63,256 nucleotides of DNA from a virus. Its lineage: Duplodnaviria; Heunggongvirae; Uroviricota; Caudoviricetes. Each line of letters begins with the position of its first letter. Positions within the stretch are counted from its first letter, which is position 1. A program made the position numbers and the translations under genes. The stretch is from the IMG/VR virus record IMGVR_UViG_3300025575_000276. One strand, given 5' to 3'. Positions 1 to 63,256 of this stretch are shown in pieces. The notes below the pieces were generated by a model. That model saw nothing but the letters and a program-made list of their open reading frames with translations. It was not told where the DNA came from and did not search any database.

Positions 1-1455
1 ATGCCAAGTTTTAGATTAAAAAGGCCAAATTCTACTACCGATACGGCCATAAAAATGTACTGTTACCTTTATGGTAGGATAATAGCAATCTATACAGGAA
101 AGACAATACACCCTGATTTCTGGATAAAAGAGGATCAACGTGCTACTGAAAATAAGAAGAAATTTTTAAAAGGTAGAGCAATTAATTTTGAACTGGGTAG
201 GTTAGATAGGATTGCTTCAGATTTGATATCTAAAATCCAAAAAGAAGATACTTTAATTTCTGACGATAAGTTTAGAGACTTGTTCGAAAAGGAAGCTTTC
301 CCTAAAAGATCTGTACCTAAACCTGCCTTAGAATCAAAGACAAAAACCAAACTTAACCAGAAAGAGCAAATAAAAGTAGCTAAACCTGAGAAGAAGTTAG
401 AGATATCTTCGTTCTTTTCTACTTATGATGATTACTTAAAAGGTCTAAAGGTTTCTGTTGTTAGGAAGAGGCATGTAGTCGGGGTGAGGTGGATGATGCA
501 TAGGTATGAGTTGTATATGAATATGGTTTCCTCCTACCCTTTTGAGTTCTCTATTGATACTATTACTGGAGATATGATTAGGGACTTTGAAGACTTCCTT
601 AAGGTAGAGCATGAACTGTTCGCAGATTTTCCCAAACTTTATGTAAAGACTTCTACTAGAAGTAAAACAAGGAAACCATTGAAACGAGGCCCTAATAGAA
701 TTATCAATATAATGAAAGCATTCAGGTCTTTTATGATTCACTGTATTAACGGTGGCCTAACTGCAAACGATCCATTTAAAAGTAAGATCAAGATTACTAC
801 ACTAAAAGGTAAGGAAGTTAAGACAGTTATTACAGGTTATGAAATTGGATCTGAAAAGTACGGAGATCCAATCTACATAACGATCAAAGAACGCAACTCT
901 TTATATAAGTTCGATTTCACAAAACATCCAGAATCAGAGATACAACGAGACATATTTATTTTCCAATGTCAAATAGGTTGTAGGGTTGGTGACTTGTACG
1001 AATTTACTTATTCAAATATTATCGATGGTGTACTACATTTTGTACCAGGTAAAACCGAGGATGAAAACCCAGCAACAGTAAGCGTACCATTAAATGAAAC
1101 CGCACAGGTGCTTATAAAAAAGTATATGGGTAAAACTGAAAGTGGAAAGTTATTCCCATTTATTCCGAAACAAGAGTATAATGATGCAATAAGATTAATA
1201 TTTAATATGGCAGGTTTAACACGTAAAGTTATGGTAAGGGACAGTGTAACAGAAAAACTAGTAAGCAAATCACTTGATAGTATTGCTTCATCCCACATGG
1301 CAAGGAGAACATTTATTGGAGGGATATACGATAAAATTAAAGACCCAAGTTTAATAGGTTCTATGACCGGCCATAAAGAAGGTAGTAAAGCTTTTAACAG
1401 GTACCGACATATTGATGATAAGATAAAAAGAGACACACTTAAGTTAATGGAATAG
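1..1455 (+). CDS. int: Tyrosine recombinase / phage integrase (Bacteroidota type, N-terminal arm-binding and SAM-like core-binding domains)
   Basis: Catalytic residues are intact and in order: GCRVGDL (R), PGKT (K), SHMARRTF (HxxR), MTGH (H), FNRY (Y). The 484 aa length and N-terminus resemble Bacteroidota mobile-element integrases. Confidence 0.93.
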   Translation: MPSFRLKRPNSTTDTAIKMYCYLYGRIIAIYTGKTIHPDFWIKEDQRATENKKKFLKGRAINFELGRLDRIASDLISKIQKEDTLISDDKFRDLFEKEAFPKRSVPKPALESKTKTKLNQKEQIKVAKPEKKLEISSFFSTYDDYLKGLKVSVVRKRHVVGVRWMMHRYELYMNMVSSYPFEFSIDTITGDMIRDFEDFLKVEHELFADFPKLYVKTSTRSKTRKPLKRGPNRIINIMKAFRSFMIHCINGGLTANDPFKSKIKITTLKGKEVKTVITGYEIGSEKYGDPIYITIKERNSLYKFDFTKHPESEIQRDIFIFQCQIGCRVGDLYEFTYSNIIDGVLHFVPGKTEDENPATVSVPLNETAQVLIKKYMGKTESGKLFPFIPKQEYNDAIRLIFNMAGLTRKVMVRDSVTEKLVSKSLDSIASSHMARRTFIGGIYDKIKDPSLIGSMTGHKEGSKAFNRYRHIDDKIKRDTLKLME

Positions 1456-1496
1456 TGTAGTTTACTAGGATATATTATTTAATTTTCGTATATTAA

Positions 1497-2093
1497 GTGG
1501 AAACACTACTTAATATGCTGACAAAAGAACAATTACAAAAGGCTGCAACTAAGTATAATATTTCATTATCTGCTATACAATCTATAATAGCAGTAGAGTC
1601 AGGTGGATCAGGGTTCCTTCCCGATGGTCGGCCAAAGATTTTATTTGAGGGACACATTTTCTGGAAAGAACTTATAAAGGTAGGTATCGATCCAAATAAG
1701 TTTGTTGCCGGAAATGAGGATGTCTTATATAAGATATGGACAAAGGAGCATTATGTTGGTGGTGCCGGTGAACATGCACGATTGGCTAAGGCTAGCCTGA
1801 TCAACCGGGAGGCAGCCCTTAAGTCTGCCAGTTGGGGCCTGTTTCAGATCATGGGAGGTAATTACATTTCCACTGGCGATAAGACTGTAGTACAATTTGT
1901 ATTAGAGGAATCTGCTTCTGAATTGGAACAACTATACGACTTCCTTAACTTCATTACAAGTACAAATCTGATCAACTACCTTAGAGTAAAAGATTGGGCA
2001 AGGTTCGCAGCCGGATATAATGGCCCGGCATACAAGGCGAATAGTTATGATACTAAACTCCAGAATTACGACAATAAGTTTTCAGCAGCTTAA
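1497..2093 (+). CDS. Endolysin, N-acetylmuramidase (DUF3380/PF11860-like)
   Basis: Motifs IIAVESGGSGF, RPKILFEGHIF, SASWGLFQIMGGNY, WARFAAGYNGPAY. Catalytic domain only. The true start may be the in-frame ATG at 1515. Confidence 0.9.
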   Translation: METLLNMLTKEQLQKAATKYNISLSAIQSIIAVESGGSGFLPDGRPKILFEGHIFWKELIKVGIDPNKFVAGNEDVLYKIWTKEHYVGGAGEHARLAKASLINREAALKSASWGLFQIMGGNYISTGDKTVVQFVLEESASELEQLYDFLNFITSTNLINYLRVKDWARFAAGYNGPAYKANSYDTKLQNYDNKFSAA

Positions 2094-2133
2094 AAGAAAA
2101 AACCCTCAGAATTTATCAGAGGGTTTTTCTTTT
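2092..2133. terminator. Bidirectional rho-independent terminator
   Basis: Stem AAAAACCCTC (2098-2107) / GAGGGTTTTT (2119-2128) with A and T tracts, lying between convergent genes. Confidence 0.75.
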
Positions 2134-2141
2134 CATTTGTT

Positions 2142-2354
2142 CTATCCAGCAACCTGTAGCCTTAGCATAGTCTTCAAACTTTTTGAGTGCTTCGTCTCTT
2201 CCACCCAACTCATAACCATATCTGTCTGCTCTTTTGCCTGTTCCAAGGACAATGGTTGCTTCAACATTTCTGACACCTCCTTCACTCCTTCCTTGTTCTT
2301 CCTTCGGGAGTAGTCGTTTAAGAGTTCTGGTTCCTTCGATGCCTTTTTCTTCAT
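2142..2354 (-). CDS. Small hypothetical protein (70 aa, charged)
   Basis: ATG start with an AT-rich leader, ends next to the terminator. No recognisable motif. Confidence 0.5.
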   Translation of the reverse strand: MKKKASKEPELLNDYSRRKNKEGVKEVSEMLKQPLSLEQAKEQTDMVMSWVEETKHSKSLKTMLRLQVAG

Positions 2355-2488
2355 AATTTTAGTTCTATTGAATTCAATTTCAAATACAACGTTTGATCTA
2401 TAAAATTAGAAATAAAAACTTTACAGAAGAAAAGAAATTCAATTTCGTTTCATAATGAATGTTCTTGTGATGCTAGTTAATTCACTGA

Positions 2489-2551
2489 ATGAATGGGGGA
2501 GTTCACGACCGGTTCAGGGAGGATTGGCTGAAATGTCCATGCCTACTCGAC
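2489..2551 (+). mobile_element. Degenerate group II intron 3' end (partial domain V plus domain VI)
   Basis: ATGAATGGGGGAGTTCACGACCGGTTC-AGGGAGGATTGGCTGAAATGTCCATGCCTACTCGAC. The DVI stem GGGAGG/CCT-A-CTC has a bulged A 7 nt from the end, a GAAA loop and a terminal AC. The 5' strand of DV (catalytic triad) is missing. Confidence 0.6.
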
Positions 2552-2595
2552 CCCCATATTTCCCTCAAATGCCTCTCTTGTACCCAATTTACATT

Positions 2596-4239
2596 CTATT
2601 TATGTTGAAAAAGCCTGATTACTTTTTTATCAAAATCCAATGCATAAATATCACCTTCTGAAGTTACTGCCAAATCGGGTGCTACCTCTTCATCAGGAAA
2701 CTTTTCTGATGGAGCTACGACACTGTTGAACTCCCCGGATGGTTTATACACTTTTATCCTTACATTATTTTTCTCACTCGTTACAAACGAACCATCTGGC
2801 AAAAATGCTATATGGGCGGGATTGCAACATCCCCAAAATCCTTCTATTCCTTCTTCGTCATTCGTCCAGAAGGTCCGGAATGTTCCTGAATCCTGATATT
2901 GCTCCAATGCACGCTTTCCGGGATTTACAACCCAGAGTTCTCCATCGTGGTTAAAGGCAAGATCAAAATAGGGACTTGGAACAATGAACCAATGTGTGTC
3001 GTCTTTGCTCGCTTTCCCTTCAAATGCATCCAGATATTTTCCAGCAGTAGAATATCTGATTACTCTTCTGTTTCCTGCATCTGCTGCAAAAAGAAGTTTC
3101 CCTTTCACGGCTAAAGATGTGAGAAACGTTTTTTTATCAAGTGGTGTCCAACTACCGGTTAGTTTACCTGAAAGATCATATCCGGCAACGAAATTGGTGA
3201 AACCAATAAAAATATTCTTGTCGGTCACGGTTATGCAGGTAGGCGAAGCAGGCAATTTTGTTTTGATCACTTCTTTGCCATCAACTGTTATTACCTGTAA
3301 CAGGCTATCTGATATGATGTAGAGTTTTTGGTTGGCATAGGCCAGTCCTTTCGGGGTTTGGGTATTGAGCCTGATGTTTTTTGTCTCTTTATAATGAACC
3401 TTTGTCGAGTCAGTAGATTTGAATTTGACAACATTGTATCCATAAGGATTGACAGCCCTGTTCTCCTGATTACCTATATCCGTTTTATTGTCGGCTGATA
3501 CCGGTATCCTATTGACGATTGCCCTATATGGAGAGAAATTAAATAACTTATCAAAATCATTCTTTTTTAATTCAAAATAATTGTTGGTAAGAGGTAAAGT
3601 GGTAGAATTATTTCTATCCCAAGGAAGAATATTAAATCTTACAATCTTTTCACCCTTCAAGATTTGAGAATTTATATTAAAGAAACTTTCTCCTTTGCAA
3701 ATATTTGAAGTAGAGTCCGAATCCTTTCCTAAAAGCAAAAGCCTAATCATTCTTTTGTTTTTTATTACTTCTTCGGGATCAAAAGAAAATGGTACTGCAA
3801 GTATTTTATAATAATATTCACAATACTCTATAGGCAAAGCTTTATAGAATTGTCCATCAGCTGTATTTACAATTTTCTTTAATTGCTCTAGGCTATTATT
3901 TGTAAAAGCAAAAACTTTAATTTGAGTAGAATCATATTTTGCCTTCAAAAAATAAAAGATTTTGCCTTCCAATGTAAATTTAAATAATTGAAGTGATTCA
4001 AAGCCAGCATCAGGACAACAAGGCAAATAACTTCTATTTGATGTTAGATCAGATTGTTTCCAAAATTTCTCTTCTTTATTTTCGAACCTAGACCAACCAG
4101 AAATATTTGTGAGTTTCTCAGATTGAGCATCCATGCGTAATTGTAATTTTGGTATTTTTTCATTAACTCTTTCTTGACCATAGGAATGGGAAAAAGAGAT
4201 TAAGCTAATGCATAATAATATGTACAATTTACTTTTCAT
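2596..4239 (-). CDS. Secreted protein with C-terminal NHL-like beta-propeller; apparent chimera
   Basis: Signal peptide MKSKLYILLCISLISFSHSYG. C-terminal repeats (LAVKGKLLFAADAGNRRVIRY, LAFNHDGELWVVNPG, GCCNPAHIAFLPDGSFVTSEK). The 5' half is visibly more AT-rich than the 3' half. Confidence 0.7.
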   Translation of the reverse strand: MKSKLYILLCISLISFSHSYGQERVNEKIPKLQLRMDAQSEKLTNISGWSRFENKEEKFWKQSDLTSNRSYLPCCPDAGFESLQLFKFTLEGKIFYFLKAKYDSTQIKVFAFTNNSLEQLKKIVNTADGQFYKALPIEYCEYYYKILAVPFSFDPEEVIKNKRMIRLLLLGKDSDSTSNICKGESFFNINSQILKGEKIVRFNILPWDRNNSTTLPLTNNYFELKKNDFDKLFNFSPYRAIVNRIPVSADNKTDIGNQENRAVNPYGYNVVKFKSTDSTKVHYKETKNIRLNTQTPKGLAYANQKLYIISDSLLQVITVDGKEVIKTKLPASPTCITVTDKNIFIGFTNFVAGYDLSGKLTGSWTPLDKKTFLTSLAVKGKLLFAADAGNRRVIRYSTAGKYLDAFEGKASKDDTHWFIVPSPYFDLAFNHDGELWVVNPGKRALEQYQDSGTFRTFWTNDEEGIEGFWGCCNPAHIAFLPDGSFVTSEKNNVRIKVYKPSGEFNSVVAPSEKFPDEEVAPDLAVTSEGDIYALDFDKKVIRLFQHK

Positions 4240-4325
4240 ATCAATTTTTTTTTAATTAATAATAGAGTTGTGATCTATAAATACAAATGCACAATTATGG
4301 TTGTCAAAATAATTTGAAAATATAA

Positions 4326-5186
4326 TTATAAACCTTTCAATTTCTCCTCTAATTCTGCTTTTTTCTCCTCTAATTCTGCTTTTTTCTTTTCATTTATGAT
4401 TTCTGCTTTTACAATAGAATCCTTTTCAGCTTGTGTATTTTTTTTTAAAGAATAAAAGACATCTCGTCCAACAAGGAAATAATTGGGTTTATTATTTCCC
4501 ATCGTCAAGATATTTAACGTACCTAAATAAGAAACTAATTTTTCAGAGGGATATTTAAGTAATAATTCCTTATTAAAACGCAAAAAAAGTTCAGTTCCAA
4601 TACCCGTTTTATCTGAATATAAGGGTGATTTTTGAATTGGACCTTCCAAGTATATTTTAATATTCGCAATTGACCCATCAATTGCAGGAGATATTTCATA
4701 TGTCCCAATTGCTCTACTTAATTCTATACCATTATTGGTTAGTACGCGAAAAGTGAAGAGAGTATCATTAAAATTAAAAACTATTATCGATTCTTGGTTT
4801 GTTGCCGTATAGAAAGCATTTGACATTAGAATTTCTTTTGTCTGAGCTATTAATTTGTCTTCCAAAGGGTTGGGTGGTTCTGCTTCATCAACAACCTCCT
4901 CTGGTTTATTACTTATTTCATTGTAAATCTTTTTATATAAGGCGCCAAATTTGAGTCCTCCTCCATCTAGGGGATACTTTTTCTGAAATTCATCAATAAG
5001 TGTTTTTAATTCTGTGCCAAGTTTTTCGGATTCAGGTAAAAGTGATTTATCTCCTGATTCAATTTTCTTTTGGATTTGAACTGCTTTCAAAGTTAGTTCT
5101 GCAAGCTCTCTTGCATCTTTTTGCATTTCGTTTTCCCCACAGCTCATAAGGATGAGAACAATAGCAAATAATAAAAAGTTTTTCAT
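4326..5186 (-). CDS. Predicted lipoprotein of unknown function
   Basis: Lipoprotein signal MKNFLLFAIVLILMS-C followed by charged residues. Coiled-coil C-terminus. Confidence 0.7.
   Translation of the reverse strand: MKNFLLFAIVLILMSCGENEMQKDARELAELTLKAVQIQKKIESGDKSLLPESEKLGTELKTLIDEFQKKYPLDGGGLKFGALYKKIYNEISNKPEEVVDEAEPPNPLEDKLIAQTKEILMSNAFYTATNQESIIVFNFNDTLFTFRVLTNNGIELSRAIGTYEISPAIDGSIANIKIYLEGPIQKSPLYSDKTGIGTELFLRFNKELLLKYPSEKLVSYLGTLNILTMGNNKPNYFLVGRDVFYSLKKNTQAEKDSIVKAEIINEKKKAELEEKKAELEEKLKGL
4341..4382. repeat. Perfect 21-bp tandem duplication (KKAELEE x2)
   Basis: TTTCTCCTCTAATTCTGCTTT occurs at 4341-4361 and 4362-4382. Confidence 0.9.
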
Positions 5187-5329
5187 AAAACTAGATTATC
5201 GCCTATTTGTTTAAGTGTCCAATTTAAAGTCAGGTCTGAAAAATAAGCTTAATGGGATATGTTTTAGCCCCGAATAGATTAGAAAGTATATCTTCAAACC
5301 AAAGTGCATTTTTTTGTTTCATAGCTTAA

Positions 5330-5337
5330 CAAATGTA
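5330..5337 (-). promoter_or_regulatory. Bacteroidota sigma70 -7 element (TAnnTTTG)
   Basis: TACATTTG on the minus strand, about 145 bp upstream of the lipoprotein start. Confidence 0.45.
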
Positions 5338-5727
5338 AATATATAAATCCAGAAGTCAATTATTTTATTTTTTTAGAGGTATTTTTTTGGAAAGTATTGT
5401 TTCAAGAATTGAGCAGCTTCTAACTCTTTGATATAAATATCATATATAATTGTATGTCAACATAATATGATTATATAAAAAATAATAAAATGATTTTTAC
5501 CCATCCTTGGATATCAATATCGTATAATTTATTTAAAATCCATTGAAAAAAATGTTATACCATCAATATATGGATGATTTCTGCAATCTGAATATGTTCT
5601 TTAGTTCCCTTTCTCAATAATAAATAAGGTAAAGACAATCAATCAGAAACTTGATGCGCTTATAAATAATTTTGTGAATGGATAACTTTCATTCGGAAAT
5701 TTATTAGTTTTACAAAAAACAACAACT

Positions 5728-5982
5728 ATGAACCCTGATGTAATAGCACAAAAAGCCATCGAAAAATTAAATAAAAAAATCACAAATGAAGTTTTTCTGA
5801 TTATTCAAAGCGACAAAGATCTTATGTACAACTACCTAAAGGCTGTTGAAGAGAAAGGTTTAGATGTTGTTAATCAAGCAATTGGATTTGAAGTAAAAAA
5901 ACAATATAAATTGGTAAACATTAACGACCGGGAAGAAAATCCTTCTTGCACATTAATTAAAAGCCATCAAAAATTTGAATAA
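5728..5982 (+). CDS. Small hypothetical protein (84 aa)
   Basis: ATG preceded by an A-rich leader (AAAAAACAACAACT) typical of Bacteroidota. Followed by a strong hairpin. Confidence 0.65.
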   Translation: MNPDVIAQKAIEKLNKKITNEVFLIIQSDKDLMYNYLKAVEEKGLDVVNQAIGFEVKKQYKLVNINDREENPSCTLIKSHQKFE

Positions 5983-6025
5983 TTCATTTTGTCTTTTAAC
6001 CCTAAGTACACTATGTCAATAATGG

Positions 6026-6063
6026 AAATGAGAAAAATGGGACCAGCCCCATTTTTCTCATTT
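6026..6063. terminator. Perfect 16-bp hairpin between convergent genes
   Basis: AAATGAGAAAAATGGG-accagc-CCCATTTTTCTCATTT. Confidence 0.6.
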
Positions 6064-6112
6064 TAGCATTTCCATGAAGACATAAAATGAGGTCACCCTT
6101 TTGGGATGGTCT

Positions 6113-6149
6113 CAACGTCAACCCGTCTGACGCAAAACGCATGTTAGCC
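6113..6149 (-). promoter_or_regulatory. attC-like half site (R'' core GGCTAAC plus left arm)
   Basis: Minus strand GGCTAACATGCGTTTTGCGTCAGACGGGTTGACG, 21 nt after the stop of the 262 aa gene. Complementary to GTTAGCC upstream of the same gene. No matching right arm found. Confidence 0.45.
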
Positions 6150-6170
6150 ATTCGCTCTTTCTGATTTTCT

Positions 6171-6959
6171 TCAATACTTATAAAAATATCTTTTCACTAC
6201 ATAATTATAATTTTCTTCGCCTAAGAATTCCTCGTTTTTATTTATGTATTCACTTGCAGATAAAAACCCAAAGTATTCAACCCGTTCATTAACTTTAATA
6301 TCTTTCAAAAATTCATCTACAATTTTTTTAAATTTCGCAATAGTCTCCTTATAGTTCGTCAAGTCCTGCTCAAATCTGGTTGAGAACGGATTATCAAAAC
6401 AAAAACTGTATAGTTTAAACTTCTTGTTAACATATTCCGGCTTATTCATGATGTTGATTATTCCAAGAAGATGACTACAAAGCTGCTTCACCCCTCCGCC
6501 ATAGATTTTTTGATCATCAAAACTTTTAATGACCTTTTTCAAAAACTTAATAAAGGGGTCTGAAATAGCCGGGCACATGTATTGTGTTTTATCAAAGTAT
6601 TTTTCTTTAAAATCAATTTTGCCTAATTGGATTATTTCAAAAGCCTTAACTTCAAATAGTTCAATTGTATTTGTTGTTTCATTATTAAGCTTTACATCAA
6701 TTTGTGCATCTCGGTCGAATACCTCCATGTGAAATTCAAACTCCAAAAGTTTACTGTTCACGCCAGAAAATACATTGTAAGCAAAAGCTTGTGAACTTTT
6801 TAAACTTCCAGCCCACCTGTGATATTCAAACTCTTTGGGTGGAGTGGTTATGAAATTTTTCGTTCTATTCTTAAGAACAAAATTGTGTTTGTTATCTGTA
6901 ATTAAGTTATTCTTAAACCCTTTAACTACAAAATTCTCTATTTCTTTTTTATAATTCAT
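6171..6959 (-). CDS. PD-(D/E)xK restriction-endonuclease-like protein (PGN_0703-like)
   Basis: HRWAGSLKSSQAFAYNVF, then QIDV...LFEVK (D...ExK), then KQLCSHLLGI. No methyltransferase nearby. Confidence 0.6.
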   Translation of the reverse strand: MNYKKEIENFVVKGFKNNLITDNKHNFVLKNRTKNFITTPPKEFEYHRWAGSLKSSQAFAYNVFSGVNSKLLEFEFHMEVFDRDAQIDVKLNNETTNTIELFEVKAFEIIQLGKIDFKEKYFDKTQYMCPAISDPFIKFLKKVIKSFDDQKIYGGGVKQLCSHLLGIINIMNKPEYVNKKFKLYSFCFDNPFSTRFEQDLTNYKETIAKFKKIVDEFLKDIKVNERVEYFGFLSASEYINKNEEFLGEENYNYVVKRYFYKY

Positions 6960-7000
6960 ATTGTTCGGTTTTTGAATTCATCTCGTTTTTTAAGAGTGAC

Positions 7001-7040
7001 GGCTAACTCATATATACGCCTGACAAAATCAGACCTATGC
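7001..7040 (-). promoter_or_regulatory. attI/attC-like R' core (GTTAGCC) at the cassette start
   Basis: Minus strand ...GTCAGGCGTATATATGA-GTTAGCC-GTCA, 41 nt before the ATG of the nuclease gene. Confidence 0.4.
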
Positions 7041-7245
7041 AATGAAATTTGGGTGGATAGGCCTTTTAGATATCAGATTTATCTTGTAAAGATAATATTA
7101 CAAATCATCGAAAGGAGATTTTATTTTCTAAAAACTTTTTTCAGTTACATGTGTGTAAATCTCAGTTGTTTTTGAACTCTTATGTTCCAATAATTCTTGT
7201 ATATACAATAAATATTTTCCAGATTGGAAGAATAATGAGGTCAGC

Positions 7246-7427
7246 GTGTGCTAAGAGAGAGTGTGTTTGTACTGAATTAATGATAGGGAGGCCGTAACTG
7301 GTTTCCGGGAGCAGGCTATAAATACCACAAAACAAATTAATGACTACTTATAACAGAAGCCATATCTCTGCAAATGTTCACCACATGTTCAAAGAGGCTT
7401 GGGTTGAAATGCCTTTGCCTACTCGAC
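7246..7427 (+). mobile_element. Internally deleted (about 182 nt) group II intron remnant retaining both ends
   Basis: Starts GTGTG (GUGYG). Continues ...GTGTTTGTACTGAATTAATGATAGGGAGGCCGTAAC..., resembling a domain I start. Ends AGAGGCTTGGGTTGAAATGCCTTTGCCTACTCGAC, a DVI stem AGAGGC/GCCT-A-CT with bulged A at -7 and AY end. No RT ORF. Confidence 0.6.
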
Positions 7428-7467
7428 CCCCACCTTAAGGGGCAGAACAGCAAAAAAGTTTATTAGT

Positions 7468-7563
7468 ATGACTGATGAAAATTTAATCCATAAGGGAACT
7501 ATTGATTTCTCCAAGCAAATTATTGTAGCATTTAAAATACTTAAGAAAGCAAAAATGCAGTAA
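7468..7563 (+). pseudogene. 31-codon ORF, possible four-helix-bundle protein N-terminal fragment
   Basis: Translates as MTDENLIHKGTIDFSKQIIVAFKILKKAKMQ*. Loosely resembles the start of 23S rRNA-IVP/Avd-like four-helix bundle proteins. Confidence 0.2.
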
Positions 7564-7604
7564 ATGAAAAAAAAACCTCAGAGTAATCTCCGAGGGTTTT
7601 TCAT
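7564..7604. terminator. Rho-independent terminator ending the giant-gene operon
   Basis: TGAAAAAAAAACCTC-AGAGTAATCTCC-GAGGGTTTTTCA immediately past the 1553 aa stop. The long A tract gives a U tract on the minus strand. Confidence 0.75.
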
Positions 7605-7606
7605 TT

Positions 7607-10600
7607 TTATTTGGATTGTTCGGTTACGTACCGTTGAATATCGGTACCCATTTTGAAAGGTCCTAAGAAGGAAGATACTGCCCTCCATCCTTTACTATCA
7701 GCATCCCCATCATCTTTCCATAGTTGGTGTAACCCACTATAAGTATTCCTAGCTACTGATAGCATAGGAAAAGGTGATGCAGTCAATTTGTACATGGACT
7801 GTGCTTGTGCTATCAGGTACGACTCATCGAGAGATCCTGACAACATCATAAATGCCATCGTCTTGTTATCTCCCGGCTTGTTAAACATCGAGGCAACAAT
7901 AGCAGAAAGTCCTCCGATAATGGCAAGAGAGTACGCAGTCTGCATGACAGCTCCCCTCTGATCTGGGTGAAGGTTTTTCCAGTATTCCGCAAACCCTTCC
8001 ATATCTTTGTCTTTTACACAATCATGGAGTTGCATACCCATATCTTTAAGGGTATACCACATACCTTCAAAGTAACCATCCTCATTATGGTAGGTTACTG
8101 TATGGGAAGTTCCGTCCTCATGCATTACTTCCTTTGTTCGTTGTTGGGAGTAATGAGGATTGATCTGTCCTCTTGTAAGCCACTTGTCGAGTTTAGAAGC
8201 TAACCAACCGTTCATCGATCCAAAGGTTCTTCCGATAGCCCACTGTTTATACAGAGCTTGGTCAACCTTATCCATGGAGAAGAATAACATGTTGGCCTTA
8301 TGCTTTAGTTCCATCGATTCTTCCATTGTATAAGGAACTTTCATCGTACCATTTTCACGTAGGAGTCCTTGCTTGGCCATAATTTCTTTTGTCTCAGTAA
8401 GTCGTTTTTTACCATCCGGACCATCAAACCTAGTATCTAAATTCTCATCATACTCCCAAGTATCTCCAACTTTTTTATAAGCTTTAATAGTACCGTCCAT
8501 TTCCATTCTGGCACCAACCATAACAGCCCTATGGAAGTAGTCACCTGCTGTATGGGCGATACTACCAAACTGAGTAAAGTGTCTTGTACCAATCTTAAAA
8601 CGACCATCACCGGATAGTTTTTCTACGTCCTGATCAGCAAGGTTCATATTTGACATGATATCGTGATATAAGGCACCATCACTTCCTTTAGCTGAGGAGA
8701 TCAACTGAAATGCTCTTACGTAAGATTTACCGTAGGCTTTTAAACCGGCAGCATCTCCCCTTCCGTATGCCTTTGCAAGTTCCTCTCCAAAAGTCATAAA
8801 ATGTCCTGCAATCATATTCTTTATTGCGGAACTAAGTCTAAATGATACCATTGAAGATGCAGCCCAACCACCAGCAACAACAAGTGTCTTTTCAAGTGTA
8901 GGATCTCCGACCTGGTGTTCGTCAAACAGGGATCCCTTTACAGCAACATCAAGGTACTTTAAAGTGTTCTTGTAATCATTCCGGTTGTTGTAAGTTTGAC
9001 CACTGGCAATCAAGACTTGGCGTACAGCATGGTACAAAGGAATTAACTTTCTGTTCTCTTCAACCTTAATACTGTTTGCAGTAAGGGTGTCGAGTACACG
9101 TTCTAGGTTAGTCTCAACATAGGACTTTTCAGTAGGGTCAATTACCCATTCACTCTGTTCATTGCGAACAAGTCCCATTCGTTTGTACCTAGTCTCTATA
9201 CTTTTAGACGCCTTTCCTTTTAACTTGAAGAAGTCCGGGATATCCCTACTGTTATGTGTTAGTGCCTCGAAACTTGACTCATAGTTCTGGTACTGACTTA
9301 ACCAACGATCCTTAGCAGCTCCAAGTTTACTCCAGAAACTTTCTCCAGTACCTGTGTCATGGGTCAACTTATATTTCATATTGTTCATACTGGATTTAAG
9401 TAAGGGTATCCACCCTTCTTCCCAATAGTCTTCGAAATGAGTTGCCTGTTCAGGTGTTGCATTTCTCAAGAGGTTCTTTTTTACTTCTGCATTGAATGTC
9501 TCAATGAATTCCTTTTGAACGGAATCAAGGGCATTATATTCAGTAGATCCTTTTGGCCAGAACCTTCCGACAAACCTTTTCTCTGTCTTTTCACTACCAA
9601 GAATTTTAAAATCCCTTTTCTCAAGTAATGGTTCGAACTTAGTAGTTGTATCTCCTAGAGTGTAATTCCTAATTGTGTTCCCGATATTATCCAGTCCATA
9701 AACCTTTGTGAATATCGCTTCCTTCTTTGATAGGTACGAGTTTTTAAACTCGTTCTCAACCATTCTGGAGGCTATCTTCATCCTTTGGATATACTGGTCA
9801 ACAATACCAACTCCTGTCATACCAGCAAGGGAGGCATAAGTTTCTCTTAGTCCACCAATGTCCTGAGCATTCTCAGTATCGTTACGGATGCCATGGTAGT
9901 GTGCAATAGCATTTGCCAGTAACTTATACTCGTAGGTATTCATATACGCCTCTGACTTAACGTCCTCTCCCATAAGTCTTCTCTGAAGAACGTTAAGAAG
10001 TTTTATAACATCATCTCTTTTAGTATCATCTGCAACTAACTTATCCGCCAAATCTCGAACTTGTTTTGGAGACATTGCATCAATATTACCGAATACTTTC
10101 CTGACAAACCCTTCTCCCATGAACGATACAAATTTAGGGTTAACGTCTGTAACATCAACCTTAGGCCTACCTTCTCTTAAAGCTGAACCATGTTCAATCT
10201 CTACACCTGTTTGGTGAGCATTTGCCAAATAGGAGATCAGGAAGGACACTTCATTCTGGTGGTAGTCCTCAGGAATTAGTAGATCGTCTTTGGCCAGAAG
10301 ATCTTTGAACTCCTGAGGGAAGTCTTTTATTGCTGAACCGCCCTCTGTCTTCAGAGACCTTAGAACTTTCAGGTGTTTGAAAATATTGGATAGGCTGTCG
10401 GAAACATACGGATTGTGCGTTTCATAGTTTGTATGGGAGCCAACGATAACATTGCTTATCTTGATGTCTGGAAAGGCCTCCTTTAGTTTCATTGCCATGA
10501 TCCCCATTTTCATAAACCTATCGTTACGATTAGTCCTATCGTACAAACGAATAGTCTGAACACCTTCCTTTACAATGGCATTTTTTACCGTATGTAGTGG

Positions 10601-12268
10601 AACAGAATTACCAAATATGTTTTTGAGTTCTCTGGTGTTAACAGACTTGTCGATAACATCTTCTTTCACTGACTCTCCATCTACAACACTATAAAGTACA
10701 ACACTAGCGAAAGACTTATCATTTGGATCATAATCCCTGAAAACAATTACAGCATCACTACCAAAGTTTTCAAATCCCTTCAAAGTGTTGGCAGCTACTG
10801 CAAAATCAGTTTCATTTAAACCAGATGTGAGTTTATCAAGTTGGAGTTTTCTTTGGGAAGTTTTATCACTCCCAGTATAATCTTTTCGTGATGTCTTGAT
10901 GAAGGAGGATTGACCAAAATTAATGTACTGTGCAAAGTCCTGACCGACATTATCAGACCCGGTGTCTGGAATAAGATCGTAGTATTTTTCAAGTTCTTTT
11001 AAACGTGCAGCATCACCTACTTTTGTTGTGTCCTTTAATGCAACCTGATCTTTAAACCTTACACTTAATCCTGCAATATCATTGTAATGGTGTAGACCAT
11101 TGAAATTTCTTACATAGGTTCTGTTTGCCCTTGCCTTTGAGGAGTTGTCAATAGTTGTACCTAATCCGGTTAGTCTTCCAAGGGAACTAATGTTTAGTGA
11201 TCCCTTAACTTCGATACCACCAACAACATCAGCAACACTTTTATCAAGTGGTATATTTGTACCCACCCATGCTTTGTGTACTGTTGAGAGATTACCAAAA
11301 AAATTAGCATCGTCAATGTCGTATATTACTGGTTTCGATAGGTCACTGATCGTTTTAATTTCTTTACCTGTGCTGTCTCTAAGAGGTTTTCCATCAGCAC
11401 CTAATCTCTTAGTAACATCTCCTTCAAAATCCAACTTAACAAAAAACAGGTGACTCTTATCTACGGTTAGGGAAGGCATATCAAGGTTGGGATCTCCCCT
11501 TCTTAGGAACTCCCTATATATGGTCTGTTGTAAATTGTTACTTCGAGACTTGCTGCTTTCAACTGTACCTTTATCAGCCTCAGCATACTCATGGAGTGAG
11601 AACTTATGGTCATAGGTGTTGATTATTCCATCAGGAGTAACCACAACAATATCCAACGTACCTCCGATACCGTGTGGTGCATTGATGTCTTTAAAAGTCA
11701 TTGGTAAGGTAGATGCTGTCCTGATCTCACTCAACACAACATTTTCCCTCCTATTAGTACCAGGTAGTTTAGGATTGAGTGTTGTTTCGTACAAATCTTC
11801 AAGGTATGTTAGCCATTTTGAAGCCGGTACTTCTAACTCAGATTTGTGAACATCGTCAATATACTTGTAGTCGTTCTTCTTCAGGTCTATGCCTTGTAAA
11901 GGGTGTTTACCTTCATTCATGTTTTTCAACAGAAGGTCAGCCATCCAGTGAAAGTAACTACCTGCATCCCTAGTAGGGTTCTCAGCAGACTCGTCCCCGG
12001 CAGGACCTTTCCATGGGTACATTGCACTTACGATAGTTGAAGTTGGAACAAGTATCTCCTTTTCGCCCTTTACAGTTCGTGAGTATTCATGTAGTCCCTC
12101 GTCAAAATTGATTGCTGCATGGTTCTTGAGAAGAGCAGCGACTATCTCTTTTTGATCGGCAAGAGTCTTACCGCTAAACCTTACACCCAGAGAGTTCCCC
12201 AGAATGTAATCGTCCAAGTCCTTTTCGGACTTGAACGTTAAACCTTTGTAATTAAATACACATCCCAT
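7607..12268 (-). CDS. Giant virion-associated (ejected) protein with an N-terminal PD-(D/E)xK nuclease-like domain
   Basis: HGIGGTLDIVVVTPDGIINTYDHKFS motif (about 11601-11675). Third gene of the giant-gene triad typical of crAss-like phages. Helical, partly hydrophobic C-terminus. Confidence 0.65.
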   Translation of the reverse strand: MGCVFNYKGLTFKSEKDLDDYILGNSLGVRFSGKTLADQKEIVAALLKNHAAINFDEGLHEYSRTVKGEKEILVPTSTIVSAMYPWKGPAGDESAENPTRDAGSYFHWMADLLLKNMNEGKHPLQGIDLKKNDYKYIDDVHKSELEVPASKWLTYLEDLYETTLNPKLPGTNRRENVVLSEIRTASTLPMTFKDINAPHGIGGTLDIVVVTPDGIINTYDHKFSLHEYAEADKGTVESSKSRSNNLQQTIYREFLRRGDPNLDMPSLTVDKSHLFFVKLDFEGDVTKRLGADGKPLRDSTGKEIKTISDLSKPVIYDIDDANFFGNLSTVHKAWVGTNIPLDKSVADVVGGIEVKGSLNISSLGRLTGLGTTIDNSSKARANRTYVRNFNGLHHYNDIAGLSVRFKDQVALKDTTKVGDAARLKELEKYYDLIPDTGSDNVGQDFAQYINFGQSSFIKTSRKDYTGSDKTSQRKLQLDKLTSGLNETDFAVAANTLKGFENFGSDAVIVFRDYDPNDKSFASVVLYSVVDGESVKEDVIDKSVNTRELKNIFGNSVPLHTVKNAIVKEGVQTIRLYDRTNRNDRFMKMGIMAMKLKEAFPDIKISNVIVGSHTNYETHNPYVSDSLSNIFKHLKVLRSLKTEGGSAIKDFPQEFKDLLAKDDLLIPEDYHQNEVSFLISYLANAHQTGVEIEHGSALREGRPKVDVTDVNPKFVSFMGEGFVRKVFGNIDAMSPKQVRDLADKLVADDTKRDDVIKLLNVLQRRLMGEDVKSEAYMNTYEYKLLANAIAHYHGIRNDTENAQDIGGLRETYASLAGMTGVGIVDQYIQRMKIASRMVENEFKNSYLSKKEAIFTKVYGLDNIGNTIRNYTLGDTTTKFEPLLEKRDFKILGSEKTEKRFVGRFWPKGSTEYNALDSVQKEFIETFNAEVKKNLLRNATPEQATHFEDYWEEGWIPLLKSSMNNMKYKLTHDTGTGESFWSKLGAAKDRWLSQYQNYESSFEALTHNSRDIPDFFKLKGKASKSIETRYKRMGLVRNEQSEWVIDPTEKSYVETNLERVLDTLTANSIKVEENRKLIPLYHAVRQVLIASGQTYNNRNDYKNTLKYLDVAVKGSLFDEHQVGDPTLEKTLVVAGGWAASSMVSFRLSSAIKNMIAGHFMTFGEELAKAYGRGDAAGLKAYGKSYVRAFQLISSAKGSDGALYHDIMSNMNLADQDVEKLSGDGRFKIGTRHFTQFGSIAHTAGDYFHRAVMVGARMEMDGTIKAYKKVGDTWEYDENLDTRFDGPDGKKRLTETKEIMAKQGLLRENGTMKVPYTMEESMELKHKANMLFFSMDKVDQALYKQWAIGRTFGSMNGWLASKLDKWLTRGQINPHYSQQRTKEVMHEDGTSHTVTYHNEDGYFEGMWYTLKDMGMQLHDCVKDKDMEGFAEYWKNLHPDQRGAVMQTAYSLAIIGGLSAIVASMFNKPGDNKTMAFMMLSGSLDESYLIAQAQSMYKLTASPFPMLSVARNTYSGLHQLWKDDGDADSKGWRAVSSFLGPFKMGTDIQRYVTEQSK

Positions 12269-12269
12269 A

Positions 12270-15200
12270 TTAACACTTTTTTTCTAAAGTTTTACTTTTA
12301 TACATTCTATCTTTAATGCTCTGGAGTTTTTCATTCAGATACCCAGTACCATAAAGGTCACTAAGGTCTTCCCTATTGGCTGAAGTAAGGTTGTCGAAAT
12401 AGCCTGAGAGTTTGCCACCGTCAATCATTTCCTTTGCAAGTTTAGCTACTGACATCTCAGCAGTTGCACCAGGAGAAAGTAACGATAATTTCTCAGAAAT
12501 CCAATTCAAATATGCATTTTGATTGCCTAACATGTCAAATGTTCCATCAGAGGATTCTCCAACCCATTCTGCAAATGCTTCTTCACCGACTATCTCAGGA
12601 GAGTACTCTGGGTGTTCTGCTTGGATCCGTTTACCTTGTTCAGTCTTGGCCCATGTATCTACTATCCTAGAGTAAAGTTCTGGTTTAGCCGGTTTTATTG
12701 CATTCAACCATACGTGAGATAACTCGTGCATTGGAGTATCTATGGTATTAAGACCGGAGTTGATATAAATAATACCGTCATGTGCAAATCCTTTCTTATC
12801 CAATAAGGATAGTGGAAGGTCTCCATTCAGGATATCCTCATTAGTAATGATGCGAACCTTTACACCGAAGGTGTCTCCTGCAAGCCTAGAGAAGTTTCCA
12901 AGCATCTTACTATTTAAAGTGGATGTCTGACCTACTCGGTTAGTGATCACATGATCAGAAGCATCTGAGACACTTTTAACCAGTGTATACTTTGGTTTAT
13001 TGATATCTGCTTCCTTAGGGAAATACCTACTCGATAGGATGGTTACTTTACCATTTGTCCCGGATATGGCCTTATGGAGTCGAACATTTCGACTCTCTAC
13101 ATCAGGATCTGAAAAGATACTGTCTTCGTGAATGTACAGGTTATCATGTTTTCCTTTAAGTGTGTCAGGAGTTACCGCATATCCGAAGTTGTAATCAGTT
13201 CCAAGTGTACTGAACTTACTGTAGAATGCCTCCATGTTTTGAGCAAGTTCCTTCTCAACTCTAGGAATACCTTTTAACGACTCAAAGTATTTCTTAGCTT
13301 GATCCAGATCCTTAGCATTGATCTCCAAACTATCTGCATCAGCAAGGAAGACTGTCTTTGATTTACCTGAAGAATCCTTGGTCTCTAAAGTAGTTCCAGA
13401 AAGATCTATCTCCTTTTTTAGTGGGGAGATTATAGTCTTAGTGGATTTACGAGCACTTGTCACATGGAAATCTTCTCCGTTTGCATCGGTAAGTACCTCA
13501 CCTTTATGGATAGTGTCCAAATCATTACCGAACATTTTCTTACGAACTTGCTCATTAATAGTATTGGCCTCTTCCTGAGTACCGGCAACTATCTTTGAAG
13601 TTTTTGGATCACCGGAAGTAAACTCATCAACAATATTCGTTTTGTTACTGAACTCTACTCCCTGTCCATTTCCATCAATACTGGACACTCTACTGATAGG
13701 ATCTTCGGAGAACTCATTACTCTCAATACTATCTAAAAGTGATGCTATAGGACTGGATTTAGGCTCTATGTGGTGTTCTACGATAGGTTTCTCTACAGGA
13801 GTTTCCTCTCCATCGAAGTTGGTTTGAGGTACTGGTTTTGTAGATACATCGGGAACCGAAAGAACACTGTCTAAGTTCCCAGTATGACCAAAGACTGTTG
13901 CATATATCTTACCTACTGTCTCAGTAAAGTCATTCCAAACAGATTTTCCAGATCCCTCATAGGGAGAAGGAGTTTCCTTTATGGACTCCTGGTATTTTTT
14001 ATCCGTGAGGGCATCTGATAGGAAGGTCTGAGCAGGAGTGTGTTCTACGGCACTAGCCAGTTCCTCAATATTACTTTTGAACTCCTCGTTGATTTTAAAC
14101 TCAGATTGGGTTGTAGCAGAAGTCAACTCATGGATGAATGCATTCTCTATGTCAAGGGTTGGGGTATTTCCCATAACAAAGAAAGTGTTTGACTCAGGAT
14201 CATACTTACTAACCCACTCATTTTGTATGCCGTGGTCAGAGTTATACTGTCTCATAAAAGGTGAGTCCACCACTTTAACCTGAGACGACTGGATTGTACT
14301 GTCCGCATTATCAAGTATTTTCTCGGCCAGTGATTTATTCTCAGGAGATACTCCAACTTCAGAATACTTCTCGATAAAATTTGAAGTGCCTGTAACTATA
14401 TCGTCTGCAAAGTAAGTGTCTTTAAATCCTTGGTTAAAAGGAGCTAAAGGACTTTCATAAGTACCACTATCAACTCCCTGACGACCTTCTGGAGCCTGTA
14501 CGAAACTACCATAACCCGGCATTGCAATAGGTGTTTTCCCATCAACGTCATAACCAGTTGCTGTGTGTCCTGCTGTGAAGATTTTCAAAGGCTTATCAAC
14601 AGACGAGAATACAGGTTTTGGAAGTGAGTTTATCGTTTCCTTCTTAGCATTAGCAACGGCCTCTTTAGATCTTTTTAGTAGGAACTCATTAAATCCATTT
14701 TCAGTTTTAGCCGGGGCAGGATTGATAACAACCTCACCTTTGGCCCAACGTGGATCAGAGTAGATCGAATTGTCAAAGGTTCCAGTTTTAAACGACTGAT
14801 AGGCATGTTCTACAGAGTAAAATAACTTGTTGTTCTTATCTATGAACTTGTTGACTTCAGCATTTTCAGGAGATAACGTTCTACCTGTTTCATCTTCTGT
14901 AGTTACCTTTTTAGGAACTTCAGGTGTAACTTCTTTGGGTTTCACAACTTCAAATTCAACAGCATACTCAAGACCCGGACTAAGTTTACCGAAACCATTT
15001 GCGGACCAACCTTCTTTATGCCAGTTAGCCTCAAACCTTGGATCAGATTTATCATAGACAGCAGTTACCCTTGTGAGGATAGACTTAGTAGTTCCATTAA
15101 CACTCTTACCAAACTGGTGAATGTAGGTACCAGGTTTAAGATCGTAACGATCCTCACCGTCCTCTCCCTCGATTTTACCATACTTGGCTATTTCCTTACC

Positions 15201-18200
15201 ACTTCTAGTTGTACGTGTTCTGAAGCCGGCCTCAATCATGTCAATAGAGAAGGCATTCTTACCTAACTTACTGGCAGCAACTTCAGAATTAACACTTTGG
15301 GTTTTTCCCCATTTATTTGCAGTATCGCCTTGAAGGTTCTGAGGAATGTTGTTTTCTCTAATCCGAGAGTTAGCTTGGTTCATACCTTCCTCATAGTTAA
15401 GAGGTGAGAGTTTAACCTCACTGGGCTGTTCATTGATCTTTGTTCCCGGACTTTTCCACACACCTAAGATTTGACCATCGTAAGGTTGCTCACTGTAGAC
15501 ATAACCATTCTTTTTTAGATACGCTGAAAGTTCTACCTCGCCTGTATTGTATGGGTTTGATTTAAGGTACCGTTCACTATCCTTAACAATAGTTGCCCCA
15601 GCATCCATAGCTTTGTTCAACTCAGTCTTTGTTTGGGTTATGTTGGAGTTCCATTCCTTCAAAGATTTGGCCCCATTCCTTTTACCATTGGCAGATAAGA
15701 ACACAACATCATCTTTGGTATACTTCCCAGAGTTAACAATGCTAGCTGCTTCGGATGATATTTCACCTGTATCAGTATTAGTGTGTTTAAGGTATATCTG
15801 ATCACCATACAATTTAGTGGAGCTACCTTCATTTCCAAATCCGATATACTTGTTCGACAGTTCAGCTTTAGTAATAGCTTTTTTATCCACAGCCTTATCA
15901 GGAGTTACGGAGAACACACCCTGCTTTTTAAGTAGGGTTTCTCTACCATATTTAATATCCTGTTTTTTATCAGGCGAATTTACAAGACTAGCTCTCCTAA
16001 ATCTGGGTTGTTCATCTCCATCCATAAGGTGACTATTGTCTGAATTATCGTCAAGATTTTGAGCAGTCTTTGAATAGTTGAGTTGTAGTTCACCTTTGTC
16101 CGTTATTGTAAAAGGCATAATAGTGGCTAGGTCATTCGTATTGCTGACCTTTTTATATACAGTTGTTTTTTCCCCGGTCTCATCGTAGTCAGTTCCTTTC
16201 TCGTAATACTCAGATTTTTTAGTGTCCTTGTTATACAGTTTTACCTTATCTGGAGTAGTATAGTCAGTAGCTTTTGGAAGTGATTTAACTTCTTCATACT
16301 CTTGGAGAGAAAGGTCAGATACCATACCCGACAGTACTCCCATGTCTAAAACTATAGTATTTGTTGCTTGACTATTTTTAAACAATCTGTTCGGACTAAC
16401 ACTGCTTAGGAAGTCATTGAAATCTTGATGGAGGTTAGTATTCATCAGGTCATAGAATGATCCAGAGACGTTATTAAACGAACTCATAAGTAATGAGTAA
16501 TTGAAGAGTACCTTTTGGTCCTTTACATCAATGTTCTTCAAACCAGTTTTGAGCATCATAATAACCTCATCAGAAGTATTCCTAGTATCCATGGTTCGAT
16601 AGACTGTAAAATCCTTACCAGTGAGGGTATCCCTTGAGTTAGATGCAACTAGTTTTTCAACAAAGAAGTTCTCTGGGTACTTCTCTCTAAGTTTGGTTAC
16701 AAACCCTCTGAAATGATCCAAGAACTGAAGGGAGTTTCCATACTCATTAGTACTCTTTGTTGCATTAAACTTGTATGTTCTAACTGCATTGGGATCATTA
16801 TCATCGTACTGAACATCCACAGGGCGGTTTCTGAAGTAAAGTATTTTAAGGTACTTTTCAGCAGTACGCCTAGCTCTAAGGAATAGGTTCTCATCATTTA
16901 ACTTGTCCTTGTCAAACTTGTCCATAATTAAATGGGTCAGTGCAACAGTACTTGAGAGTTCAGAAATCATGTCCTTACCTTTTTGGTAGTACTTCATGTT
17001 TGAGTGATAATGCTCATTGTCTGAGAATACTCTAAGGGGGTTTACGATAATTCTAATTCTATCGTATGCATCAATCATCTTGTCCCTATAAGTAGGGTTG
17101 TTTAGGAAGGTTGTAAAGTTAAAGTCCCTAAGAGTTTTTACAGCAGATCCATTAGTCCTATTCTCAGAACGATCCTTCGCACCTTTAATAAAGTCCTCGA
17201 TTTTACGACTATAACTATACACATCCTCACCTTTATTGGGGAATTTTGTGTTTACACTTAAGGATTTACCAACGAACTGAAACTCCTTTGCCATTCGGGA
17301 CACCTTAATAATGTCTTCATAACCTTTGGTTTTATTGTAGACAATATCGCCAAGAATTTGTTTCAAAGACACCCCTTCAGATTTTGCCCTTTCCTGCAAC
17401 TCAATCATCTTGGGTTGAGTAATAAAAGCAACAGCTCTTTCAATAGGACAACCTACAGCCACTAAAGCATTGAGGAAGTTTCCTGTATCAAGATCGGCAT
17501 TCAACCTACCAAGATAGAGAAGTTTAGCATTATCAGTAGCAGCGTTAATAAGACCGGAATATTCTGACCATGCCTGTCTTTTGATTGCCCCATCTTTTCT
17601 TGCATTTATTAGAGCCTTCTTTACCTCTAAGACTTCCTCAGGATGCATCTGGCTAAGTATGTCTATATTAGACAAGTTAGCTATTTTGCTAAAGACAATT
17701 CCATCTTTGCCGTCTTTACCCCCAGGAATATTAACCTCGAAGGGTTTAAAGGAGTTCTTTATAATTGTTCCTCCCTCCTTCATTACCTGTTTCATTGCAG
17801 AGTAGTAGATAGCAAAATAAGCCTTTTCAGCAGTAGCTTCCACACCTACCATTTGCTTACCTCTCTGATTGATAACCGCCATAATGATAGTTGATAATGG
17901 GTTACTTGGACTAAAGAACATCTCGTTCTTCTCTCCCTTAACAATATTCCCCAAACTATCTGTATTTACGATTGATCCCTTCTCCAGTGCAACTTTTGGA
18001 GCAATGCCTGTCCTATAAAGAGTGTCTACAATGAAGTTCCTAACTCCTGACTCATACCATTCAGCATTTTTACCTTTGAAACTATCCTCAAAACTCTGGA
18101 ATTCTTCAGGGTAAAGTTGTTTGAACTGTGCTTTCGAAAGTACATTTCCAGTGCTGTCTACTTTATAAGGGTACGACATACCAGTATGGTTTAGGTTGTT

Positions 18201-21200
18201 AGGACTGTTGGCAAATTCCTTTATAAGAACGTTACCTTTGTCTATATCGAAGTCTTCTCCCTTTATAATGAGTGACTCGAAAGGAACTCCAATTGAGTTA
18301 CCATAACCATCCATAAACCCAACAACACGGAAACTGTTATCAGATTGTTTCCCTGATCCGGGGATACGTGCTACAATACCGTGAAGGGATTCTTCAAACC
18401 CTTTACGTAGGGGCATTGCCATAGTCTCTGCATCGGCATCCGATAGATTACTGTCTAGTGCCTGTAACCTATCTTGGAAAAAGTAAGGGTCATTAAGGAT
18501 AGTATCAACCTGATCTCCGGGTTGTAATTTGAAGGTTTCCTTCATCCACATTGGAAGAATTACTTCTCCCGGTGTTCCGGTCCATTCAGGTGAGTCCAAC
18601 TTAGTGTACAAGGACGTTCTTGCAACCTTCATCATTTCCTTTGAAACATTTTTCATACCGGCTGCCATAGACATTGCACTTTCAGGAAATAGTGCATTAA
18701 ATTGTTCCAGTACTAGTTTCAGATCGTCAGCAGTTCCATTTCCACTTTTCCAGTTATAGAGTGTTTCGAGAAATTTCCATTCAGGAGTATCTGTAGAAGT
18801 AGTTCCATCGGAATGAGTGTACTTATTGTACTTCAAGTTTCTTGCAGGAGTATCTTTAATGTGGTCTACATTTTCCCCTTCTGAAATACGTTCATTCAGG
18901 TAATCTTTGAACTGAGGTCGCATAATAACTCGATTTACACCAGTATGGTCAACGAACTCATGTACCATTATAAGGTCAGATATCGGGGTAATTACAAACT
19001 GTCCACCGTTGAACTTATGCTTAACAGCAATTTTTTCAAGGGTTGACATTGTTTGTGACTGGAGTATTCTGAGTATCTGGGGATCGTCAAAACTGTATTT
19101 TCCACTGCGGATCTTATCCACAACAAATGATGTAGCAAGTTCTTCATTAGTGTCTGCATACTTAGTAAGGATAGCTTTTGCAAATCTAGCGTTATCCCCT
19201 TTATGTTGAACCATTTCATTAGCAAACTTATGATCAGATAGTTGTGCAATAGCTCTGTATAAAGCCATGGTCTCGCCCATAGTTCTACCTTCTGCCGGAA
19301 CTGCATTAAGTGCCTGTGATATGAGGGACACACCACCTTCAACTTTATCTGGGTCATGGTAAGCATTAAGCTGTATTCCCATGTTCTCATTACTCGATTC
19401 AATGTGGTTTAGTTGTTTACCACTATGAAGAAAGTCTACAATGTTACCATTGTTGTTACTCTGCCCGGTCTTAACGGAAGTCATAATTCCGATCCTTCCT
19501 ACAAAGGCAGTTGCAATAGGATGGTGTGTAGCTCTAATGTCTACAAGTTCTTCAAACACTGTAGGGTTACTAAGGCCACCCAAGTCTTTATAAATCTCCA
19601 GATAGTTGTTGTACACTTTACTTGAGTCAAGTGTAATACCTTTTCTTGAAGTATAGTTAATACGAGTTTCAGGAGGGAATTGTACCATCATGGACATCTC
19701 CACCATCTTATTAGCATCGAACCTTCCATTACCTTCAGAGTACCGCATTACTTCAGGAGTAAGTTCATACTCGGCTTTCTTCTCAAATCTGACAAGTCCT
19801 CTTCTAAGGTCCCTGTCTGTTTGGATATTCTTGACAATTGAAGAATTAAACTCAGAGTATGCACCCCCAAAAGAATTAGACATCAAAAGTCTTTCCATTG
19901 GAGTAATAAACATGGCACCATCATATACTTCTTGATCCTGTTTTTTAAACAGCGAAAGTACATTGGTAGCTAGCTTAGTATCTGAGAAATATGCTACCCT
20001 TGAGAAAGAACCTAATAGGTTGTTATAACTCTCAGAAGTATCTACAGGAGTTCCTTGAGCATTTAGCCGGGTTAGGATTGGTTGATAATAAGAACTTGTC
20101 TGTAACTTGCTTCTCTTTATTCTGTCCACATAACTATCGTTCATCATGGCATTTAAAGGAGTGTAGTTTGAACTCTCTTGTACATCCGTACTCTTAGGAG
20201 CTTTGTACTGGAATATATTCCCCTGCATGATGTGCATCATGTCGTTGGCGATAGTGTTGTAATGCCAGAAGTAACCTTCAAACAGAGGGTTGTACTCGAT
20301 ATCATTACCGTTTTTTAGGACTACATCTCCGGATTTCCATTTTTCACCAAACCTTGTGGCCATAGCCTCGTTAACCAAGTTTGAACCAATATCCTTTGAA
20401 TTAAACCTTATGTTAGCGCCTTTAGTTTCAGACTCTTTAAGTCCTATAGTATCTCTGGAAGTAAGGTTCGAAATGAATCGTTTTAACTGATCATCCATAA
20501 AAGCATCCAATTTAGGATACGCACCTGTAATATCAGGAGTGTGGATCTCGACCATTTTAGCAAAGTCTCCACGGATACCAATTATTTTGGATTTGACCTT
20601 ACCCTCGGTGATCTCTTTAACAACATAGTCATGGTTCTCAACAAGTTTTCCATCTCTACCATCAAGGTTTGATATAACCTCTTGTGGGATCTTTGCTGTC
20701 TCGACATACTTCTTAAGATCAGTTAAGGTCTTTACGTTCTCAATACCATTGAAGTTTATCTCAGGGTACTTACTTCTGATATTGTTAATTACACTTTTCC
20801 ACTCATTAACTACACTCTGTCCTACCTTTTGGTAATACCTCCCTACGGAGTTATTATAGTCCTTCTTTAAAGAGGCATTGTCTAATTTCCCATTTAGTAC
20901 TGGAAGAAAATCTACTGTCCCTGCCCCTTTGGTTATCTCCGGTATAGCAACAGAACTACCATCGGAGAAGGTTGCAATATTAAGGTGAGCAGCTTTAAAT
21001 CCGGTGTTCACTGCATGGGTTCCAAACAAACCGTAGATATCAAAGATGGCATTGTCTAAGTATGTAAGACTCTTGTGGGATACCGCTTTTTCATCGGTAG
21101 ATTTCTTGAACCCATCCTTTATTCCCCAAGTAGTTATTTTATAAAGTCCTCTTTTAAAGATACTTTCAGAATGCACGGAGTCCGGAGTATTCATAATATC

Positions 21201-23273
21201 GAAAACCTTACCAGTAAATTTGTGGATAGGCATCGTTAACCCATAAGATGCTACAGTATTTCCATCAGCATTTGTGTTCTTAGAAACACTATAGATATCA
21301 CTTACATTGTCAATCTCATCTGCTAAGAAATCGAAATCATAGTGCATTACCTTTGAAGGGTATAGGAAGTTCTTCTTAGTCTCATCGGAGACAGGGTTCC
21401 ACTCTGCCAGTTTGGATCTGACATCATTGGTAATCCCCATTGCATGACGAATAGCAGTTCCTCTTGTAACATCTTTGTCGAACACCGCTTTATTGTAGAT
21501 GTTCAGTCCTACCAGATTAACTAGAATGTCGTTAAGCTTTTGAATTCCAGTTCGGTTTAGAGTTCCGTCTGTATTCTTTATTATTCTGGAGACCGTCTCT
21601 GACGACAATACGACACCATGTCTGGCTAATAAATTACTGTAGTCATTAGAGTCTAAAGCCGGGATCTCTGAAGATGCTTTATCATCCCCAATCAGCCTAT
21701 CAGCCTTTAGAAATGTTGAAAGTGTACTGTCCGGAGCAACCTTCGACACTTCAAATGAAACCTGAGCACTTCCACCACCCCTCTTGACAAACCCTATAGT
21801 CAGTAAGTCTGGAGTACCTTTGAATGCATTTTTCGGAGTTAGGAACCCACCTGAAATCTGTTTGCGAGTGTCCTCACTATTAAGGGTATCTACAATGTTA
21901 TTGGAGTTTCCCTTTAACAATTCTCTAGTTGCAGATCCTCCCTGAGTTAGTTTAAGTTCTCCATCTTCAAAAGAGAAAAGATCGTATTTGGAAGTTTGAG
22001 CAATATTACCTGCAAAATTTACCAACATAGAATTAATGCTTTTCTTTTTGGACAACTCAGACCTGTTGGCAATGGAAGTAAGTGAATGGAAATCTCTTAA
22101 CCCACCTTCTGCATGAACAGTGATAGGGGCATCAGAAAAGAATTTATGGTAAATAGACCAAGCCACACCACCTTCAGGTTTAGAACTGTTGGCAGTAGCG
22201 TAGTTATAGATAGCACCTTTGATATCTTCAATATACGGTGTATATAGTGTTCTACTGTCTTTGTTACCACTAACCATAATAGAAGTATTGATGTTTGATA
22301 TCATCTTCTTCATGGCATTTTGAGTAAGGAACTTACCAGGTACTTCTCTGAACACACCTTCTGAAACCCTTTCAAGTACCGGAGTGGCTATAAGGTGTAG
22401 CTTAGTTAAACCGGCAATTGTAGCAAGGGCAACCCCTACCCCATCGTTATCCTCCCAACCTTCTCTTGATTCAGTATCAGTTTTGTAGAAGTATTCACCA
22501 GTAGATTTGTTAAAGTCGATTGCCTCTCCAATGTGTATCTTAATAAGAGTCGGAAGGAACTTATCGATCATAGAAGTAAGGTAGACATCCTTAAGGTGGG
22601 AGTCGTCCTTATATCCTTTTGCCAGTGCTTCAGGAGCTGTCTGGTTGATCGTATCAACATAACTGGAGTTGGCTTCAAGTTTATCTTTAAGTTCTTGCTT
22701 AAAGGCTTGTATGCGCTCATTTAAAACCTTACTGGTATCGGAGTAAAATTCTCCTTTGTACGCATTGGCGATAGCAGCATTGTAGAACTCACGTTTGAAC
22801 TTCTGCCCAAGTTGTAAGTAATACTGGCTGGTGAACTCCATGTGGTTTACAAGGTCTCCCGGAGTCAATGCCCAAGTCTTGATCACTTTTTTAAACTCTT
22901 CAATAGGATCCCCTAAATCTGAATTTGGATCTTGTTGAATTGGTTGGTCCGGGGCAAATGCTTTCTGTTCGGCTACAGGGTCTACTGTAAGTCCTTTCTG
23001 AACACGTTTAGTGTAAGCATCTACGTAACTTTGGAGACTAACCGGGTCAATCACTTTACCTCCATTCATCTCTCGATAAACAGTACTTATGGCATTCTTA
23101 ACAAACTTCAACCCTAGGTTAGGATCGGTTAAACCAGTATCGTCATTTGAGACAATACTGGTAAGTGTGTTGTAAATTTTATCCGCTAACTCATCTGGGG
23201 AGGACTTCAATTCGTCCTCCCTTACTTCAGTTATTACCGGAAGTCTGTGTGTTTTTTCAAGGTTACAACCCAT
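12270..23273 (-). CDS. Virion RNA polymerase (crAss-like, phi14:2 gp66 type) with C-terminal accessory domains
   Basis: ARIPGSGKQS...VVGF...KGEDFDIDK; catalytic DFDID at 18240-18254 (aa 1674-1678). Zincin HELSH at 12714-12728 followed by EEAFAE. Confidence 0.88.
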   Translation of the reverse strand: MGCNLEKTHRLPVITEVREDELKSSPDELADKIYNTLTSIVSNDDTGLTDPNLGLKFVKNAISTVYREMNGGKVIDPVSLQSYVDAYTKRVQKGLTVDPVAEQKAFAPDQPIQQDPNSDLGDPIEEFKKVIKTWALTPGDLVNHMEFTSQYYLQLGQKFKREFYNAAIANAYKGEFYSDTSKVLNERIQAFKQELKDKLEANSSYVDTINQTAPEALAKGYKDDSHLKDVYLTSMIDKFLPTLIKIHIGEAIDFNKSTGEYFYKTDTESREGWEDNDGVGVALATIAGLTKLHLIATPVLERVSEGVFREVPGKFLTQNAMKKMISNINTSIMVSGNKDSRTLYTPYIEDIKGAIYNYATANSSKPEGGVAWSIYHKFFSDAPITVHAEGGLRDFHSLTSIANRSELSKKKSINSMLVNFAGNIAQTSKYDLFSFEDGELKLTQGGSATRELLKGNSNNIVDTLNSEDTRKQISGGFLTPKNAFKGTPDLLTIGFVKRGGGSAQVSFEVSKVAPDSTLSTFLKADRLIGDDKASSEIPALDSNDYSNLLARHGVVLSSETVSRIIKNTDGTLNRTGIQKLNDILVNLVGLNIYNKAVFDKDVTRGTAIRHAMGITNDVRSKLAEWNPVSDETKKNFLYPSKVMHYDFDFLADEIDNVSDIYSVSKNTNADGNTVASYGLTMPIHKFTGKVFDIMNTPDSVHSESIFKRGLYKITTWGIKDGFKKSTDEKAVSHKSLTYLDNAIFDIYGLFGTHAVNTGFKAAHLNIATFSDGSSVAIPEITKGAGTVDFLPVLNGKLDNASLKKDYNNSVGRYYQKVGQSVVNEWKSVINNIRSKYPEINFNGIENVKTLTDLKKYVETAKIPQEVISNLDGRDGKLVENHDYVVKEITEGKVKSKIIGIRGDFAKMVEIHTPDITGAYPKLDAFMDDQLKRFISNLTSRDTIGLKESETKGANIRFNSKDIGSNLVNEAMATRFGEKWKSGDVVLKNGNDIEYNPLFEGYFWHYNTIANDMMHIMQGNIFQYKAPKSTDVQESSNYTPLNAMMNDSYVDRIKRSKLQTSSYYQPILTRLNAQGTPVDTSESYNNLLGSFSRVAYFSDTKLATNVLSLFKKQDQEVYDGAMFITPMERLLMSNSFGGAYSEFNSSIVKNIQTDRDLRRGLVRFEKKAEYELTPEVMRYSEGNGRFDANKMVEMSMMVQFPPETRINYTSRKGITLDSSKVYNNYLEIYKDLGGLSNPTVFEELVDIRATHHPIATAFVGRIGIMTSVKTGQSNNNGNIVDFLHSGKQLNHIESSNENMGIQLNAYHDPDKVEGGVSLISQALNAVPAEGRTMGETMALYRAIAQLSDHKFANEMVQHKGDNARFAKAILTKYADTNEELATSFVVDKIRSGKYSFDDPQILRILQSQTMSTLEKIAVKHKFNGGQFVITPISDLIMVHEFVDHTGVNRVIMRPQFKDYLNERISEGENVDHIKDTPARNLKYNKYTHSDGTTSTDTPEWKFLETLYNWKSGNGTADDLKLVLEQFNALFPESAMSMAAGMKNVSKEMMKVARTSLYTKLDSPEWTGTPGEVILPMWMKETFKLQPGDQVDTILNDPYFFQDRLQALDSNLSDADAETMAMPLRKGFEESLHGIVARIPGSGKQSDNSFRVVGFMDGYGNSIGVPFESLIIKGEDFDIDKGNVLIKEFANSPNNLNHTGMSYPYKVDSTGNVLSKAQFKQLYPEEFQSFEDSFKGKNAEWYESGVRNFIVDTLYRTGIAPKVALEKGSIVNTDSLGNIVKGEKNEMFFSPSNPLSTIIMAVINQRGKQMVGVEATAEKAYFAIYYSAMKQVMKEGGTIIKNSFKPFEVNIPGGKDGKDGIVFSKIANLSNIDILSQMHPEEVLEVKKALINARKDGAIKRQAWSEYSGLINAATDNAKLLYLGRLNADLDTGNFLNALVAVGCPIERAVAFITQPKMIELQERAKSEGVSLKQILGDIVYNKTKGYEDIIKVSRMAKEFQFVGKSLSVNTKFPNKGEDVYSYSRKIEDFIKGAKDRSENRTNGSAVKTLRDFNFTTFLNNPTYRDKMIDAYDRIRIIVNPLRVFSDNEHYHSNMKYYQKGKDMISELSSTVALTHLIMDKFDKDKLNDENLFLRARRTAEKYLKILYFRNRPVDVQYDDNDPNAVRTYKFNATKSTNEYGNSLQFLDHFRGFVTKLREKYPENFFVEKLVASNSRDTLTGKDFTVYRTMDTRNTSDEVIMMLKTGLKNIDVKDQKVLFNYSLLMSSFNNVSGSFYDLMNTNLHQDFNDFLSSVSPNRLFKNSQATNTIVLDMGVLSGMVSDLSLQEYEEVKSLPKATDYTTPDKVKLYNKDTKKSEYYEKGTDYDETGEKTTVYKKVSNTNDLATIMPFTITDKGELQLNYSKTAQNLDDNSDNSHLMDGDEQPRFRRASLVNSPDKKQDIKYGRETLLKKQGVFSVTPDKAVDKKAITKAELSNKYIGFGNEGSSTKLYGDQIYLKHTNTDTGEISSEAASIVNSGKYTKDDVVFLSANGKRNGAKSLKEWNSNITQTKTELNKAMDAGATIVKDSERYLKSNPYNTGEVELSAYLKKNGYVYSEQPYDGQILGVWKSPGTKINEQPSEVKLSPLNYEEGMNQANSRIRENNIPQNLQGDTANKWGKTQSVNSEVAASKLGKNAFSIDMIEAGFRTRTTRSGKEIAKYGKIEGEDGEDRYDLKPGTYIHQFGKSVNGTTKSILTRVTAVYDKSDPRFEANWHKEGWSANGFGKLSPGLEYAVEFEVVKPKEVTPEVPKKVTTEDETGRTLSPENAEVNKFIDKNNKLFYSVEHAYQSFKTGTFDNSIYSDPRWAKGEVVINPAPAKTENGFNEFLLKRSKEAVANAKKETINSLPKPVFSSVDKPLKIFTAGHTATGYDVDGKTPIAMPGYGSFVQAPEGRQGVDSGTYESPLAPFNQGFKDTYFADDIVTGTSNFIEKYSEVGVSPENKSLAEKILDNADSTIQSSQVKVVDSPFMRQYNSDHGIQNEWVSKYDPESNTFFVMGNTPTLDIENAFIHELTSATTQSEFKINEEFKSNIEELASAVEHTPAQTFLSDALTDKKYQESIKETPSPYEGSGKSVWNDFTETVGKIYATVFGHTGNLDSVLSVPDVSTKPVPQTNFDGEETPVEKPIVEHHIEPKSSPIASLLDSIESNEFSEDPISRVSSIDGNGQGVEFSNKTNIVDEFTSGDPKTSKIVAGTQEEANTINEQVRKKMFGNDLDTIHKGEVLTDANGEDFHVTSARKSTKTIISPLKKEIDLSGTTLETKDSSGKSKTVFLADADSLEINAKDLDQAKKYFESLKGIPRVEKELAQNMEAFYSKFSTLGTDYNFGYAVTPDTLKGKHDNLYIHEDSIFSDPDVESRNVRLHKAISGTNGKVTILSSRYFPKEADINKPKYTLVKSVSDASDHVITNRVGQTSTLNSKMLGNFSRLAGDTFGVKVRIITNEDILNGDLPLSLLDKKGFAHDGIIYINSGLNTIDTPMHELSHVWLNAIKPAKPELYSRIVDTWAKTEQGKRIQAEHPEYSPEIVGEEAFAEWVGESSDGTFDMLGNQNAYLNWISEKLSLLSPGATAEMSVAKLAKEMIDGGKLSGYFDNLTSANREDLSDLYGTGYLNEKLQSIKDRMYKSKTLEKKC

Positions 23274-23294
23274 TGTGTATTATGATTTTAATTA

Positions 23295-26200
23295 TTAACA
23301 AACTTTAAGTGAGATAAGCATTTTTGTGACAAGTTTAGCTATATCAGGATGATCCCCTGTTGCTTCGGCTATGTCGCTCATTAAGTTCTTAACAGTACTT
23401 ATATCCCCAACTTTGGTAGCTTCTACAAGTTGTTGATGTAATTTACTTATTTCACTATTTGGAGAAAGGTCTAGTCCAGTTATTTTTGGAAGAATGTTTC
23501 CAATATTAGTTGTTGCTTCATGTAGCACAGTTCCGGCATCTTTAACAGGATTCCTTTGAGCAGTTCTCCATACTTTATCGGCCTTAAGTATATCTGCTGT
23601 AAGTGTTGCCACTAAATCATCATCCCCAAGGATTACAGCCTGTGCTTTTAATTCTTTAAGATCATCAACATGCTGTTTGATAAGTTCAGGTAACATTCCT
23701 TTCAAAGTTACCTTTCTTGCACTATCTGCTGCAAGTTCTATGTTTTGAGAAGTCTTAGGTTGTGGAACACCTTCTCCCGGTGTCTGAGGGATAATTTGCA
23801 TTGGGTCTGGTTTAGTTTTTAATCCGGTAACGTCACTTAGGAATTCAGGACTGAATTTAATAACAGGAGCTGAAAGTTTTCCATAGTTAGTAGTTAACAA
23901 AGATAGTGAACTTTCACTTTCCTTTGTAGCCATAAGTCCTTTATGTGCAGATAAAGTTTCAATCCTGTCCCTATCGACATTGCCCATAATTCCTTTTGGA
24001 AAACTCTTCGTTTTCTTTAGTTCGGAATCAAACTTTTCAAGAATTGCAGTGTCAGTGTTTTTCAATAAACTTAGAAACCCATCACCACCAGTTCTCCAAT
24101 CAACTGCCCCATCAGTCTTAAGTTTAGCATCCATATTACCTTGGGTAATTTTCACTTCTCTCATTTGCCTACCAAGACCCTTATCATATATCTTGAACTT
24201 AGTAAGTAGATCACTCAGGAATGCCTTATAGGGGACATCTGTTGCATTGTTGTACATTTCACGAACAGTCAATAGAAACTGACGTTTAGTATTTGGAGAC
24301 ATTACTTCAGTGGATTTTACACCTTCTAATACAGGTATCATCTCTTTAATATCAGTTAACCCTCTTGACACATTGTCTAGTGGAATTCTACCAATACCGT
24401 TGCTTTTTAAGAAAGCCTCATTGATATGTGTTCCTGTTTTGAACTCACTGTGTAGCATATCGATATTACTCTTATTGTAAGAATAGAATACTACTGGTAT
24501 AGCACTTCCAGATGTACTTGTGTCAAGGAACAACTTGGAGAAGTGCATAGGAGGAAGTAATTCTGGGTTTACCTCTGGTTTGTCAGAATGTTTATTCATC
24601 AATTCCTTGATAGTAATACGTCCATTTTTCTTCTTCATAATGTTAGGATTGCCGGCACCTACCACAACATCCTTACCACCTTCTCTAGCATTGAGAAACT
24701 TACTGGTGATGTCAATTCCTCCAGACTTACTGACCACATCCATAAATCCTTTTATCCTAGTTGTGTCTACAGGAAAAGTAGCAAGTATAATATCGTAAGT
24801 GGTACCATTTGACCGTTTACCTGTAGTTGTGAGGTAGAGAGTGTCGTGGTTAAGTAAATTAGGATAGTCAATTTTAGCCTTTCCTGTAGAGTGTTCCATC
24901 CTAAGGATGTTACCCGACTTAAGGAATATCTTAGATCCTTGGGTCTCATAGTCTCTGATCTTAGCAAGTACCTTAGCCTTAACTTCATGTGTTGCAAAAA
25001 AATCATCCACATTCTTAGTCTTCACCATATTAGGTACAACCCAAGTATATGTTGGTATCATTGCATCTGAAGAGTCCTTCAGATTTCTCTGATTGTCGTC
25101 CTCGACATCTTCAGGAACTCCCTCGACTTTATCATTAGGATCTGTAGTATCTGCTTCAGGAGCTTTACCTTTCCCGGCTAGTTTTTTATTTCTGAGTGCT
25201 TCAAGATCATGTAATTTTTGTTCAGCCTGAAGTTTGATAAATTCATTGGTAGAAGTCCCTTTGAATGCATCTAACTTGCTCACACCTATTTTAGCAACCT
25301 GTATTTTTGGAATGTCCTTTAGTTTAGGTTTACCTGAAGAACTGGCAGTTGTCTCCTTTGAGTTGTAATTGTTGTAAGCATCTTCAAATAATTTTGAAAC
25401 ACCGGCATACTCACTGTCATTCGCTTTGAAAAGTTCGTCAATGGCATCTCGCAGGTAAGTTGAGTCAACTACAGTTCCCATAGTTTTAGGATCACTTATA
25501 GCCTTAGCAATAAACCTGTAAACATCATTAGGAGTTTTAACCTTCTCATCAGTTATGTTCACACGAACATCGTCTATTAACTTGGGATCAGGAGGATATA
25601 AAGACAACGTGGCTCGAACAAGTTCATTCTCAAGTGTCTCTTTAATGAATTTACTTTTTGCCTCGTCAATATTACCATTTGAGGTAAAGTTGTCAAGCGC
25701 ATCCAGTACCTTATCGGTAGAGATAGAAAGGGTGTTCCTTGTGTCTTTTCCGGTTGTATCGTATCTAAATGTAAGCCCTTTACTCTTACTGCCTTTAACC
25801 GAACTAACAGGAAGGTTCTTGAGTAGTTCCCGGATATTTGATACATTTTCTTTTCCAAATATTCTTTCAAGTTCACCTACAAATTGATCTGTAGTGGTTT
25901 TACCAGAGATCAAACCATCCAATGAAGTGCTTAGAGATGTCCTTATCTCTTCAAGTCCTTTGATACCTGAACTTACAGGGTTTAGTTTAATTAAAGGAAC
26001 TTTGGTTTTAACAACCACATCAACAGTTTCCTCACCCTCTGATGGTTTGAATTCATCAGGGATATCGTCAATAGACATTAACTCGATCTCCGGAGCTACG
26101 TCATACCAATCTTGGAGTTCTTGTTCAATGTATTCCAGTGTCTCCCCGCTAAGATCGTAGGCAACTCCTTCTAATGGGCCTTCTTCAGAAGACGATAACA

Positions 26201-29200
26201 TTTCCATTGTCTCTGACTCAATAACTTCATCCTCTAATCTATTGAAGTCGGCCTCTGGGAAGTTAAAGTCTGGATCACTAAATTCGACAAGGTATGGTGA
26301 TATGTCACCTTCTTCCCATCTTTCGTTACCCCAAACTTCATGTAGGTAGTTATTAAGTTCATGTATGATTTCATTCTCAGCTATAAACTGTCTCCTAACC
26401 TCATCAGTTGGAAGTTTTGAGAACTCCTCCATTTGATTGTCAAGTTGTTCTTTGAACACTACAGCATCAGCAGGATTAATGCTTCCTTCTGGAACTAATT
26501 TATTCCACAGACCCTCTATGATAGTTGTCCCCTTTCCTATTTCATAGGTAGTTAAAGCCTTATTACTCGATAAGTCCCCAGGTACTTTTGGATCTGCATT
26601 TTCCTGTGACAAGACAACTTTTCTTGGAACGGATTTACCATCAGACAAAATGGTTATCATGTTGTCCAATTGTTCAATAGTGTTCTCAGTATTCTTCTTA
26701 TAAAACTCGGGTGTAAGTTTAGTAGCTACAGGTTTAATACTCTCTGCACTTTGCTCTGAGGACCAGTTTCTGTTGGAGTTATGGAAACCACTTTCTGTTT
26801 CAGCATCGTTAACAAATAAGACAAAATCTTCAACCCGTGAAACTGCCGTACTAATTGAACTGATTTTTTCAAGTTCTCGGTTCTTTTTGTTGACGTACAT
26901 GAGGGTACCTTCCTCTTTACCGGCCTCACCAGTTTTACCAAAGTCAACAACAATAGTTTTGAACTCCTGTCCCTGAACCTTGTTAAAGGGAACGATAAGG
27001 ATGTCCTCGCCCATTCCTTTGTCTTTTATTCTCTGTTCTATTGCTTGCATTTCATGGCTACTTAAGTCCCTGTCAGTTATGTATGCTGCTTTGTAAGCAT
27101 CATTGTTTGCTGCTTTTTGCTCTTGAATGTTATGCAACCATAAGTTTAAACCTCCTTCGGGAGTATCCTCTGTCAAGGTTTTACCGTCAACTATACGCAT
27201 ACCGGACAACTTACCCGAAGCATCAGTTCCCCAAATTGTTTTTACTTCTTGGTTTTGAAAGTCCCCTTTCTTAGTCTTTTGAGTCATGGTTGCTAAGAAA
27301 TCCGCAATAGGCAATGAACCTGTTCTTTGGGAGAACTCCAAACGATTTGTCTGAATGAGGCCGGGGAATAAACTATCGTTACCAATGTTCATATTCTGAA
27401 CCCTAGGAGCACCGTCTTCATCAGGAGTTGTCTCATTATATCCTCCCTGTAAATTGTCCCCGATAAACACTACCTGAAGTCGTGTATTACGTGAATCATT
27501 GTATTGTTGCAACTCACGGTGGAGTTCAAGTACTTTATCTTTTGGGATGAAGGTGGCCTCATCATAAAGTGCTACAATCGCAGCCTTATTTAATTTTGTG
27601 TCCCTGTTACGAACTGCTTCGATAAGATCATCAATAGTGAAACTGCCATTGTTCCCTATTTCAATAGGAGTTAAACCTCTATCAGTTAAATTTTTATTAA
27701 GATTATCTCTTTGAGCCACAATGTTAGCAGCAGTTATTACACCTGATGGGGCCTCAGGAGTATTCTTCAACTCCTTACCTAACATGTCTAAAAAGTACCA
27801 AGGAACGAATGAACTTTTCCCAGATCCCCACGTACCAAACATGGTGATGAAATCATTGTAATATACAGGTACAGTAGAGTCTTTAGAGAATTGAGTTGGA
27901 TCATACATCTTGGTTATAGTGTCACCAAGAAAATCATCCAGTGTAGTATCTTTACCCTTAAGTCTAGTTAAAGTTGTACTAAGGAGTTGTTTGATCACTT
28001 CCCTCTGTTCGAATGTAGGAGAGACACCTTTATTGGTTCCCTTCTCCATATTTTCTTTTATGAGTTCACTTAGGTCCTCATTAAACTTTAGGTGGTCTAT
28101 CTCCAGATTAAACTTTAACTTCATTATAGCATGAAGTGTCTCAAGTTTTTGAGAAATTCCTGTGACTTTAGCGAGTTTATCTGTAATACTCTTCCTACTT
28201 ATCCGACCAGTCTTACTTAATTCAGGACTGTTCCAGATCTTGCTAAGTGCTTGAAAATATTGAGTAGTTAACAACTGTCGTTCCTGAAACTCCATAGGAG
28301 CTTTACCCCTAAGTTTTCCGGCCAACTCTTCAAGTTCAGGAGATTGGAACTCGGTTATTCCCAAATTCGCAATAACATTTTGGTGAATCTCTGTGAACTG
28401 TCTTTTTAGAACAGTTGCATTTTTCTTATTGGTGGCCTCGATTGGATCAAATGAGTTGGCATCATCCGCTTTTGCAAGCCTGTTTGCCCTTTTCCACCTT
28501 TCATCTAATTGCTCAAGCTTTTTTACATATATTGCAAGGTCTTCTTTCTCACTCTTTGCAGCCTCATCAAGGAGTTCCTTATGTTTCAGTGGATCTAGTT
28601 CCTTCCAGACGACTGTACGTAACCCAACTGTCTTGGGGGATATTAGCCTTATACTGTCCTTGTCGTCATTTAATTGATCCTTAAACTGTTCCCTGAAAGC
28701 ACTAACTAATGGGTTTAACTCAATAGCTGCTCCAAGGAAGTTCATCTTATTTAGTACGTCCTCCTTAATCGCTAAGGGAACTTTATCTACAGAGTGATAC
28801 GTTTCTTTCCTTACAGCATAATCAGCCTCTTCATTATCAAGGATTGTATCTGTAAAGTTTCCTTTAAATACATCAAATGGATATGTAGTAGGGTTGATAT
28901 CTGCTAAAGATGCAGCTTTCTTCTTTTCTATATTCTGTAATTGGTAGTGTTTGGCCTCAAGTCTACTGATAAACTCATTATCAGTTTCCCCATTTACTCT
29001 AGTTGCATCAACTCTTGCAGCATAGGCAGCTTCTTCCTCACCATCTTTTTTAGTTGGGGTACTGTCAACATCAAAGATAGAAAAACCATCCTTATCTGGG
29101 AGTAGCATTTGTACTTGATCAACCCTGCTAAGTTTAGAGATGGCCTTCTCTTGTTCGGGTGTGAGTTCTGTCTGGCCAGTCTTCTTTAAAATTCTATCTC

Positions 29201-31823
29201 TGGCCTCAATTTTTGCATTTTCTACCTGAAAGCCTCTTTCGATCTTTACAAGATTAGAAATATGTGCTTTAGCAGCATCGTTAATCGGACTGTTCCCTGC
29301 GATCTTATCAGCATCAAACACATTGGTTTGTAGCATTGCATCATTAGATCTCTTCTCAATAGCTTGAGACCTCTCATCTAGTATTGTCCTTGCCTTCTCT
29401 ACATTCAAGGCATACTCTTTTTCTTGAGCTAAGTAGGAGTCGAATGAGAAGAAATCAGGGTGAGTAGATGGGAGTTTATTGCCTTTCGCATCCACATTAA
29501 TAGTTGGAAGATGATCGAATAATGATTTCTTATAGTAGTGAGTTGACTCCCTACCAGTAACGAGATCGCTAAGGTATTTATCATTTAAAGCAATCTGAGC
29601 CTGTTTCTCTTTAATTCGAGCATCCAGATCAGGAGAACTTTCTTCGGCCTTAAGATCGGTTAGTTTCTTTAAATCTTGAGTGTAATTGAGCCGGTTATTT
29701 ATAGCATCGGCTGCATCTTTCTTAAATCCTTCTAATGTAGCCTTGCCACCATCAACAACAAGTTTCCTAGTTGCTGCATCTAACATCCCTCCATTTTCCA
29801 TTGGAGTGGCAAGTTGTACCTGAGATTTAGCAAACTCCCAGTACGATTTATATACCATCAGATTGACCTCATTCTGAGAGTACCTTTCCAGAGGATCTAC
29901 ACTATCTGGTACAGGAGGTTTCCAGTTACCATTTTCATCCTTAGTGTACGTTACATTCTTAGACCCTTTGTTTTTCACAAGACTGAAGTTCGGATCAGTT
30001 AGATTCTTTTCAACTAATGAACTCGTATAAGGATCGGCTGCCATTTCAAATGCATCCTTGCCCAATGAAGGTATAGTAGAATCGTACCCAAAGAACTCCT
30101 TACCTAGTGTAGTGTGTCCCATTCCCTTTACAAATGCACCACCAAGACCTCCAAAGAAAGCACTGGAAGCAAGTTTTGCAGCAAAGGAATCCATATCTAC
30201 AGGTTCAAACTTACCTTTACCGGGAGTAGCTCCTTTATTCAAGTAGTCCTGGTAAACATTGTACGAAGATTTCCAAGCCTGTTCAGCAGAAGTTAAAAGG
30301 GCCATTTCCTTTGCTCCATGGTAGGTTGCTTCAGCAGTATCGTAGAACTTAGGTAGTTCTCCCTGAAGTTTAGCCAACTCGTCTTTAGCAGCCCTATACT
30401 TTGTTAGAAATTTATTTGAGGCAATATCGGCAACTTCTTCTCCTTCGGCACCTTTAGTAGCGTTTGCAAGATACCCAATAGAGTCCATCATCTGATCTCT
30501 CACCAACTTGGTTTCAACCTTATTAACCATAGGACCATATATCAGTTCTGATAGTTTACCGATATACATGTAAGTACCTACCATTCCCAAGTGCATTAAA
30601 GCAGCATCTGTCTTATTGATACCGGCTTTCTCAGCTTCTTCGGCAAACCCGGCAGATGCTTGAGCACCCATAGAGAATAAACTAGCTTGACTACCAATGA
30701 TTGCGGAAGCTGCACTAACGGCACCTTTCTCTTTAGCAGCAGCTCCAAACAGATCTAAGACACCTTCTGTAGAAGCTCCTACAGCCCTACCAATTGCTGA
30801 CATACCACTTAACATACTAACTATGTTGGCGGTGTTGGCTATGATAGATTTCATTTGGTAGGGATGTGCAGTCTCATCGATTGTATGATCAAAAGACCAC
30901 CGTTTAAGATAGTTGATCTTCTTATTCATACTTTCATCGACACCCTCTGAGTCCCCTGTAAGATGGTTGATGGTCTTGATCAACTGGAAAACTCCCTCAG
31001 TAGCATCCATGACAAAAGGTATAGCAGCAGTGTCAGGTACAAATTTACCTAGATTTCTGGTAAATGTCGATACAGCACTCTCGTCTTTACCATCACCGTT
31101 TAAGTAGGTATCTATCAGAGGTTCGGACTCCCAAGGTTTCAGGATGTTCTCAGGGTTATCTACAGGCTTACTGGAATCCATTTCCTTGAACTCGCCATAA
31201 CCACGCTGATCTAAAACAGGAGATCCGTCAGGATTAGATGCCAACTCATAGCCTTTACCAAAAGCTACATCAGTGAAACTTTTATTGAAGTTAAAATCAA
31301 TAGACCCATCGGCTTTCTTTACTCCCTTTGCTATTGCAGCTTCTTTTGCAGAAAGTAGTGAATGATCTATATCAGTCCCAGTGTACACTGCTTCCGGACC
31401 GTGTTTAATCTTCATGTGGTACTTTCTGGCATCTGGAGAATCCATTACCGTTGACTCAGAACCACGATCAAACGAAGTCTGACCTTGCTCTGCCATGTTG
31501 TACAGTCCAAGGGCTTGTCCGTATCTTTCTGTATACTCTTTATAATCAGAGATACCGAATTTATTCTTTATAACATCCCGAGTCTTAGGATTATTCCAGT
31601 AATAATCCTTATCGTGAATCTTAAAGTCCTGAGCACTGTACCCGGATTGAGTGACATCCGGTAAGCCTTTTATATCACCTGACAAAGTATTCATAATAAA
31701 GTCAGGACGACTATCCTTAGCTGGACTCGGAACTGGAGGGGTAACTCCCGAAGAGTCTGGAGTTAAGTTACTTTGATCTGGAGTTAAATTGCTTTGATCT
31801 AATGTGTCGTTAGTACTATCCAT
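23295..31823 (-). CDS. Giant virion protein with a central SF1 helicase domain
   Basis: Walker A GTWGSGKS (27813-27836), Walker B LYDEAT (about 27552-27570), VFIGDNLQ, VQGQEF and TAVSR, in SF1 order. Lies directly upstream of the RNA polymerase gene. Confidence 0.78.
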   Translation of the reverse strand: MDSTNDTLDQSNLTPDQSNLTPDSSGVTPPVPSPAKDSRPDFIMNTLSGDIKGLPDVTQSGYSAQDFKIHDKDYYWNNPKTRDVIKNKFGISDYKEYTERYGQALGLYNMAEQGQTSFDRGSESTVMDSPDARKYHMKIKHGPEAVYTGTDIDHSLLSAKEAAIAKGVKKADGSIDFNFNKSFTDVAFGKGYELASNPDGSPVLDQRGYGEFKEMDSSKPVDNPENILKPWESEPLIDTYLNGDGKDESAVSTFTRNLGKFVPDTAAIPFVMDATEGVFQLIKTINHLTGDSEGVDESMNKKINYLKRWSFDHTIDETAHPYQMKSIIANTANIVSMLSGMSAIGRAVGASTEGVLDLFGAAAKEKGAVSAASAIIGSQASLFSMGAQASAGFAEEAEKAGINKTDAALMHLGMVGTYMYIGKLSELIYGPMVNKVETKLVRDQMMDSIGYLANATKGAEGEEVADIASNKFLTKYRAAKDELAKLQGELPKFYDTAEATYHGAKEMALLTSAEQAWKSSYNVYQDYLNKGATPGKGKFEPVDMDSFAAKLASSAFFGGLGGAFVKGMGHTTLGKEFFGYDSTIPSLGKDAFEMAADPYTSSLVEKNLTDPNFSLVKNKGSKNVTYTKDENGNWKPPVPDSVDPLERYSQNEVNLMVYKSYWEFAKSQVQLATPMENGGMLDAATRKLVVDGGKATLEGFKKDAADAINNRLNYTQDLKKLTDLKAEESSPDLDARIKEKQAQIALNDKYLSDLVTGRESTHYYKKSLFDHLPTINVDAKGNKLPSTHPDFFSFDSYLAQEKEYALNVEKARTILDERSQAIEKRSNDAMLQTNVFDADKIAGNSPINDAAKAHISNLVKIERGFQVENAKIEARDRILKKTGQTELTPEQEKAISKLSRVDQVQMLLPDKDGFSIFDVDSTPTKKDGEEEAAYAARVDATRVNGETDNEFISRLEAKHYQLQNIEKKKAASLADINPTTYPFDVFKGNFTDTILDNEEADYAVRKETYHSVDKVPLAIKEDVLNKMNFLGAAIELNPLVSAFREQFKDQLNDDKDSIRLISPKTVGLRTVVWKELDPLKHKELLDEAAKSEKEDLAIYVKKLEQLDERWKRANRLAKADDANSFDPIEATNKKNATVLKRQFTEIHQNVIANLGITEFQSPELEELAGKLRGKAPMEFQERQLLTTQYFQALSKIWNSPELSKTGRISRKSITDKLAKVTGISQKLETLHAIMKLKFNLEIDHLKFNEDLSELIKENMEKGTNKGVSPTFEQREVIKQLLSTTLTRLKGKDTTLDDFLGDTITKMYDPTQFSKDSTVPVYYNDFITMFGTWGSGKSSFVPWYFLDMLGKELKNTPEAPSGVITAANIVAQRDNLNKNLTDRGLTPIEIGNNGSFTIDDLIEAVRNRDTKLNKAAIVALYDEATFIPKDKVLELHRELQQYNDSRNTRLQVVFIGDNLQGGYNETTPDEDGAPRVQNMNIGNDSLFPGLIQTNRLEFSQRTGSLPIADFLATMTQKTKKGDFQNQEVKTIWGTDASGKLSGMRIVDGKTLTEDTPEGGLNLWLHNIQEQKAANNDAYKAAYITDRDLSSHEMQAIEQRIKDKGMGEDILIVPFNKVQGQEFKTIVVDFGKTGEAGKEEGTLMYVNKKNRELEKISSISTAVSRVEDFVLFVNDAETESGFHNSNRNWSSEQSAESIKPVATKLTPEFYKKNTENTIEQLDNMITILSDGKSVPRKVVLSQENADPKVPGDLSSNKALTTYEIGKGTTIIEGLWNKLVPEGSINPADAVVFKEQLDNQMEEFSKLPTDEVRRQFIAENEIIHELNNYLHEVWGNERWEEGDISPYLVEFSDPDFNFPEADFNRLEDEVIESETMEMLSSSEEGPLEGVAYDLSGETLEYIEQELQDWYDVAPEIELMSIDDIPDEFKPSEGEETVDVVVKTKVPLIKLNPVSSGIKGLEEIRTSLSTSLDGLISGKTTTDQFVGELERIFGKENVSNIRELLKNLPVSSVKGSKSKGLTFRYDTTGKDTRNTLSISTDKVLDALDNFTSNGNIDEAKSKFIKETLENELVRATLSLYPPDPKLIDDVRVNITDEKVKTPNDVYRFIAKAISDPKTMGTVVDSTYLRDAIDELFKANDSEYAGVSKLFEDAYNNYNSKETTASSSGKPKLKDIPKIQVAKIGVSKLDAFKGTSTNEFIKLQAEQKLHDLEALRNKKLAGKGKAPEADTTDPNDKVEGVPEDVEDDNQRNLKDSSDAMIPTYTWVVPNMVKTKNVDDFFATHEVKAKVLAKIRDYETQGSKIFLKSGNILRMEHSTGKAKIDYPNLLNHDTLYLTTTGKRSNGTTYDIILATFPVDTTRIKGFMDVVSKSGGIDITSKFLNAREGGKDVVVGAGNPNIMKKKNGRITIKELMNKHSDKPEVNPELLPPMHFSKLFLDTSTSGSAIPVVFYSYNKSNIDMLHSEFKTGTHINEAFLKSNGIGRIPLDNVSRGLTDIKEMIPVLEGVKSTEVMSPNTKRQFLLTVREMYNNATDVPYKAFLSDLLTKFKIYDKGLGRQMREVKITQGNMDAKLKTDGAVDWRTGGDGFLSLLKNTDTAILEKFDSELKKTKSFPKGIMGNVDRDRIETLSAHKGLMATKESESSLSLLTTNYGKLSAPVIKFSPEFLSDVTGLKTKPDPMQIIPQTPGEGVPQPKTSQNIELAADSARKVTLKGMLPELIKQHVDDLKELKAQAVILGDDDLVATLTADILKADKVWRTAQRNPVKDAGTVLHEATTNIGNILPKITGLDLSPNSEISKLHQQLVEATKVGDISTVKNLMSDIAEATGDHPDIAKLVTKMLISLKVC
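31756..31800. repeat. 21-bp tandem repeat at the 5' end of the 2842 aa gene (DQSNLTP x2)
   Basis: TCTGGAGTTAAGTTACTTTGA and TCTGGAGTTAAATTGCTTTGA, two mismatches. Confidence 0.85.
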
Positions 31824-31838
31824 TCTATGTTTTATTTT

Positions 31839-33851
31839 TTAATATTGAAATGCACGTTTTGTTCCACCGGGAATTTTCCCAACACTTGTAGGGTCCATAC
31901 TTCCATCAAACATTTTATCGATTGCAGGACTGTAGTTAGGTTGAAGTTGGGTAAGAGGTGTGTTTGCTTGAGCTTCCCTGAAGTTCACTTCCTTACCTGC
32001 AACTAAATGTCCAATGTTTTTATTCATATCAGCAACAGCCGTAAAAGGAACTGTTACAAGGGTATTACTTGAATCATCGTGTTTAAGTCCATTTGCCTCA
32101 TTCCAAGTAGCCTGATCAACTTGAGTACTCTTTGTAGCGGAGTCGTGAAACTCTCTACTACCAATTAAGTGACCTCCTTGAGGAACTGTTATTTCCCCAG
32201 AAACTCCCCATTGGAAACTAACCTGTTGTTTCATATCCTCAGGTACAAGTTCCTGTAGGTGAGGCATTATTGAATTGTTAAGGTTTCGATACCTTTGTGC
32301 AAGTTCCTGAGTTATCTGGCCATTGTTCGCATTACGTTCACTATCAAGAGATTTAAGTTGCTGTGTATAACTATCCATAGCCCTTTGAATTCTTTCAAAG
32401 TTCTTACCTGAATAGTTCACAGGAACATTGTTCCTATCTACAAGTAACGGTGTGAACACGGCCTTAGAAGTAACCCCTTGTTGAATAAGGTTTTGACTTA
32501 ATTTGTCCCCATTTGTTAATCTAAGTGTCGCCAAATTAATAACATTGCCTAACTGACTCTGGCCAAAAGTTGCAGGTTTTGTTGAGGACCCAAGAGCTGC
32601 ACTTGGAATAGCCATTTTAGAACCGGGAACTCTAAAACCATTAGTGTTTTCCATAGTTCTTGTACCTAAACCACTATTTGCAAGTTCAAGATCGCTTACC
32701 ATTGAACCTGTTGCGGATGCCGTAAGATTACTGAATGAAGTAGAGTGAGTAGACTTGTTCTCTTTGAACTTTTCAGCAGCAAGGGTGAGTTTTTGGAAAA
32801 CAAAGTTCTCCCTTTCCTGATTCCAAAATTGAACCTTCACGTTTGGCATGGTATCAAGGTCCTTAAACTTATACTTTTTACCATCAACAATTATTGACTT
32901 CTCCCTTAGATCACTCCTTACCTTATCTCCTTCAAACATTTGAGCAAGTTGATCATCAGCAGCCTGATTCAATCCTCGTTTAGATTGAGCTGAAAGTGCA
33001 GTCCCCTTCATCATATCCATTACAGCAGCACGAAGTTGTTTTGAGTTACTACTGGAAGAACTGGAATCTTTTCTGATTCCTTGGGTGCCGTCTGTTGTAT
33101 TTATTGCAGCTCCGGTTGCAGCATCACGTAATTGGTCCCCACTAAAAGAATCTAGTTTCGCTTTAGATAGAGCATCACTAAGTTCGGAAGTTAGTTTTTC
33201 ACCACCTCTAGTCGTGATCATTGCAGCTATGACTGCTTGCTTTGCTTCTGAACTCTTTGCAAGATCAAGGTCAGTTTGAATTTGAGCATTTGTGGCAGAG
33301 TTAGTCATTGGAGTCCACTTAGATCTATTAGTATTCACCAAATTCGAATTTACCCAACCAACCTTTCCAGTTGCATTGTCCTTAGCATAGTACCTTCCTT
33401 TTTCATCTTCAGTATATAGTCCGGCTGCATCGTTTTCCTTAACTGTAGTATCATAGTTCTTCTCTCTCCGATCATGTCTTTCATTCACTACTGATTGAGC
33501 AGTTGCTACAGTTAGGTGAAGCTCTTTGATCTTGTCCCTACCCCTTTGTTCAAGAAGGTAATCTGGATCAATTGATGCTTGGGAGGCTATTTCATTCTGA
33601 AGGTCGTCAACTTTTGAGATTACAGTTTGAACATCTGCCTCATCACCTTTTAGCTTTGTAAGTTCAGACATATCCACACTAGGAACCTGTTTTCCTGAAG
33701 TTGCAACAGCACCACTGGGAGATCCTAATGCATAGTTGTTTGGATCAAGTTGCATTTCTTTTTGTTGAACAGAAAGTGGGAGTGCTTCTGAAGTATATAC
33801 GTAACCTCCTTGTTGGAGTTTAAGTACTTTTTGGAATGTTTCGTTTATCAT
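31839..33851 (-). CDS. Putative internal virion / cargo protein (670 aa)
   Basis: Lies between the cargo genes and the giant triad. N-terminal KLQQGG motif. Rich in Q, S and A; helical. Confidence 0.6.
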   Translation of the reverse strand: MINETFQKVLKLQQGGYVYTSEALPLSVQQKEMQLDPNNYALGSPSGAVATSGKQVPSVDMSELTKLKGDEADVQTVISKVDDLQNEIASQASIDPDYLLEQRGRDKIKELHLTVATAQSVVNERHDRREKNYDTTVKENDAAGLYTEDEKGRYYAKDNATGKVGWVNSNLVNTNRSKWTPMTNSATNAQIQTDLDLAKSSEAKQAVIAAMITTRGGEKLTSELSDALSKAKLDSFSGDQLRDAATGAAINTTDGTQGIRKDSSSSSSNSKQLRAAVMDMMKGTALSAQSKRGLNQAADDQLAQMFEGDKVRSDLREKSIIVDGKKYKFKDLDTMPNVKVQFWNQERENFVFQKLTLAAEKFKENKSTHSTSFSNLTASATGSMVSDLELANSGLGTRTMENTNGFRVPGSKMAIPSAALGSSTKPATFGQSQLGNVINLATLRLTNGDKLSQNLIQQGVTSKAVFTPLLVDRNNVPVNYSGKNFERIQRAMDSYTQQLKSLDSERNANNGQITQELAQRYRNLNNSIMPHLQELVPEDMKQQVSFQWGVSGEITVPQGGHLIGSREFHDSATKSTQVDQATWNEANGLKHDDSSNTLVTVPFTAVADMNKNIGHLVAGKEVNFREAQANTPLTQLQPNYSPAIDKMFDGSMDPTSVGKIPGGTKRAFQY

Positions 33852-33949
33852 TTTTGGAATGTATTATTATATATCAATATAATAATAAAAACTCACATTT
33901 ACAAGTATCAATTATAATCAAAAAAATTATAATTAGTATAGAATTAGAA

Positions 33950-33957
33950 TATCTTTG
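33950..33957 (+). promoter_or_regulatory. Bacteroidota sigma70 -7 element
   Basis: TATCTTTG, 49 bp upstream of the isolated plus-strand 147 aa gene. Confidence 0.5.
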
Positions 33958-34006
33958 TTCTGTCCTTAATATAGAGGATACCTAACTTAAAATATTTTAG
34001 TAAAAA

Positions 34007-34450
34007 ATGAAGTCAGTAATCCTAACCTTCTTACTACTAGGTACTATCGTAAGTAGTTCCTTCGCTCAATTAACTCTTTACCCCACTGAAAGGTCTGTGT
34101 TTTCATTAAATAACGATACAGGATTCAGTAAATCTTTTCAACCTTCAACACAACTAGAAGGTTTTCCAATATTCAGGTTGAATAGGGAACTTAAGTTTAT
34201 AGAAGTTGAAAACTCAGATGGGAAAAAAACACAGTTTAAAGTGAGTCGTATAATACATGCACCACATACTAAGTACTGGGAATTTATATCTATCAGAAAT
34301 GGTAATTCCTATGAGATCCACTTTAATTTAGAAGACAAGTACATATCGTTTAGGACCCCCAGTGACAAATATCCTTTCTTGTATATGATTGACAAGTACA
34401 CAATAGGGGAAATGTTCAATAATACAAAAGACCCTTACTGGGAAATGTAA
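34007..34450 (+). CDS. Secreted hypothetical protein, moron-like
   Basis: Signal peptide MKSVILTFLLLGTIVSSSFA-Q. The only plus-strand gene in the structural block, with its own promoter motif and terminator. Confidence 0.7.
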   Translation: MKSVILTFLLLGTIVSSSFAQLTLYPTERSVFSLNNDTGFSKSFQPSTQLEGFPIFRLNRELKFIEVENSDGKKTQFKVSRIIHAPHTKYWEFISIRNGNSYEIHFNLEDKYISFRTPSDKYPFLYMIDKYTIGEMFNNTKDPYWEM

Positions 34451-34454
34451 AAAG

Positions 34455-34482
34455 AAAAGGCCCGATGTTAACCGGGCCTTTT
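34455..34482. terminator. Bidirectional rho-independent terminator
   Basis: AAAAGGCCCG-atgttaac-CGGGCCTTTT between convergent stops at 34450 and 34488. Confidence 0.85.
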
Positions 34483-34487
34483 TATTG

Positions 34488-37400
34488 TTACTTACTACGT
34501 CTTGGAACTAACTGTTGGAAGAAGTCTGCATTTGCATCCGTAATTCGTTTAGTATGTAAGTACCTTACCTGACTCTCATCCGCATTTTGCCTCATGGTCT
34601 CTCCGGTAAGTTTTTGCTCTGCTCTTCGGGAGGCAGCTTCCTGTTTGGCTTGGAGAGCTACTACTTTGGCCTCGGTAGTAGCAGCGTTAGTATTCCCACC
34701 TGATTTAAACCTAGGTACAAGACCACCTTTCTTAAAGAACATACTTCCAATACTTCCAGTACCAATGTCCTTCCTAAGACTATTCATTGTGTTAGTACTA
34801 TAATCACTCGTGGCTTGAGTTTGGTTTGATCTATTCTTGGTTATGGCAGCTTCAATAATCGCCTTATTATGGGCATACATTGCTCCATCCTTTGACTTGA
34901 TGAAATCCTCGTAAGTCCCAGATGGGTAATTTGCTATATACTTGCTGTACATTGCATTCCCATTGGCCTCATTCTTGGTGTTCATGTCTTGGAGTTGGAT
35001 ATTGTTTGTCCTAGCATCCTGAACCTTATTACCATAATCGAAGTCATTTAACTCTTTTGTAAGGTAAGTACCCTTCTCAGAATTGATAATATTACGGTTA
35101 TACAATCGCATGAAAGTATCTCCCAACCACTTCTGTTTTGCCAGTTCACCATTGAGTTTTCCTTGAGCTGCCTGTGCCTGGTTCTGGAAAGTAATATCTC
35201 CATTTTGAGCATCGACCTGAGACTTCTGTTGGATGTTGTTCAAAGTGTCTTGTCTGTGAGCCTGAGTACTTACACCAATAGCTTGTGCGTTTGCATCAGC
35301 GACACCCTTTATTACGTTAGAAGCAACGGCAGCGTTTGCACGACCAGTAACTATAGAGGATGCAATATCAGAAGATCTAGGGATCAATGCTCTTGTTTCC
35401 GCAACAGAATTCTTCAACCGAGCCTCATCCTGATAACTTAACCCTGTTATAGGAGTTACTGGAAGTTGAGTTTGTTGAAGTAGTGGGCGATTAGGGATAG
35501 AAGCACTCTTAGGCTTAGTAAATACAGAATTAATTACATCTCCTACGTTCACATTGTTGAGAATGTTTTTAGCAGTATTTACCACACCATTACTAGTAGT
35601 GTCCTGTTTTCCAATAAGGTTCTGTCCTCCGGGAGTGATGTCCACCCTATGAGTTACCCACGGTTTGTCCATTACACTCTTTTGAGGATTCCCTACCTGG
35701 TACTCTGGTTTAGGAGTTAGAGGAGCAAGTGCCGGAGCATTTAAACCTAATCCCGGTTCATTTGGATTTATAACAATTGGTTTCCATGGAGCAGGTGCTG
35801 TTGCAGTCTTTACCATATTTTGAAAATCCGGATCGTCTAAAAGTGTAACTGGCTTCACTGGAACTGGGGCCGGAACAGGGTTCCCTCCCGGATGCATTCC
35901 AAGTGCAAGGTTTATACCATATCCGGCAGCTTCAAGGAACGGATTTTTAGGGGTCTTGAAACCTACCTGTCCTTTAACTATTTTCCTTGTAACAAGTTTT
36001 GCACCTTTCTTGGCCACCATGGGAGCAAGTTGTTGGCCAACGTTTACTGTAGGAATACTACCACTAGGGATCGTGTTCATAGGAGTAATACCTGCCATTA
36101 CTGGTTTCTTTTTCAAGATACCTGCAACAATATTGGCAATTGAGGTTACATCTACACCACCTACAGCATCTGGAACACCCTCGACAGGTTGTACTTGTTG
36201 TGGAGTTGTAGCGACTTGTAGTGCAGTCTGGCCCATTTTCAAACCTTCCTGTACAGTTGGGTCAGAAAAAACCTTACCAATACCTGAAAGAATCCCACCA
36301 ATGGAGTGGAGTAGAATCTTCCCACCTTTAGAGTGTGTTGTTGGGTCCAGAATTACAGAACCAACTCCCAGAGGTGAGTTTGTAGACACTGGATGGTAGT
36401 CAGTTGGTACAGTTATAAATTTACCATTGACGTATTTAAGTTTGTTCCAACTACTTCCCCATTTAGAAGGTGCATAGTAGTTCTTTGTATTGTCATTCGG
36501 ATCAGTACCAGTATAGATGTTGGCATGTTTTTCACTAAGTTCCTTGTTGAATACGTGAACGAATGTAGAGGGAACTTGAAATGATTGATCGTGGAATACA
36601 ATACCATTAGGGGTAGTTTCTTCGAAAGAGCCAGATGGTAATCTACGGATATAATTGGCCTCTGCATCCCTGTATACATCTGTATATGGTTTCCCACCTT
36701 CCGTACTTTTATAGATACTAGTGTTATGAATAAGATTTACAAGATTTGAATCCTTAGTGTTGTCAGTAACATTGTTTTGTATTGGACCATTGATTGATCT
36801 ATCATAAATTACTTTCCAACTCTTAGGGTTCTTTTCTGCGTAGGAAGGATTCAATTGAACTGTTTGTAGTCCTTTTGAAGTAACTTCTCTATAGTTAGTA
36901 TTATAACCTGAAATTGGATCCTTTTCTAACCCATCTGCTTTAGATGCATAATATTTTCCAGTACCGTTATCGAAGTAGATCTTATTGTAACCATCTAAGG
37001 CATACGGTGCCATAGGGAATAAAGATCTCAACTTAACCATATCTGACGGATCGATAGCAGGAACTGCCGGGGGTGCTAAGGTCGCATTACCGTCTGAAGG
37101 GGTTCCCTGATTTGGGTCCGGAGTATTGTTGAAACTATTGTGGTTTTTAACTACCACACTTCCACTTCCATTAGCACTCTTTCCGTTTCCTTTAACTTTT
37201 GACTTACCATTTTTAGGTTGATCTATTACAGGAGGAGGAGTAGGTGAAGGGGTAGCAGGTATCACTACTTTAGGAGTTTCTACAGGAGGTTCAGTTGCCG
37301 GAGGTGTTGTAGGTTGTTCTGATTTAGTGTATTTTACATGGCCATTAGAAACCATGTAGTCCAATAGTTTATCATACCCACCACCAGACAATCCAAGCAC

Positions 37401-37715
37401 ACCTTTACCCTCAAATGGGCCAGAGCGATCTTGTTCAGTCACACCTCCAAATCTGGAAGCATCGTTGTTCCCATTATTCCATCTCCATGCTGAAGCCGTA
37501 CCATCAGAACCTTTTTGGACACCAATCCCCAAGTCTGTAATGTTCTTTGTAACATTATCAAGTCTATGTAGATATTCTCTCTTTTTTCCGTTAGATAAAG
37601 TCGTGTCGTTAGTGATTCCGTTTCTGGCCGATTCTAGGTCGAGATTGCCGGAGGTATACGCATCTGGCGTAGTTCCTCCTTTTTCAAGTCTTTTCGTTCT
37701 ATTTACTTTAGCCAT
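34488..37715 (-). CDS. Putative cargo / ejection protein (1075 aa, P/G/N-rich, largely low complexity)
   Basis: Several [KR]xGG-type motifs (RLEKGG, HSKGGKI, AKKGAKL, FKKGGLV, RFKSGG). Position matches the crAss-like cargo genes. Confidence 0.6.
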   Translation of the reverse strand: MAKVNRTKRLEKGGTTPDAYTSGNLDLESARNGITNDTTLSNGKKREYLHRLDNVTKNITDLGIGVQKGSDGTASAWRWNNGNNDASRFGGVTEQDRSGPFEGKGVLGLSGGGYDKLLDYMVSNGHVKYTKSEQPTTPPATEPPVETPKVVIPATPSPTPPPVIDQPKNGKSKVKGNGKSANGSGSVVVKNHNSFNNTPDPNQGTPSDGNATLAPPAVPAIDPSDMVKLRSLFPMAPYALDGYNKIYFDNGTGKYYASKADGLEKDPISGYNTNYREVTSKGLQTVQLNPSYAEKNPKSWKVIYDRSINGPIQNNVTDNTKDSNLVNLIHNTSIYKSTEGGKPYTDVYRDAEANYIRRLPSGSFEETTPNGIVFHDQSFQVPSTFVHVFNKELSEKHANIYTGTDPNDNTKNYYAPSKWGSSWNKLKYVNGKFITVPTDYHPVSTNSPLGVGSVILDPTTHSKGGKILLHSIGGILSGIGKVFSDPTVQEGLKMGQTALQVATTPQQVQPVEGVPDAVGGVDVTSIANIVAGILKKKPVMAGITPMNTIPSGSIPTVNVGQQLAPMVAKKGAKLVTRKIVKGQVGFKTPKNPFLEAAGYGINLALGMHPGGNPVPAPVPVKPVTLLDDPDFQNMVKTATAPAPWKPIVINPNEPGLGLNAPALAPLTPKPEYQVGNPQKSVMDKPWVTHRVDITPGGQNLIGKQDTTSNGVVNTAKNILNNVNVGDVINSVFTKPKSASIPNRPLLQQTQLPVTPITGLSYQDEARLKNSVAETRALIPRSSDIASSIVTGRANAAVASNVIKGVADANAQAIGVSTQAHRQDTLNNIQQKSQVDAQNGDITFQNQAQAAQGKLNGELAKQKWLGDTFMRLYNRNIINSEKGTYLTKELNDFDYGNKVQDARTNNIQLQDMNTKNEANGNAMYSKYIANYPSGTYEDFIKSKDGAMYAHNKAIIEAAITKNRSNQTQATSDYSTNTMNSLRKDIGTGSIGSMFFKKGGLVPRFKSGGNTNAATTEAKVVALQAKQEAASRRAEQKLTGETMRQNADESQVRYLHTKRITDANADFFQQLVPRRSK

Positions 37716-37729
37716 AATAAGATTAAAAA

Positions 37730-37753
37730 GTCCGGGGAATTGACTCCCCGGAC
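37730..37753 (-). terminator. Intra-operon terminator
   Basis: GTCCGGGGA-attgac-TCCCCGGAC followed by TTTTT on the minus strand, ending 14 bp before the 1075 aa start. Confidence 0.7.
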
Positions 37754-37775
37754 AGTTGGTAATAAAACACGTTTC

Positions 37776-38132
37776 TTAGCGTTTCTTAGCGAAAACAGGT
37801 GCCACCTTCATTCCATATCTTCCCATTGGAGTACTGGATTGTTGATCTCCCTGCTGGTCTGGATTAGAGGCTGAAGCACCACTTGGCGCGCCTCCACCTT
37901 GAGCTCCACCGATGCCCATTGACTGAGCGAGTGCATTACATACTTGAAGGGCCATCTGAGGATCTTGCGTTTGAACCACCTGTGTCAACATTTGTTCGAG
38001 TTGACCACCACCTTGTCCACCGCCCTGTGAAGGGTCTGGTGCAGGTGCGCCACCTTGTGAAGGATCAGGAGCAGATCCACCTGCTTGAAATTTACGTACT
38101 CCGTACTTTGCTAAATAATTCGTTTTAGTCAT
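37776..38132 (-). CDS. Small G/Q/P-rich virion-associated protein (118 aa)
   Basis: RKFQAGG start, APDPSQGG x2, helical core EQMLTQVVQTQDPQMALQVCNALAQ, RYGMKV end. Confidence 0.6.
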   Translation of the reverse strand: MTKTNYLAKYGVRKFQAGGSAPDPSQGGAPAPDPSQGGGQGGGQLEQMLTQVVQTQDPQMALQVCNALAQSMGIGGAQGGGAPSGASASNPDQQGDQQSSTPMGRYGMKVAPVFAKKR

Positions 38133-38196
38133 GACTAAATTTTTTTATAGTTTATTTTTGATCAAGCTTTAATATAGTAATAAATACTGAGAATTG

Positions 38197-38204
38197 CAAA
38201 TATA
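38197..38204 (-). promoter_or_regulatory. Bacteroidota sigma70 -7 element
   Basis: TATATTTG on the minus strand, 64 bp upstream of the 118 aa start. Confidence 0.45.
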
Positions 38205-38225
38205 TTAAAACGAGAATGTATTATA

Positions 38226-38903
38226 CTACTCGTTCTCAGTACCAACCTTAGTAAGGTCGTATGAATCCGCACCTTTACCTTCAGGGACAGTTTCTGTCTC
38301 CCGATTATTTTGTTTTATGATTTCCTTTGCAACATATCTACCAAGATCAATAAGCTCCGCATCAGTCTCAGCAGCCTTAGCTTTCTCAACCATTGCTTTA
38401 GTAGATATCCTAGAGAAGATACGTTCCCCTCCTACAATTTCCATCTGAACATTACCATCCTGGTCGAGAACCTGCATGTTAGGGGCCTCACCGGGATCTT
38501 CATCACATCCAAACAGATCCTCCATATCCTCAAGTTCATCTCCCTCTTGAATATCGCAAGCATCAGCAGATCCGGCAGGAAGTTCAATAACGTACTTCAC
38601 ATTATCCCAACTACCTATAAGATCATCGTTGTCTGGAAGTGCCGACTCTACTCCTAGAACCACAAAATCTTCATCTAGGAAAATCATATCCAGAGGATAG
38701 TCAGTGTCCCTCATCCACATTTGGTGTTTGCCGGGAGAAGGGAATACAAATAACATCCCTTCATCCGGGTCTATGCCTTCAACTACTGATAGTCCGTCCT
38801 TTCTGGATTGGTCAGTATTTGCAATGAAGACTTCGAATTCTTTGTCCTCTAGTTCAAGTTCGAAAGATTCTAAATCTAAATCCCATATTGATCTTAGTTT
38901 CAT
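38226..38903 (-). CDS. DUF192-family protein with an additional C-terminal helical domain
   Basis: VFIANTDQSRKDGL...EGMLFVFPSPGKHQMWMRDTDYPLDMIFLD...KYVIELPAG is the DUF192 pattern. Confidence 0.8.
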   Translation of the reverse strand: MKLRSIWDLDLESFELELEDKEFEVFIANTDQSRKDGLSVVEGIDPDEGMLFVFPSPGKHQMWMRDTDYPLDMIFLDEDFVVLGVESALPDNDDLIGSWDNVKYVIELPAGSADACDIQEGDELEDMEDLFGCDEDPGEAPNMQVLDQDGNVQMEIVGGERIFSRISTKAMVEKAKAAETDAELIDLGRYVAKEIIKQNNRETETVPEGKGADSYDLTKVGTENE

Positions 38904-39772
38904 AGTAAGTCTCCTTGACAGTCTTTAGTGTTGTTAAGTATTTCGTCTTTAAGTAGTTTACCTAGTTCGAGAAGGTTCTCTTTGTCTTCAGGATCAGCTT
39001 CAAACTTTGCTACAAGTTCCTCAACTTTAACAGTAAGTTCCTTGGTAAAGATGATTTCATTCAACTCTATTTCAGCAACTTTAGTAACCTCTGTACCTTC
39101 ACCTTCCGTCACAATAGGAATACCTTTGTCTCCAATGTTATTCTTCCGGGCATGCATTACTCCTTTTGGAATTATGTTAATAGCACCTCCTGATCTATGC
39201 ATAGCAATTGGAGCATCCTTATGCTCTGGCTCCTTTACAATGACCTTGGATTCTTTTTTCTTTTTTGCTTTCTTTGAAGCAACATCAACCAATAGGTGTA
39301 AGAGCATTTCCTTTAAGTTGTCTGAAGTGTCTCCAGACTTGTCTTCTTGTGCCGGGATTCCCATGAGTTTCTTTCTAGGTACTAGTTTAGCTCCTTTTCT
39401 TGCAGTCAACATAGCGTTAGAGGAATTTGTTAAGTACCCTCTGTTCATATTCACTGACCGCATTGCCAACTGAGATCCAAGGTTGTCCTGTGATAGTTGT
39501 TGGCCGGCCATGAATTGATTTGCAAAATCCTTGTTCTGAGTTATCATTTTATTTTTGGAGATAAGTCCTTTACCTATTCCCCATAAAGCACTGACACCTC
39601 CAACTATCCCGGCTGATACCGGATCTTTTACAAAGGAAGATAGTCCGGATGCCATTTGCATCCCAGAATTTAAACCTTCTGTGAGAGGGTTTATCGATGA
39701 AACAGTCTGTTGTTGGGGTCCAAAAAGTGAAACCCCAAACCCGGCTGTACCAAAATTACTTGTGTTTGCCAT
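38900..39772 (-). CDS. Putative cargo protein (290 aa)
   Basis: Gly/Ala amphipathic segment (AGIVGGVSALWGIGKGLIS), RKGAKL and HRSGGAI motifs, C-terminal IIPKGVMHARKN...EIELNEIIF domain. ATGA overlap with the next gene. Confidence 0.6.
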   Translation of the reverse strand: MANTSNFGTAGFGVSLFGPQQQTVSSINPLTEGLNSGMQMASGLSSFVKDPVSAGIVGGVSALWGIGKGLISKNKMITQNKDFANQFMAGQQLSQDNLGSQLAMRSVNMNRGYLTNSSNAMLTARKGAKLVPRKKLMGIPAQEDKSGDTSDNLKEMLLHLLVDVASKKAKKKKESKVIVKEPEHKDAPIAMHRSGGAINIIPKGVMHARKNNIGDKGIPIVTEGEGTEVTKVAEIELNEIIFTKELTVKVEELVAKFEADPEDKENLLELGKLLKDEILNNTKDCQGDLL

Positions 39773-39773
39773 C

Positions 39774-42700
39774 TTAATAAGTATAATTAATATCCGTTAC
39801 TATTGCTTTTACATAAGTGTATTGACCATTTGTATACCTAACCCTTATCTTCAAATATCTATCCTGAATATGGGTAAGTGAGTATTTCTTAGCATTGGCT
39901 AGGAACTTTTGAGTAGTCTCATCAAAGTATAGAGGTTTCAAATTTTTTCCAATTGAAACTGCACCCCCATCTTTAAGATACTCATAATTTGCTCTAAAAA
40001 TAGGATTGTACCTACGATCAAATATTTTTTGTGATATTATTGAGTATGGGTTGATTACAGCTACATCAGATAAACCTGAATGACCTAATTCCCGGAGTGC
40101 ATAGGACATTCCAATGTATCCCCACTCTGTTAAGTTAGCATCAGGAAAGTACTTTGTTTCTGCTATAACTTTAAGCCATGGACAATCCTCAGAAACTTGG
40201 TAAGTTACCTCAGAAGGAACTGACTCATTACCTACAATGTGGAATGCTCCAAATATCTTCTCTTTACCGGGGCCTTCAGCAACAATGAATTCATACTCGA
40301 ACTCAGGAGCTTTACCATAGAAGGAACCATAAGTAGGGACATTCTTACTGATCGAATTATGATCCCATATCAACTTTCTACCTTTATCGTTAACGGTTAT
40401 CGGGTTCTGGTCAAAGGTGATTGCAGTAGAGTCGTTGTTAATAGAGTACAACCCTCCGTTTATGTTGAACATAAATTCGGGAGAATACCCCAATCTAGTT
40501 ACCCAACTGCTTGAGTCCTCATTGTATACAAGTGTCAGGTGCTTAACCTTCTTGAAATTATTCCTGATCACCTTATACCTCTCATACACCTTCTTGCGAA
40601 CAACTGCATCCAGGTACATGTCCTTTAGTTCCTCAGTGGTTTTGCCGGAAGTGTGGTTGAACACATCATCCACCCAAGCCTGTCTATCTGCATCAGATCC
40701 CATCGACTCCATCATGTAGTACTCGTCAACATCCATTGGTAGTGGTTGATCTGTGTAGTTACTGTCTTCATTGTAGAACGAGAAGATAAGATCGTTATTG
40801 GTTTTATCGTAGAATGAAGCAATGTACAACTTACCTGGTACTTCTTTCTTATCCTTGAAGTCGTTCAGGAACCCAGCAAGGAGTCTATTCACCTTACCAT
40901 TAGAAATCATTTCCAGTCTTCCTTCTTTGATCATCCAGACCTTGAACCTATTCACATCTACGCCAACAACTGAATTATCAGTTCTTACAATGGACCTGAT
41001 CCAGTCAGAACCAAACTCCGAACTAATAACATTTGCTTTTGGGTTTAGTACACTGGCATTTTGAATGTTCACATCTCCCCCATTATTTTCCCCAACAACT
41101 GTCTGTCCGTTCACGTCAATTATAGTAATCCCCTTCTGGTGAACAGTTATAAGGTTATTATTAAAGTTCAGTACTTTAGTGATACTCCCTAACTCCTTGT
41201 TGTAGTTCTTCTTATTCAATCCTTGGAAGTCCCTGTAAGCATTGTAGAATGAGTTCTCTGAATACTCCTGAGAGAATAGTACCGTGTTACCATCACTACT
41301 TTTAATGTAGGGAGAGTCAGAGGACACACTTGTTAGAAGTCTACCGTTGAAATGTGATCTATAACCTTTATTGAAACCTGAAGTCTCAGGAAGTTTATTA
41401 TTACGGTCCACATAGAGTTTGAAATCACTTGCTCCCAAATAAGGGAGGAATGATCGCATCTTACCATACTTGGCTGCCTCCATTTCATCTACAATCTCTG
41501 GGTGACGAGCAAACGACAGGTTGTTGGATGCATGTGCCACCGACAAGTTTAACGATGCCTCATCAGCTCTATATGAGTTATACTGACCATCGACACTACC
41601 TACACCTTCTCTGAAATCTGGATTGTCTGAAGCCGGATTTATAGTAACTGTTGGTAGAGCCTTCGCTATATTGAACATGTTCCTTGTTGCAAAGCAATCT
41701 CCCCTATACCCAACTACCTCAATTTCTTCTTTACCTTGGAAATCATCGAATGAATATCTGGGAGTTATAGGAATGTAGTTAGTAACTTCATCGGAGGAAT
41801 ACATGCTCTGAATCGCATCCTTTGCCAATGCTCCAAGTACATTGGGGTACAAACTTACAATACAGTCAACAAGACTCTTTGTAGAAGTAATCCCTATGTA
41901 TGGGTTGAAATTCCCGGTAGGATAATACTTCACTGAGTCCTTGGTTATAAACCCAGATTTGTAAGGTATTTGTGAAGTGAAACCACCACCTGATCTGGGA
42001 GCAATTCCAAACTGTAGGTAGTCAGTTATTACCTTATCAATGACAGGAGTGCTTTTAAGTGTGGCATCTGTAGACATCTCACCTAAAGCATGGATATCGT
42101 AGATCACATCAGGAATACCAAGTGCCGAAACAATCTTCTTTTTGTAGAAGTTTATAACTTCTGACTCTGTTAAAGAGACTAGTCCACAAGCATTACCGTT
42201 AAATGAGGCTGCTGCCCTAGCTGAGTCTGTAATGGCATCCCCACTATTGAACCAGTACTTGTACATGTAAGTAGTAGACTGAGACTTTGCATAGTAACCG
42301 GGTTGAATGAACAGATCTGAAGCATTAGACAGTTGAGTCTTAGTGGTGACCTTAATAGGATCTCCTGCACTGGACTCTATACTAAATATTCCTTTCCCGG
42401 ACAAAAGAGGATATGCAGATAGTACTTCCCTCTCCTTTGATTGTATATCAATGGCCGGTGTACCGTTTGCATTTAGGTACCCTTTACCATCCGAAGAGAA
42501 TACAGGAGCTTCAGTAATTGTTAGGGCCATGTTAAGTAAAGCACCTTCCATAAGGATGTCCGGTTTACGTTCAGCCCTAACGAAGAAGAATCCTTTAACC
42601 CTTGTAAAGAACTCGGGATCTGTATTGATCAGATCAGTTTTATTGAACTTGAATTTTGGATAGAAAATCACATTTGAGTTAACCCTTTTAGGGAACCTTG

Positions 42701-45437
42701 TAACTCCTAACTTATTGAAGTTTATACCTTCAGGTACTTGTTTCCAGTTGGCCGGGGTATTGTCAAACTTCCAATCTAGGTCGTATATTGCAGTCTCACG
42801 TTCCAGTGTTGAGTCCTTTACAGGAGTCTCATCACAATAGTCAGCCCCAACTACAGGAACCGGACTTGTTACCACGTTACCTTCAAGGATAAAGCAAATA
42901 CCATTCTTATAGGTTTCCATAGGCCAATACCCGGTGTACTTTTCAGCGTACAGGGGATTATAAAAACCTTCACTGTAACTTACATCATCCAGTAGAACAG
43001 TTCCTAGTGGATCTTTATCTATGTTGATGTCAGGAAGTTTGCTGTTGGTAGTTTTCTGTTCCATGAACCTTACACCGTACTCATCCAAGGTATTGTGTTT
43101 CCCATCGTCCTCTACTTTCAGAGGCCATTTATTTAGTGTACTGGAGAATTGAAACTCAGACGTACCCAATGAAAATAAGGTACACACCTTCAAGCCAACT
43201 TTAAACAAACTGTTGTAGTCAACATTTGTACCACTAACCTTTGCAGCAAATAACCTATTCTGTATCTGGGCAATTGTGGCTACGGCTGATACCGTACTTT
43301 GAACAACGGATAATTCAGTTATATTAAGTAGTACCTGATCCTCAAACCCTGTATGTGTAAATGTGACCTCAGACGTTATCCCAGAAGTAGCATCTGGAAT
43401 AATGAATTTCTTACTTACTTTATATGCCCTTGGTTCATTAGCAGTGTCCCCTGAGTTAATTACAAAGTAAAGTGCAACATGGTTAAAACAAGGGTCGATA
43501 TTCTTAACAGTAAGTTCGATTGATTTGGTTGTTACATCACCAGACTTACCACCCCTTATTGAGCCAATGGTATCACCGTGCCATATCGGGATTAACCCAG
43601 TTTCTTCAAGTATGTCAGTCTCATTCTCATCAACTGTACCAAACTTTATGAAGTACTTATAAGTGCCAACTTCAAGTTTTCCACCTGAAGGGTTTACCTT
43701 TGACACTTCAAGTTTTGGAATGTTTTCTACATACTGAAACAGACGTGTACTAACATCTACATTTCTGGAGTTATACGAGTTGGTGTCCCTGTCAGTATTC
43801 CTATTGATGATTTCATAATTTCCATTTGGAAGAACTGTGAAACCAGAGTTTACAATTCTTGGAGCAGCACCAGCCTCAACAAATATAATGTTAGCGGAAC
43901 CATCGTAAGTTGGCTGTATCTCCATGTCAAGGTAGTTATTCCCGGAAATGAAAAGAGAGTCAACTTTAAATACATCACCATTAAAGTTGTTAAGTGGCCT
44001 GTATTGGTTTTCAAGTGTACCTTTCAAAGAAAGGTTATCATAATTAGGAGAAGGGTATGTACCTACTTCAATGTTATAGTTGTTTAAACCTACAGTATCG
44101 GATATCGGTACAGATAACCGGGACTCTCTATAACACTCGGGATCAGCCAATGGATGAGAGGACCCTCCGTCATTTGGAGCAACCTCCTTAACAAAGAACT
44201 CTACCACTGTACCAATACCTAAAGGAGGTATAGTTAAAAGAATCGCTTTCTCCTGTTGGATTATTGGAGTAGTTGGATAAGATACTTCATTTATGGTGTA
44301 CCCAAATTTAAACCAACCTGAGTAATTAGGGGTATCGTCAACGAACCATAGTTTTGCTTTGAATGGACTTGAAACATCCGTGAAGGCGTAAACCTCGACA
44401 TTGATGTTAAGGTCTGGAATACATGCAAGTCCACTTGACTCATAACCAATGGTTACAATATCCCTTAGATAATATGTTGAAATACCTTTTGTTTTCTTTA
44501 TATACACCGTATATGTGCCGGGTGCAAGGTTGTAGTTACCGTCTACCCTACTATCCCACACTCCGTTAGTGTCCATAAAGGGACCTTCTCCAATGGCAAT
44601 AGAGTAACCTGAATCAAGTATACCTCCTAACATTTTAGGTGCTATACTGAAACCTCCATTACTACAGAACCTTGATGATGCCGGAAACACAACTGGTGCC
44701 TCAATATTTACAATAGAGGAAATCTCTCTTGATACAGGGGCACTGGTAACTGTAAAGTAAGCCAAAACACGTTGATCAATACTACCTCCATTTGTAGCTT
44801 GTCCTATTGCACCGTAGTAAAGTTTATCTCCTTTCTTAAGGTTCAATGTTACAGACCTGAAACCTTCTATCATAGAAGTGTGCCTACCTTCCAAAAAGCC
44901 GGTAGTTGCTAACAGGCTACCTTGATTAGTTGCACTGTAAAGGTTTAGAGTTACATTGTGGAAGTTTGGTTTCTTCTTATCCGTAAGTGAAGTGACCTCC
45001 ATATCAAACATATACGAACCATCCATCTCAGCAGTATAGACAGGAACGAACTTCATCTCTAACTCTGAAACTCCTGTGGTGAATAGTCCAAACCCGGATG
45101 CACTATGTTTGTGATAGAGTTCGTAGGATGTCCGGGTACTAGTAGAAGGTGAGGTTATTTGAACACTTTCATTGTTGATGTTCCTTCTGCCATCTGTTGC
45201 CACTGGAGAATATAGTTCAGGGTACTTCTCTTTAATTGAATCAAAAGGTATTGGTCCAAAATTATTAGTCTCGGACTTCTTAACCTGATAAGCGCAAGGA
45301 ATACCTGATACAATATAGGCAACATTGTTATATTCCTTCACACCAAGAATTTTATTATCCGCAGGAAGCCCGACATTACCTTGTTCAAAGTAACCTACTC
45401 TAACTGTTAAGGTATTCTTCAATTCGTCTGTTGTCAT
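39774..45437 (-). CDS. Muzzle / tail stabilisation protein (crAss-like), lacking its extreme N-terminus and carrying inserted domains
   Basis: LGVKEYNNVAYIVS; YRPLNN...EIQPTYDGSANIIF...PRIVNSGF...DTNSY; GGKLEVGTYKYFIK; C-terminal YLKIRVRYT. These match recalled crAss-like tail stabilisation proteins. Confidence 0.7.
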   Translation of the reverse strand: MTTDELKNTLTVRVGYFEQGNVGLPADNKILGVKEYNNVAYIVSGIPCAYQVKKSETNNFGPIPFDSIKEKYPELYSPVATDGRRNINNESVQITSPSTSTRTSYELYHKHSASGFGLFTTGVSELEMKFVPVYTAEMDGSYMFDMEVTSLTDKKKPNFHNVTLNLYSATNQGSLLATTGFLEGRHTSMIEGFRSVTLNLKKGDKLYYGAIGQATNGGSIDQRVLAYFTVTSAPVSREISSIVNIEAPVVFPASSRFCSNGGFSIAPKMLGGILDSGYSIAIGEGPFMDTNGVWDSRVDGNYNLAPGTYTVYIKKTKGISTYYLRDIVTIGYESSGLACIPDLNINVEVYAFTDVSSPFKAKLWFVDDTPNYSGWFKFGYTINEVSYPTTPIIQQEKAILLTIPPLGIGTVVEFFVKEVAPNDGGSSHPLADPECYRESRLSVPISDTVGLNNYNIEVGTYPSPNYDNLSLKGTLENQYRPLNNFNGDVFKVDSLFISGNNYLDMEIQPTYDGSANIIFVEAGAAPRIVNSGFTVLPNGNYEIINRNTDRDTNSYNSRNVDVSTRLFQYVENIPKLEVSKVNPSGGKLEVGTYKYFIKFGTVDENETDILEETGLIPIWHGDTIGSIRGGKSGDVTTKSIELTVKNIDPCFNHVALYFVINSGDTANEPRAYKVSKKFIIPDATSGITSEVTFTHTGFEDQVLLNITELSVVQSTVSAVATIAQIQNRLFAAKVSGTNVDYNSLFKVGLKVCTLFSLGTSEFQFSSTLNKWPLKVEDDGKHNTLDEYGVRFMEQKTTNSKLPDINIDKDPLGTVLLDDVSYSEGFYNPLYAEKYTGYWPMETYKNGICFILEGNVVTSPVPVVGADYCDETPVKDSTLERETAIYDLDWKFDNTPANWKQVPEGINFNKLGVTRFPKRVNSNVIFYPKFKFNKTDLINTDPEFFTRVKGFFFVRAERKPDILMEGALLNMALTITEAPVFSSDGKGYLNANGTPAIDIQSKEREVLSAYPLLSGKGIFSIESSAGDPIKVTTKTQLSNASDLFIQPGYYAKSQSTTYMYKYWFNSGDAITDSARAAASFNGNACGLVSLTESEVINFYKKKIVSALGIPDVIYDIHALGEMSTDATLKSTPVIDKVITDYLQFGIAPRSGGGFTSQIPYKSGFITKDSVKYYPTGNFNPYIGITSTKSLVDCIVSLYPNVLGALAKDAIQSMYSSDEVTNYIPITPRYSFDDFQGKEEIEVVGYRGDCFATRNMFNIAKALPTVTINPASDNPDFREGVGSVDGQYNSYRADEASLNLSVAHASNNLSFARHPEIVDEMEAAKYGKMRSFLPYLGASDFKLYVDRNNKLPETSGFNKGYRSHFNGRLLTSVSSDSPYIKSSDGNTVLFSQEYSENSFYNAYRDFQGLNKKNYNKELGSITKVLNFNNNLITVHQKGITIIDVNGQTVVGENNGGDVNIQNASVLNPKANVISSEFGSDWIRSIVRTDNSVVGVDVNRFKVWMIKEGRLEMISNGKVNRLLAGFLNDFKDKKEVPGKLYIASFYDKTNNDLIFSFYNEDSNYTDQPLPMDVDEYYMMESMGSDADRQAWVDDVFNHTSGKTTEELKDMYLDAVVRKKVYERYKVIRNNFKKVKHLTLVYNEDSSSWVTRLGYSPEFMFNINGGLYSINNDSTAITFDQNPITVNDKGRKLIWDHNSISKNVPTYGSFYGKAPEFEYEFIVAEGPGKEKIFGAFHIVGNESVPSEVTYQVSEDCPWLKVIAETKYFPDANLTEWGYIGMSYALRELGHSGLSDVAVINPYSIISQKIFDRRYNPIFRANYEYLKDGGAVSIGKNLKPLYFDETTQKFLANAKKYSLTHIQDRYLKIRVRYTNGQYTYVKAIVTDINYTY

Positions 45438-45446
45438 AGTTTTCTT

Positions 45447-47114
45447 TTATATTGAAGGAGTTACGGTATCGTTGTTGTCGAGTACTCCAGTATTCGTAGT
45501 TAAGTTGTAGGTAAGTGTTGCAATTCGTTCACCACTAAATGTGTTTTCTCTCGAAGCTGCGGTAACTACTTTAGAAACAGAGGAGATAATATAAGTTGCA
45601 TCAGCCGTTGGGTTTGTGAAGCTATGTGCCGGTGTTCCCTCAGGTCCTTGAGCAATCATCTCACCACCTTTGTAAAGGGTTGCCTCAACATTAACAGGTT
45701 GGACTCCAACTGTTCCGTACCAGAATGCCCTTGCATCAACTATAACTTGAGTCTCTTCAGGGTACTGCTCCCTGAACTTCACAAGGTCTATTAGTACAGC
45801 TTCGTAACCTGTTCCGGTATTATCACCACCCCATATCAAATAATAAGGTTCTGCATTTGGCCAACTTGGTTGCCTACCCCATCCAAGGTAATCTATTTGT
45901 TCTGTCTGCCCTACATTTGGGGAGACAATCCTAGTACGAGTATCTAAATCTGAGCCATCGGTGAACTGATATGTCAGTACCATGTAGTCAGCATCAAATA
46001 TAAAAGTTGATTGTCCTATCAATATCGATGCAGTAATAGTGTCGCCATTACCGTCAATGACAGTAACCGTGTAAGATGTCCCACCAGAAAGGTCGGTTGC
46101 TGTATTAGATGTTGAAGGACTGCCAGAAGTGGTCTGCGAATTACTCCACGAGTAACTATAATTTCCTACTCCTCCGGCTACAGTCACAGTGGCCGTACCA
46201 TTATTACCCCCAATATTATCTGCATTGGTAGAAGTGAAGGTCAATGTTAAAGTTGGTCGAATACAAGTACCATTTGCATTTGCGTAATCCTGTGCTCCAG
46301 CATTGACAGTTTCAAGTGCTAATCGGTTTGCTGAATTTAGATCAACAAAAGAACTGAAAGTGTTTGCTTCAACTATGAAAGTAACCTCACTACCTGTAGC
46401 ACCTTCTCCACAATCGTTTTTAGTCCTAATCGCAGATTGTTCTTCATTCCAGAATACAGGTTTAAGAACACATACTCCCCTATTATTTGCATAATCTTGT
46501 TTACCAGCCTTAACCCATGTAATTGCCTTATCATCTGCATCTTCTTGGGATACTAGGGAGTAGAACTGATTAACGATGGAAGTAAAGTTCACAGTAGATC
46601 CATCAGAATCAGGATCACAATCGTTCCTTGTACATTCTTCGGAATAAACCTTAGAATAGAATACTAAAGTTCCCGGAACAACACTAGGTATTTGGGGAGT
46701 TACTCTAACATACTCAACAGTCTTGGTTGGATCATAAGGGACATTTATAAACATACCCGGCCTAAATTCGATACCAGAATAAGTATACCCTTCAGGAATA
46801 TCTATTCCCAAATACTTAACATACACCAGTACCTCACATCCGGGAGGAAGTTCATCATTAGCAGTGATTTCAATACTGGCTAAAGACTTCCCTCTATCTA
46901 CTGGAACATCCTCAATAGGGACCGTAGAAACATACTGAACTCTTTTAGAATTGAGTATAGGAACATTGGATTTCAATGATTGATATTCAACTTGGTCTCC
47001 TTTATTGGAAATAAGGGTTGCATTTAGTGCATCCGTCAATGTCTGAGGACTTGAGCTAACTGGTGTAGAGTCCGAAGCAATCCCTCCAATAAAAGTATTA
47101 ATAGCTTGCTGCAT
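45447..47114 (-). CDS. Muzzle-like N-terminus fused to two DUF5977 domains and an SprB-like repeat
   Basis: NTFIGGIASD...LTDALNATLIS start. Two RNDC/KNDC...QDYAN..G.C modules (aa 151-215 and 220-284). GNNGTATVTVAGGVGNYSYSWSN SprB-like repeat. Confidence 0.65.
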   Translation of the reverse strand: MQQAINTFIGGIASDSTPVSSSPQTLTDALNATLISNKGDQVEYQSLKSNVPILNSKRVQYVSTVPIEDVPVDRGKSLASIEITANDELPPGCEVLVYVKYLGIDIPEGYTYSGIEFRPGMFINVPYDPTKTVEYVRVTPQIPSVVPGTLVFYSKVYSEECTRNDCDPDSDGSTVNFTSIVNQFYSLVSQEDADDKAITWVKAGKQDYANNRGVCVLKPVFWNEEQSAIRTKNDCGEGATGSEVTFIVEANTFSSFVDLNSANRLALETVNAGAQDYANANGTCIRPTLTLTFTSTNADNIGGNNGTATVTVAGGVGNYSYSWSNSQTTSGSPSTSNTATDLSGGTSYTVTVIDGNGDTITASILIGQSTFIFDADYMVLTYQFTDGSDLDTRTRIVSPNVGQTEQIDYLGWGRQPSWPNAEPYYLIWGGDNTGTGYEAVLIDLVKFREQYPEETQVIVDARAFWYGTVGVQPVNVEATLYKGGEMIAQGPEGTPAHSFTNPTADATYIISSVSKVVTAASRENTFSGERIATLTYNLTTNTGVLDNNDTVTPSI

Positions 47115-47382
47115 CTTCTCTCTGTTTTCTTAAATCGTGTAACCTAAAATAGTTCTTTCTTGCCCTGTCATTTCGCTTAAGGAACATATACTTTGGCCGG
47201 ATAAGCCCGAACCTGTTCGCTGTATTAGTTCCTGTAGTCTCAATGTAGATATCGTGATCCCTGTTTACCAGGTACTGTATACCACTTATTCCAACCCGGA
47301 CAATTTCATCCAGTACTTCACTGGGGATATCCGGAAATTTTTCCTTTAACTCAGGAATATAGTCTTTATAGTTTTTGATCAT
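47098..47382 (-). CDS. Small IHF/HU-like crAss conserved protein
   Basis: Likely start is the ATG at 47382 (MIKNYKDYIPELKEKFPDIP..LDEIVRVG). Basic. Position next to the muzzle gene matches the crAss-like IHF-like genes. Confidence 0.45.
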   Translation of the reverse strand: MIKNYKDYIPELKEKFPDIPSEVLDEIVRVGISGIQYLVNRDHDIYIETTGTNTANRFGLIRPKYMFLKRNDRARKNYFRLHDLRKQREDAASY

Positions 47383-47383
47383 A

Positions 47384-47914
47384 CTACCAATTTTTTGCGT
47401 GGTCAAAGTATTTCTTGCCAGAATTCTGAAGATCAACTAATCTTTGAAACCTTGCCTTATCAAGAACAACCTCATACTTGCGACACTCACCATTCTTTTT
47501 GAATCTGTATTTTATACCGTAAACTTTCCCGGCAGTTGTTATAGGATCAAAGTGACGGAACTTACCTCGTTTCCTTCTGTTCTTCCAAACTTGATCTGGA
47601 ATACTTTCAGCACAAATACATGAACTGAATGCCGGAAGTATTAACATATCATTGTTCTCAATTATCCCATTTATTGCGGACCGTAAAAACTCGTGAAACA
47701 CCTTTATGGCGAGGGCACGTTTATTACTGGTCTTATGCCTCCTGTTTAAGTCAATAAGTCCGGAGATGAAGCTATAGTCCCTATTTACAGGAAATATATC
47801 ATAGATGTTTGCACAATGGTATGTTGGGTACTTTACTGGCTTGAAGAACTCCTTATCATCGAGCATTCGCAACGGTGGCCTGTTCCTTTCATCTTTTAGT
47901 TGATTTCTGATCAT
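47384..47914 (-). CDS. IHF-like basic crAss conserved protein
   Basis: Likely start is the ATG at 47914. KVFHEFLRSAINGIIENNDMLILP motif, very basic. Confidence 0.5.
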   Translation of the reverse strand: MIRNQLKDERNRPPLRMLDDKEFFKPVKYPTYHCANIYDIFPVNRDYSFISGLIDLNRRHKTSNKRALAIKVFHEFLRSAINGIIENNDMLILPAFSSCICAESIPDQVWKNRRKRGKFRHFDPITTAGKVYGIKYRFKKNGECRKYEVVLDKARFQRLVDLQNSGKKYFDHAKNW

Positions 47915-47915
47915 A

Positions 47916-48614
47916 CTACTCTGATTTATAGTCTTGATTAAACGACTTTCTACCAAATGAAGTCTTCACATTGAGTATTGCATCCATCTGATTGTCGGTA
48001 ATGTATGTTGGAGATTTGGCTTGTGATATTTTCTGATTAGCCAAAGTTAAAATAGTCTGAAGATCCATTGAAGGATGTTTACCTGCGAAGATGTCTCTCT
48101 GAGTCATAATGTAGGCAACATAATATGCAATAGCCTCAATTTGCTTTTCTGTATAGAGTACTTCACCATCACCGTCAGTAATGATCTCCTTTAATAATAT
48201 GTAGACTCTGAAGCCGGCCAACCGGGGATCAACCTGAAGAGTGTATTCATCTATCATGGTAAAGTCAACATACTCTCCGGGAACCGTAATTCCGGGGCTA
48301 GTATCAAATGTATACTCTCCTGGAGTAAGTTCTTTAATATTTCCACTGGCTTCATCTGCTCCCCATTGAGTAAAGTTGTGAAGATTAATAGAGACTGCCC
48401 TTATAGTGAATGCACGACAAGGTAAAGTTACTGACCCATCTTCTTTTACAAGCTGGTGCAACTTAACATTACGGACATTCTTACCAACTTTCTTTGAAGC
48501 TATTCCGGCCCACTCGTCAAAACTGGATTCCTTTATCCTAACTCCAAAGAGTTCATCAAAGGTTGCCAGAGCACTGTATATTGTAAACTGAGGTATGTCA
48601 GATGAATTTTGCAT
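47916..48614 (-). CDS. Tail ring / tubular protein
   Basis: 232 aa, IEAIAYYVAY...AKSPTYITDNQMDAILNVKTSFGRKSFN. Synteny with crAss-like ring genes. Confidence 0.55.
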   Translation of the reverse strand: MQNSSDIPQFTIYSALATFDELFGVRIKESSFDEWAGIASKKVGKNVRNVKLHQLVKEDGSVTLPCRAFTIRAVSINLHNFTQWGADEASGNIKELTPGEYTFDTSPGITVPGEYVDFTMIDEYTLQVDPRLAGFRVYILLKEIITDGDGEVLYTEKQIEAIAYYVAYIMTQRDIFAGKHPSMDLQTILTLANQKISQAKSPTYITDNQMDAILNVKTSFGRKSFNQDYKSE

Positions 48615-48638
48615 TCTTGAAATGTTTTATGTTATTGA

Positions 48639-49322
48639 TTAGGTGGTGATATCCGACTGAGTATTAGGTTGACTTGGGGAATTTAACTGACGATAGAAAT
48701 AGATGTATTTCTTTGACAACCTACTAATGATTTCCTCAACCACCCATTCTGGAGCAGGGAACTCATCGGTTCTTACACCACCTGAGTAATCCAAGACATC
48801 ATAAGGGTTCTCAAAGATTGCAGTCATTGAAATGAACTGAATAAGTTTGGGATAGTTAAACAGGAATGCATCATAGTTACCATCCTCTCTGGGAGACGAG
48901 TCTATCCATACAAAGGGTTTACTGTGAGTAACGCTCTTGTACTTGTGCATTGTAAACCTATTATCTGTGTAGACCTTCCATGAGAACGCATCACGTAGAG
49001 GAGACCCAATATAATCAATGGCATCTTCTCCAAACAATGAGGCTATTTTAGGCACTGTAAAGTGCTTTACTTTCTGACTAGAGGACACTTGACGTATCTT
49101 GGCTATATCCATACTGTCTACCGGAATACCGTTTATGTCTTGATACAATCCTTGAAGAGGAATATTTCCCTTTCTAGTGGCCTCAAAAAGAATACTCATT
49201 CTCTCTGTAATTACCTCTTGCTCAATTTGCGTAATAGGTATTGCACTGTTCGTTACTCCATGCTCACCGTTACGTGCATTGTTATCTATAGTAGATGCTA
49301 TTTTACTTACTGTCCAGCCCAT
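48639..49322 (-). CDS. Tail ring protein
   Basis: 227 aa, IEQEVITER...IDYIGSP...KPFVWIDS...ISMTAIFENP. Synteny. Confidence 0.55.
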   Translation of the reverse strand: MGWTVSKIASTIDNNARNGEHGVTNSAIPITQIEQEVITERMSILFEATRKGNIPLQGLYQDINGIPVDSMDIAKIRQVSSSQKVKHFTVPKIASLFGEDAIDYIGSPLRDAFSWKVYTDNRFTMHKYKSVTHSKPFVWIDSSPREDGNYDAFLFNYPKLIQFISMTAIFENPYDVLDYSGGVRTDEFPAPEWVVEEIISRLSKKYIYFYRQLNSPSQPNTQSDITT

Positions 49323-49393
49323 GTTTTGTGTATTGGGGATATGTCATTACGAGGTTATAATATAATTAAAATTATGATAGAATCCAAACTAAA

Positions 49394-49418
49394 AATGCCC
49401 GACACAAGGCCGGGCATT
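49394..49418 (-). terminator. Rho-independent terminator
   Basis: AATGCCCG-acacaaggc-CGGGCATT with a T tract on the minus strand, after the 321 aa gene. Confidence 0.7.
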
Positions 49419-49448
49419 CTAATTATCTATAAAACGTCTACTTTACTG

Positions 49449-50414
49449 TTATGCAATAAAGGCATCTGTTTTATCTCCGGCATCAGCACCGGCAACCAAT
49501 GTACCTGCTTTGTCGAAACCAACAGCACCGTCTACACCCAAAAGAGCTTCGATAGTACTTACAAGTCCAACATTGGCCAGATCCTTCTCGTTGATATAGA
49601 TGATCTGGTCAGTAGTCCCTGATTGAGAAGTTTCACCAACAAATCCGGGAGCTGCAACTGCATCAGACACAAATGAATGTGTAAATGCAAGAGTCATATA
49701 CTTACCGTAGATGTCAACTTTCTCTCTCTGGCCATAAGGATTCCACTGATCAGGAGTATGCATTGAAACGTTCTGCTCAATCCATGCACCAAGACCTGTA
49801 CCTTCAACAGCAACCTGAGTTACAGTCATTTTCAGAGTTGTAACAGCACCATAAACTTCTCCACTACCATGCAGCGAAACTGCTTTCGGTTTGGTGTATT
49901 TATGGAAATCGAAGTCGATATGCTCCTTACCCGGTTTAGAGGTAAATGTCAGTACACCTGCGTTGTTCGTAACAGAGAAAGGAAGATCATTGTACGATTT
50001 CTGACGAAAATCAATAGCTGCAAACAATGCGTTTGTGAAGTCAGTGTTAGAAGCTCCGACAGCAAGGGTGAAATCAAACAGGTATGTTTCACCATAGTAC
50101 TGTTTAGCCTGAATAAATTCAGCCTCATGTCTTGCAGATTTTACTTCAATTGCAACTTGTACGTTCACAGGTTCTACGGTAGACGAAAAAACTACGTCTG
50201 TAGCAGGAGTTATTGTTGCGATCTTTGCTTTCTTAGGAACAGCACGAGAGAGCACAATCTTGCTCATCTTTGCTTTTTCGTAAGTACCCATTCCAGGTAC
50301 TACTACGGTTGCTACATTTGCAGCAACAGTTGCAGCGTTACCGGCTGCATCAACAACGAGTAACTGTGAAGCTACATCGTTAATGACATTCTCTTTATAC
50401 CCTAGTGTAAACAT
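49449..50414 (-). CDS. Auxiliary capsid (decoration) protein
   Basis: MFTLGYKENVIND start, V/A/T-rich beta composition. Two genes downstream of the major capsid gene, as in crAss-like phages. Confidence 0.55.
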   Translation of the reverse strand: MFTLGYKENVINDVASQLLVVDAAGNAATVAANVATVVVPGMGTYEKAKMSKIVLSRAVPKKAKIATITPATDVVFSSTVEPVNVQVAIEVKSARHEAEFIQAKQYYGETYLFDFTLAVGASNTDFTNALFAAIDFRQKSYNDLPFSVTNNAGVLTFTSKPGKEHIDFDFHKYTKPKAVSLHGSGEVYGAVTTLKMTVTQVAVEGTGLGAWIEQNVSMHTPDQWNPYGQREKVDIYGKYMTLAFTHSFVSDAVAAPGFVGETSQSGTTDQIIYINEKDLANVGLVSTIEALLGVDGAVGFDKAGTLVAGADAGDKTDAFIA

Positions 50415-50456
50415 GGTATTAAAATTTAAAAGTTAGTATTAATTTGATCAAAGTGA

Positions 50457-51257
50457 TTACTTCTTTCCTTTTGCTTCCTTGATAACAGCAGGATCAATAT
50501 AGTCCTCTGGGTTCAACTCTTTGTGGAGTTCGTCCAGAATAACTCTATTTGTAGGATCCTTTAAAAATGCAATGACTGAATCAACAGTCACACCCAGAAC
50601 AATATTCCCGAACATGTATGCACCGTTAGTAAGTTTGATAACGTCCTTATCGGTGGCCTTTATGAAGATAAGCTGAACAGTTGTTTCGTTTGACTCGTAA
50701 GCAGAGATAACTTTGGCAGAACTTTTAATGTCTTTTGCCAGTTTTAGCAAGAACTCCTTGATAACAATTGGTTGCTCACCTTCCATATTGAAACCGAGTA
50801 AACGTGCTCTAATTGCGTAGTTAGACGGTTTGTCGTCCATTACGTGTCTCATAGCAGTGAATACAAGTTCATCTTTTGCAATAGATTTCTTAGCCTCTCT
50901 CTCAATGTTATCAACATAGAACAGAGCAGTTTTAGACATCTGGGCAGCTTCAAAAGAATCTGCAATGTCCGGAATGTACTGTAACCAGTTCCAGTTAAGT
51001 CTATCTTGCTTGTTCGATAGATCAAACTGCATATTGTGAGTTATAACCAACGTTACGTCAGGGTCTACCCACATATCCAATTTCTTCTTTTCATCTTCTG
51101 ACACTCTCGCTACCCCTTTGAACCAGTTAGTTTTTAGGTCCTTTGCAGGTTGAGCGTGTACTTTGCGTTCCTTCGAGAACACGGACTTAAGTATGATTAC
51201 TCCAGTCAATTCATTTTTAACAGTACTCATTGTACAATACTTTTTATCATGTAACAT
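50457..51257 (-). CDS. Conserved crAss-like structural-module protein immediately downstream of the major capsid gene
   Basis: 266 aa, HNMQFDLSNKQDRLNWNWL...YVDNIEREAKK...ARLLG. Synteny. Confidence 0.55.
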   Translation of the reverse strand: MLHDKKYCTMSTVKNELTGVIILKSVFSKERKVHAQPAKDLKTNWFKGVARVSEDEKKKLDMWVDPDVTLVITHNMQFDLSNKQDRLNWNWLQYIPDIADSFEAAQMSKTALFYVDNIEREAKKSIAKDELVFTAMRHVMDDKPSNYAIRARLLGFNMEGEQPIVIKEFLLKLAKDIKSSAKVISAYESNETTVQLIFIKATDKDVIKLTNGAYMFGNIVLGVTVDSVIAFLKDPTNRVILDELHKELNPEDYIDPAVIKEAKGKK

Positions 51258-51262
51258 AAAAT

Positions 51263-51288
51263 AGTAGGGGAATATTTCATCCCCTACT
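51263..51288 (-). terminator. Hairpin after the major capsid gene
   Basis: AGTAGGGGA-atatttca-TCCCCTACT between the capsid stop and the next start. Confidence 0.65.
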
Positions 51289-51308
51289 TATAAAAAACTT
51301 ACCTAAAC

Positions 51309-52715
51309 TCAGGCTGCAATACCTTCTTCGATGATCAAAGAACGGTAAGGGTTGAAGACTACTGCTCCTGAATAACCGAGTAAGTGGTAACTTGAACCAT
51401 GAACCGAAGTTGAAATTTCACCAGACTCTTTACCTGATGCACCACCCATACCATTTAAGTTACCAGTAGTGATCTCTGCACCTTCACGAGTAAAGGTTGC
51501 GATATTTGGACGGCCTGACACTTCGTCTTTTCCGACATCCAACATGATCGCAAACGCTCTATCGTCATACTCCAAAGACAGGGTGCTATCAAGCATGAAT
51601 ACCAAGGTATTACCTGCAAATTCGTATGAAGTGAAAGTGGCACCAACCTTGATATTACCGGCAGTCTTAGACCAGAAGTAAGCATTGTCGGTTCCTTGGA
51701 AACGAAGGTCATTCCTCATCAAGCGGTTAAACTTGTTCCAGAACTTATCGTTACAGATGATAGTCCAAGTGTTTCCTAATTTCTTAGTAGACTTTTCAGA
51801 CATAACCTGCATAGCATCTTCGAACTTCTCAGTCGTGATGTTAGATACTGTGAACTTGTCACAAACTCTCTGGATCTGGGGAAGGATACCATCGCCCATT
51901 GGGATGTCTCTACCCTTTTCATCCTGAAGCAAACACTTACCATTGATGTCGAAGTTACATTCGCTGAACAGAAGTGAATTCTCACGAGCCAGTAAGTACT
52001 GATCCAAGCAATCCTTCTCCTTTTTGTTCATCTTGTAGATGGTTTCATTACCAACTTTACCGTCAGCAATATAAACATCTTCTTCCATAGCAAAATCTGC
52101 TGACCAATCTACAGAGGCACGGTGACGTGACAGGTAGTTACGGTGAGTTTCAGTATTGGAAGTGAACTTGGTGTAACCACGTTCTGAAAGTTCAGGGTGA
52201 TAATTTGAACGATAACGAGTATTACGTCCTGGTTGTCCGTAAGCAGTATCAATTGTACGGATAGGGTCATTACCAATCAATACAACTGTATATTCCCACT
52301 TGGTAGGGCCTTTCATCTCAGGGTTCTTCATTACAAACAACTGCTGACGATTATCCAAAGCAAAGGTATCGTTGCGGTCATAGTAGCGTTTCTCCAGAGT
52401 AATGGTCTCAGGTTTTCCACCGATACCGTTTCCGGAAATAGCCCCAGTAACACGTACCTTAGGGATGTAGTTAACGTCAATTTGCCATTCAACAGCCATA
52501 GCGTTGATTGGAGTGAAGGTAGACTTTGACTGTTTCTCCTGACGATATACATTCTGCAATGCATCGGTCAACATAGAAATCGACAAGTCCGGCTTCATGT
52601 GGACAATTTGTCCTAATTTTTCAGGCTTTGTACTCAACAGTTTACCGAAGTTTTGCACGGTACGAGTCGAGGAACTCAGAGCCAATGATGCGGTTTCACG
52701 ATCAATAATTCTCAT
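51309..52715 (-). CDS. Major capsid protein (crAss-like, HK97 fold)
   Basis: TRTVQNFGKLLSTKPEKLG, EWQIDVNYI, TLEKRYYD, SNYHPELSERGYTK, NGKCLLQD..GRDIPMGDGILPQI, VFNPYRS. Closely resembles the recalled crAssphage major capsid protein. Confidence 0.88.
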   Translation of the reverse strand: MRIIDRETASLALSSSTRTVQNFGKLLSTKPEKLGQIVHMKPDLSISMLTDALQNVYRQEKQSKSTFTPINAMAVEWQIDVNYIPKVRVTGAISGNGIGGKPETITLEKRYYDRNDTFALDNRQQLFVMKNPEMKGPTKWEYTVVLIGNDPIRTIDTAYGQPGRNTRYRSNYHPELSERGYTKFTSNTETHRNYLSRHRASVDWSADFAMEEDVYIADGKVGNETIYKMNKKEKDCLDQYLLARENSLLFSECNFDINGKCLLQDEKGRDIPMGDGILPQIQRVCDKFTVSNITTEKFEDAMQVMSEKSTKKLGNTWTIICNDKFWNKFNRLMRNDLRFQGTDNAYFWSKTAGNIKVGATFTSYEFAGNTLVFMLDSTLSLEYDDRAFAIMLDVGKDEVSGRPNIATFTREGAEITTGNLNGMGGASGKESGEISTSVHGSSYHLLGYSGAVVFNPYRSLIIEEGIAA

Positions 52716-52743
52716 TTGGTTTGATTTAATTTAACAATTGTTT

Positions 52744-53871
52744 CTACTGTCCTGCAAAATCCTCTAAACTGATAAACTTTTCAGGTATATTTTTCTTGAT
52801 TGCTGGGTTCTGTTGTGGTGGCTGTATCTCAGGTTGTCTACGTTTATTGAAAGACTGACTCTCTGGTTGCACTTCCACTTTCTTAGGTGTTGCCGGAGTT
52901 CCTTGTTTTGCTTTTCGAACTTCCTCTTTATAGTGGGCATCCAAACGTGCAAACAGAGCCGGACCGTTTTTAATGTACCAAGCTGCTTCGAACATTTTTA
53001 TTGGATCACTAAGGACTTCACGCATGAACTTTGATTGGTTTTTAGCATCTGTTTCTACCAGATCCTCAAGAACCTCGTTCTTCATATCATCGTCAATAGG
53101 CCAACCGGCTATTTCTGTAAGTCCTGATACAGCAGTTACAATCTCTTTCTTGTCGTTCTCAAGTTCGGCTTGTTCATTGAACTTTTGGTTAGTTAACCAG
53201 GTAGCTCTTTCTTTGTCCTGTTGCTCTTGATACTTACCCCTTAGAATGTTTACTGTAACATCAAAGGTTTTATTCTCCTTGGCAAGGGCCAGATCTTCTT
53301 CAATTTCCTCCGGAGTATACTCAGGATTTTGTTCCTGTAAGAACGTCCTGTAGATATCATCTGTAGCAACTTTACTGAAGTCTGTAGCTGCACCGAAACG
53401 ACTGTTAAGTTCTCTCTCCTGTAATCTACTTGCAACTACCTGATCTACGATCTCGTCAAATGTAAGGTTGTTGTTTCTCATAGCATTGAGAACGTCTATC
53501 TCTTCTTGTACAAGGCCATATTCTGACTCTACACTTGGAGAAGTTGACTGAGCTAATGTCTCCAGTACTTCGAGTTGTTCTTCAACTGGTAGTTCTGAAA
53601 AGACTGCTGTAGTCCCATCCTGATAACTAATAGTTCCATTCTCAACACCATACCTTTCAAGGAAGGAGTTAATAACACTACTAGGTTGAGGAGCATCTCC
53701 AGCACCTTCTGATCCTTCTTCACCTTCTGGGTGGTCGGAGCCTTCACCTTCTTCATTGTCTTCCGGAGGAGTCCCTTCAGAACCTCCCGGAGTACCTTCG
53801 TCACCTGCGTTTAGAATTTTACTTCCCTCCTCAGATTCATCTAACTTGTTGTACATTTCTTCAAAATCCAT
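52744..53871 (-). CDS. Scaffold-like acidic protein upstream of the major capsid gene
   Basis: Highly acidic low-complexity N-terminus and helical body. Conserved position before the capsid gene in crAss-like phages. Confidence 0.55.
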   Translation of the reverse strand: MDFEEMYNKLDESEEGSKILNAGDEGTPGGSEGTPPEDNEEGEGSDHPEGEEGSEGAGDAPQPSSVINSFLERYGVENGTISYQDGTTAVFSELPVEEQLEVLETLAQSTSPSVESEYGLVQEEIDVLNAMRNNNLTFDEIVDQVVASRLQERELNSRFGAATDFSKVATDDIYRTFLQEQNPEYTPEEIEEDLALAKENKTFDVTVNILRGKYQEQQDKERATWLTNQKFNEQAELENDKKEIVTAVSGLTEIAGWPIDDDMKNEVLEDLVETDAKNQSKFMREVLSDPIKMFEAAWYIKNGPALFARLDAHYKEEVRKAKQGTPATPKKVEVQPESQSFNKRRQPEIQPPQQNPAIKKNIPEKFISLEDFAGQ

Positions 53872-53904
53872 TGTCTCTTTTTATTTATTAAACATCTGTC
53901 ATAC

Positions 53905-54831
53905 TTATGCTTGGCCCTGCTGTTGCTGAATCTGTTGGGGCTGTTGTGCAGACTGTACTCCCATTCCATTTACGGCCATATAGAGTTGTAGTTTGGGGTC
54001 ATTAGAATGAAGGAGTAACAGTTGCACACATTTCTTTATAATATCTAAGCACACATTATGAGAGTATTCCATAATCTGCGAGTTGTCTTCGGTTGAATCC
54101 AGTTCGTCCATTGTTAACCGGACTAAGGCTGGTATTTTGTAATACTCCAAGTCAACACTTACTAAAGTGAATATGGAGTTATCTGAACCATAGTTGATTT
54201 CCAAGATAGGTCCGGACATCACGTCACCTGCATCAAACTTACCATCTTTATCTACATCGATGTACGCATTGTGACCATCTGTATTTCCAGCCACGGTGTT
54301 GATTGTAGCCTGTACTGTTGCAGGATCGTACTTGTCAACTGCTGCTTTCCAGTTCCCAAGTATCTGATTTGCATTAGAGAATACTGAGTGGTAGGGAACT
54401 TTAAATTGAGGTTTTGTCCAGTCATTCAGAAGGGTGTTAGCTCTCATATCGGAGGTAAGTCTTCTGGTGGGAACCTTTAATTTATTACCGGCATCATAAC
54501 ACTTGTAATTCTTGGTTATTGAGTAGGTAAGAATACAGCTCAATAAATGGAAGTAATTTGCCGGAAGGTTAACCCGGTATAGGGCTTCTGTTGCTCCATT
54601 AAAAGGTTGCCCAATTAGTGAAAGGGCAGTACCTGTAAGTACAGTTCTAGCCTTGAGTACCTGAACATCGTCAGAACTCTCCTGGTTAATATCAATAGAC
54701 CTGTAGTTCTCGTTGCAGATCTCAAAGATGCTCTTGTTGAGATAGTGATTCCACTCATCAAGCATCAGATCCGGTGCCCCGATCCTTTTCATTTCTATCA
54801 ATACGGCTTCATATACTTCCCTTGCTGTCAT
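53905..54831 (-). CDS. Neck / ring protein
   Basis: MTAREVYEAVLIEMKRIGAPDL..DEWNHYLNK...NQESSDDVQVLK resembles a crAss-like ring protein. Q-rich C-terminus. Confidence 0.6.
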   Translation of the reverse strand: MTAREVYEAVLIEMKRIGAPDLMLDEWNHYLNKSIFEICNENYRSIDINQESSDDVQVLKARTVLTGTALSLIGQPFNGATEALYRVNLPANYFHLLSCILTYSITKNYKCYDAGNKLKVPTRRLTSDMRANTLLNDWTKPQFKVPYHSVFSNANQILGNWKAAVDKYDPATVQATINTVAGNTDGHNAYIDVDKDGKFDAGDVMSGPILEINYGSDNSIFTLVSVDLEYYKIPALVRLTMDELDSTEDNSQIMEYSHNVCLDIIKKCVQLLLLHSNDPKLQLYMAVNGMGVQSAQQPQQIQQQQGQA

Positions 54832-54837
54832 TCCTTT

Positions 54838-55047
54838 TTATTTAGGCCATTTATCTAAACCACAATCCTCATTACTTCTCACTTTTGCTGGTAGAGGGCA
54901 ACCGCATTTTGAACAGACTACCGTAACCCTTGCAGTACAATCGTAACATATATCCAACCTTTCTTTAGCTCTAATTTCAACAGAGTGGCTAGGGTTTCTT
55001 CCGATAGACAAGATAAGATTCTTGTACCCTTCTACTATGTGTTTCAT
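54838..55047 (-). CDS. Small Cys-rich putative Zn-binding protein
   Basis: ERLDICYDC...CSKCGCPLPAKVRS..DC.LDKW. Confidence 0.65.
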   Translation of the reverse strand: MKHIVEGYKNLILSIGRNPSHSVEIRAKERLDICYDCTARVTVVCSKCGCPLPAKVRSNEDCGLDKWPK

Positions 55048-55107
55048 TTGTTGCTGATATATCCTAACGATTAAACAATATACTTAATAATTACCTTAAA
55101 AACAAAT

Positions 55108-55407
55108 TTATTTTTTATCTGTGTGTGAACTGGCAATATGGGCATCCAACTTAACACCTATTTGATCAAGTTTACTCATTACCATATTAAATACTTCTTT
55201 ATCAACCTTCCTATCATCGAGCTTACTGACTGTCTGTTTAACCTCAGTTATCTCTTGTTTTAACTCCAAGTATTTTGTTGCGGACTCAGCAGAGTTTCCA
55301 AATTGATTTTGTGCCCAAGATAGCATTACTGTTAATCCGACTGCTATTGTAAGAATGTCTCTAAGTTTCCATTCACGATTCTTTGAATCTGTAGTTACAG
55401 GTGCCAT
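55108..55407 (-). CDS. Single-TM plus coiled-coil protein (holin- or spanin-like)
   Basis: TM segment ILTIAVGLTVMLSW followed by a heptad-rich region. Confidence 0.5.
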   Translation of the reverse strand: MAPVTTDSKNREWKLRDILTIAVGLTVMLSWAQNQFGNSAESATKYLELKQEITEVKQTVSKLDDRKVDKEVFNMVMSKLDQIGVKLDAHIASSHTDKK

Positions 55408-55428
55408 TGATTTCTAAGTTGTTAAAGA

Positions 55429-55782
55429 TTAATCAGTTGGTTTATTGGTTTCTTCTTCACCTTCAACAGTAGAGGGCACACTTAACATGGTTCTTTCGGA
55501 CTTCATAACATTCTTGATAATGGAATCCCCAGTATATCCAATAAGGAACCACAAGATATAGTTATCTATGATTCCGGGAGCACCTAAGGAGGGGAAAAAA
55601 GCTATAAGATGAGTTCTAAAGGGAACTGTAACGATAATCGCAACTAAGCTAGTTATCGAAGTTATAAGTTGGCTACGATAAGGGAAAACCTCTTGTTTGG
55701 TCTTAGCATCTCTTATCTTAGCTATGAAGTGGATAACGTATCCAAGTGTTACAAATAAAGACAGTATAAGAGTTGTTTTCAT
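55429..55782 (-). CDS. Putative holin (about 3 TM segments)
   Basis: Three hydrophobic segments, LIGYTGDSIIK motif, charged C-terminus. Confidence 0.55.
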   Translation of the reverse strand: MKTTLILSLFVTLGYVIHFIAKIRDAKTKQEVFPYRSQLITSITSLVAIIVTVPFRTHLIAFFPSLGAPGIIDNYILWFLIGYTGDSIIKNVMKSERTMLSVPSTVEGEEETNKPTD

Positions 55783-55915
55783 AGTTTAAGTTTACCAGTA
55801 TAATTTAATACTTTTTAATTTAATATCCTACAAAGAGTAGAAAAATACACCCACATCTAAATATAAATTATGATGTAGGTGAAGGTAGATTATTGAGTAA
55901 CATTGAAAAATAAAA

Positions 55916-56458
55916 CTAGTCTTCTGGGTATATCACAAAAGGATCTATGCCTCCCAGTTGTGAAGGGCTAATGTTTTCTGGAACAACTTCATCATAATCT
56001 ATTTTATAAATCTCGAATGTTGCTGGGGTGTCAAGTAAGTTCTCATAGTCCTTCTGATCTTTCTCATACTCAGCAGCATCTTCTGGATTAGCCTCTTTCA
56101 ATTTTTCTAAGGCACTTAAATACTTTACCTCATCCTTAATGTTAATGGTAACACTTCCGTCTGGTTGGTTGACTGTTATAACTTTACCGGCATTGTCTTT
56201 TCTTGCATACTCCAATTTAAGAGCATCAATAAGTTCGATATAAAGTTTCACATTATCAGAATGTTTGTCCCTGATCTCATGGAGATCCTTGAGTTCTGAG
56301 TTAATGCGTTTGAAATTCTTTAAAATTGCGAGTGAGAACTTCTTATCCTGAAGCTCACCAACTCCTTTAAGTCCTTGAAGTAGAGTAGACAATTCTCTTT
56401 TTTTAATGGCGTCTTCTGGTACTTCCTTAACGGCCTTAGGCATTTTACTTTCTTGCAT
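55916..56458 (-). CDS. Helical hypothetical protein next to the tail fibre genes (DUF1617-like)
   Basis: KFSLAILKNFKRINSELK...LKLEYARKD...YENLLD pattern, recalled from tail-fibre-adjacent phage proteins. Confidence 0.5.
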   Translation of the reverse strand: MQESKMPKAVKEVPEDAIKKRELSTLLQGLKGVGELQDKKFSLAILKNFKRINSELKDLHEIRDKHSDNVKLYIELIDALKLEYARKDNAGKVITVNQPDGSVTINIKDEVKYLSALEKLKEANPEDAAEYEKDQKDYENLLDTPATFEIYKIDYDEVVPENISPSQLGGIDPFVIYPED

Positions 56459-56475
56459 ATTGATGTAAATTAAAA

Positions 56476-56503
56476 AGTTGAGGCTAACTGAATAGCCTCA
56501 ACT
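56476..56503 (-). terminator. Rho-independent terminator
   Basis: AGTTGAGGCTA-actgaa-TAGCCTCAACT with a T tract on the minus strand. Confidence 0.75.
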
Positions 56504-56516
56504 AGGTTAATGATAA

Positions 56517-56693
56517 TTAAGCTGCTACATACTGTAACAACATAGTCTTGTAAGCTGTTATAAGTTCCTTCCTATCGTCTCCTGTAATTACCGGGGTCAT
56601 GGTAAATATTGCGGGATTGTCTACTGATGGAATTTGCTCTTGCATTTGCAGAGCTTCTTTTACAAGCTGAATTTTCTGGAATAGTGTTTCCAT
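56517..56693 (-). CDS. Small hypothetical protein (58 aa, absent from the ORF track)
   Basis: Read manually: METLFQKIQLVKEALQMQEQIPSVDNPAIFTMTPVITGDDRKELITAYKTMLLQYVAA*. A-rich leader, followed by a terminator. Confidence 0.55.
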   Translation of the reverse strand: METLFQKIQLVKEALQMQEQIPSVDNPAIFTMTPVITGDDRKELITAYKTMLLQYVAA

Positions 56694-56808
56694 TTGTGTT
56701 TGGTTTAAGGTTTATAAGATTGATTCAAAAATTGCGTACTCGCTGTGATTGTTAATATACAAAAAATATCATTATAAAAATAGATGTACTAAAAATAAAT
56801 TATACTTT

Positions 56809-57885
56809 CTAACCGTCTGCCCAAGTAACGTTACCGTTCCCAACAGCTACCCAAAGACCATTACCGTAAGCTACAGCATTCAAGGCACTTAAACTAATCC
56901 CTTGCAGAGTCCAATTTATACCATCGGTAGAGATTGCTATAGTTTGGTAATAGTATGAGTTAGTCCCAACACATACAAAAGTACCATTACCGTACCTAAT
57001 CATTGTAGGATCAAAGGGGGAACTGATCTTAGAACGTAAAGTCCAATTTACACCATCCGGAGAAGTTAGATTACCTACAAGTGAGGGGTAGTAGTAAGTA
57101 GATTGGTAGTCCACTACGGCTACAAATATACCTGCACCGTATGCTATAGAAGTGTAAGGGTTCTTCATGGATGTCTGGTTCTGCAATGCAGAGAAGTTTA
57201 ATCCATCTGTTGAAGATTTAAACTGAGAACCATTTGCGATTCCTACTTTAACATACTTACTGTTGCCGTATGCTGTGTCAAACCAACTAGCATTCCCTCC
57301 AGAACTACTATTCCATGTAATCCCATCAGTGGATCGACCATTCCAGTTACCTGCTGCATAACTTAATTCAAAGTACCCATTACAGAAAACTATACCTGGA
57401 ATAGTACCACTTTGATTGGAGGCTGTACGAACTGTCCATGATAGGCCATCATTAGTTGAAGTCATACAACGTGCAGTATTATCGACTGCAACCCATGTCC
57501 CATTACCATAAGCAATGGAATACCAATTGTAAGTGTTACCTATTAACTGAGATGCCCAATAATTACCATCCACGGATGTCCATATAGAACCTGCCCCTCC
57601 ATTGTTAGTAATGGCTATAAATTGCCCATTCCCATAAGCTACACCTGTCATATTGTAAGGCATTGTATGTGCTTGCCAGTTTGTTGCACCTGTCACAGCA
57701 ACTATCTCGTTTTGCCTAGGTCTACGTGCTGAATCATTATTTCCGGAAACGGTTACCTGGTACTTAGGGAGTATCTCAGATACTGATAGCATCCTTGTAT
57801 TGTCCCAGTTAGAACTTTTCCCTGATTTCAGAGCAAAGTTACTAGCCAAAAAAGATTCTGTACAGAGTATGTTAGTTCCTGCCAT
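56809..57885 (-). CDS. Asp-box/BNR beta-propeller, candidate receptor-binding protein
   Basis: Six S/T-x-DG-x-x-W repeats (TSVDGNYW, STNDGLSW, RSTDGITW, SSTDGLNF, TSPDGVNW, ISTDGINW) alternating with AYGNG motifs. Confidence 0.7.
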   Translation of the reverse strand: MAGTNILCTESFLASNFALKSGKSSNWDNTRMLSVSEILPKYQVTVSGNNDSARRPRQNEIVAVTGATNWQAHTMPYNMTGVAYGNGQFIAITNNGGAGSIWTSVDGNYWASQLIGNTYNWYSIAYGNGTWVAVDNTARCMTSTNDGLSWTVRTASNQSGTIPGIVFCNGYFELSYAAGNWNGRSTDGITWNSSSGGNASWFDTAYGNSKYVKVGIANGSQFKSSTDGLNFSALQNQTSMKNPYTSIAYGAGIFVAVVDYQSTYYYPSLVGNLTSPDGVNWTLRSKISSPFDPTMIRYGNGTFVCVGTNSYYYQTIAISTDGINWTLQGISLSALNAVAYGNGLWVAVGNGNVTWADG

Positions 57886-60800
57886 CTTTGAATTGTTTTA
57901 GTTGTTTTTTCAGTTCTTCTATCTCCTTTTCAAGTTTAGCATACTTGTTATCAATCTTTGCATCTACCTGTTGTAAAGCAAGTGTAAGTATCCCTACATG
58001 GTGATTTATATTATGACCTTTTTTCTTTTTACCTGATAACCACCAGTGAGTGTCCTCTGCTATAAATCCAAGTCCAAAATCATTTGAACCATTCCAAAAG
58101 TATGTATTGATTACTATACTGTTGTTGTACTTTATAGCATCAAAATTCTCCAACACTTTAATATCATGTTTCGCAGTTTTTGTTGACGTACCGTAAAACT
58201 GTACAGCAGTTAGATAACCACTACCATCCCTATATGCGATAGTGTTAGCATCCGCACCTGTAGATGGGTTATTGTACCCAGAGATTGACCCAGAAGAACC
58301 TGCATAACCTGAGGAACTTGCATAACCTGAATTGTAAGCGTAAGATACATAAAGGTCTGAAGAACCTCTATAACCACCTCGGTACTCATCGTAATAGTAC
58401 CTCGCATTTGTACAGTTAGTTGCACTACCTGCACTTCCGGCACTATCAGCGTAACTTACACTCATTCCTGCTCTCCATGCAAGGTAACTGTCACCATTAT
58501 TGTCAACACCCCATAAGTAGGTAGGATTATTATTTCTATTAGACCAAGCAAAGTTTTGACCATCCACTGTATCAGCATTACCCGAACTTGAGGAATAACT
58601 ACAGGATCCTCCTGAGGTGATCCATCCACCATAGTTCCCCAAGTCATTAGAGAATTGGGACAAACTACCGGGTCTTCCATTAACATTTCCCCAAGCAATA
58701 TACCCCGTACTATTGGAGTAGTTTACAGCTACAGTATCATTGAGCCATCCATTGTAGATTCTCCCATTGTAATTATACATTGCATCACCAGTGTAGTTAT
58801 CGTATAACCTGTTAGCTGCAATGTTCATGTACCCGGAATGTGAGTGTCCTGAGTCTGCCCAACCTCCATAATTTCCAAGGTTATTGGTGAACTGTGACAA
58901 AGCAGTAGGTTGCCCGGTAAGGTTACTATAAGCCCTGAGATCATCACGATGCCAACCATCTACCGTATCAGCATTACCAGCAGAGGATGCATAACTTACA
59001 GATTGAGAACCTATATTTCCTGAATCAATAACAGTCCACCAGGTACTCCATGAACCACTATTTCTACCTCTGACGTAAATTCTACCATCACGGTAGTTCT
59101 GAACTAACTGACTTCCCCAAGTTGTAGGTGCAGCAGGATAAGCATGGTACCATACAGTACCGTCAGATTGTCCGGGAATAGGAGAACTACCAGCAAAGTA
59201 ATAACATCCTGAAACACCGGGTACATTACCTATATCTCCATAATTTCCCCATACCCAATCGGATATACCATATCCGGATAATGTGGTAGGTTTTGATGAT
59301 ACATTTCCCCATGCAACCGATCCAGTACTGGAAGAGTAGTTACATGATCCTGAAGAAGTAATAAATCCTGAAGGGTTTCCGGAAGAGTAGTAACTTCCAG
59401 TACTGGCGTAAGCCATCGAACCAAGATCAGCAGTTGCGACAAATGTCAGTTCAGTAGAACCATTGTAGGTTCTAAGTCTATCCCCATGAGAATGAAGTTG
59501 CCATCTTGTACCAGAAGATTCATCTTTTAAAACTACTCCTGAACCTTGAACTCCATCTAGCATTAAGTTTCCAGAAGTAGGTGCTCCAGAAATACCTGCA
59601 TTTTGTAAAGTAATATATCCGTATGCTGTCCAAGGAGTGCCAGTTAAATAACCATATCCAGTCCAAGGTGTTCCTGTTACGAACCCACCATAGTTACCAA
59701 GATCGTTAGAAAATTGAGAAAGTGCAGTCGGCCTACTGGATATTTCTGTCCACGAGTATCCGGGTTTTGAGGAAGCTTTGGCCCAACTATAAACATCGGA
59801 TGCCGGCAGACTTGAAGGTATTGATTGGTCCCCGGTGTTTGTACCTGACGAAGACCCACTAAAGTTAGAAGCTGATATAGTACCTGATTGCCAAGTACCT
59901 CCTGCTCCATTTACCTGCCATTGAACTTGGCCACCTCTTGCTGCAATTGTAAAATATCTTATTTCAGCAGATGAATTATCTGCTAATCTGCCACGTTCAA
60001 TTACAATTCCATTAGATGTATTTCCAGAGGTATTATTTTGATTTACATATATCTGAGTTTGATTGTAAGTACCTGTGTTTGTATTACCTATAAATGCAAA
60101 AGGAACTGTACTAGAAGAAGTTAAAGTTGTACCTGTAGCATTACCACGTGTCATTACAGATTGTAAAGTATCAGTTTCGGAATATCCTGTTATCCAACCT
60201 CCATAATTTCCAAGATCGTTAGTAAAACTTGATAAACTTGTAGGTTTACTAGATATTTCGCTCCATGCATAACCCGGTTTTGAAGAGGACTTTGCCCATG
60301 AATAGACATCAGATGCCGGAAGGGTTGTAGGTATGGTTTGGTCACCAGTATTAGTTCCAGATGATGATCCTGAAAAATTAGAAGCTGATAAACTACCACT
60401 AACTGTTACAGGTTTTGTTAATTCAATTGCTCCTGTATTAAACCTAATTACTTCAGTTGAACTTACTTTGAATATAATTTTAGATAAACTTATATCATAT
60501 TGCAAACTACCATATTGACCAGAATCTCCAAAATTGAAATATGGAAGAGAAGAATGTGTTGACATAAATCCAGTTCCATAAATAACACCTCCAGCATAAA
60601 TATTTTTTACTGCTGCAATACCACCAGATGTTTTAATTGCCCCAACATTATATAAACTAGCTTGTGTTGTATCAGTAATATTAATTGCAGTTGTTGTGGT
60701 TGCACCTCTCCCAGTAACACTAGCAAGGGTATCAGTCTCAGTATATCCAGTTATATAACCTAAACTTGTCCATGGGGTACCACTAACAGGTGTATATCCT

Positions 60801-61420
60801 AATGCAGTAGTTACCATGCCGGAAGTTATTCCAGTTATGAATCCTGATGGATTAGTACTGTTGTATGGTGTAAATCCAAGAGCTATAGTGACGTTAGTAC
60901 TAGTAATGCTTGTAATGTATCCTGCCGGATTAGTAGAACTGTAAGCGGTGTACCCAAGTGCGGAATTGACCATTGCCTGAGTTATACCTGTTAAGTACCC
61001 ATTGGTTGCATGATTTCCCCAACCAAAAGCTGTATTCCAGTTTCCCTGTGATGCAATAGTAGGTATTGAGTATCCGGCAGATAATGACACTGCCAAAGTC
61101 CCAGAGTTCGTTATAGGTGTTCCTGAAACAGAGAGTCCAACAGGAACAGTCATGGATACTGAAGTAACGGTACCACTGCTACCATATAAGGGCACCCAAG
61201 ACCTTACACCTAAAGACGTTGAAGAAAGAACGTAACCATCTAATTCTGGAGACCCTAATGAATGTTCGTAATCGGAGGTTGACCCAAAGGCCATGGATCC
61301 GAGGGTACGTTTTCTGACTTCGCCTGTAGGGGCAAGCACCAATACATCATTGGTGCTCCCTACTTCGACTCTGCCAATTAATAGATTATCGTCTAAAATT
61401 AAAGGTGCAGAAACAATCAT
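57872..61420 (-). CDS. Long tail fibre with internal repeats and a C-terminal peptidase S74-like chaperone domain
   Basis: G/S/T/Y-rich with repeated NDLGNYGG modules. C-terminal STKTAKHDIK...GLGFIAED...GILTLALQQVDAKI coiled coil. Confidence 0.78.
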   Translation of the reverse strand: MIVSAPLILDDNLLIGRVEVGSTNDVLVLAPTGEVRKRTLGSMAFGSTSDYEHSLGSPELDGYVLSSTSLGVRSWVPLYGSSGTVTSVSMTVPVGLSVSGTPITNSGTLAVSLSAGYSIPTIASQGNWNTAFGWGNHATNGYLTGITQAMVNSALGYTAYSSTNPAGYITSITSTNVTIALGFTPYNSTNPSGFITGITSGMVTTALGYTPVSGTPWTSLGYITGYTETDTLASVTGRGATTTTAINITDTTQASLYNVGAIKTSGGIAAVKNIYAGGVIYGTGFMSTHSSLPYFNFGDSGQYGSLQYDISLSKIIFKVSSTEVIRFNTGAIELTKPVTVSGSLSASNFSGSSSGTNTGDQTIPTTLPASDVYSWAKSSSKPGYAWSEISSKPTSLSSFTNDLGNYGGWITGYSETDTLQSVMTRGNATGTTLTSSSTVPFAFIGNTNTGTYNQTQIYVNQNNTSGNTSNGIVIERGRLADNSSAEIRYFTIAARGGQVQWQVNGAGGTWQSGTISASNFSGSSSGTNTGDQSIPSSLPASDVYSWAKASSKPGYSWTEISSRPTALSQFSNDLGNYGGFVTGTPWTGYGYLTGTPWTAYGYITLQNAGISGAPTSGNLMLDGVQGSGVVLKDESSGTRWQLHSHGDRLRTYNGSTELTFVATADLGSMAYASTGSYYSSGNPSGFITSSGSCNYSSSTGSVAWGNVSSKPTTLSGYGISDWVWGNYGDIGNVPGVSGCYYFAGSSPIPGQSDGTVWYHAYPAAPTTWGSQLVQNYRDGRIYVRGRNSGSWSTWWTVIDSGNIGSQSVSYASSAGNADTVDGWHRDDLRAYSNLTGQPTALSQFTNNLGNYGGWADSGHSHSGYMNIAANRLYDNYTGDAMYNYNGRIYNGWLNDTVAVNYSNSTGYIAWGNVNGRPGSLSQFSNDLGNYGGWITSGGSCSYSSSSGNADTVDGQNFAWSNRNNNPTYLWGVDNNGDSYLAWRAGMSVSYADSAGSAGSATNCTNARYYYDEYRGGYRGSSDLYVSYAYNSGYASSSGYAGSSGSISGYNNPSTGADANTIAYRDGSGYLTAVQFYGTSTKTAKHDIKVLENFDAIKYNNSIVINTYFWNGSNDFGLGFIAEDTHWWLSGKKKKGHNINHHVGILTLALQQVDAKIDNKYAKLEKEIEELKKQLKQFKDGRN

Positions 61421-61431
61421 AATAATTTAAT

Positions 61432-62772
61432 TTACTTTTTTATAACAACATAGTAACCAGAAGTACTGACTACAAAAGCGGATATAGACCGTTTGAAATT
61501 TAAAGTGACAATGTAAGGAGTACTCTGAGCTACAGTAACAGTAGGTAAAATTGGAGTGCCTGTAAAATCATACACCGAAACACAAAGGTTCGGAGTACCA
61601 AGTCCGTGAGCTATAACTATATCTATACCGGCACCAGTTGCCGGGAGATTCTGAGAGTACCCTCTTGATCCTAATTGGGTGTTAAGTTCTGTCCTTAACT
61701 TAACAGGAGTAATAGCAGTAGTATCGTCAGTACCTGTAGTAACCTGTGCCTGTGTTGCTATTTTCAACCACCCAAACACTGACTCAGTGGCCTGTACAAT
61801 TTTATTAGCAAACCAGTCGGCCAATGCCTTAGGTGTAATGGCTTTCACTGTATCTGTACCGGCAATAGCTTCTGCGCTGGTAGAAAGATAAACTAGACCT
61901 AAAACAGTAGTAGTGGCCTGATCCCTATTGGATTCAACAGCGATATAGTCAGTTGCTACTGTAGTACTAGCAGCAACTTTATTTGCAATGATAACGTCCC
62001 CAACGTTTAGTACAATACCTTGACAAGTGCCAGCCACAGTTACCCACCAGTAGTCCCCTTTCTTAGTCCCGGCATTACCAGGAAGGTTTACAGAAGAAGC
62101 ATCAAAACCTCCTACTAAAGTTCCAATTGAAGCTATCTTACCATCAACGTATACTTTAACGGCATGTTCTGTAAGTACTGTAGTTGCACTATCCGTAGCA
62201 AGTGTTCCGTCATTACTGAATGTAAGTACTTCTACATTACCGGAACCGGCTGTAACCCTACCCAGAATAGTCATAGTAGGTATATCATTGATCTTAGCAA
62301 ATGTAATTGCCTTATCCAGTACCTTAATGGTAGTAACTGCATCAGAAGCGAGCTTATTGGCGTTCACTGCTCCATCTGCAATCTTTTGATTTGTAATGTT
62401 TGCATCAAGTATTTTCTGAGTTGTTACGGCACTATCTGCTAATTTTGCAGTCCCTACCCCTAGGTCTTTAATCCTAACTACGTTACCTACAATTTCTACC
62501 GTAGTCGTGTCTACGTTAATTGCGAGAGTAACATTTGGCCCACCGGGGTTAGTAGCAACTAAACCTCCATTAGCCGAATTATCGACACTTTTAACATCTC
62601 CTGTGATATCTACCCATGATGTACCATTGTAGTAGTATATCAAATGGTCGGTGGTATTCTCATATACCTGTCCTTCAACTGGAGAATTGGGAGGTGTTAC
62701 TGACTGGTGTAGGACAATGTTAATTGCCTGACACTGTGAAAAGTCTAAATCATTACCTAATTTTGCCAACAT
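61432..62772 (-). CDS. Tail fibre / spike protein
   Basis: VTTxKIxD repeats and two phage-fibre repeats (ATTTVLGLVYLST..AITPKAL; ATESVFGWLKIAT..AITPVKL). C-terminal IAHGLGT...VSVYD domain. Confidence 0.7.
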   Translation of the reverse strand: MLAKLGNDLDFSQCQAINIVLHQSVTPPNSPVEGQVYENTTDHLIYYYNGTSWVDITGDVKSVDNSANGGLVATNPGGPNVTLAINVDTTTVEIVGNVVRIKDLGVGTAKLADSAVTTQKILDANITNQKIADGAVNANKLASDAVTTIKVLDKAITFAKINDIPTMTILGRVTAGSGNVEVLTFSNDGTLATDSATTVLTEHAVKVYVDGKIASIGTLVGGFDASSVNLPGNAGTKKGDYWWVTVAGTCQGIVLNVGDVIIANKVAASTTVATDYIAVESNRDQATTTVLGLVYLSTSAEAIAGTDTVKAITPKALADWFANKIVQATESVFGWLKIATQAQVTTGTDDTTAITPVKLRTELNTQLGSRGYSQNLPATGAGIDIVIAHGLGTPNLCVSVYDFTGTPILPTVTVAQSTPYIVTLNFKRSISAFVVSTSGYYVVIKK

Positions 62773-62790
62773 AATTATTTGTTTTAGCGG

Positions 62791-63117
62791 TTAAATTTTA
62801 AAAAAAGCAACCCCTCTTTGAGGTATCTTAAATTTTATTATAGTTATATCTATCTTATCCTTTATCCCTGAAGATGAAACATGTTCTTTGCCAACGGTTA
62901 GTTCCGCACCAGTTTGGTCAAGTACTAGGGTGCTTTTAGGATAGTCATTAAACCCATGATTACATGTCCAAACTGTACTAGGGATATCTTGTTTATGTTC
63001 ATAGGAACTGTCGGTATTAATGGTTTCCAACGTTTCAATTCTTTCGTCCAAGGAGATAATGACATCATCCCCGGCTTGTGCTCCTAAAGGTGGGTAATAT
63101 GCTATACTTCCTTTCAT
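62791..63117 (-). CDS. Small tail-fibre-associated protein
   Basis: YEHKQDIPSTVWTCNHGFNDYP...LDQTG motif, common next to phage fibres. Confidence 0.55.
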   Translation of the reverse strand: MKGSIAYYPPLGAQAGDDVIISLDERIETLETINTDSSYEHKQDIPSTVWTCNHGFNDYPKSTLVLDQTGAELTVGKEHVSSSGIKDKIDITIIKFKIPQRGVAFFKI

Positions 63118-63129
63118 TCGATTTATTGT

Positions 63130-63256
63130 TTAGTGTTTATTGCAACTGTAAGAATACCAGAGGCACACGTATTTTTCTTTACCTCCAACTGAATGTCTTC
63201 AGCAGTCCATTTCCACAGACTAAATACAAAACTACCTTCTTCAGTTTCAAGTATCC
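63130..63256 (-). CDS. Partial CDS (C-terminal ~41 aa), truncated by the window edge
   Basis: Open frame ILETEEGSFVFSLWKWTAEDIQLEVKEKYVCLWYSYSCNKH* ending 12 bp before the next start. Confidence 0.4.

Follow-up and report, generated by a model that had tools for sequence, protein, structure and literature searches.

The integrase-proximal end of a candidate crAss-like prophage at a tRNA-Arg gene in an uncultured Bacteroidia chromosome

The 63,256-nucleotide (nt) stretch of DNA analyzed here (IMG/VR record IMGVR_UViG_3300025575_000276; hereafter, the window) probably represents one end, the left end next to the integrase, of a crAss-like prophage that is at least 146 kb long and resides in the chromosome of an uncultured member of the Bacteroidia. 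We assign this reading a probability of roughly 0.75; the far junction was not seen. A first-pass annotation made from the sequence had proposed that the lineage may integrate into a Bacteroidota chromosome. This proposal is supported by the host flank, by a tRNA-derived junction, and by the conservation of the integrase module in a second phage. Temperate prophages that integrate at tRNA genes and crAss-like virions with a module of giant proteins are each already known; what is new is their combination.

Chromosomal insertion is of note in this case, since crAss-like phages are usually said to lack the ability to integrate. They have been called incapable of lysogeny (PMC8375218), and the zeta group has been termed "apparently lytic" (PMC12386605). 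The epsilon group was reported to have repressor genes and, in Parabacteroides, two incomplete sequences resembling prophages (PMC11054128), crassphage itself was proposed to be a phage-plasmid (PMC10983915), and lysogeny of crAss-like phages was raised as no more than a speculative remark (PMC7886860). In the literature searched, none of the papers that use the phrase "crAss-like prophage" reports an integrated phage together with its att site. How crAss-like phages persist stably with Bacteroidota is a long-standing question, and the explanations published so far are a carrier state, phase variation, and a phage-plasmid lifestyle in the case of the prototype. The locus described here would be a concrete case of chromosomal integration, with an att core, an intact integrase, and a sister phage that has a different tRNA target.

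RESULTS AND DISCUSSION

Bacteroidia genes and the end of a tRNA gene lie left of the integrase

The window starts with an integrase gene (Table 1). Six contigs carry the exact integrase, and one of these has a length of 0.2-1 Mb; contigs of 0.2-1 Mb with the tail-fibre gene were found as well. Four contigs, L017 (169,860 bp, from ENA) and L018, L055, and L056 (from three JGI samples), are 99.7-100% identical over the host region, the integrase, and the endolysin. The host-phage junction is thus documented in at least four independent assemblies. Left of the integrase, these contigs carry genes for cation efflux, a DUF3078 protein, an alpha-L-fucosidase, a MocA oxidoreductase, a 512-amino-acid (aa) Trx-like protein, and a toxin-antitoxin pair. 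Two Bacteroidia metagenome-assembled genomes (MAGs), one of them G017, contain genes 64-66% identical to the Trx-like gene, and phage-free contigs (L062, L064, L066, and L072) show the same fucosidase-MocA-Trx-BNR_2 order, indicating that the left flank is chromosome and not phage cargo. Its GC content is 35.5%, versus 39.7% in the phage backbone. The toxin-antitoxin module is located on the opposite side of BNR_2 in L070 and is therefore regarded as mobile.

Table 1. Features of the window, with positions counted from its first nucleotide
Feature	Position	Strand	Basis or remark
Tyrosine integrase, 484 aa	1-1455	+	PF00589, phrog_1, invariant catalytic columns
Endolysin (N-acetylmuramidase), same orientation as integrase	1497-2093	+	PF11860, phrog_1224
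Terminator-like hairpin 3' of endolysin, left island edge	2093-2133		Inverted repeats I11, I1
Cargo island, low GC (32.5%)	2134-7566		Missing from related phage
Terminator-like hairpin 3' of 1553-aa gene, right island edge	7567-7607		Inverted repeat I1
Giant protein 1, 1553 aa	7607-12268	-	Conserved beside integrase-endolysin pair; no function call
Giant protein 2, 3667 aa, candidate virion RNA polymerase	12270-23273	-	DFDID motif
crAss-type major capsid protein (MCP), 468 aa	51309-52715	-	phrog_11589, E 5e-24

The junction itself lies outside the window, 296 bp upstream of the integrase ATG (L017:9706-9724). There, a terminator hairpin and about 18 nt from the 3' end of a tRNA-Arg(TCG) gene precede the phage DNA (L017:9668-9724). 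When the upstream regions of L017 and of two contigs of the sister phage (L163 and L165; see below) were aligned, the homology shared by the two phages was found to start at AGTGAYCC, which corresponds to L017:9706. Rightwards from this motif L163 and L165 are identical to each other, and to its left the three contigs show three unrelated contexts. A left boundary at L017:8860, derived from homology to L073, was superseded by this alignment and by the tRNA match.

The att core of the window phage is AGTGACCCCGATAGGGTT. In three Bacteroidia genomes, GTGACCCCGATAGGGTT corresponds, with one mismatch, to the 3'-terminal 17 nt of tRNA-Arg(TCG), and in all three a terminator hairpin follows the end of the tRNA gene on the same side as in L017. 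This assignment rests on the tRNAs of relatives, the lysogen's own tRNA-Arg gene not having been recovered. The host contig L062 has the hairpin in common with L017 and stops there. Neither the hairpin nor the core of the window phage had a match in IMG/VR. Between core and integrase, three GACCCCAA repeats are present, at offsets of 144, 157, and 221/222 from the core in both phages; judged from the sequence, they are candidate arm-type binding sites.

Two expectations of the first-pass annotation bear on this region. It had recommended looking left of position 1 for host genes or a tRNA, and both Bacteroidia genes and the 3' end of tRNA-Arg(TCG) are there. It had also held that a circular contig without host flanks would refute integration, which does not apply, with Bacteroidia genes directly left of the integrase. 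On the other side of the prophage, the BNR_2 neuraminidase was considered as the right host flank, based on a 94% identical strain (L058) in which BNR_2 comes directly after HTH_3. This candidate was dropped, the toxin-antitoxin module having turned out to be mobile. Searches of BNR_2 homologues, cluster members, and JGI metagenomes yielded conserved host synteny and no attR contig.

The integrase is intact and apparently of a Bacteroidota type

The integrase matched the Pfam profile PF00589 (E 1.1e-8; 35.5 bits, cut-off 27.1) and the PHROG family phrog_1 "integrase" (E 1.3e-15). In an alignment with nine homologues of 38-94% identity, residues R328, K351, H432, R435, H458, and Y468 were invariant in all 10 sequences; the full R-K-HxxR-H-Y set read from the sequence in the first-pass annotation was thus confirmed. 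PF13102 reached 18.4 bits, which is under its cut-off of 22.3. The combination of PF13102 and PF00589 is typical of the homologues, and P0025 (45% identical) has PF17293. The integrase appears to be of the Bacteroidota "SAM-like + catalytic" type, with a putative core-binding SAM-like domain and a putative N-terminal arm-binding domain. To the same family belong tRNA-targeting integrases of Bacteroidota temperate phages and mobilisable elements, and in one cluster of homologues the annotations are "intN1" (JGI) and "Integrase [Caudoviricetes sp.]" (nr). In those elements, as in the window phage, the att core copies the 3' end of a tRNA and the integrase gene lies beside the junction.

At E < 1e-10, the integrase had 2707 homologues, among which the nearest non-self sequence was P0024 with 52% identity. 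The integrase sequence alone gave zero matches in IMG/VR. A profile search of IMG/VR detected 80 proviruses with integrases 37-45% identical to that of the window, none of which has any further gene in common with the window. Unlike in these proviruses, the window integrase rides on a crAss-like genome of about 150 kb. When 10 IMG/VR relatives were chosen by their MCP, a PF00589 gene was absent from all 10, and we therefore consider the integrase a trait of a sub-lineage. Five of these integrase-less relatives were rated 100% complete (152-176 kb), one of them with terminal repeats. No repressor or excisionase gene was identified in the 63-kb window.

The downstream endolysin gene matched PF11860 (E 1.8e-58) and phrog_1224 (E 6e-66). 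The distance of 41 bp between integrase and endolysin, as given in the first-pass annotation, holds for the GTG start; it is 59 bp if the ATG at position 1515 used by gene callers is real.

Capsid and packaging genes are of the crAss type

Apart from these genes, the window consists of a single long block on the minus strand, with open reading frames (ORFs) that include ones of 1553, 3667, 2842, 1075, and 1887 aa; the giant and structural ORFs are uninterrupted across the 63 kb. In tblastn searches, the MCP matched annotated crAss-like major head proteins (for example, those of cr115_1 and cr4_1) at 21-23% identity, with E values down to 4e-12, and it is 56-59% identical to the MCPs of the IMG/VR relatives. 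Together with the PHROG match (Table 1), this bears out the earlier call of a crAss-type capsid gene on the same contig as the integrase. Contigs with exact window proteins extend the phage to the right by ~16 kb, with genes for a portal protein (phrog_6547, E 9e-47), a Cpn10-domain protein, and the large terminase subunit (TerL). The TerL gene, located ~10 kb right of the window (L021:3023-5269), matched phrog_6681 (E 3e-74). Its hits among phages comprised 139 records with 26-37% identity (best E 1e-125), essentially all of them from crAss-like phages. After TerL comes an early region that varies between strains, and contigs of the phage are present in several samples.

The giant proteins had zero sequence matches in Pfam, PHROG, or the PDB. 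In giant protein 2, a DFDID motif is located at aa 1674-1678 (nt 18240-18254), and a segment around it (aa 1632-1727) matched G012 at 35%. A single weak match linked the protein to the "putative RNAP" of crAssphage ctbg_1 (33% over 110 aa, E 7e-4). DFDVD is found in giant proteins of two other crAss-like genomes. The virion RNA polymerase of the first-pass annotation thus stands only in part: it has the motif and the ctbg_1 match in its favor, and it lacks support from Pfam, PHROG, and the PDB. As far as sequence comparison goes, the packaging and capsid genes give a sound basis for the assignment to crAss-like phages, and the evidence for the polymerase is only suggestive.

The window phage shares with crAss-like phages of Crassvirales and the extended assemblage (such as PhicrAss001, Cellulophaga phi14:2, and the large epsilon and zeta groups) the crAss-type TerL, portal, and MCP, a block of giant virion-type proteins, one of them with DFDID, and a Bacteroidota host. 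Its genome of at least 146 kb is in the same range as those of the complete IMG/VR relatives. Identity to ICTV Crassvirales is low, about 22% for the MCP and 26-32% for TerL (pairwise comparisons only, no tree). In contrast to described crAss-like phages, the window phage carries an intact integrase and sits in a chromosome.

A sister phage retains the integrase-endolysin-giant order

The integrase P0024 is encoded on three contigs (L163, L164, and L165) of a sister phage. Its gene order is integrase, endolysin (76% identical to that of the window phage), convergent giant 1 (43%), and giant 2 (40-58%), in the same orientation as in the window. Giant 1 aligns over its full length, at the identity given, with genes of 1533 aa (L164) and 1423 aa (L163). 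The retention of the integrase-endolysin-giant order in the sister shows that the integrase is a conserved part of the phage.

The sister has a 17-nt core, AGTGATCCGCCTGGGAT, that corresponds to the 3' terminus of a tRNA-Lys-like gene and is also found at the ends of other temperate phages in IMG/VR. In L163, direct repeats of this core flank an AT-rich island of 6.3 kb, termed X, which lies between host genes and the integrase. Such a placement of core copies is the pattern that tandem use of one att site would produce. The presence of the sister phage in two left contexts implies recent mobility.

In the sister contigs L163 and L164, only 70 bp separate the endolysin gene from giant 1, and we therefore interpret the segment between the two terminator-like hairpins of the window as an inserted cargo island. 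It contains ORFs of 70, 286, 84, and 262 aa and a gene for a 547-aa NHL-repeat protein. A 31-nt direct repeat (2526-2556 and 7402-7432) brackets most of the island; its perfect 17-nt core occurs in 2 copies, compared with 0.06 expected. A group II intron was considered as the source of the repeats and was dropped, as Rfam gave no intron match at E <=1.

Alternative explanations

The contiguity of host and phage DNA could in principle be an assembly chimera. Logan contigs break at L017:8951 and L017:9673, and GC dips at 4-6 kb. However, the identical junction is present in the ENA assembly, with its MEGAHIT-style names, and in the three JGI assemblies, which come from different samples; the integrase and the tail-fibre gene are also located on contigs with lengths of 0.2-1 Mb, and the anatomy of the junction is exactly that of a tRNA att site. 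An artifact is thus barely conceivable. A chimeric join between 2.1 and 7.6 kb had been named in the first-pass annotation as an outcome that would overturn its proposal. What this segment contains is an insertion relative to a second phage, placed between two terminators. The same annotation had counted an integrase belonging to a separate inserted element as a refutation. In such a scenario, the integrase, alone or accompanied by the endolysin and the island, would form an integrative element of its own between host DNA and an unrelated phage. This would account for the lack of homologues of window positions 1-7.6 kb in the IMG/VR relatives G002, G004, and G011 and for the GC content of 32-34% in this segment, which is below that of the backbone; a tandem arrangement of elements at a single att site is exemplified by island X of L163, with its flanking core repeats. 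We disfavor this explanation and regard it as very improbable, since the integrase and endolysin of the sister abut giant 1, the four genes co-diverge (43-76% identity), and the window has no copy of the att core between the integrase and the giant genes. The synteny of integrase, endolysin, and giants in a second phage speaks against a separate element.

It is also possible that the phage integrated through its own integrase at tRNA-Arg and is now grounded, a defective prophage that neither excises nor forms virions. Contigs with the identical integrase or with the neighboring, flanking HTH gene were all in the integrated configuration, and neither an attP (circular) contig nor an empty attB contig of the same strain was found; the extra cargo island is a further point in favor of decay. 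Against this stand the structural and giant ORFs, which are open over 63 kb and include proteins of 3667 and 2842 aa, and the intact catalytic set of the integrase. The recent mobility of the sister phage and the detection of phage contigs with a strain-variable early region in several samples also argue against a grounded element, and we consider it unlikely. We retain the reading of the window as the left end of a crAss-like prophage in a Bacteroidia chromosome.

Model of integration and lifestyle

Phage genes reach at least 82 kb past the end of the window; the record therefore begins at the integrase ATG and comprises at least 146 kb. This fits a provirus cut out of the 169,860-bp ENA contig. 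In the model that we propose, the phage tyrosine integrase would recombine attP with the host tRNA-Arg(UCG) gene, attP bearing a copy of about 18-20 nt of the tRNA-Arg 3' end. Recombination would leave the partial tRNA 3' end and the terminator at the integrase-side junction, and a complete tRNA-Arg is predicted to be regenerated at the far junction. Continued activity of the integrase, an attR of the predicted form, and the ability of the prophage to excise and make virions are inferred.

A broader version of this model would make a sub-lineage of ~150-kb crAss-like phages temperate, with a vertically inherited integrase-lysis module that was retargeted (Arg here, Lys in the sister), an intact and inducible prophage, and lysogeny alongside a virion-delivered RNA polymerase. 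For this version we see the chances as even. The locus also poses a question: by what means would a phage that delivers an RNA polymerase of its own keep itself silent in the prophage state? For prophage-mining tools and lifestyle predictors, the locus means that crAss-type capsid genes should not be equated with "virulent."

A two-ended crAss-like prophage at tRNA-Pro

When 401 genomes of one order were searched with the MCP, a single contig matched, G681:C25. It carries an element of 82.4 kb delimited by a perfect 36-bp repeat (8091-8126 and 90511-90546), the second copy of which is the 3' end of tRNA-Pro(GGG). The integrase gene is located 84 bp inside the left repeat. The element encodes a crAss-type TerL (29% identity, E 1e-43), a portal protein, an MCP (23%), and a 2830-aa protein with DFDVD. 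Its flanks are of Bacteroidota origin, with a DEAD-box helicase gene and a thioredoxin-reductase-like gene on one side and a gene for a protein with a T9SS tail on the other.

This element resembles the window phage in its crAss-type TerL, portal, and MCP, in a giant protein with a DxDxD motif, in an integrase gene beside a tRNA-derived att site, and in a Bacteroidota flank. It differs in lineage: the catalytic domains of the two integrases share only 27% identity, and its genome is half as large. Both att sites are visible in G681:C25, unlike in the window phage. In G681:C25, a crAss-like phage of another lineage has the two-ended architecture that is predicted here, and this tRNA-Pro example lends further support to integration by crAss-like phages. 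The genome that contains G681:C25 belongs to the GTDB order of G017, a Bacteroidia MAG from Lac Pavin.

Integrase-bearing crAss-like genomes and possible reuse of attachment sites

Coordinates of the features described here are collected in the table. A complete crAss-like prophage was found in a Bacteroidia genome contig, where it is bounded by perfect 36-bp att repeats and flanked at both ends by Bacteroidota genes. Over its first 100 kb, another IMG/VR record, G012, carries a crAss-type MCP gene, a giant gene with the DFDVD motif and late genes in which TAG is recoded. Its last 36 kb use the standard code, have a higher GC content and end with an integrase that is 42% identical to that of the window. 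One possibility is that G012 represents a third integrase-carrying crAss-like genome; the other is that the contig is composite.

The tRNA-Arg(TCG) gene, the 3' end of which lies at the left junction of the phage, may also serve as a target elsewhere. Because a body-less copy of this 3' end coexists with an intact tRNA-Arg(TCG) gene in genome G048, the data suggest that this tRNA has been the insertion target of a further element there.

In the contig of the sister phage, an AT-rich island lies between host genes on one side and the phage integrase on the other, and direct copies of the att core of this phage are present at both bounds. The island encodes a TPR protein, a DUF2971 protein and unknown proteins of 759 aa and 306 aa; no integrase is among its genes. 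A satellite-like element or the remains of a prophage, sharing the att site with the sister phage, would be possible explanations.

Features of the cargo island and the flanking regions

The cargo island is missing in the sister phage, and the two copies of a 31-nt direct repeat enclose most of it. Rfam gave no group II intron signal at these repeats.

On the host side of the left junction (contig L017), the palindrome consists of AGCCATAT units placed 11 bp apart, of which four are direct and two or three are inverted, and a Logan contig end falls within it. The small ORF is interrupted by a single in-frame TAA after codon 16 and may be a host pseudogene or a read-through candidate.

To the right of the window, the early region includes one gene of the Acb2/Tad1-hairpin (anti-CBASS) type and another with a RyR domain. 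This region varies between strains: the protein tested was found on a single contig, and the breakpoint is shared by two Logan assemblies. The gene for the Cpn10 (GroES)-domain protein is located between the portal and TerL genes.

Locations of the features in the window, its flanks and related genomes
Feature	Location	Size	Remarks
31-nt direct repeat	window 2526-2556 and 7402-7432	31 nt	copies 87% identical; perfect 17-nt core TGCCTACTCGACCCCCA
AT-rich island	L163:3399-9756	6.3 kb	sister-phage contig
G012 (IMGVR_UViG_3300045988_079173)	loci L156-L162	136,166 bp	
Complete crAss-like prophage	G681:C25:8091-90546 (loci L182-L186)	82.4 kb	inserted in tRNA-Pro(GGG)
Imperfect palindrome	L017:8876-9077	200 bp	in the host flank, about 0.9 kb from the left edge of the window
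Small ORF	L017:9403-9693		immediately left of tRNA terminator
Early region	L026:1-3100		divergently transcribed; about 13-16 kb right of window end
Cpn10 (GroES)-domain protein	L021:5341-5970	209 aa	about 7.5 kb right of window end
Extra tRNA-Arg(TCG) 3' end	L180 (G048:C246:469-485)		no tRNA body

Follow-up and report, generated by a model that had tools for sequence, protein, structure and literature searches.

The window, that is, the whole 63,256-nucleotide stretch of DNA analysed here, holds an accessory island, which in this integrated crAss-like phage separates the integrase and lysis genes from the giant virion genes. The island core (2596–6959, minus strand) comprises a secreted NHL-repeat protein (2596–4239, minus), a 286-aa ORF (4326–5186, minus), an 84-aa ORF (5728–5982, plus) and a 262-aa nuclease-like ORF (6171–6959, minus). 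Its GC content is 0.27–0.34 from about 3500 to 7000, and the shift begins inside a gene. PADLOC and PHROG gave 0 matches in the core, and none of the nuclease homologues examined adjoins an intron relic. The core is missing from a 51% relative (L024), against which the island limits lie at about 2094 and 7606. IMG/VR held no relatives of the giant protein or of the integrase, and megablast of positions 1–12500 against phage records gave no match.

Around this core lies a direct repeat of 28 nt, with copies at 2529–2556 and 7405–7432, both on the plus strand. The two copies are 25/28 identical, read as originally quoted, and share a 17/17 core, TGCCTACTCGACCCCCA, and a CCCCA 3′ flank after ...GAC at each copy. 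At up to three mismatches, the core was found at two sites in the whole 63 kb, namely the two copies themselves, with 0.06 matches expected from 100 shuffles, none of which reached two. The repeat search lengthened the repeat to 31 nt (87%), and weaker similarity between the copies continues for ~57 nt upstream.

Full-length parent introns and their target

The original prediction took both copies for 3′ ends of group II introns and would have given way if neither a covariance-model match nor a full-length intron with these ends was found. With the Rfam model Intron_gpII (RF00029), the window gave no match, either at gathering score or with the limit at E ≤ 10, and half of that condition therefore came out against the intron reading. 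The other half did not, as full-length, RT-encoding parents with exactly these ends were recovered by a motif scan of metagenomes. The motif was carried by 20 loci, nine of which had a canonical domain V directly upstream; these nine scored 53–67 bits against RF00029 (gathering score 40), with RF01999 matches further upstream. Two loci, L043 and L044, are full length (1877 nt), with a GTGTG 5′ end, a textbook domain V and a domain VI with an A bulged at −7. They encode proteins of 421 and 417 aa, respectively, with RVT_1 and GIIM but no endonuclease domain, which scored 396–420 bits against TIGR04416 (cut-off 300). EBS1 and IBS1 pair over 6 nt in the parents and covary at the same intron position (GCTGAC–GTCAGC in L036, ACTGAC–GTCAGT in L043).

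Sister copies, chosen by protein similarity alone, interrupt IS66 tnpC transposase genes and diverge right after ...GAC into 3′ exons that differ from CCCCA. CCCCA is therefore exon, specific to one target type. The boundary between intron ...GAC and exon CCCCA was thus drawn correctly at the outset, since in the relatives the Rfam model ends there and the IS66 copies lose conservation exactly there. The sub-lineage marked by CCCCA has as its target a short palindromic motif, AATGGGGTCAGY/CCCCATT, in which the intron is inserted between the loop and the 3′ arm (target motif with the insertion site at the slash: AATGGGGTCAGC/CCCCATT). Because the search pattern (NCCC) partly imposed the CCCC after GAC, unbiased evidence for the motif comes only from positions +1 and +5 to +7.

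Class C introns have a ribozyme of about 400–450 nt and an EBS1 of 3–4 nt. Among solved structures, the intron protein lies nearest to class C RTs; despite this likeness, class C was rejected because the non-coding RNA (about 610–646 nt in L043 and L036) and the 6-nt EBS1 are too long. The sister copies are also site-specific in IS66 tnpC, and class C targets lie just after a terminator hairpin or at attC (PMC4424553).

Two decayed relics in the window

A covariance model, R1, was built from seven intact metagenome copies alone, with the window copies left out. It matched the window at 7351–7427 (relic B; 34.3 bits, E 8e-7) and at 2478–2551 (relic A; 30.3 bits, E 8.6e-6, model positions 1–79), the next match having an E of 0.23; these E-values are rough, as the calibration was shortened. 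Both relics thus show significant homology to bona fide full-length introns, and their detection required a lineage-specific model, the standard Rfam model having missed them in their decayed state.

Both copies also fold as the predicted domain VI-like hairpin, in which the A of CCU-A-CUC is bulged at −7 before ...GAC, within the 7–8 nt from the 3′ splice site expected of a branch point and with the expected AY end. The folds are weak, at −11.0 and −11.9 kcal/mol (z −1.6 and −2.4), compared with −20.7 kcal/mol (z −6.5) for an intact relative. Neither copy has the 34-nt domain V hairpin with AGC triad, 2-nt bulge and GNRA loop, and the corresponding segments do not fold (z −0.6 and −0.1), whereas the intact domain V of L043 reaches −37.8 kcal/mol (z −6.5). 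An intron-encoded RT/maturase, which domain IV would be expected to carry, is likewise missing from the window, in which tblastn with the L043 and L044 proteins gave no match below an E of about 1. As domain V is unfolded and the RT absent, splicing is impossible for either relic.

Relic A (2478–2551, plus) consists of a decayed domain V and a domain VI with its bulged A. The 3′ strand of domain V is still recognisable, but the catalytic AGC is lost and the loop is GGGG. The relic has no intron 5′ end and stops at the 3′ splice site ...GAC, followed by the 3′ exon CCCCA (2552–2556, plus), which forms the motif's right arm. L048 has an orthologous copy between the same flanks, and identity to L035 and L048 is 83–84%. 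In L035, the decayed domain V of relic A occurs at another locus; since this is shared and the 5′ junction is absent, relic A may have been carried in at the DNA level together with an adjacent segment instead of retrohoming at this exact site. The 484-aa ORF that adjoins the A-like relic in L035 was checked and is not the integrase.

Relic B (7246–7427, plus) retains both intron ends around an internal deletion. Its 5′ exon, AATAATGAGGTCAGC (7231–7245, plus), is the left arm of the target motif, contains the IBS1 GTCAGC at 7240–7245 and recurs in L036, L043 and L040. The 5′ piece (7246–7323, plus), recognised by blastn and alignments, begins with GTGTG and covers roughly the first 78 nt of domain I. 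Its GTGTG, at 7246 directly after GTCAGC as in L036, represents the GUGYG and IBS1 expected of an intron 5′ end and matches the starts of L036, L043 and L040. Blastn aligned 36 nt of this piece with L036 positions 6–41 at 91.7% identity, and the nhmmer match was weak (E 0.25). The 3′ piece (7318–7427, plus), detected by nhmmer and R1, spans the end of domain IV, a decayed domain V and a domain VI with its bulged A, down to ...GAC. It aligns with L043 intron positions 1763–1875 (nhmmer) and is followed by the 3′ exon CCCCA (7428–7432, plus).

The 28-nt repeat is the best-preserved part of these relics, comprising the domain VI loop and 3′ strand with the branch-point A, the 3′ splice site and the first five exon bases.

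Origin of the relics and alternative readings

Over domains V–VI, relics A and B are identical at 36/72 positions. With ~50% identity outside the repeat, they are independent relics, not duplicates. Of the two origins offered by the original prediction, that of two independent retrohoming events into similar targets is supported, as the divergence between A and B, the EBS1/IBS1 covariation and the shared target motif all fit. Very probably, therefore, the window holds two independent, non-functional relics of one endonuclease-less bacterial group II intron lineage, each recording a past plus-strand retrohoming into a copy of AATGGGGTCAGY/CCCCATT in intergenic island DNA. As to the order of events, we infer that two introns would have inserted, both in plus orientation and each into a short palindromic target in intergenic DNA of the accessory island. 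Relic B would have been inserted whole and would later have lost about 1.7 kb of its interior, the RT gene included, and of relic A the last ~75 nt would have been left. The appearance of a direct repeat around the island arises because the two insertions share both target type and orientation, and this shared motif is presumably also why the relics lie at gene-block boundaries.

Several other sources of the repeat were discarded. A duplication reaching the flanking genes was ruled out, as the 547-aa and 1553-aa proteins are unrelated. The differences between copies are not A-specific and no RT is present, contrary to a DGR template/variable repeat pair; an indel breaks the frame of putative paralogous mini-ORFs; and a CRISPR-like solo repeat was dropped as well.

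The other proposed origin, in which intron remnants served as recombination anchors for capture of the ~4.9 kb between them, or could still excise it, was not borne out. There is no deletion variant among the related contigs and perfect identity between the copies today spans only 17 nt; present excision is unlikely. In a historical form, full-length introns (1.9 kb) would have provided portable homology, allowing cargo to be acquired or exchanged through homologous recombination, with the relics as leftover flanking copies. This is compatible with the two-retrohoming reading and has a modest chance of being correct. Consistent with it, a 92% relative (L021/L040) carries a response regulator and a hybrid sensor kinase in place of the genes of the window. 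Its kinase is flanked by intron 5′ and 3′ pieces, and the relative becomes homologous to the window within domain VI, from about 7396–7400 on, which places one mosaic breakpoint in relic B. Rearrangements have also been ascribed to intron copies and remnants (PMC5894124, PMC4181065). However, the island limits relative to L024 do not match the relic positions, the L048 breakpoint (2205) lies away from relic A, the GC shift near 3500 falls within a gene, and contigs with an identical giant gene or muramidase all carry the same island. No longer contig was found to extend the L021 kinase contig leftward. The inverted copies at this kinase were also considered as Tn3-like terminal inverted repeats of a cargo transposon, which was rejected as there is no target duplication.

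A broader proposal is that mobile gene blocks of these Bacteroidota are bounded by the palindrome AATGGGGTCAGY/CCCCATT, acting as a terminator-like element or as a recombination site, and that the sub-lineage homes into it specifically. The relics would then tag cassette junctions, and the introns, while full length, would have given the homology through which a temperate crAss-like phage exchanged cargo at its accessory locus. We consider this proposal speculative and improbable.

The repeat might instead be an att core, or that of another kind of site-specific recombination site, bounding an excisable island, given that a tyrosine integrase lies 1 kb to its left and that direct repeats bracket low-GC genes. 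This is scarcely credible, as 12 of the 17 core bases belong to the intron domain VI 3′ strand, which is conserved in introns at unrelated sites, including IS66 genes. Attachment sites of tyrosine integrases have an identical core at either end of an excising element and usually overlap a tRNA or the end of a gene; the window contains 0 tRNAs, and no excised or deleted form occurs among the related contigs. Moreover, the 17-mer gave only unrelated matches at chance level in IMG/VR and 185,579 species genomes, and relaxed motif scans of IMG/VR gave 0 matches. The att-like repeat and the excisable 4.9-kb unit should accordingly be dropped from the island annotation.

Finally, domain VI and the exon arm might have survived because their hairpin took on another function, for example in termination or protein binding, and this would explain why they are better preserved than domain V. 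Several relics retain domain VI only, and a perfected domain VI palindrome is present at three loci (L042/L049, L040, and L039 at 3978). Nevertheless, 5′ truncation is expected when reverse transcription starts at the 3′ end and stops short, and the window hairpins, besides being weak, lack a T-run and point towards the 3′ ends of opposite-strand genes. A new hairpin role is thus very unlikely.

Relation to known introns and remnants

Under the two-retrohoming reading, a host group II intron lineage entered a crAss-like prophage on at least two occasions, most plausibly from the bacterial host during lysogeny. This adds to very recent evidence of group II introns in phages (PMC12350094), in which an intron lineage likewise invaded a phage genome. 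Those introns were RF00029 (D5/D6) matches at E < 0.01, whereas the window relics are undetected by RF00029 and lie in intergenic accessory DNA.

The parents resemble RmInt1-like endonuclease-less, site-specific introns (class D; PMC5894124) and the other endonuclease-less classes C–F (PMC4424553) in their size of about 1.88 kb, their ~420-aa protein with RT and maturase only, and their 6-nt EBS1/IBS1. As in RmInt1-like introns, one sub-lineage homes into an insertion-sequence transposase gene (IS66). Class C-attC introns, which are linked to cassette formation (Leon and Roy 2009; Quiroga et al. 2008; cited in PMC4424553), share with the present lineage a small palindromic target and an occurrence at gene-block boundaries in mobile accessory DNA. 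They differ in that the present motif is no established attC site, insertion occurs between loop and 3′ arm, and the class C features are lacking.

A close parallel for the relics themselves is offered by fragmented group II introns in bacterial intergenic DNA, such as FRE652, the RmInt1 remnant of Sinorhizobium (PMC4181065, PMC5894124). There, too, fragments of an endonuclease-less intron that no longer function persist in intergenic or accessory DNA, within regions that undergo rearrangement. RmInt1-type decay usually loses the 3′ terminus (PMC4181065, PMC5894124), whereas the window relics keep it. The host also differs, being here an integrated crAss-like phage; otherwise, the relics are ordinary mobile-element debris in an unusual host.

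The repeat pair and its parent introns

Two 28-mers, at 2529–2556 and 7405–7432, were present as originally quoted, with 25 of 28 positions identical and a perfect 17-nt core. With up to three mismatches allowed, the core occurred at exactly these two sites in the 63-kb window, against a shuffle expectation of 0.06 matches and two matches in 0 of 100 shuffles. A repeat search of the window lengthened both copies to 31 nt (87% identity), and in a pairwise alignment weaker similarity continued upstream for ~57 nt, with none beyond the CCCCA. The 17-mer gave only chance-level matches in IMG/VR and species genomes.

Twenty loci, recovered by scanning metagenomes for TGAAATNNNNNTGCCTACTCGACNCCC, were the key to identifying the repeat. 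Nine of these carried, directly before the motif, a group II intron domain V (DV) of canonical form, in which the 5' strand GAGCCGTAT... and the 3' strand ...ACGGTTC are accompanied by a GAGA loop and a 2-nt bulge. They scored 53–67 bits on RF00029 (gathering score 40), with the model ending exactly at ...CTCGAC, and several had an RF01999 match ~1.75 kb upstream. Full-length introns with the same ends and encoding a reverse transcriptase (RT), as anticipated, were recovered at loci L043 and L044. Both are complete 1877-nt introns with a GTGTG start, whose proteins of 421 and 417 aa comprise RVT_1 and GIIM without an endonuclease domain, score 396–420 bits on TIGR04416 and have class C RTs as their nearest solved relatives. 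A further copy, L036, is ORF-less and spans 646 nt. The repeat thus comprises the loop and 3' strand of domain VI (DVI) with its bulged branch-point A, the final six bases of the intron and five bases of the exon, as originally proposed.

The parent lineage does not fit class C, with an RNA of ~610–646 nt, a 6-nt EBS1 and site-specific homing; introns lacking the endonuclease (classes C–F) and their target preferences have been reviewed (PMC4424553). The protein family is very large (at least 8000 candidates scored, all with E ≤ 1e-60), and its named relatives belong to Macellibacteroides, other Bacteroidota and also other phyla. In L044, an OLD-family gene immediately follows the intact intron.

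Rfam models returned nothing relevant in the window, even when the cut-off was relaxed from the gathering score to E ≤ 10. A covariance model of DV/DVI, R1, with a hand-written structure, was built solely from seven intact copies found in metagenomes and was searched with filters off. It matched 7351–7427 (+) with 34.3 bits (E 8e-7) and 2478–2551 (+) with 30.3 bits (E 8.6e-6), followed by a third-best match at E 0.23; these E-values are rough, as calibration was shortened. Elsewhere, intact copies scored 99–110 bits and other relics 27–57. The predicted covariance match thus held for both copies with the lineage model but not with the Rfam models.

Two decayed relics, probably from separate insertions

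Relic B (7246–7427, +), the remnant holding the right-hand copy, retains both intron ends. Its 5' junction is genuine: the 5' exon AATAATGAGGTCAGC is followed by GTGTG and ~78 nt of domain I, in agreement with L036, L043 and a third locus, L040. This piece is joined to ~110 nt of intron 3' end (nhmmer to L043 positions 1763–1875), so relic B was once a complete insertion that lost ~1.7 kb. Relic A (2478–2551, +) consists of a decayed DV plus DVI, without a 5' end. Its orthologue in locus L048 has the same flanks over 669 nt; directly to the left, a Gabija-like pair (L048 2–2682), formed by a 604-aa AAA_15 + OLD-TOPRIM protein (GajA-like) and a UvrD-like helicase, takes the place of the window's muramidase and integrase. 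Another locus, L035, holds an 84% copy of relic A in an unrelated chromosomal context. Both relics are non-functional: DV folds in neither (z −0.6 and −0.1 versus −6.5 in L043), and the window holds no trace of an RT gene.

Over DV–DVI, the relics are identical at 36 of 72 positions and each is nearer to other copies than to its counterpart, so neither arose by duplication of the other. This divergence, together with the shared target type, supports the original prediction of two intron 3' ends inserted independently into similar targets. Fragmented introns in intergenic or accessory DNA are well described and tied to rearrangements (PMC4181065, PMC5894124), and phage group II introns were first reported in 2025, as RF00029 matches (PMC12350094). 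In contrast to the latter, RF00029 misses both tails described here. The type of phenomenon is already known; what is new is a pair of such decayed tails in a crAss-like prophage's accessory island.

Exon boundaries and the target motif

The 3' boundary was assessed on unbiased copies (L063–L075), picked by protein similarity alone; these are the full-length introns nearest to the parent, with proteins 75–85% identical. Each of them splits an IS66-family tnpC in sense orientation, between its LZ/zinc-finger and DDE parts, and the reading frame is open across the joined exons. The copies are conserved up to ...CTCGAC and diverge right after, with 3' exons starting TACC, TTCC or AGCC, which confirms the splice site and the proposed ...GAC/CCCCA boundary. 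Given these other exons, CCCCA marks one target type, common to both window relics, rather than a generic intron trait. Because CCC was imposed by the scan pattern at positions +2 to +4 of the exon, unbiased evidence is confined to +1, +5 and +6 to +7, which were C (17/20), A (16/20) and T, respectively. The 5' exon ends GTCAGC in L036, where intron position 248 carries GCTGAC, and GTCAGT in L043, where position 247 carries ACTGAC, a compensatory EBS1/IBS1 change that gives good support to the exon boundaries. Reconstruction of the empty site gave a short palindrome, AATGGGGTCAGY/CCCCATT, and unoccupied look-alikes lie near intron copies and at 6028–6061 of the window.

The latter, ATGAGAAAAATGGG-ACCAG-CCCCATTTTTCTCAT, is a palindrome with 14-bp arms that separates an 84-aa ORF from the nuclease gene. 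It has the look of a bidirectional terminator and also of an empty target copy, and a second AATGAGGTCACCC lies at ~6086–6100. Across fetched loci, TTAATGGGGTCAGGCACNATTAATT and its complement recur each 1.2–1.7 kb between one- or two-gene blocks (L049 685–5060, L042 899–940, L038 1932 and 2899), and the half-motif was counted 19 times in ~110 kb versus ~1 expected. This motif resembles a cassette array or REP-like family and is likely the natural target of the intron sub-lineage. At three loci (L042 ~2678–2730, equivalent to L049 ~565–617; L040 2765–2810; L039 ~4005–4056), DVI forms a perfected palindrome whose 5' arm (TGGGGGTCGAGTAGGC) exactly complements the 3' strand, branch A and exon CCCCA included; such palindromes may stem from hairpin-templated repair or from snap-back synthesis when reverse transcription stops short.

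The phage island and the intervening 4.9 kb

The window corresponds to the left part of a crAss-like prophage and encodes an 1887-aa protein with a match to the Crassvirus muzzle family. It opens with a tyrosine integrase (1–1455), followed by a muramidase (1497–2093); four uncharacterised genes separate the latter from the last giant gene of the run at 7607–33851. GC content is 0.27–0.34 from ~3500 to 7000 versus ~0.40 elsewhere. In a 51%-identical relative (L024–L026), the muramidase lies 70 nt after the giant gene, and island and repeat are absent; judged against this phage, the island spans ~2094–7606, with both repeat copies inside. Upstream of the integrase gene and just beyond the window edge lie four direct GACCCC(A/G)A repeats within ~230 nt (L027 22340–22580); these candidate arm-type integrase sites have TGACCCCA, one half of the motif targeted by the intron. 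ARAGORN detected no tRNA over the 2.4 kb past the integrase.

The relics had also been proposed as recombination anchors that captured, or can excise, the DNA between them. The same island occurs in every contig with an identical giant gene or muramidase, as far as contigs reach, the copies share only 17 nt of perfect identity, and neither the island's outer boundaries, nor the L048 breakpoint (2205), nor the GC shift (~3500) coincides with the relics; all three points speak against excision today. Such a role is unproven and its present operation unlikely. That recombination between intron copies shaped the cargo historically fits a 92% relative (L021–L023, L040), without constituting proof. 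There, the cargo is a response-regulator fragment plus a hybrid sensor kinase, the kinase being flanked by an intron 5' piece with an inverted DVI copy on one side and by a palindromised DVI copy on the other, and homology to the window begins within DVI, at ~7396–7400. At least one mosaic breakpoint therefore lies inside intron sequence.

Within the island, the gene for a secreted NHL-repeat protein (2596–4239) is compositionally chimeric, with GC of ~0.42 in its C-terminal propeller half (2596 to ~3500) and ~0.28 in its N-terminal half. Homologues of the 262-aa nuclease-like protein (6171–6959, −) are 82–88% identical and have unrelated surroundings, with cytochrome bd genes or a phage terminase as neighbours, or a place within a WYL/AAA/REase-ARP cluster. 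Their nucleotide similarity to the window ends near GTTAGCC at one edge and near GGCTAAC at the opposite edge (window 6143–6149 and 7001–7007), so the gene behaves like a cassette of one gene whose ends are defined.

Follow-up and report, generated by a model that had tools for sequence, protein, structure and literature searches.

The C-terminal tail of P0001, a predicted crAss-type virion RNA polymerase encoded in the 63,256-nt stretch of phage DNA analysed here (the window), is probably a cargo mosaic of the polyvalent type, i.e., mostly non-catalytic binding modules together with one probable protease. The tail covers ~1,200 residues (aa 2465–3667, positions 12270–15881), and at least half of its modules are catalytically broken yet conserved, three or four of the six being without catalytic parts. 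The features discussed are as follows.

7607–12268, minus strand: downstream cargo protein, 1553 aa, which begins M-G-C and, as the chain end, has no C-terminal Cys
12270–23273, minus strand: crAss-type virion RNA polymerase gene (P0001), 3667 aa, with a modular C-terminal tail
12270–12340, minus strand: C-terminal helix and last residue, Cys3667, which faces Cys3 of the downstream 1553-aa protein
12534–12911, minus strand: module F, aa 3455–3580, intact zincin-like metallopeptidase
13035–13760, minus strand: module E, aa 3172–3413, C-terminal half of an SF1B (Dda/RecD2) helicase
13899–14318, minus strand: module D, aa 2986–3125, possible inactive zincin
14448–14462, minus strand: fusion point, aa 2940/2941, relative to the related genome L006
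14649–14885, minus strand: module C, aa ~2797–2875, truncated NADAR relic
14931–15371, minus strand: module B, aa 2635–2781, ASCH-fold domain with ~60 homologues
15438–15881, minus strand: module A, aa 2465–2612, unnamed alpha/beta domain with ~90 homologues
16374–20216, minus strand: conserved polymerase core, aa 1020–2300, the range taken for the orthologue alignment
18240–18254, minus strand: catalytic DFDID motif, aa 1674–1678
23265–23267, minus strand: Cys3 at the polymerase N-terminus, opposite the final Cys of the 2842-aa protein
23295–31823, minus strand: upstream cargo protein, 2842 aa, whose sole Cys is its last residue

Judged by its sequence, the open reading frame at 12270–23273 is a crAss-type virion RNA polymerase. 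In an alignment of 19 orthologues, all three Asp of the D-x-D-x-D motif are invariant; the fourth place, Ile or Val in crAss-type polymerases, is Ile in the DFDID of P0001. The profile built from these orthologues matched phi14:2 gp66 at residues 1314–1665 (E = 8e-16) and again at residues 1132–1239 (E = 6e-4), both in a local search of six proteins, and matched crAss001 gp50 with E = 1.6e-17. The whole 3667-aa protein matched no family in Pfam or PHROGs, PDB sequence searches with the whole protein and with module A, module B and core profiles returned no match, and a PDB-wide search with the polymerase core profile did not list phi14:2 gp66. The block of giant cargo genes adjoins crAss-like structural genes, including that of the major head protein (phrog_11589, E = 5e-24). 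The phi14:2 virion RNA polymerase is packaged, injected and transcribes early genes (10.1101/2020.03.07.982082), and packaging of the polymerase in the virion has been shown for crAss001; by analogy, the polymerase of the present crAss-like phage is probably also packed in the particle.

The first-pass annotation had described the region behind the polymerase core as six separable modules in a set order. Separate homologue sets, two AlphaFold models and fold searches agree that the tail is real, lies within the range proposed and holds its modules in that order; this applies to A, B, C, E and F, while D, the proposed pseudo-zincin, is weakly supported. Since neither Pfam, searched also with tail pieces, nor PHROGs gave a meaningful match, the module assignments rest on homologues and folds.

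Module A carries the motif KYIGF..SST..N.G.Y..D..F.S..G..GA...D...YN.GE and is mobile among crAss-type cargo proteins, as seen in its ~90 homologues; a C-terminal Cys ends 71 of 91 carriers. Its model is confident (pLDDT ~90), and structure searches gave no named fold, the best match reaching Z ~5, so that module A may be an enzyme. Several identities were considered, and none gained clear support. An ADP-ribosyl cyclase lead from the Atlas scored 0.82, under the threshold of the tool, and matches to methyltransferase, HAD-cap, SepF and IF3 folds were generic (Z 4–5). A SLOG/cpYpsA identity was suggested by motif order; hhalign against one narrow cpYpsA alignment gave scores that at best equalled the controls in every permutation, the structure-match lists held no SLOG row, and no SLOG seed turned up in genome searches. 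The top match in BFVD was a giant protein of a crAss-like phage, in which the matching module was not discerned.

Module B superposes on YqfB (9kyf; VIA Z 9.7, rmsd 3.3, 95 aa aligned), and the top nine rows of that structure search are all ASCH/PUA-like; a Foldseek search gave E = 2.6e-3. Its octapeptide is GFRTRTTR, which by motif register puts Arg2685 where YqfB has Lys21. This Arg is nearly invariant in 53 module B members, with the Thr and Arg equivalent to YqfB Thr24 and Arg26 retained. The Lys essential to YqfB-type ac4C amidohydrolases is thus replaced, and the characterised ASCH hydrolases require the octapeptide Lys (PMC6972931; 10.64898/2026.02.27.708502), although the Arg might stand in for it through other chemistry. 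Several ASCH proteins are DNA or RNA binders (10.64898/2026.02.27.708502).

Modules C, D and E each lack catalytic parts. In an alignment, module C retains the SVEHAYQS.K segment, and the C-terminal half (SF.QNP..LL.TG..W..FP) is absent; its homologues approach PF08719 with E values of 1.8e-7 to 5.5e-6, below the cut-off, and module C itself has no direct match. Module E resembles T4 Dda (Foldseek E = 4.8e-11; against Dda residues 179–439, VIA Z 16.5, rmsd 4.3, 226 residues aligned). For the ATPase half, neither a Walker A motif nor a match to the N-terminal helicase profile was found, and motifs V and VI are eroded in alignment with intact helicases. Module D reads HELTS at residue 3048 (RELTS in L006) and is without the second His. 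It aligned in register but weakly to HExxH segments in a local set of 139 segments (E from 7e-4 to 0.15), its score on our own zincin profile was matched by 12 of 100 shuffles, and its model has pLDDT <50. Module D is thus at best tentatively a zincin relic.

Module F is probably a protease, as judged from its motif and model. The residues H3516, E3517, H3520 and E3565 form an HExxH motif with a later Glu; the first three are invariant and E3565 is at least 90% conserved among 30 members, some of which were picked by the motif. The model shows a three-stranded sheet, the HExxH helix and the Glu on a later helix, i.e., a zincin-like order. Single members matched Peptidase_M78, M3 and SprT-like families weakly (E 0.002–0.035), and the fold-search lists covering this region were occupied by helicase matches.

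All modules, relics included, are under core-like purifying selection. The dN/dS values, which come from one genome pair with dS near 0.6–1.1, are 0.060 (A), 0.069 (B), 0.078 (C), 0.092 (D), 0.057 (E) and 0.039 (F), i.e., 0.04–0.09 for modules against 0.065 for the core and 0.12–0.30 for linkers. These low values contradict a reading of the tail as decaying junk. The selection could stem from folding or packing rather than from binding.

The last ~730 residues of P0001 form a gene of their own in a close relative. In L006, which is 89% identical, the counterpart of aa 2940–3667 is a separate gene of 879 aa, and ~964 extra nt at the fusion point supply a C-terminus ending in Cys, a stop codon and a second start with an N-terminus of the form M-x-C. 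Half of the tail is therefore a fused or separable neighbour, and the earlier picture of the tail as an appendage carried by the polymerase needs amending for D-E-F, a cargo protein that can stand alone. A possible ART-PolyVal domain at the N-terminus of the separate L006 protein had no match in Pfam. A true state of two genes, with the fused form owed to misassembly or to a recent chance deletion, would fit the arrangement in L006 and the short in-frame microhomology at the join. However, nine contigs (ENA, JGI and Logan assemblies) encode the identical 3667-aa protein, a variant with 98% identity is equally long, and the closest relatives (P0004–P0006) are also fused, which makes this account very improbable as a whole; an assembly artefact is unlikely, and a recent re-fusion is possible. 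On a quick version of the relatives' tree, the event may have been either a split in L006 or a fusion in P0001.

The tails were also compared for gain and loss of modules, and for whether all orthologues share one tail. They differ widely, and many orthologues have none of the modules. Across 20 orthologues and 80 loci from IMG/VR, the tail types were none, Zn, helC-Zn, NADAR with helicase, cpYpsA, and an entire helicase with module A within the polymerase. P0004–P0006 have the architecture polymerase-helC-Zn without B or C, so that A-B-C-D was gained en bloc or stepwise in the P0001 lineage.

The ends at which these proteins meet carry a shared mark. At 77 of 79 facing cargo gene junctions a Cys is present on both sides, a count that overstates the number of events because the loci are phylogenetically linked; among controls, 1 of 47 chain-final ends has such a Cys and the internal Cys frequency is 0.0005. 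The terminal Cys is the only invariant column in two alignments (A4, A8), and the junctions of phi14:2 and crAss001 show a like pattern. The fusion in P0001 eliminates exactly such a facing Cys pair, which is present in L006. Together with the junction count, this suggests that the cargo proteins are joined head to tail. A broader proposal, whose chances appear slightly below even, is that paired terminal Cys (through a disulfide or metal bridge) tie the giant crAss cargo proteins into one ordered ejection thread. The link would be swappable with a peptide bond, so that junction-spanning cassettes of mobile domains (A, Arg-type ASCH, NADAR, helicase) could insert, split and fuse freely; P0001 and L006 would record a single event of this kind, their shared tail having a Cys junction in L006 but none in P0001. 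No description of a terminal-Cys rule was found in the literature on cargo cysteines or disulfides.

Under the preferred reading as a mosaic of mostly non-catalytic binders, P0001 would travel in the head and leave it unfolded together with the rest of the cargo, by analogy with phi14:2 gp66 and crAss001, and B, C and E, once refolded, would mostly bind nucleic acid or nucleotides without catalysis while tethered close to the polymerase. The first-pass annotation had instead proposed a carrier of anti-defence or RNA-handling domains. The separable, mobile modules agree with that proposal, but C, D and E are without catalytic parts and B has Arg rather than Lys. In its full form, an active toolkit would be injected against host defence or for RNA processing, in which NADAR would oppose ADP-ribosylation, ASCH would work on modified RNA and the zincin would target host proteins. 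That such domains are deployed early has been proposed (Iyer 2017, PMC5512222; PMC9503650), the NADAR and helicase domains found at corresponding positions in relatives are complete, LPD3, ART-PolyVal and NADAR occur together with A and B, and the fast turnover of modules suits an arms race. However, the C-terminal half of C, the ATPase half of E, the second His of D and the essential Lys of B are gone, and no diversifying selection is apparent from the low dN/dS. Such a toolkit is therefore unlikely, though weakened only, because a relic could serve as a decoy or sponge.

A little less likely again is a mainly structural tail, in which folded spacers are needed to package the protein, to eject it in order or to keep the polymerase autoinhibited and domain identity is minor, as in the N4 CTD. 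That domain includes an HExxH subdomain, lies against the polymerase and lowers its activity (PMC13434306), and is required for encapsidation while unprocessed; our own zincin profile weakly matches the HExxH region of N4 vRNAP at residues 2188–2233 (E 0.37–0.55), and the core-like conservation of the relics suits a folding constraint. On the other hand, many orthologues do without any of these modules, D-E-F is able to be a separate protein, and A and B retain invariant polar motifs in 50–70 members, which is typical of ligand pockets.

The crAss-like phages are abundant viruses of Bacteroidota. The locus supplies small, well-folded modules suited to expression on their own, i.e., the unnamed domain A and an Arg-type ASCH family, both found mainly in crAss-type cargo proteins. 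Some of the tail domains may already have been described in Yutin 2018. Because broken domains stay under core-level selection, toolkit readings drawn from domain names can mislead. The nearly identical fused and split phages offer a natural experiment on cargo protein linkage and ejection, a case in which injected giant proteins swap domains, fuse or split at Cys-marked ends.

The likeness to polyvalent proteins, also proposed earlier, was borne out. Modules are separable and mobile, module A stands beside LPD3 in other proteins (E = 3e-28 and 3.5e-11), and A together with B occurs next to ART-PolyVal (E = 8e-7, narrowly below the cut-off). Several unrelated domains per polypeptide, a variable architecture and links to the MPTase/LPD/ART network were all found. 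As in the proteins described by Iyer et al. 2017 (PMC5512222), among them N4-like virion RNA polymerases fused to MPTase, ART, lysozyme or PBECR, a giant protein in a virion context combines an RNA polymerase, a zincin MPTase and a variable string of domains. In contrast, the N4-type polymerases are T7-like and P0001 is of the predicted two-barrel crAss type; module A has no name, several of the modules are relics, and ASCH and NADAR are absent from the main text of that paper.

The individual modules compare in a similar way. Module B shares the fold and octapeptide G-x-[K/R]-T-x-T-x-R of the ASCH family (the E. coli ac4C amidohydrolase YqfB, ZmASCH) and differs by the family-wide Arg and by its embedding in phage cargo proteins. 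Module C shares the central SVEHAYQ..K segment of NADAR (PF08719), which has full-length homologues in related cargo proteins, and differs by its missing half. Module E superposes on the Dda/RecD2-type SF1B fold and differs by the lost N-terminal ATPase domain and its eroded motifs.

Fusions are already known among Crassvirales cargo genes (10.1101/2020.03.07.982082), a further likeness to P0001. By their own profiles, modules A, B, C and E were not found in gp65–gp67 or in crAss001 gp47, gp49 and gp50. The cargo blocks gp67-gp66-gp65 of phi14:2 and gp47-gp50-gp49 of crAss001 share with P0001 the DFDID motif, a polymerase that the orthologue profile matches (gp66, gp50), very large neighbouring proteins, a zincin within the block and the terminal Cys pattern. 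However, gp66 has 2180 aa and extends ~815 aa past DFDID, whereas P0001 continues for 1993 and, unlike either block, carries the zincin inside the polymerase chain.

The polymerase gene lies in the window as follows.

12270-23273, minus strand: ORF of the 3667-aa polymerase; its flanking genes encode proteins of 2842 and 1553 aa

Upstream of this ORF is a block of structural genes that includes a crAss-like major head protein. Nine contigs from three assembly sources carry the identical 3667-aa protein, no part of which is named by Pfam or PHROGs. The DFDID motif placed at aa 1674 by the first-pass annotation was borne out: all three Asp residues are invariant in 19 orthologues, and in a local search of six proteins the orthologue profile matched phi14:2 gp66 (E 8e-16) and crAss001 gp50 (E 1.6e-17). 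At the crAss001 locus (L088), the match is to gp50, not gp49. phi14:2 gp66 has been proven to act as a virion RNA polymerase, and it needs the DFDID aspartates (10.1101/2020.03.07.982082). Polymerase homology stops near aa 2300 in the window protein, in which 1993 residues follow DFDID, vs. ~815 in gp66. The first 423 aa of the 1553-aa neighbour (7607-12268) gave no Pfam match.

The tail is a mosaic. A search with aa 2470-3667 against 1.8 billion representatives returned 430 matches, which sort into separate blocks. Module A (aa 2465-2612) has ~90 homologues and a confident alpha/beta structure model, with no match above Z ~5 in a structural search; it is left unnamed. Module B (aa 2635-2781) exhibits an ASCH fold, its predicted model matching YqfB at Z 9.7 (95 residues, rmsd 3.3) and the nine best rows of the fold search all being ASCH or PUA-like. 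By motif register (53 members), its octapeptide carries Arg at the position of YqfB Lys21, which is essential (PMC6972931; 10.64898/2026.02.27.708502). Module C (aa ~2797-2875) is alignable with homologues that match NADAR (PF08719) at E 2e-7 to 6e-6, below the cut-off, and the C-terminal NADAR half is gone. Module D (aa 2986-3125), with HELTS in the window protein and RELTS in its closest relative, gives a weak though in-register alignment to HExxH domains and has a poor structure model. Residues 179-439 of T4 Dda can be superposed on module E (aa 3172-3413; E 4.8e-11, Z 16.5), in which Walker A was not found and motifs V and VI have degenerated compared with intact relatives. Module F (aa 3455-3580) possesses H3516, E3517, H3520 and E3565, and its model shows the strand/helix order given by Iyer et al. 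for MPTases, with weak matches to curated peptidase families. Of the six ordered modules first proposed, A, the ASCH domain, the helicase half and the zincin stood, the NADAR segment proved truncated, and the pseudo-zincin is weakly supported. In several loci among L035-L084, the last cargo protein often has a zincin-like domain near aa 170-210 lacking HExxH, so inactive zincins recur in the crAss cargo block.

The D-E-F half is separable, being a gene of its own in the close relative L006. There, the polymerase, at 89% identity, stops at aa 3177, and a separate 879-aa gene comes next, aa 152-879 of which match window aa 2940-3667 at 88%. The ~964-nt difference comprises a Cys-bearing C-terminal end, a stop codon, a 19-nt spacer and a new start that reads M-L-C. 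The N-terminus of the 879-aa protein (L006:19554-20010; F..WFG.SK.VD.NGEP) gave no Pfam match, and may resemble an ART-PolyVal start without the catalytic His. A second tail indel (L006:18326-18582) sets the ASCH and NADAR modules ~80 residues further apart in L006. A 35-nt match (window:7398-7432, L006:29494-29528; 91%) is in opposite relative orientation, the L006 copy lying ~2.4 kb outside the stretch that is collinear with the window. In this one genome pair, dN/dS is 0.065 for the core, 0.060 for A, 0.069 for B, 0.078 for C, 0.092 for D, 0.057 for E and 0.039 for F, vs. 0.12-0.30 for linkers; the relic modules are maintained, not decaying. Genes for tyrosine integrases close to the cargo block, both in the window (1-1455; phrog_1, E 1e-15) and at the locus of orthologue P0004 (L090:24149-25402), together with a host-like histidine kinase after the final L006 cargo gene, suggest that this clade has temperate members.

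The comparison of orthologues for module gain and loss, as originally proposed, revealed widely different tails: some orthologues have none, others carry a zincin alone or together with a helicase half, P0021 has NADAR and helicase, and P0011 has cpYpsA. In P0005 and P0006, a whole SF1B helicase and module A are inserted inside the polymerase; the ~900-aa insert precedes the core and has an intact Walker A, GYAGTGKT (P0006, L091:10001-21493), the degenerate helicase half still being present in the tail. A quick tree places the window protein and P0003 as sister to P0004, within a clade with P0005-P0007. Because P0004-P0006 carry polymerase, helicase half and zincin as a single chain that lacks B and C, this fusion is probably older, and A-B-C-D was probably acquired in the window lineage. 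Modules A and B are found again in other giant proteins, often DxDxD-bearing and some with adjoining LPD3 or ART-PolyVal; both are therefore modules that move among crAss-type cargo proteins and connect with the polyvalent network. A C-terminal Cys ends 71 of 91 carriers of A and 45 of 63 of B. In the 4550-aa P0028, B sits inside A (4131-4424). The gene after the polymerase at L092:19191-23723 matches PF12705 (PD-(D/E)xK).

Cys3667, the final residue, is the sole invariant column of the D-E-F alignment. Cys occurs in the last eight and first seven residues at 77 of 79 adjacent cargo gene junctions (61 non-identical loci), vs. one of 47 chain-final cargo genes ending in Cys and an internal frequency of 0.0005, and the N-terminal Cys is missing from polymerases fused to the upstream protein. 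phi14:2 gp67, gp66 and gp65 together have four Cys among their 5398 residues, every one at facing ends, and crAss001 obeys the rule despite gp47 being on the opposite strand. At L088:8120-26724, the sole Cys of gp47 is residue 2339 of 2341, gp50 has Cys 5, 1334 and 2404, and gp49 only Cys 5. Where the polymerase itself is split (L030), both new ends carry Cys. The two ORFs (L030:3353-13454; also L025, L029) divide ~270 aa after DxDxD, with Cys at the new C-terminus in all three and at the new N-terminus in L029 and L030. In L016, L017, L027 and L028, the polymerase ORF is interrupted soon after DxDxD, the new ends lack Cys, and an intron may be the cause. In the ORF scan, giant ORFs at L012-L014, L016, L017, L021-L023, L058 and L061 are far more open under table 4, in which TGA codes for Trp, than under table 11. 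In the paper on the crAss001 structure, the only disulfides reported are those of portal-vertex and tail proteins (PMC10172136), and our literature searches found no description of a terminal-Cys rule in crAss cargo proteins. That these proteins form a Cys-linked thread is a tentative proposal, slightly less likely than not.

Three partly overlapping readings of the tail were weighed. The favoured and reasonably probable one is a mosaic with B, C and E as tethered binders, F as protease or structural element, and Cys-linked cargo. By analogy with cultured relatives, the polymerase would be packed, then ejected partly unfolded, and would carry out early transcription; B, C and E may act as tethered binders, while F may process cargo or be structural, as the N4 polymerase HExxH subdomain may be. 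Terminal Cys pairs would join separate cargo proteins, so that gene borders could be fluid. The data show a mosaic of mobile modules under purifying selection in which catalytic parts have been lost; the injected anti-defence toolkit of the first-pass annotation is unlikely in an active form. A purely structural cargo is an improbable account of the whole tail.

Fusions of crAss cargo genes and a zincin in the cargo block have already been published (10.1101/2020.03.07.982082). What is new is an unnamed cargo domain, A, an Arg-type ASCH family, the conserved relics and a fused/split pair of relatives differing by one Cys junction, although some of these domains may already be named in Yutin 2018. 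In N4-like phages, virion polymerases fused to MPTases and effectors are textbook polyvalent proteins (Iyer et al.; PMC5512222), whereas the window has a polymerase of the presumed two-barrel crAss type joined to ASCH, NADAR and helicase modules, a new extension of the polyvalent pattern to the crAss polymerase.
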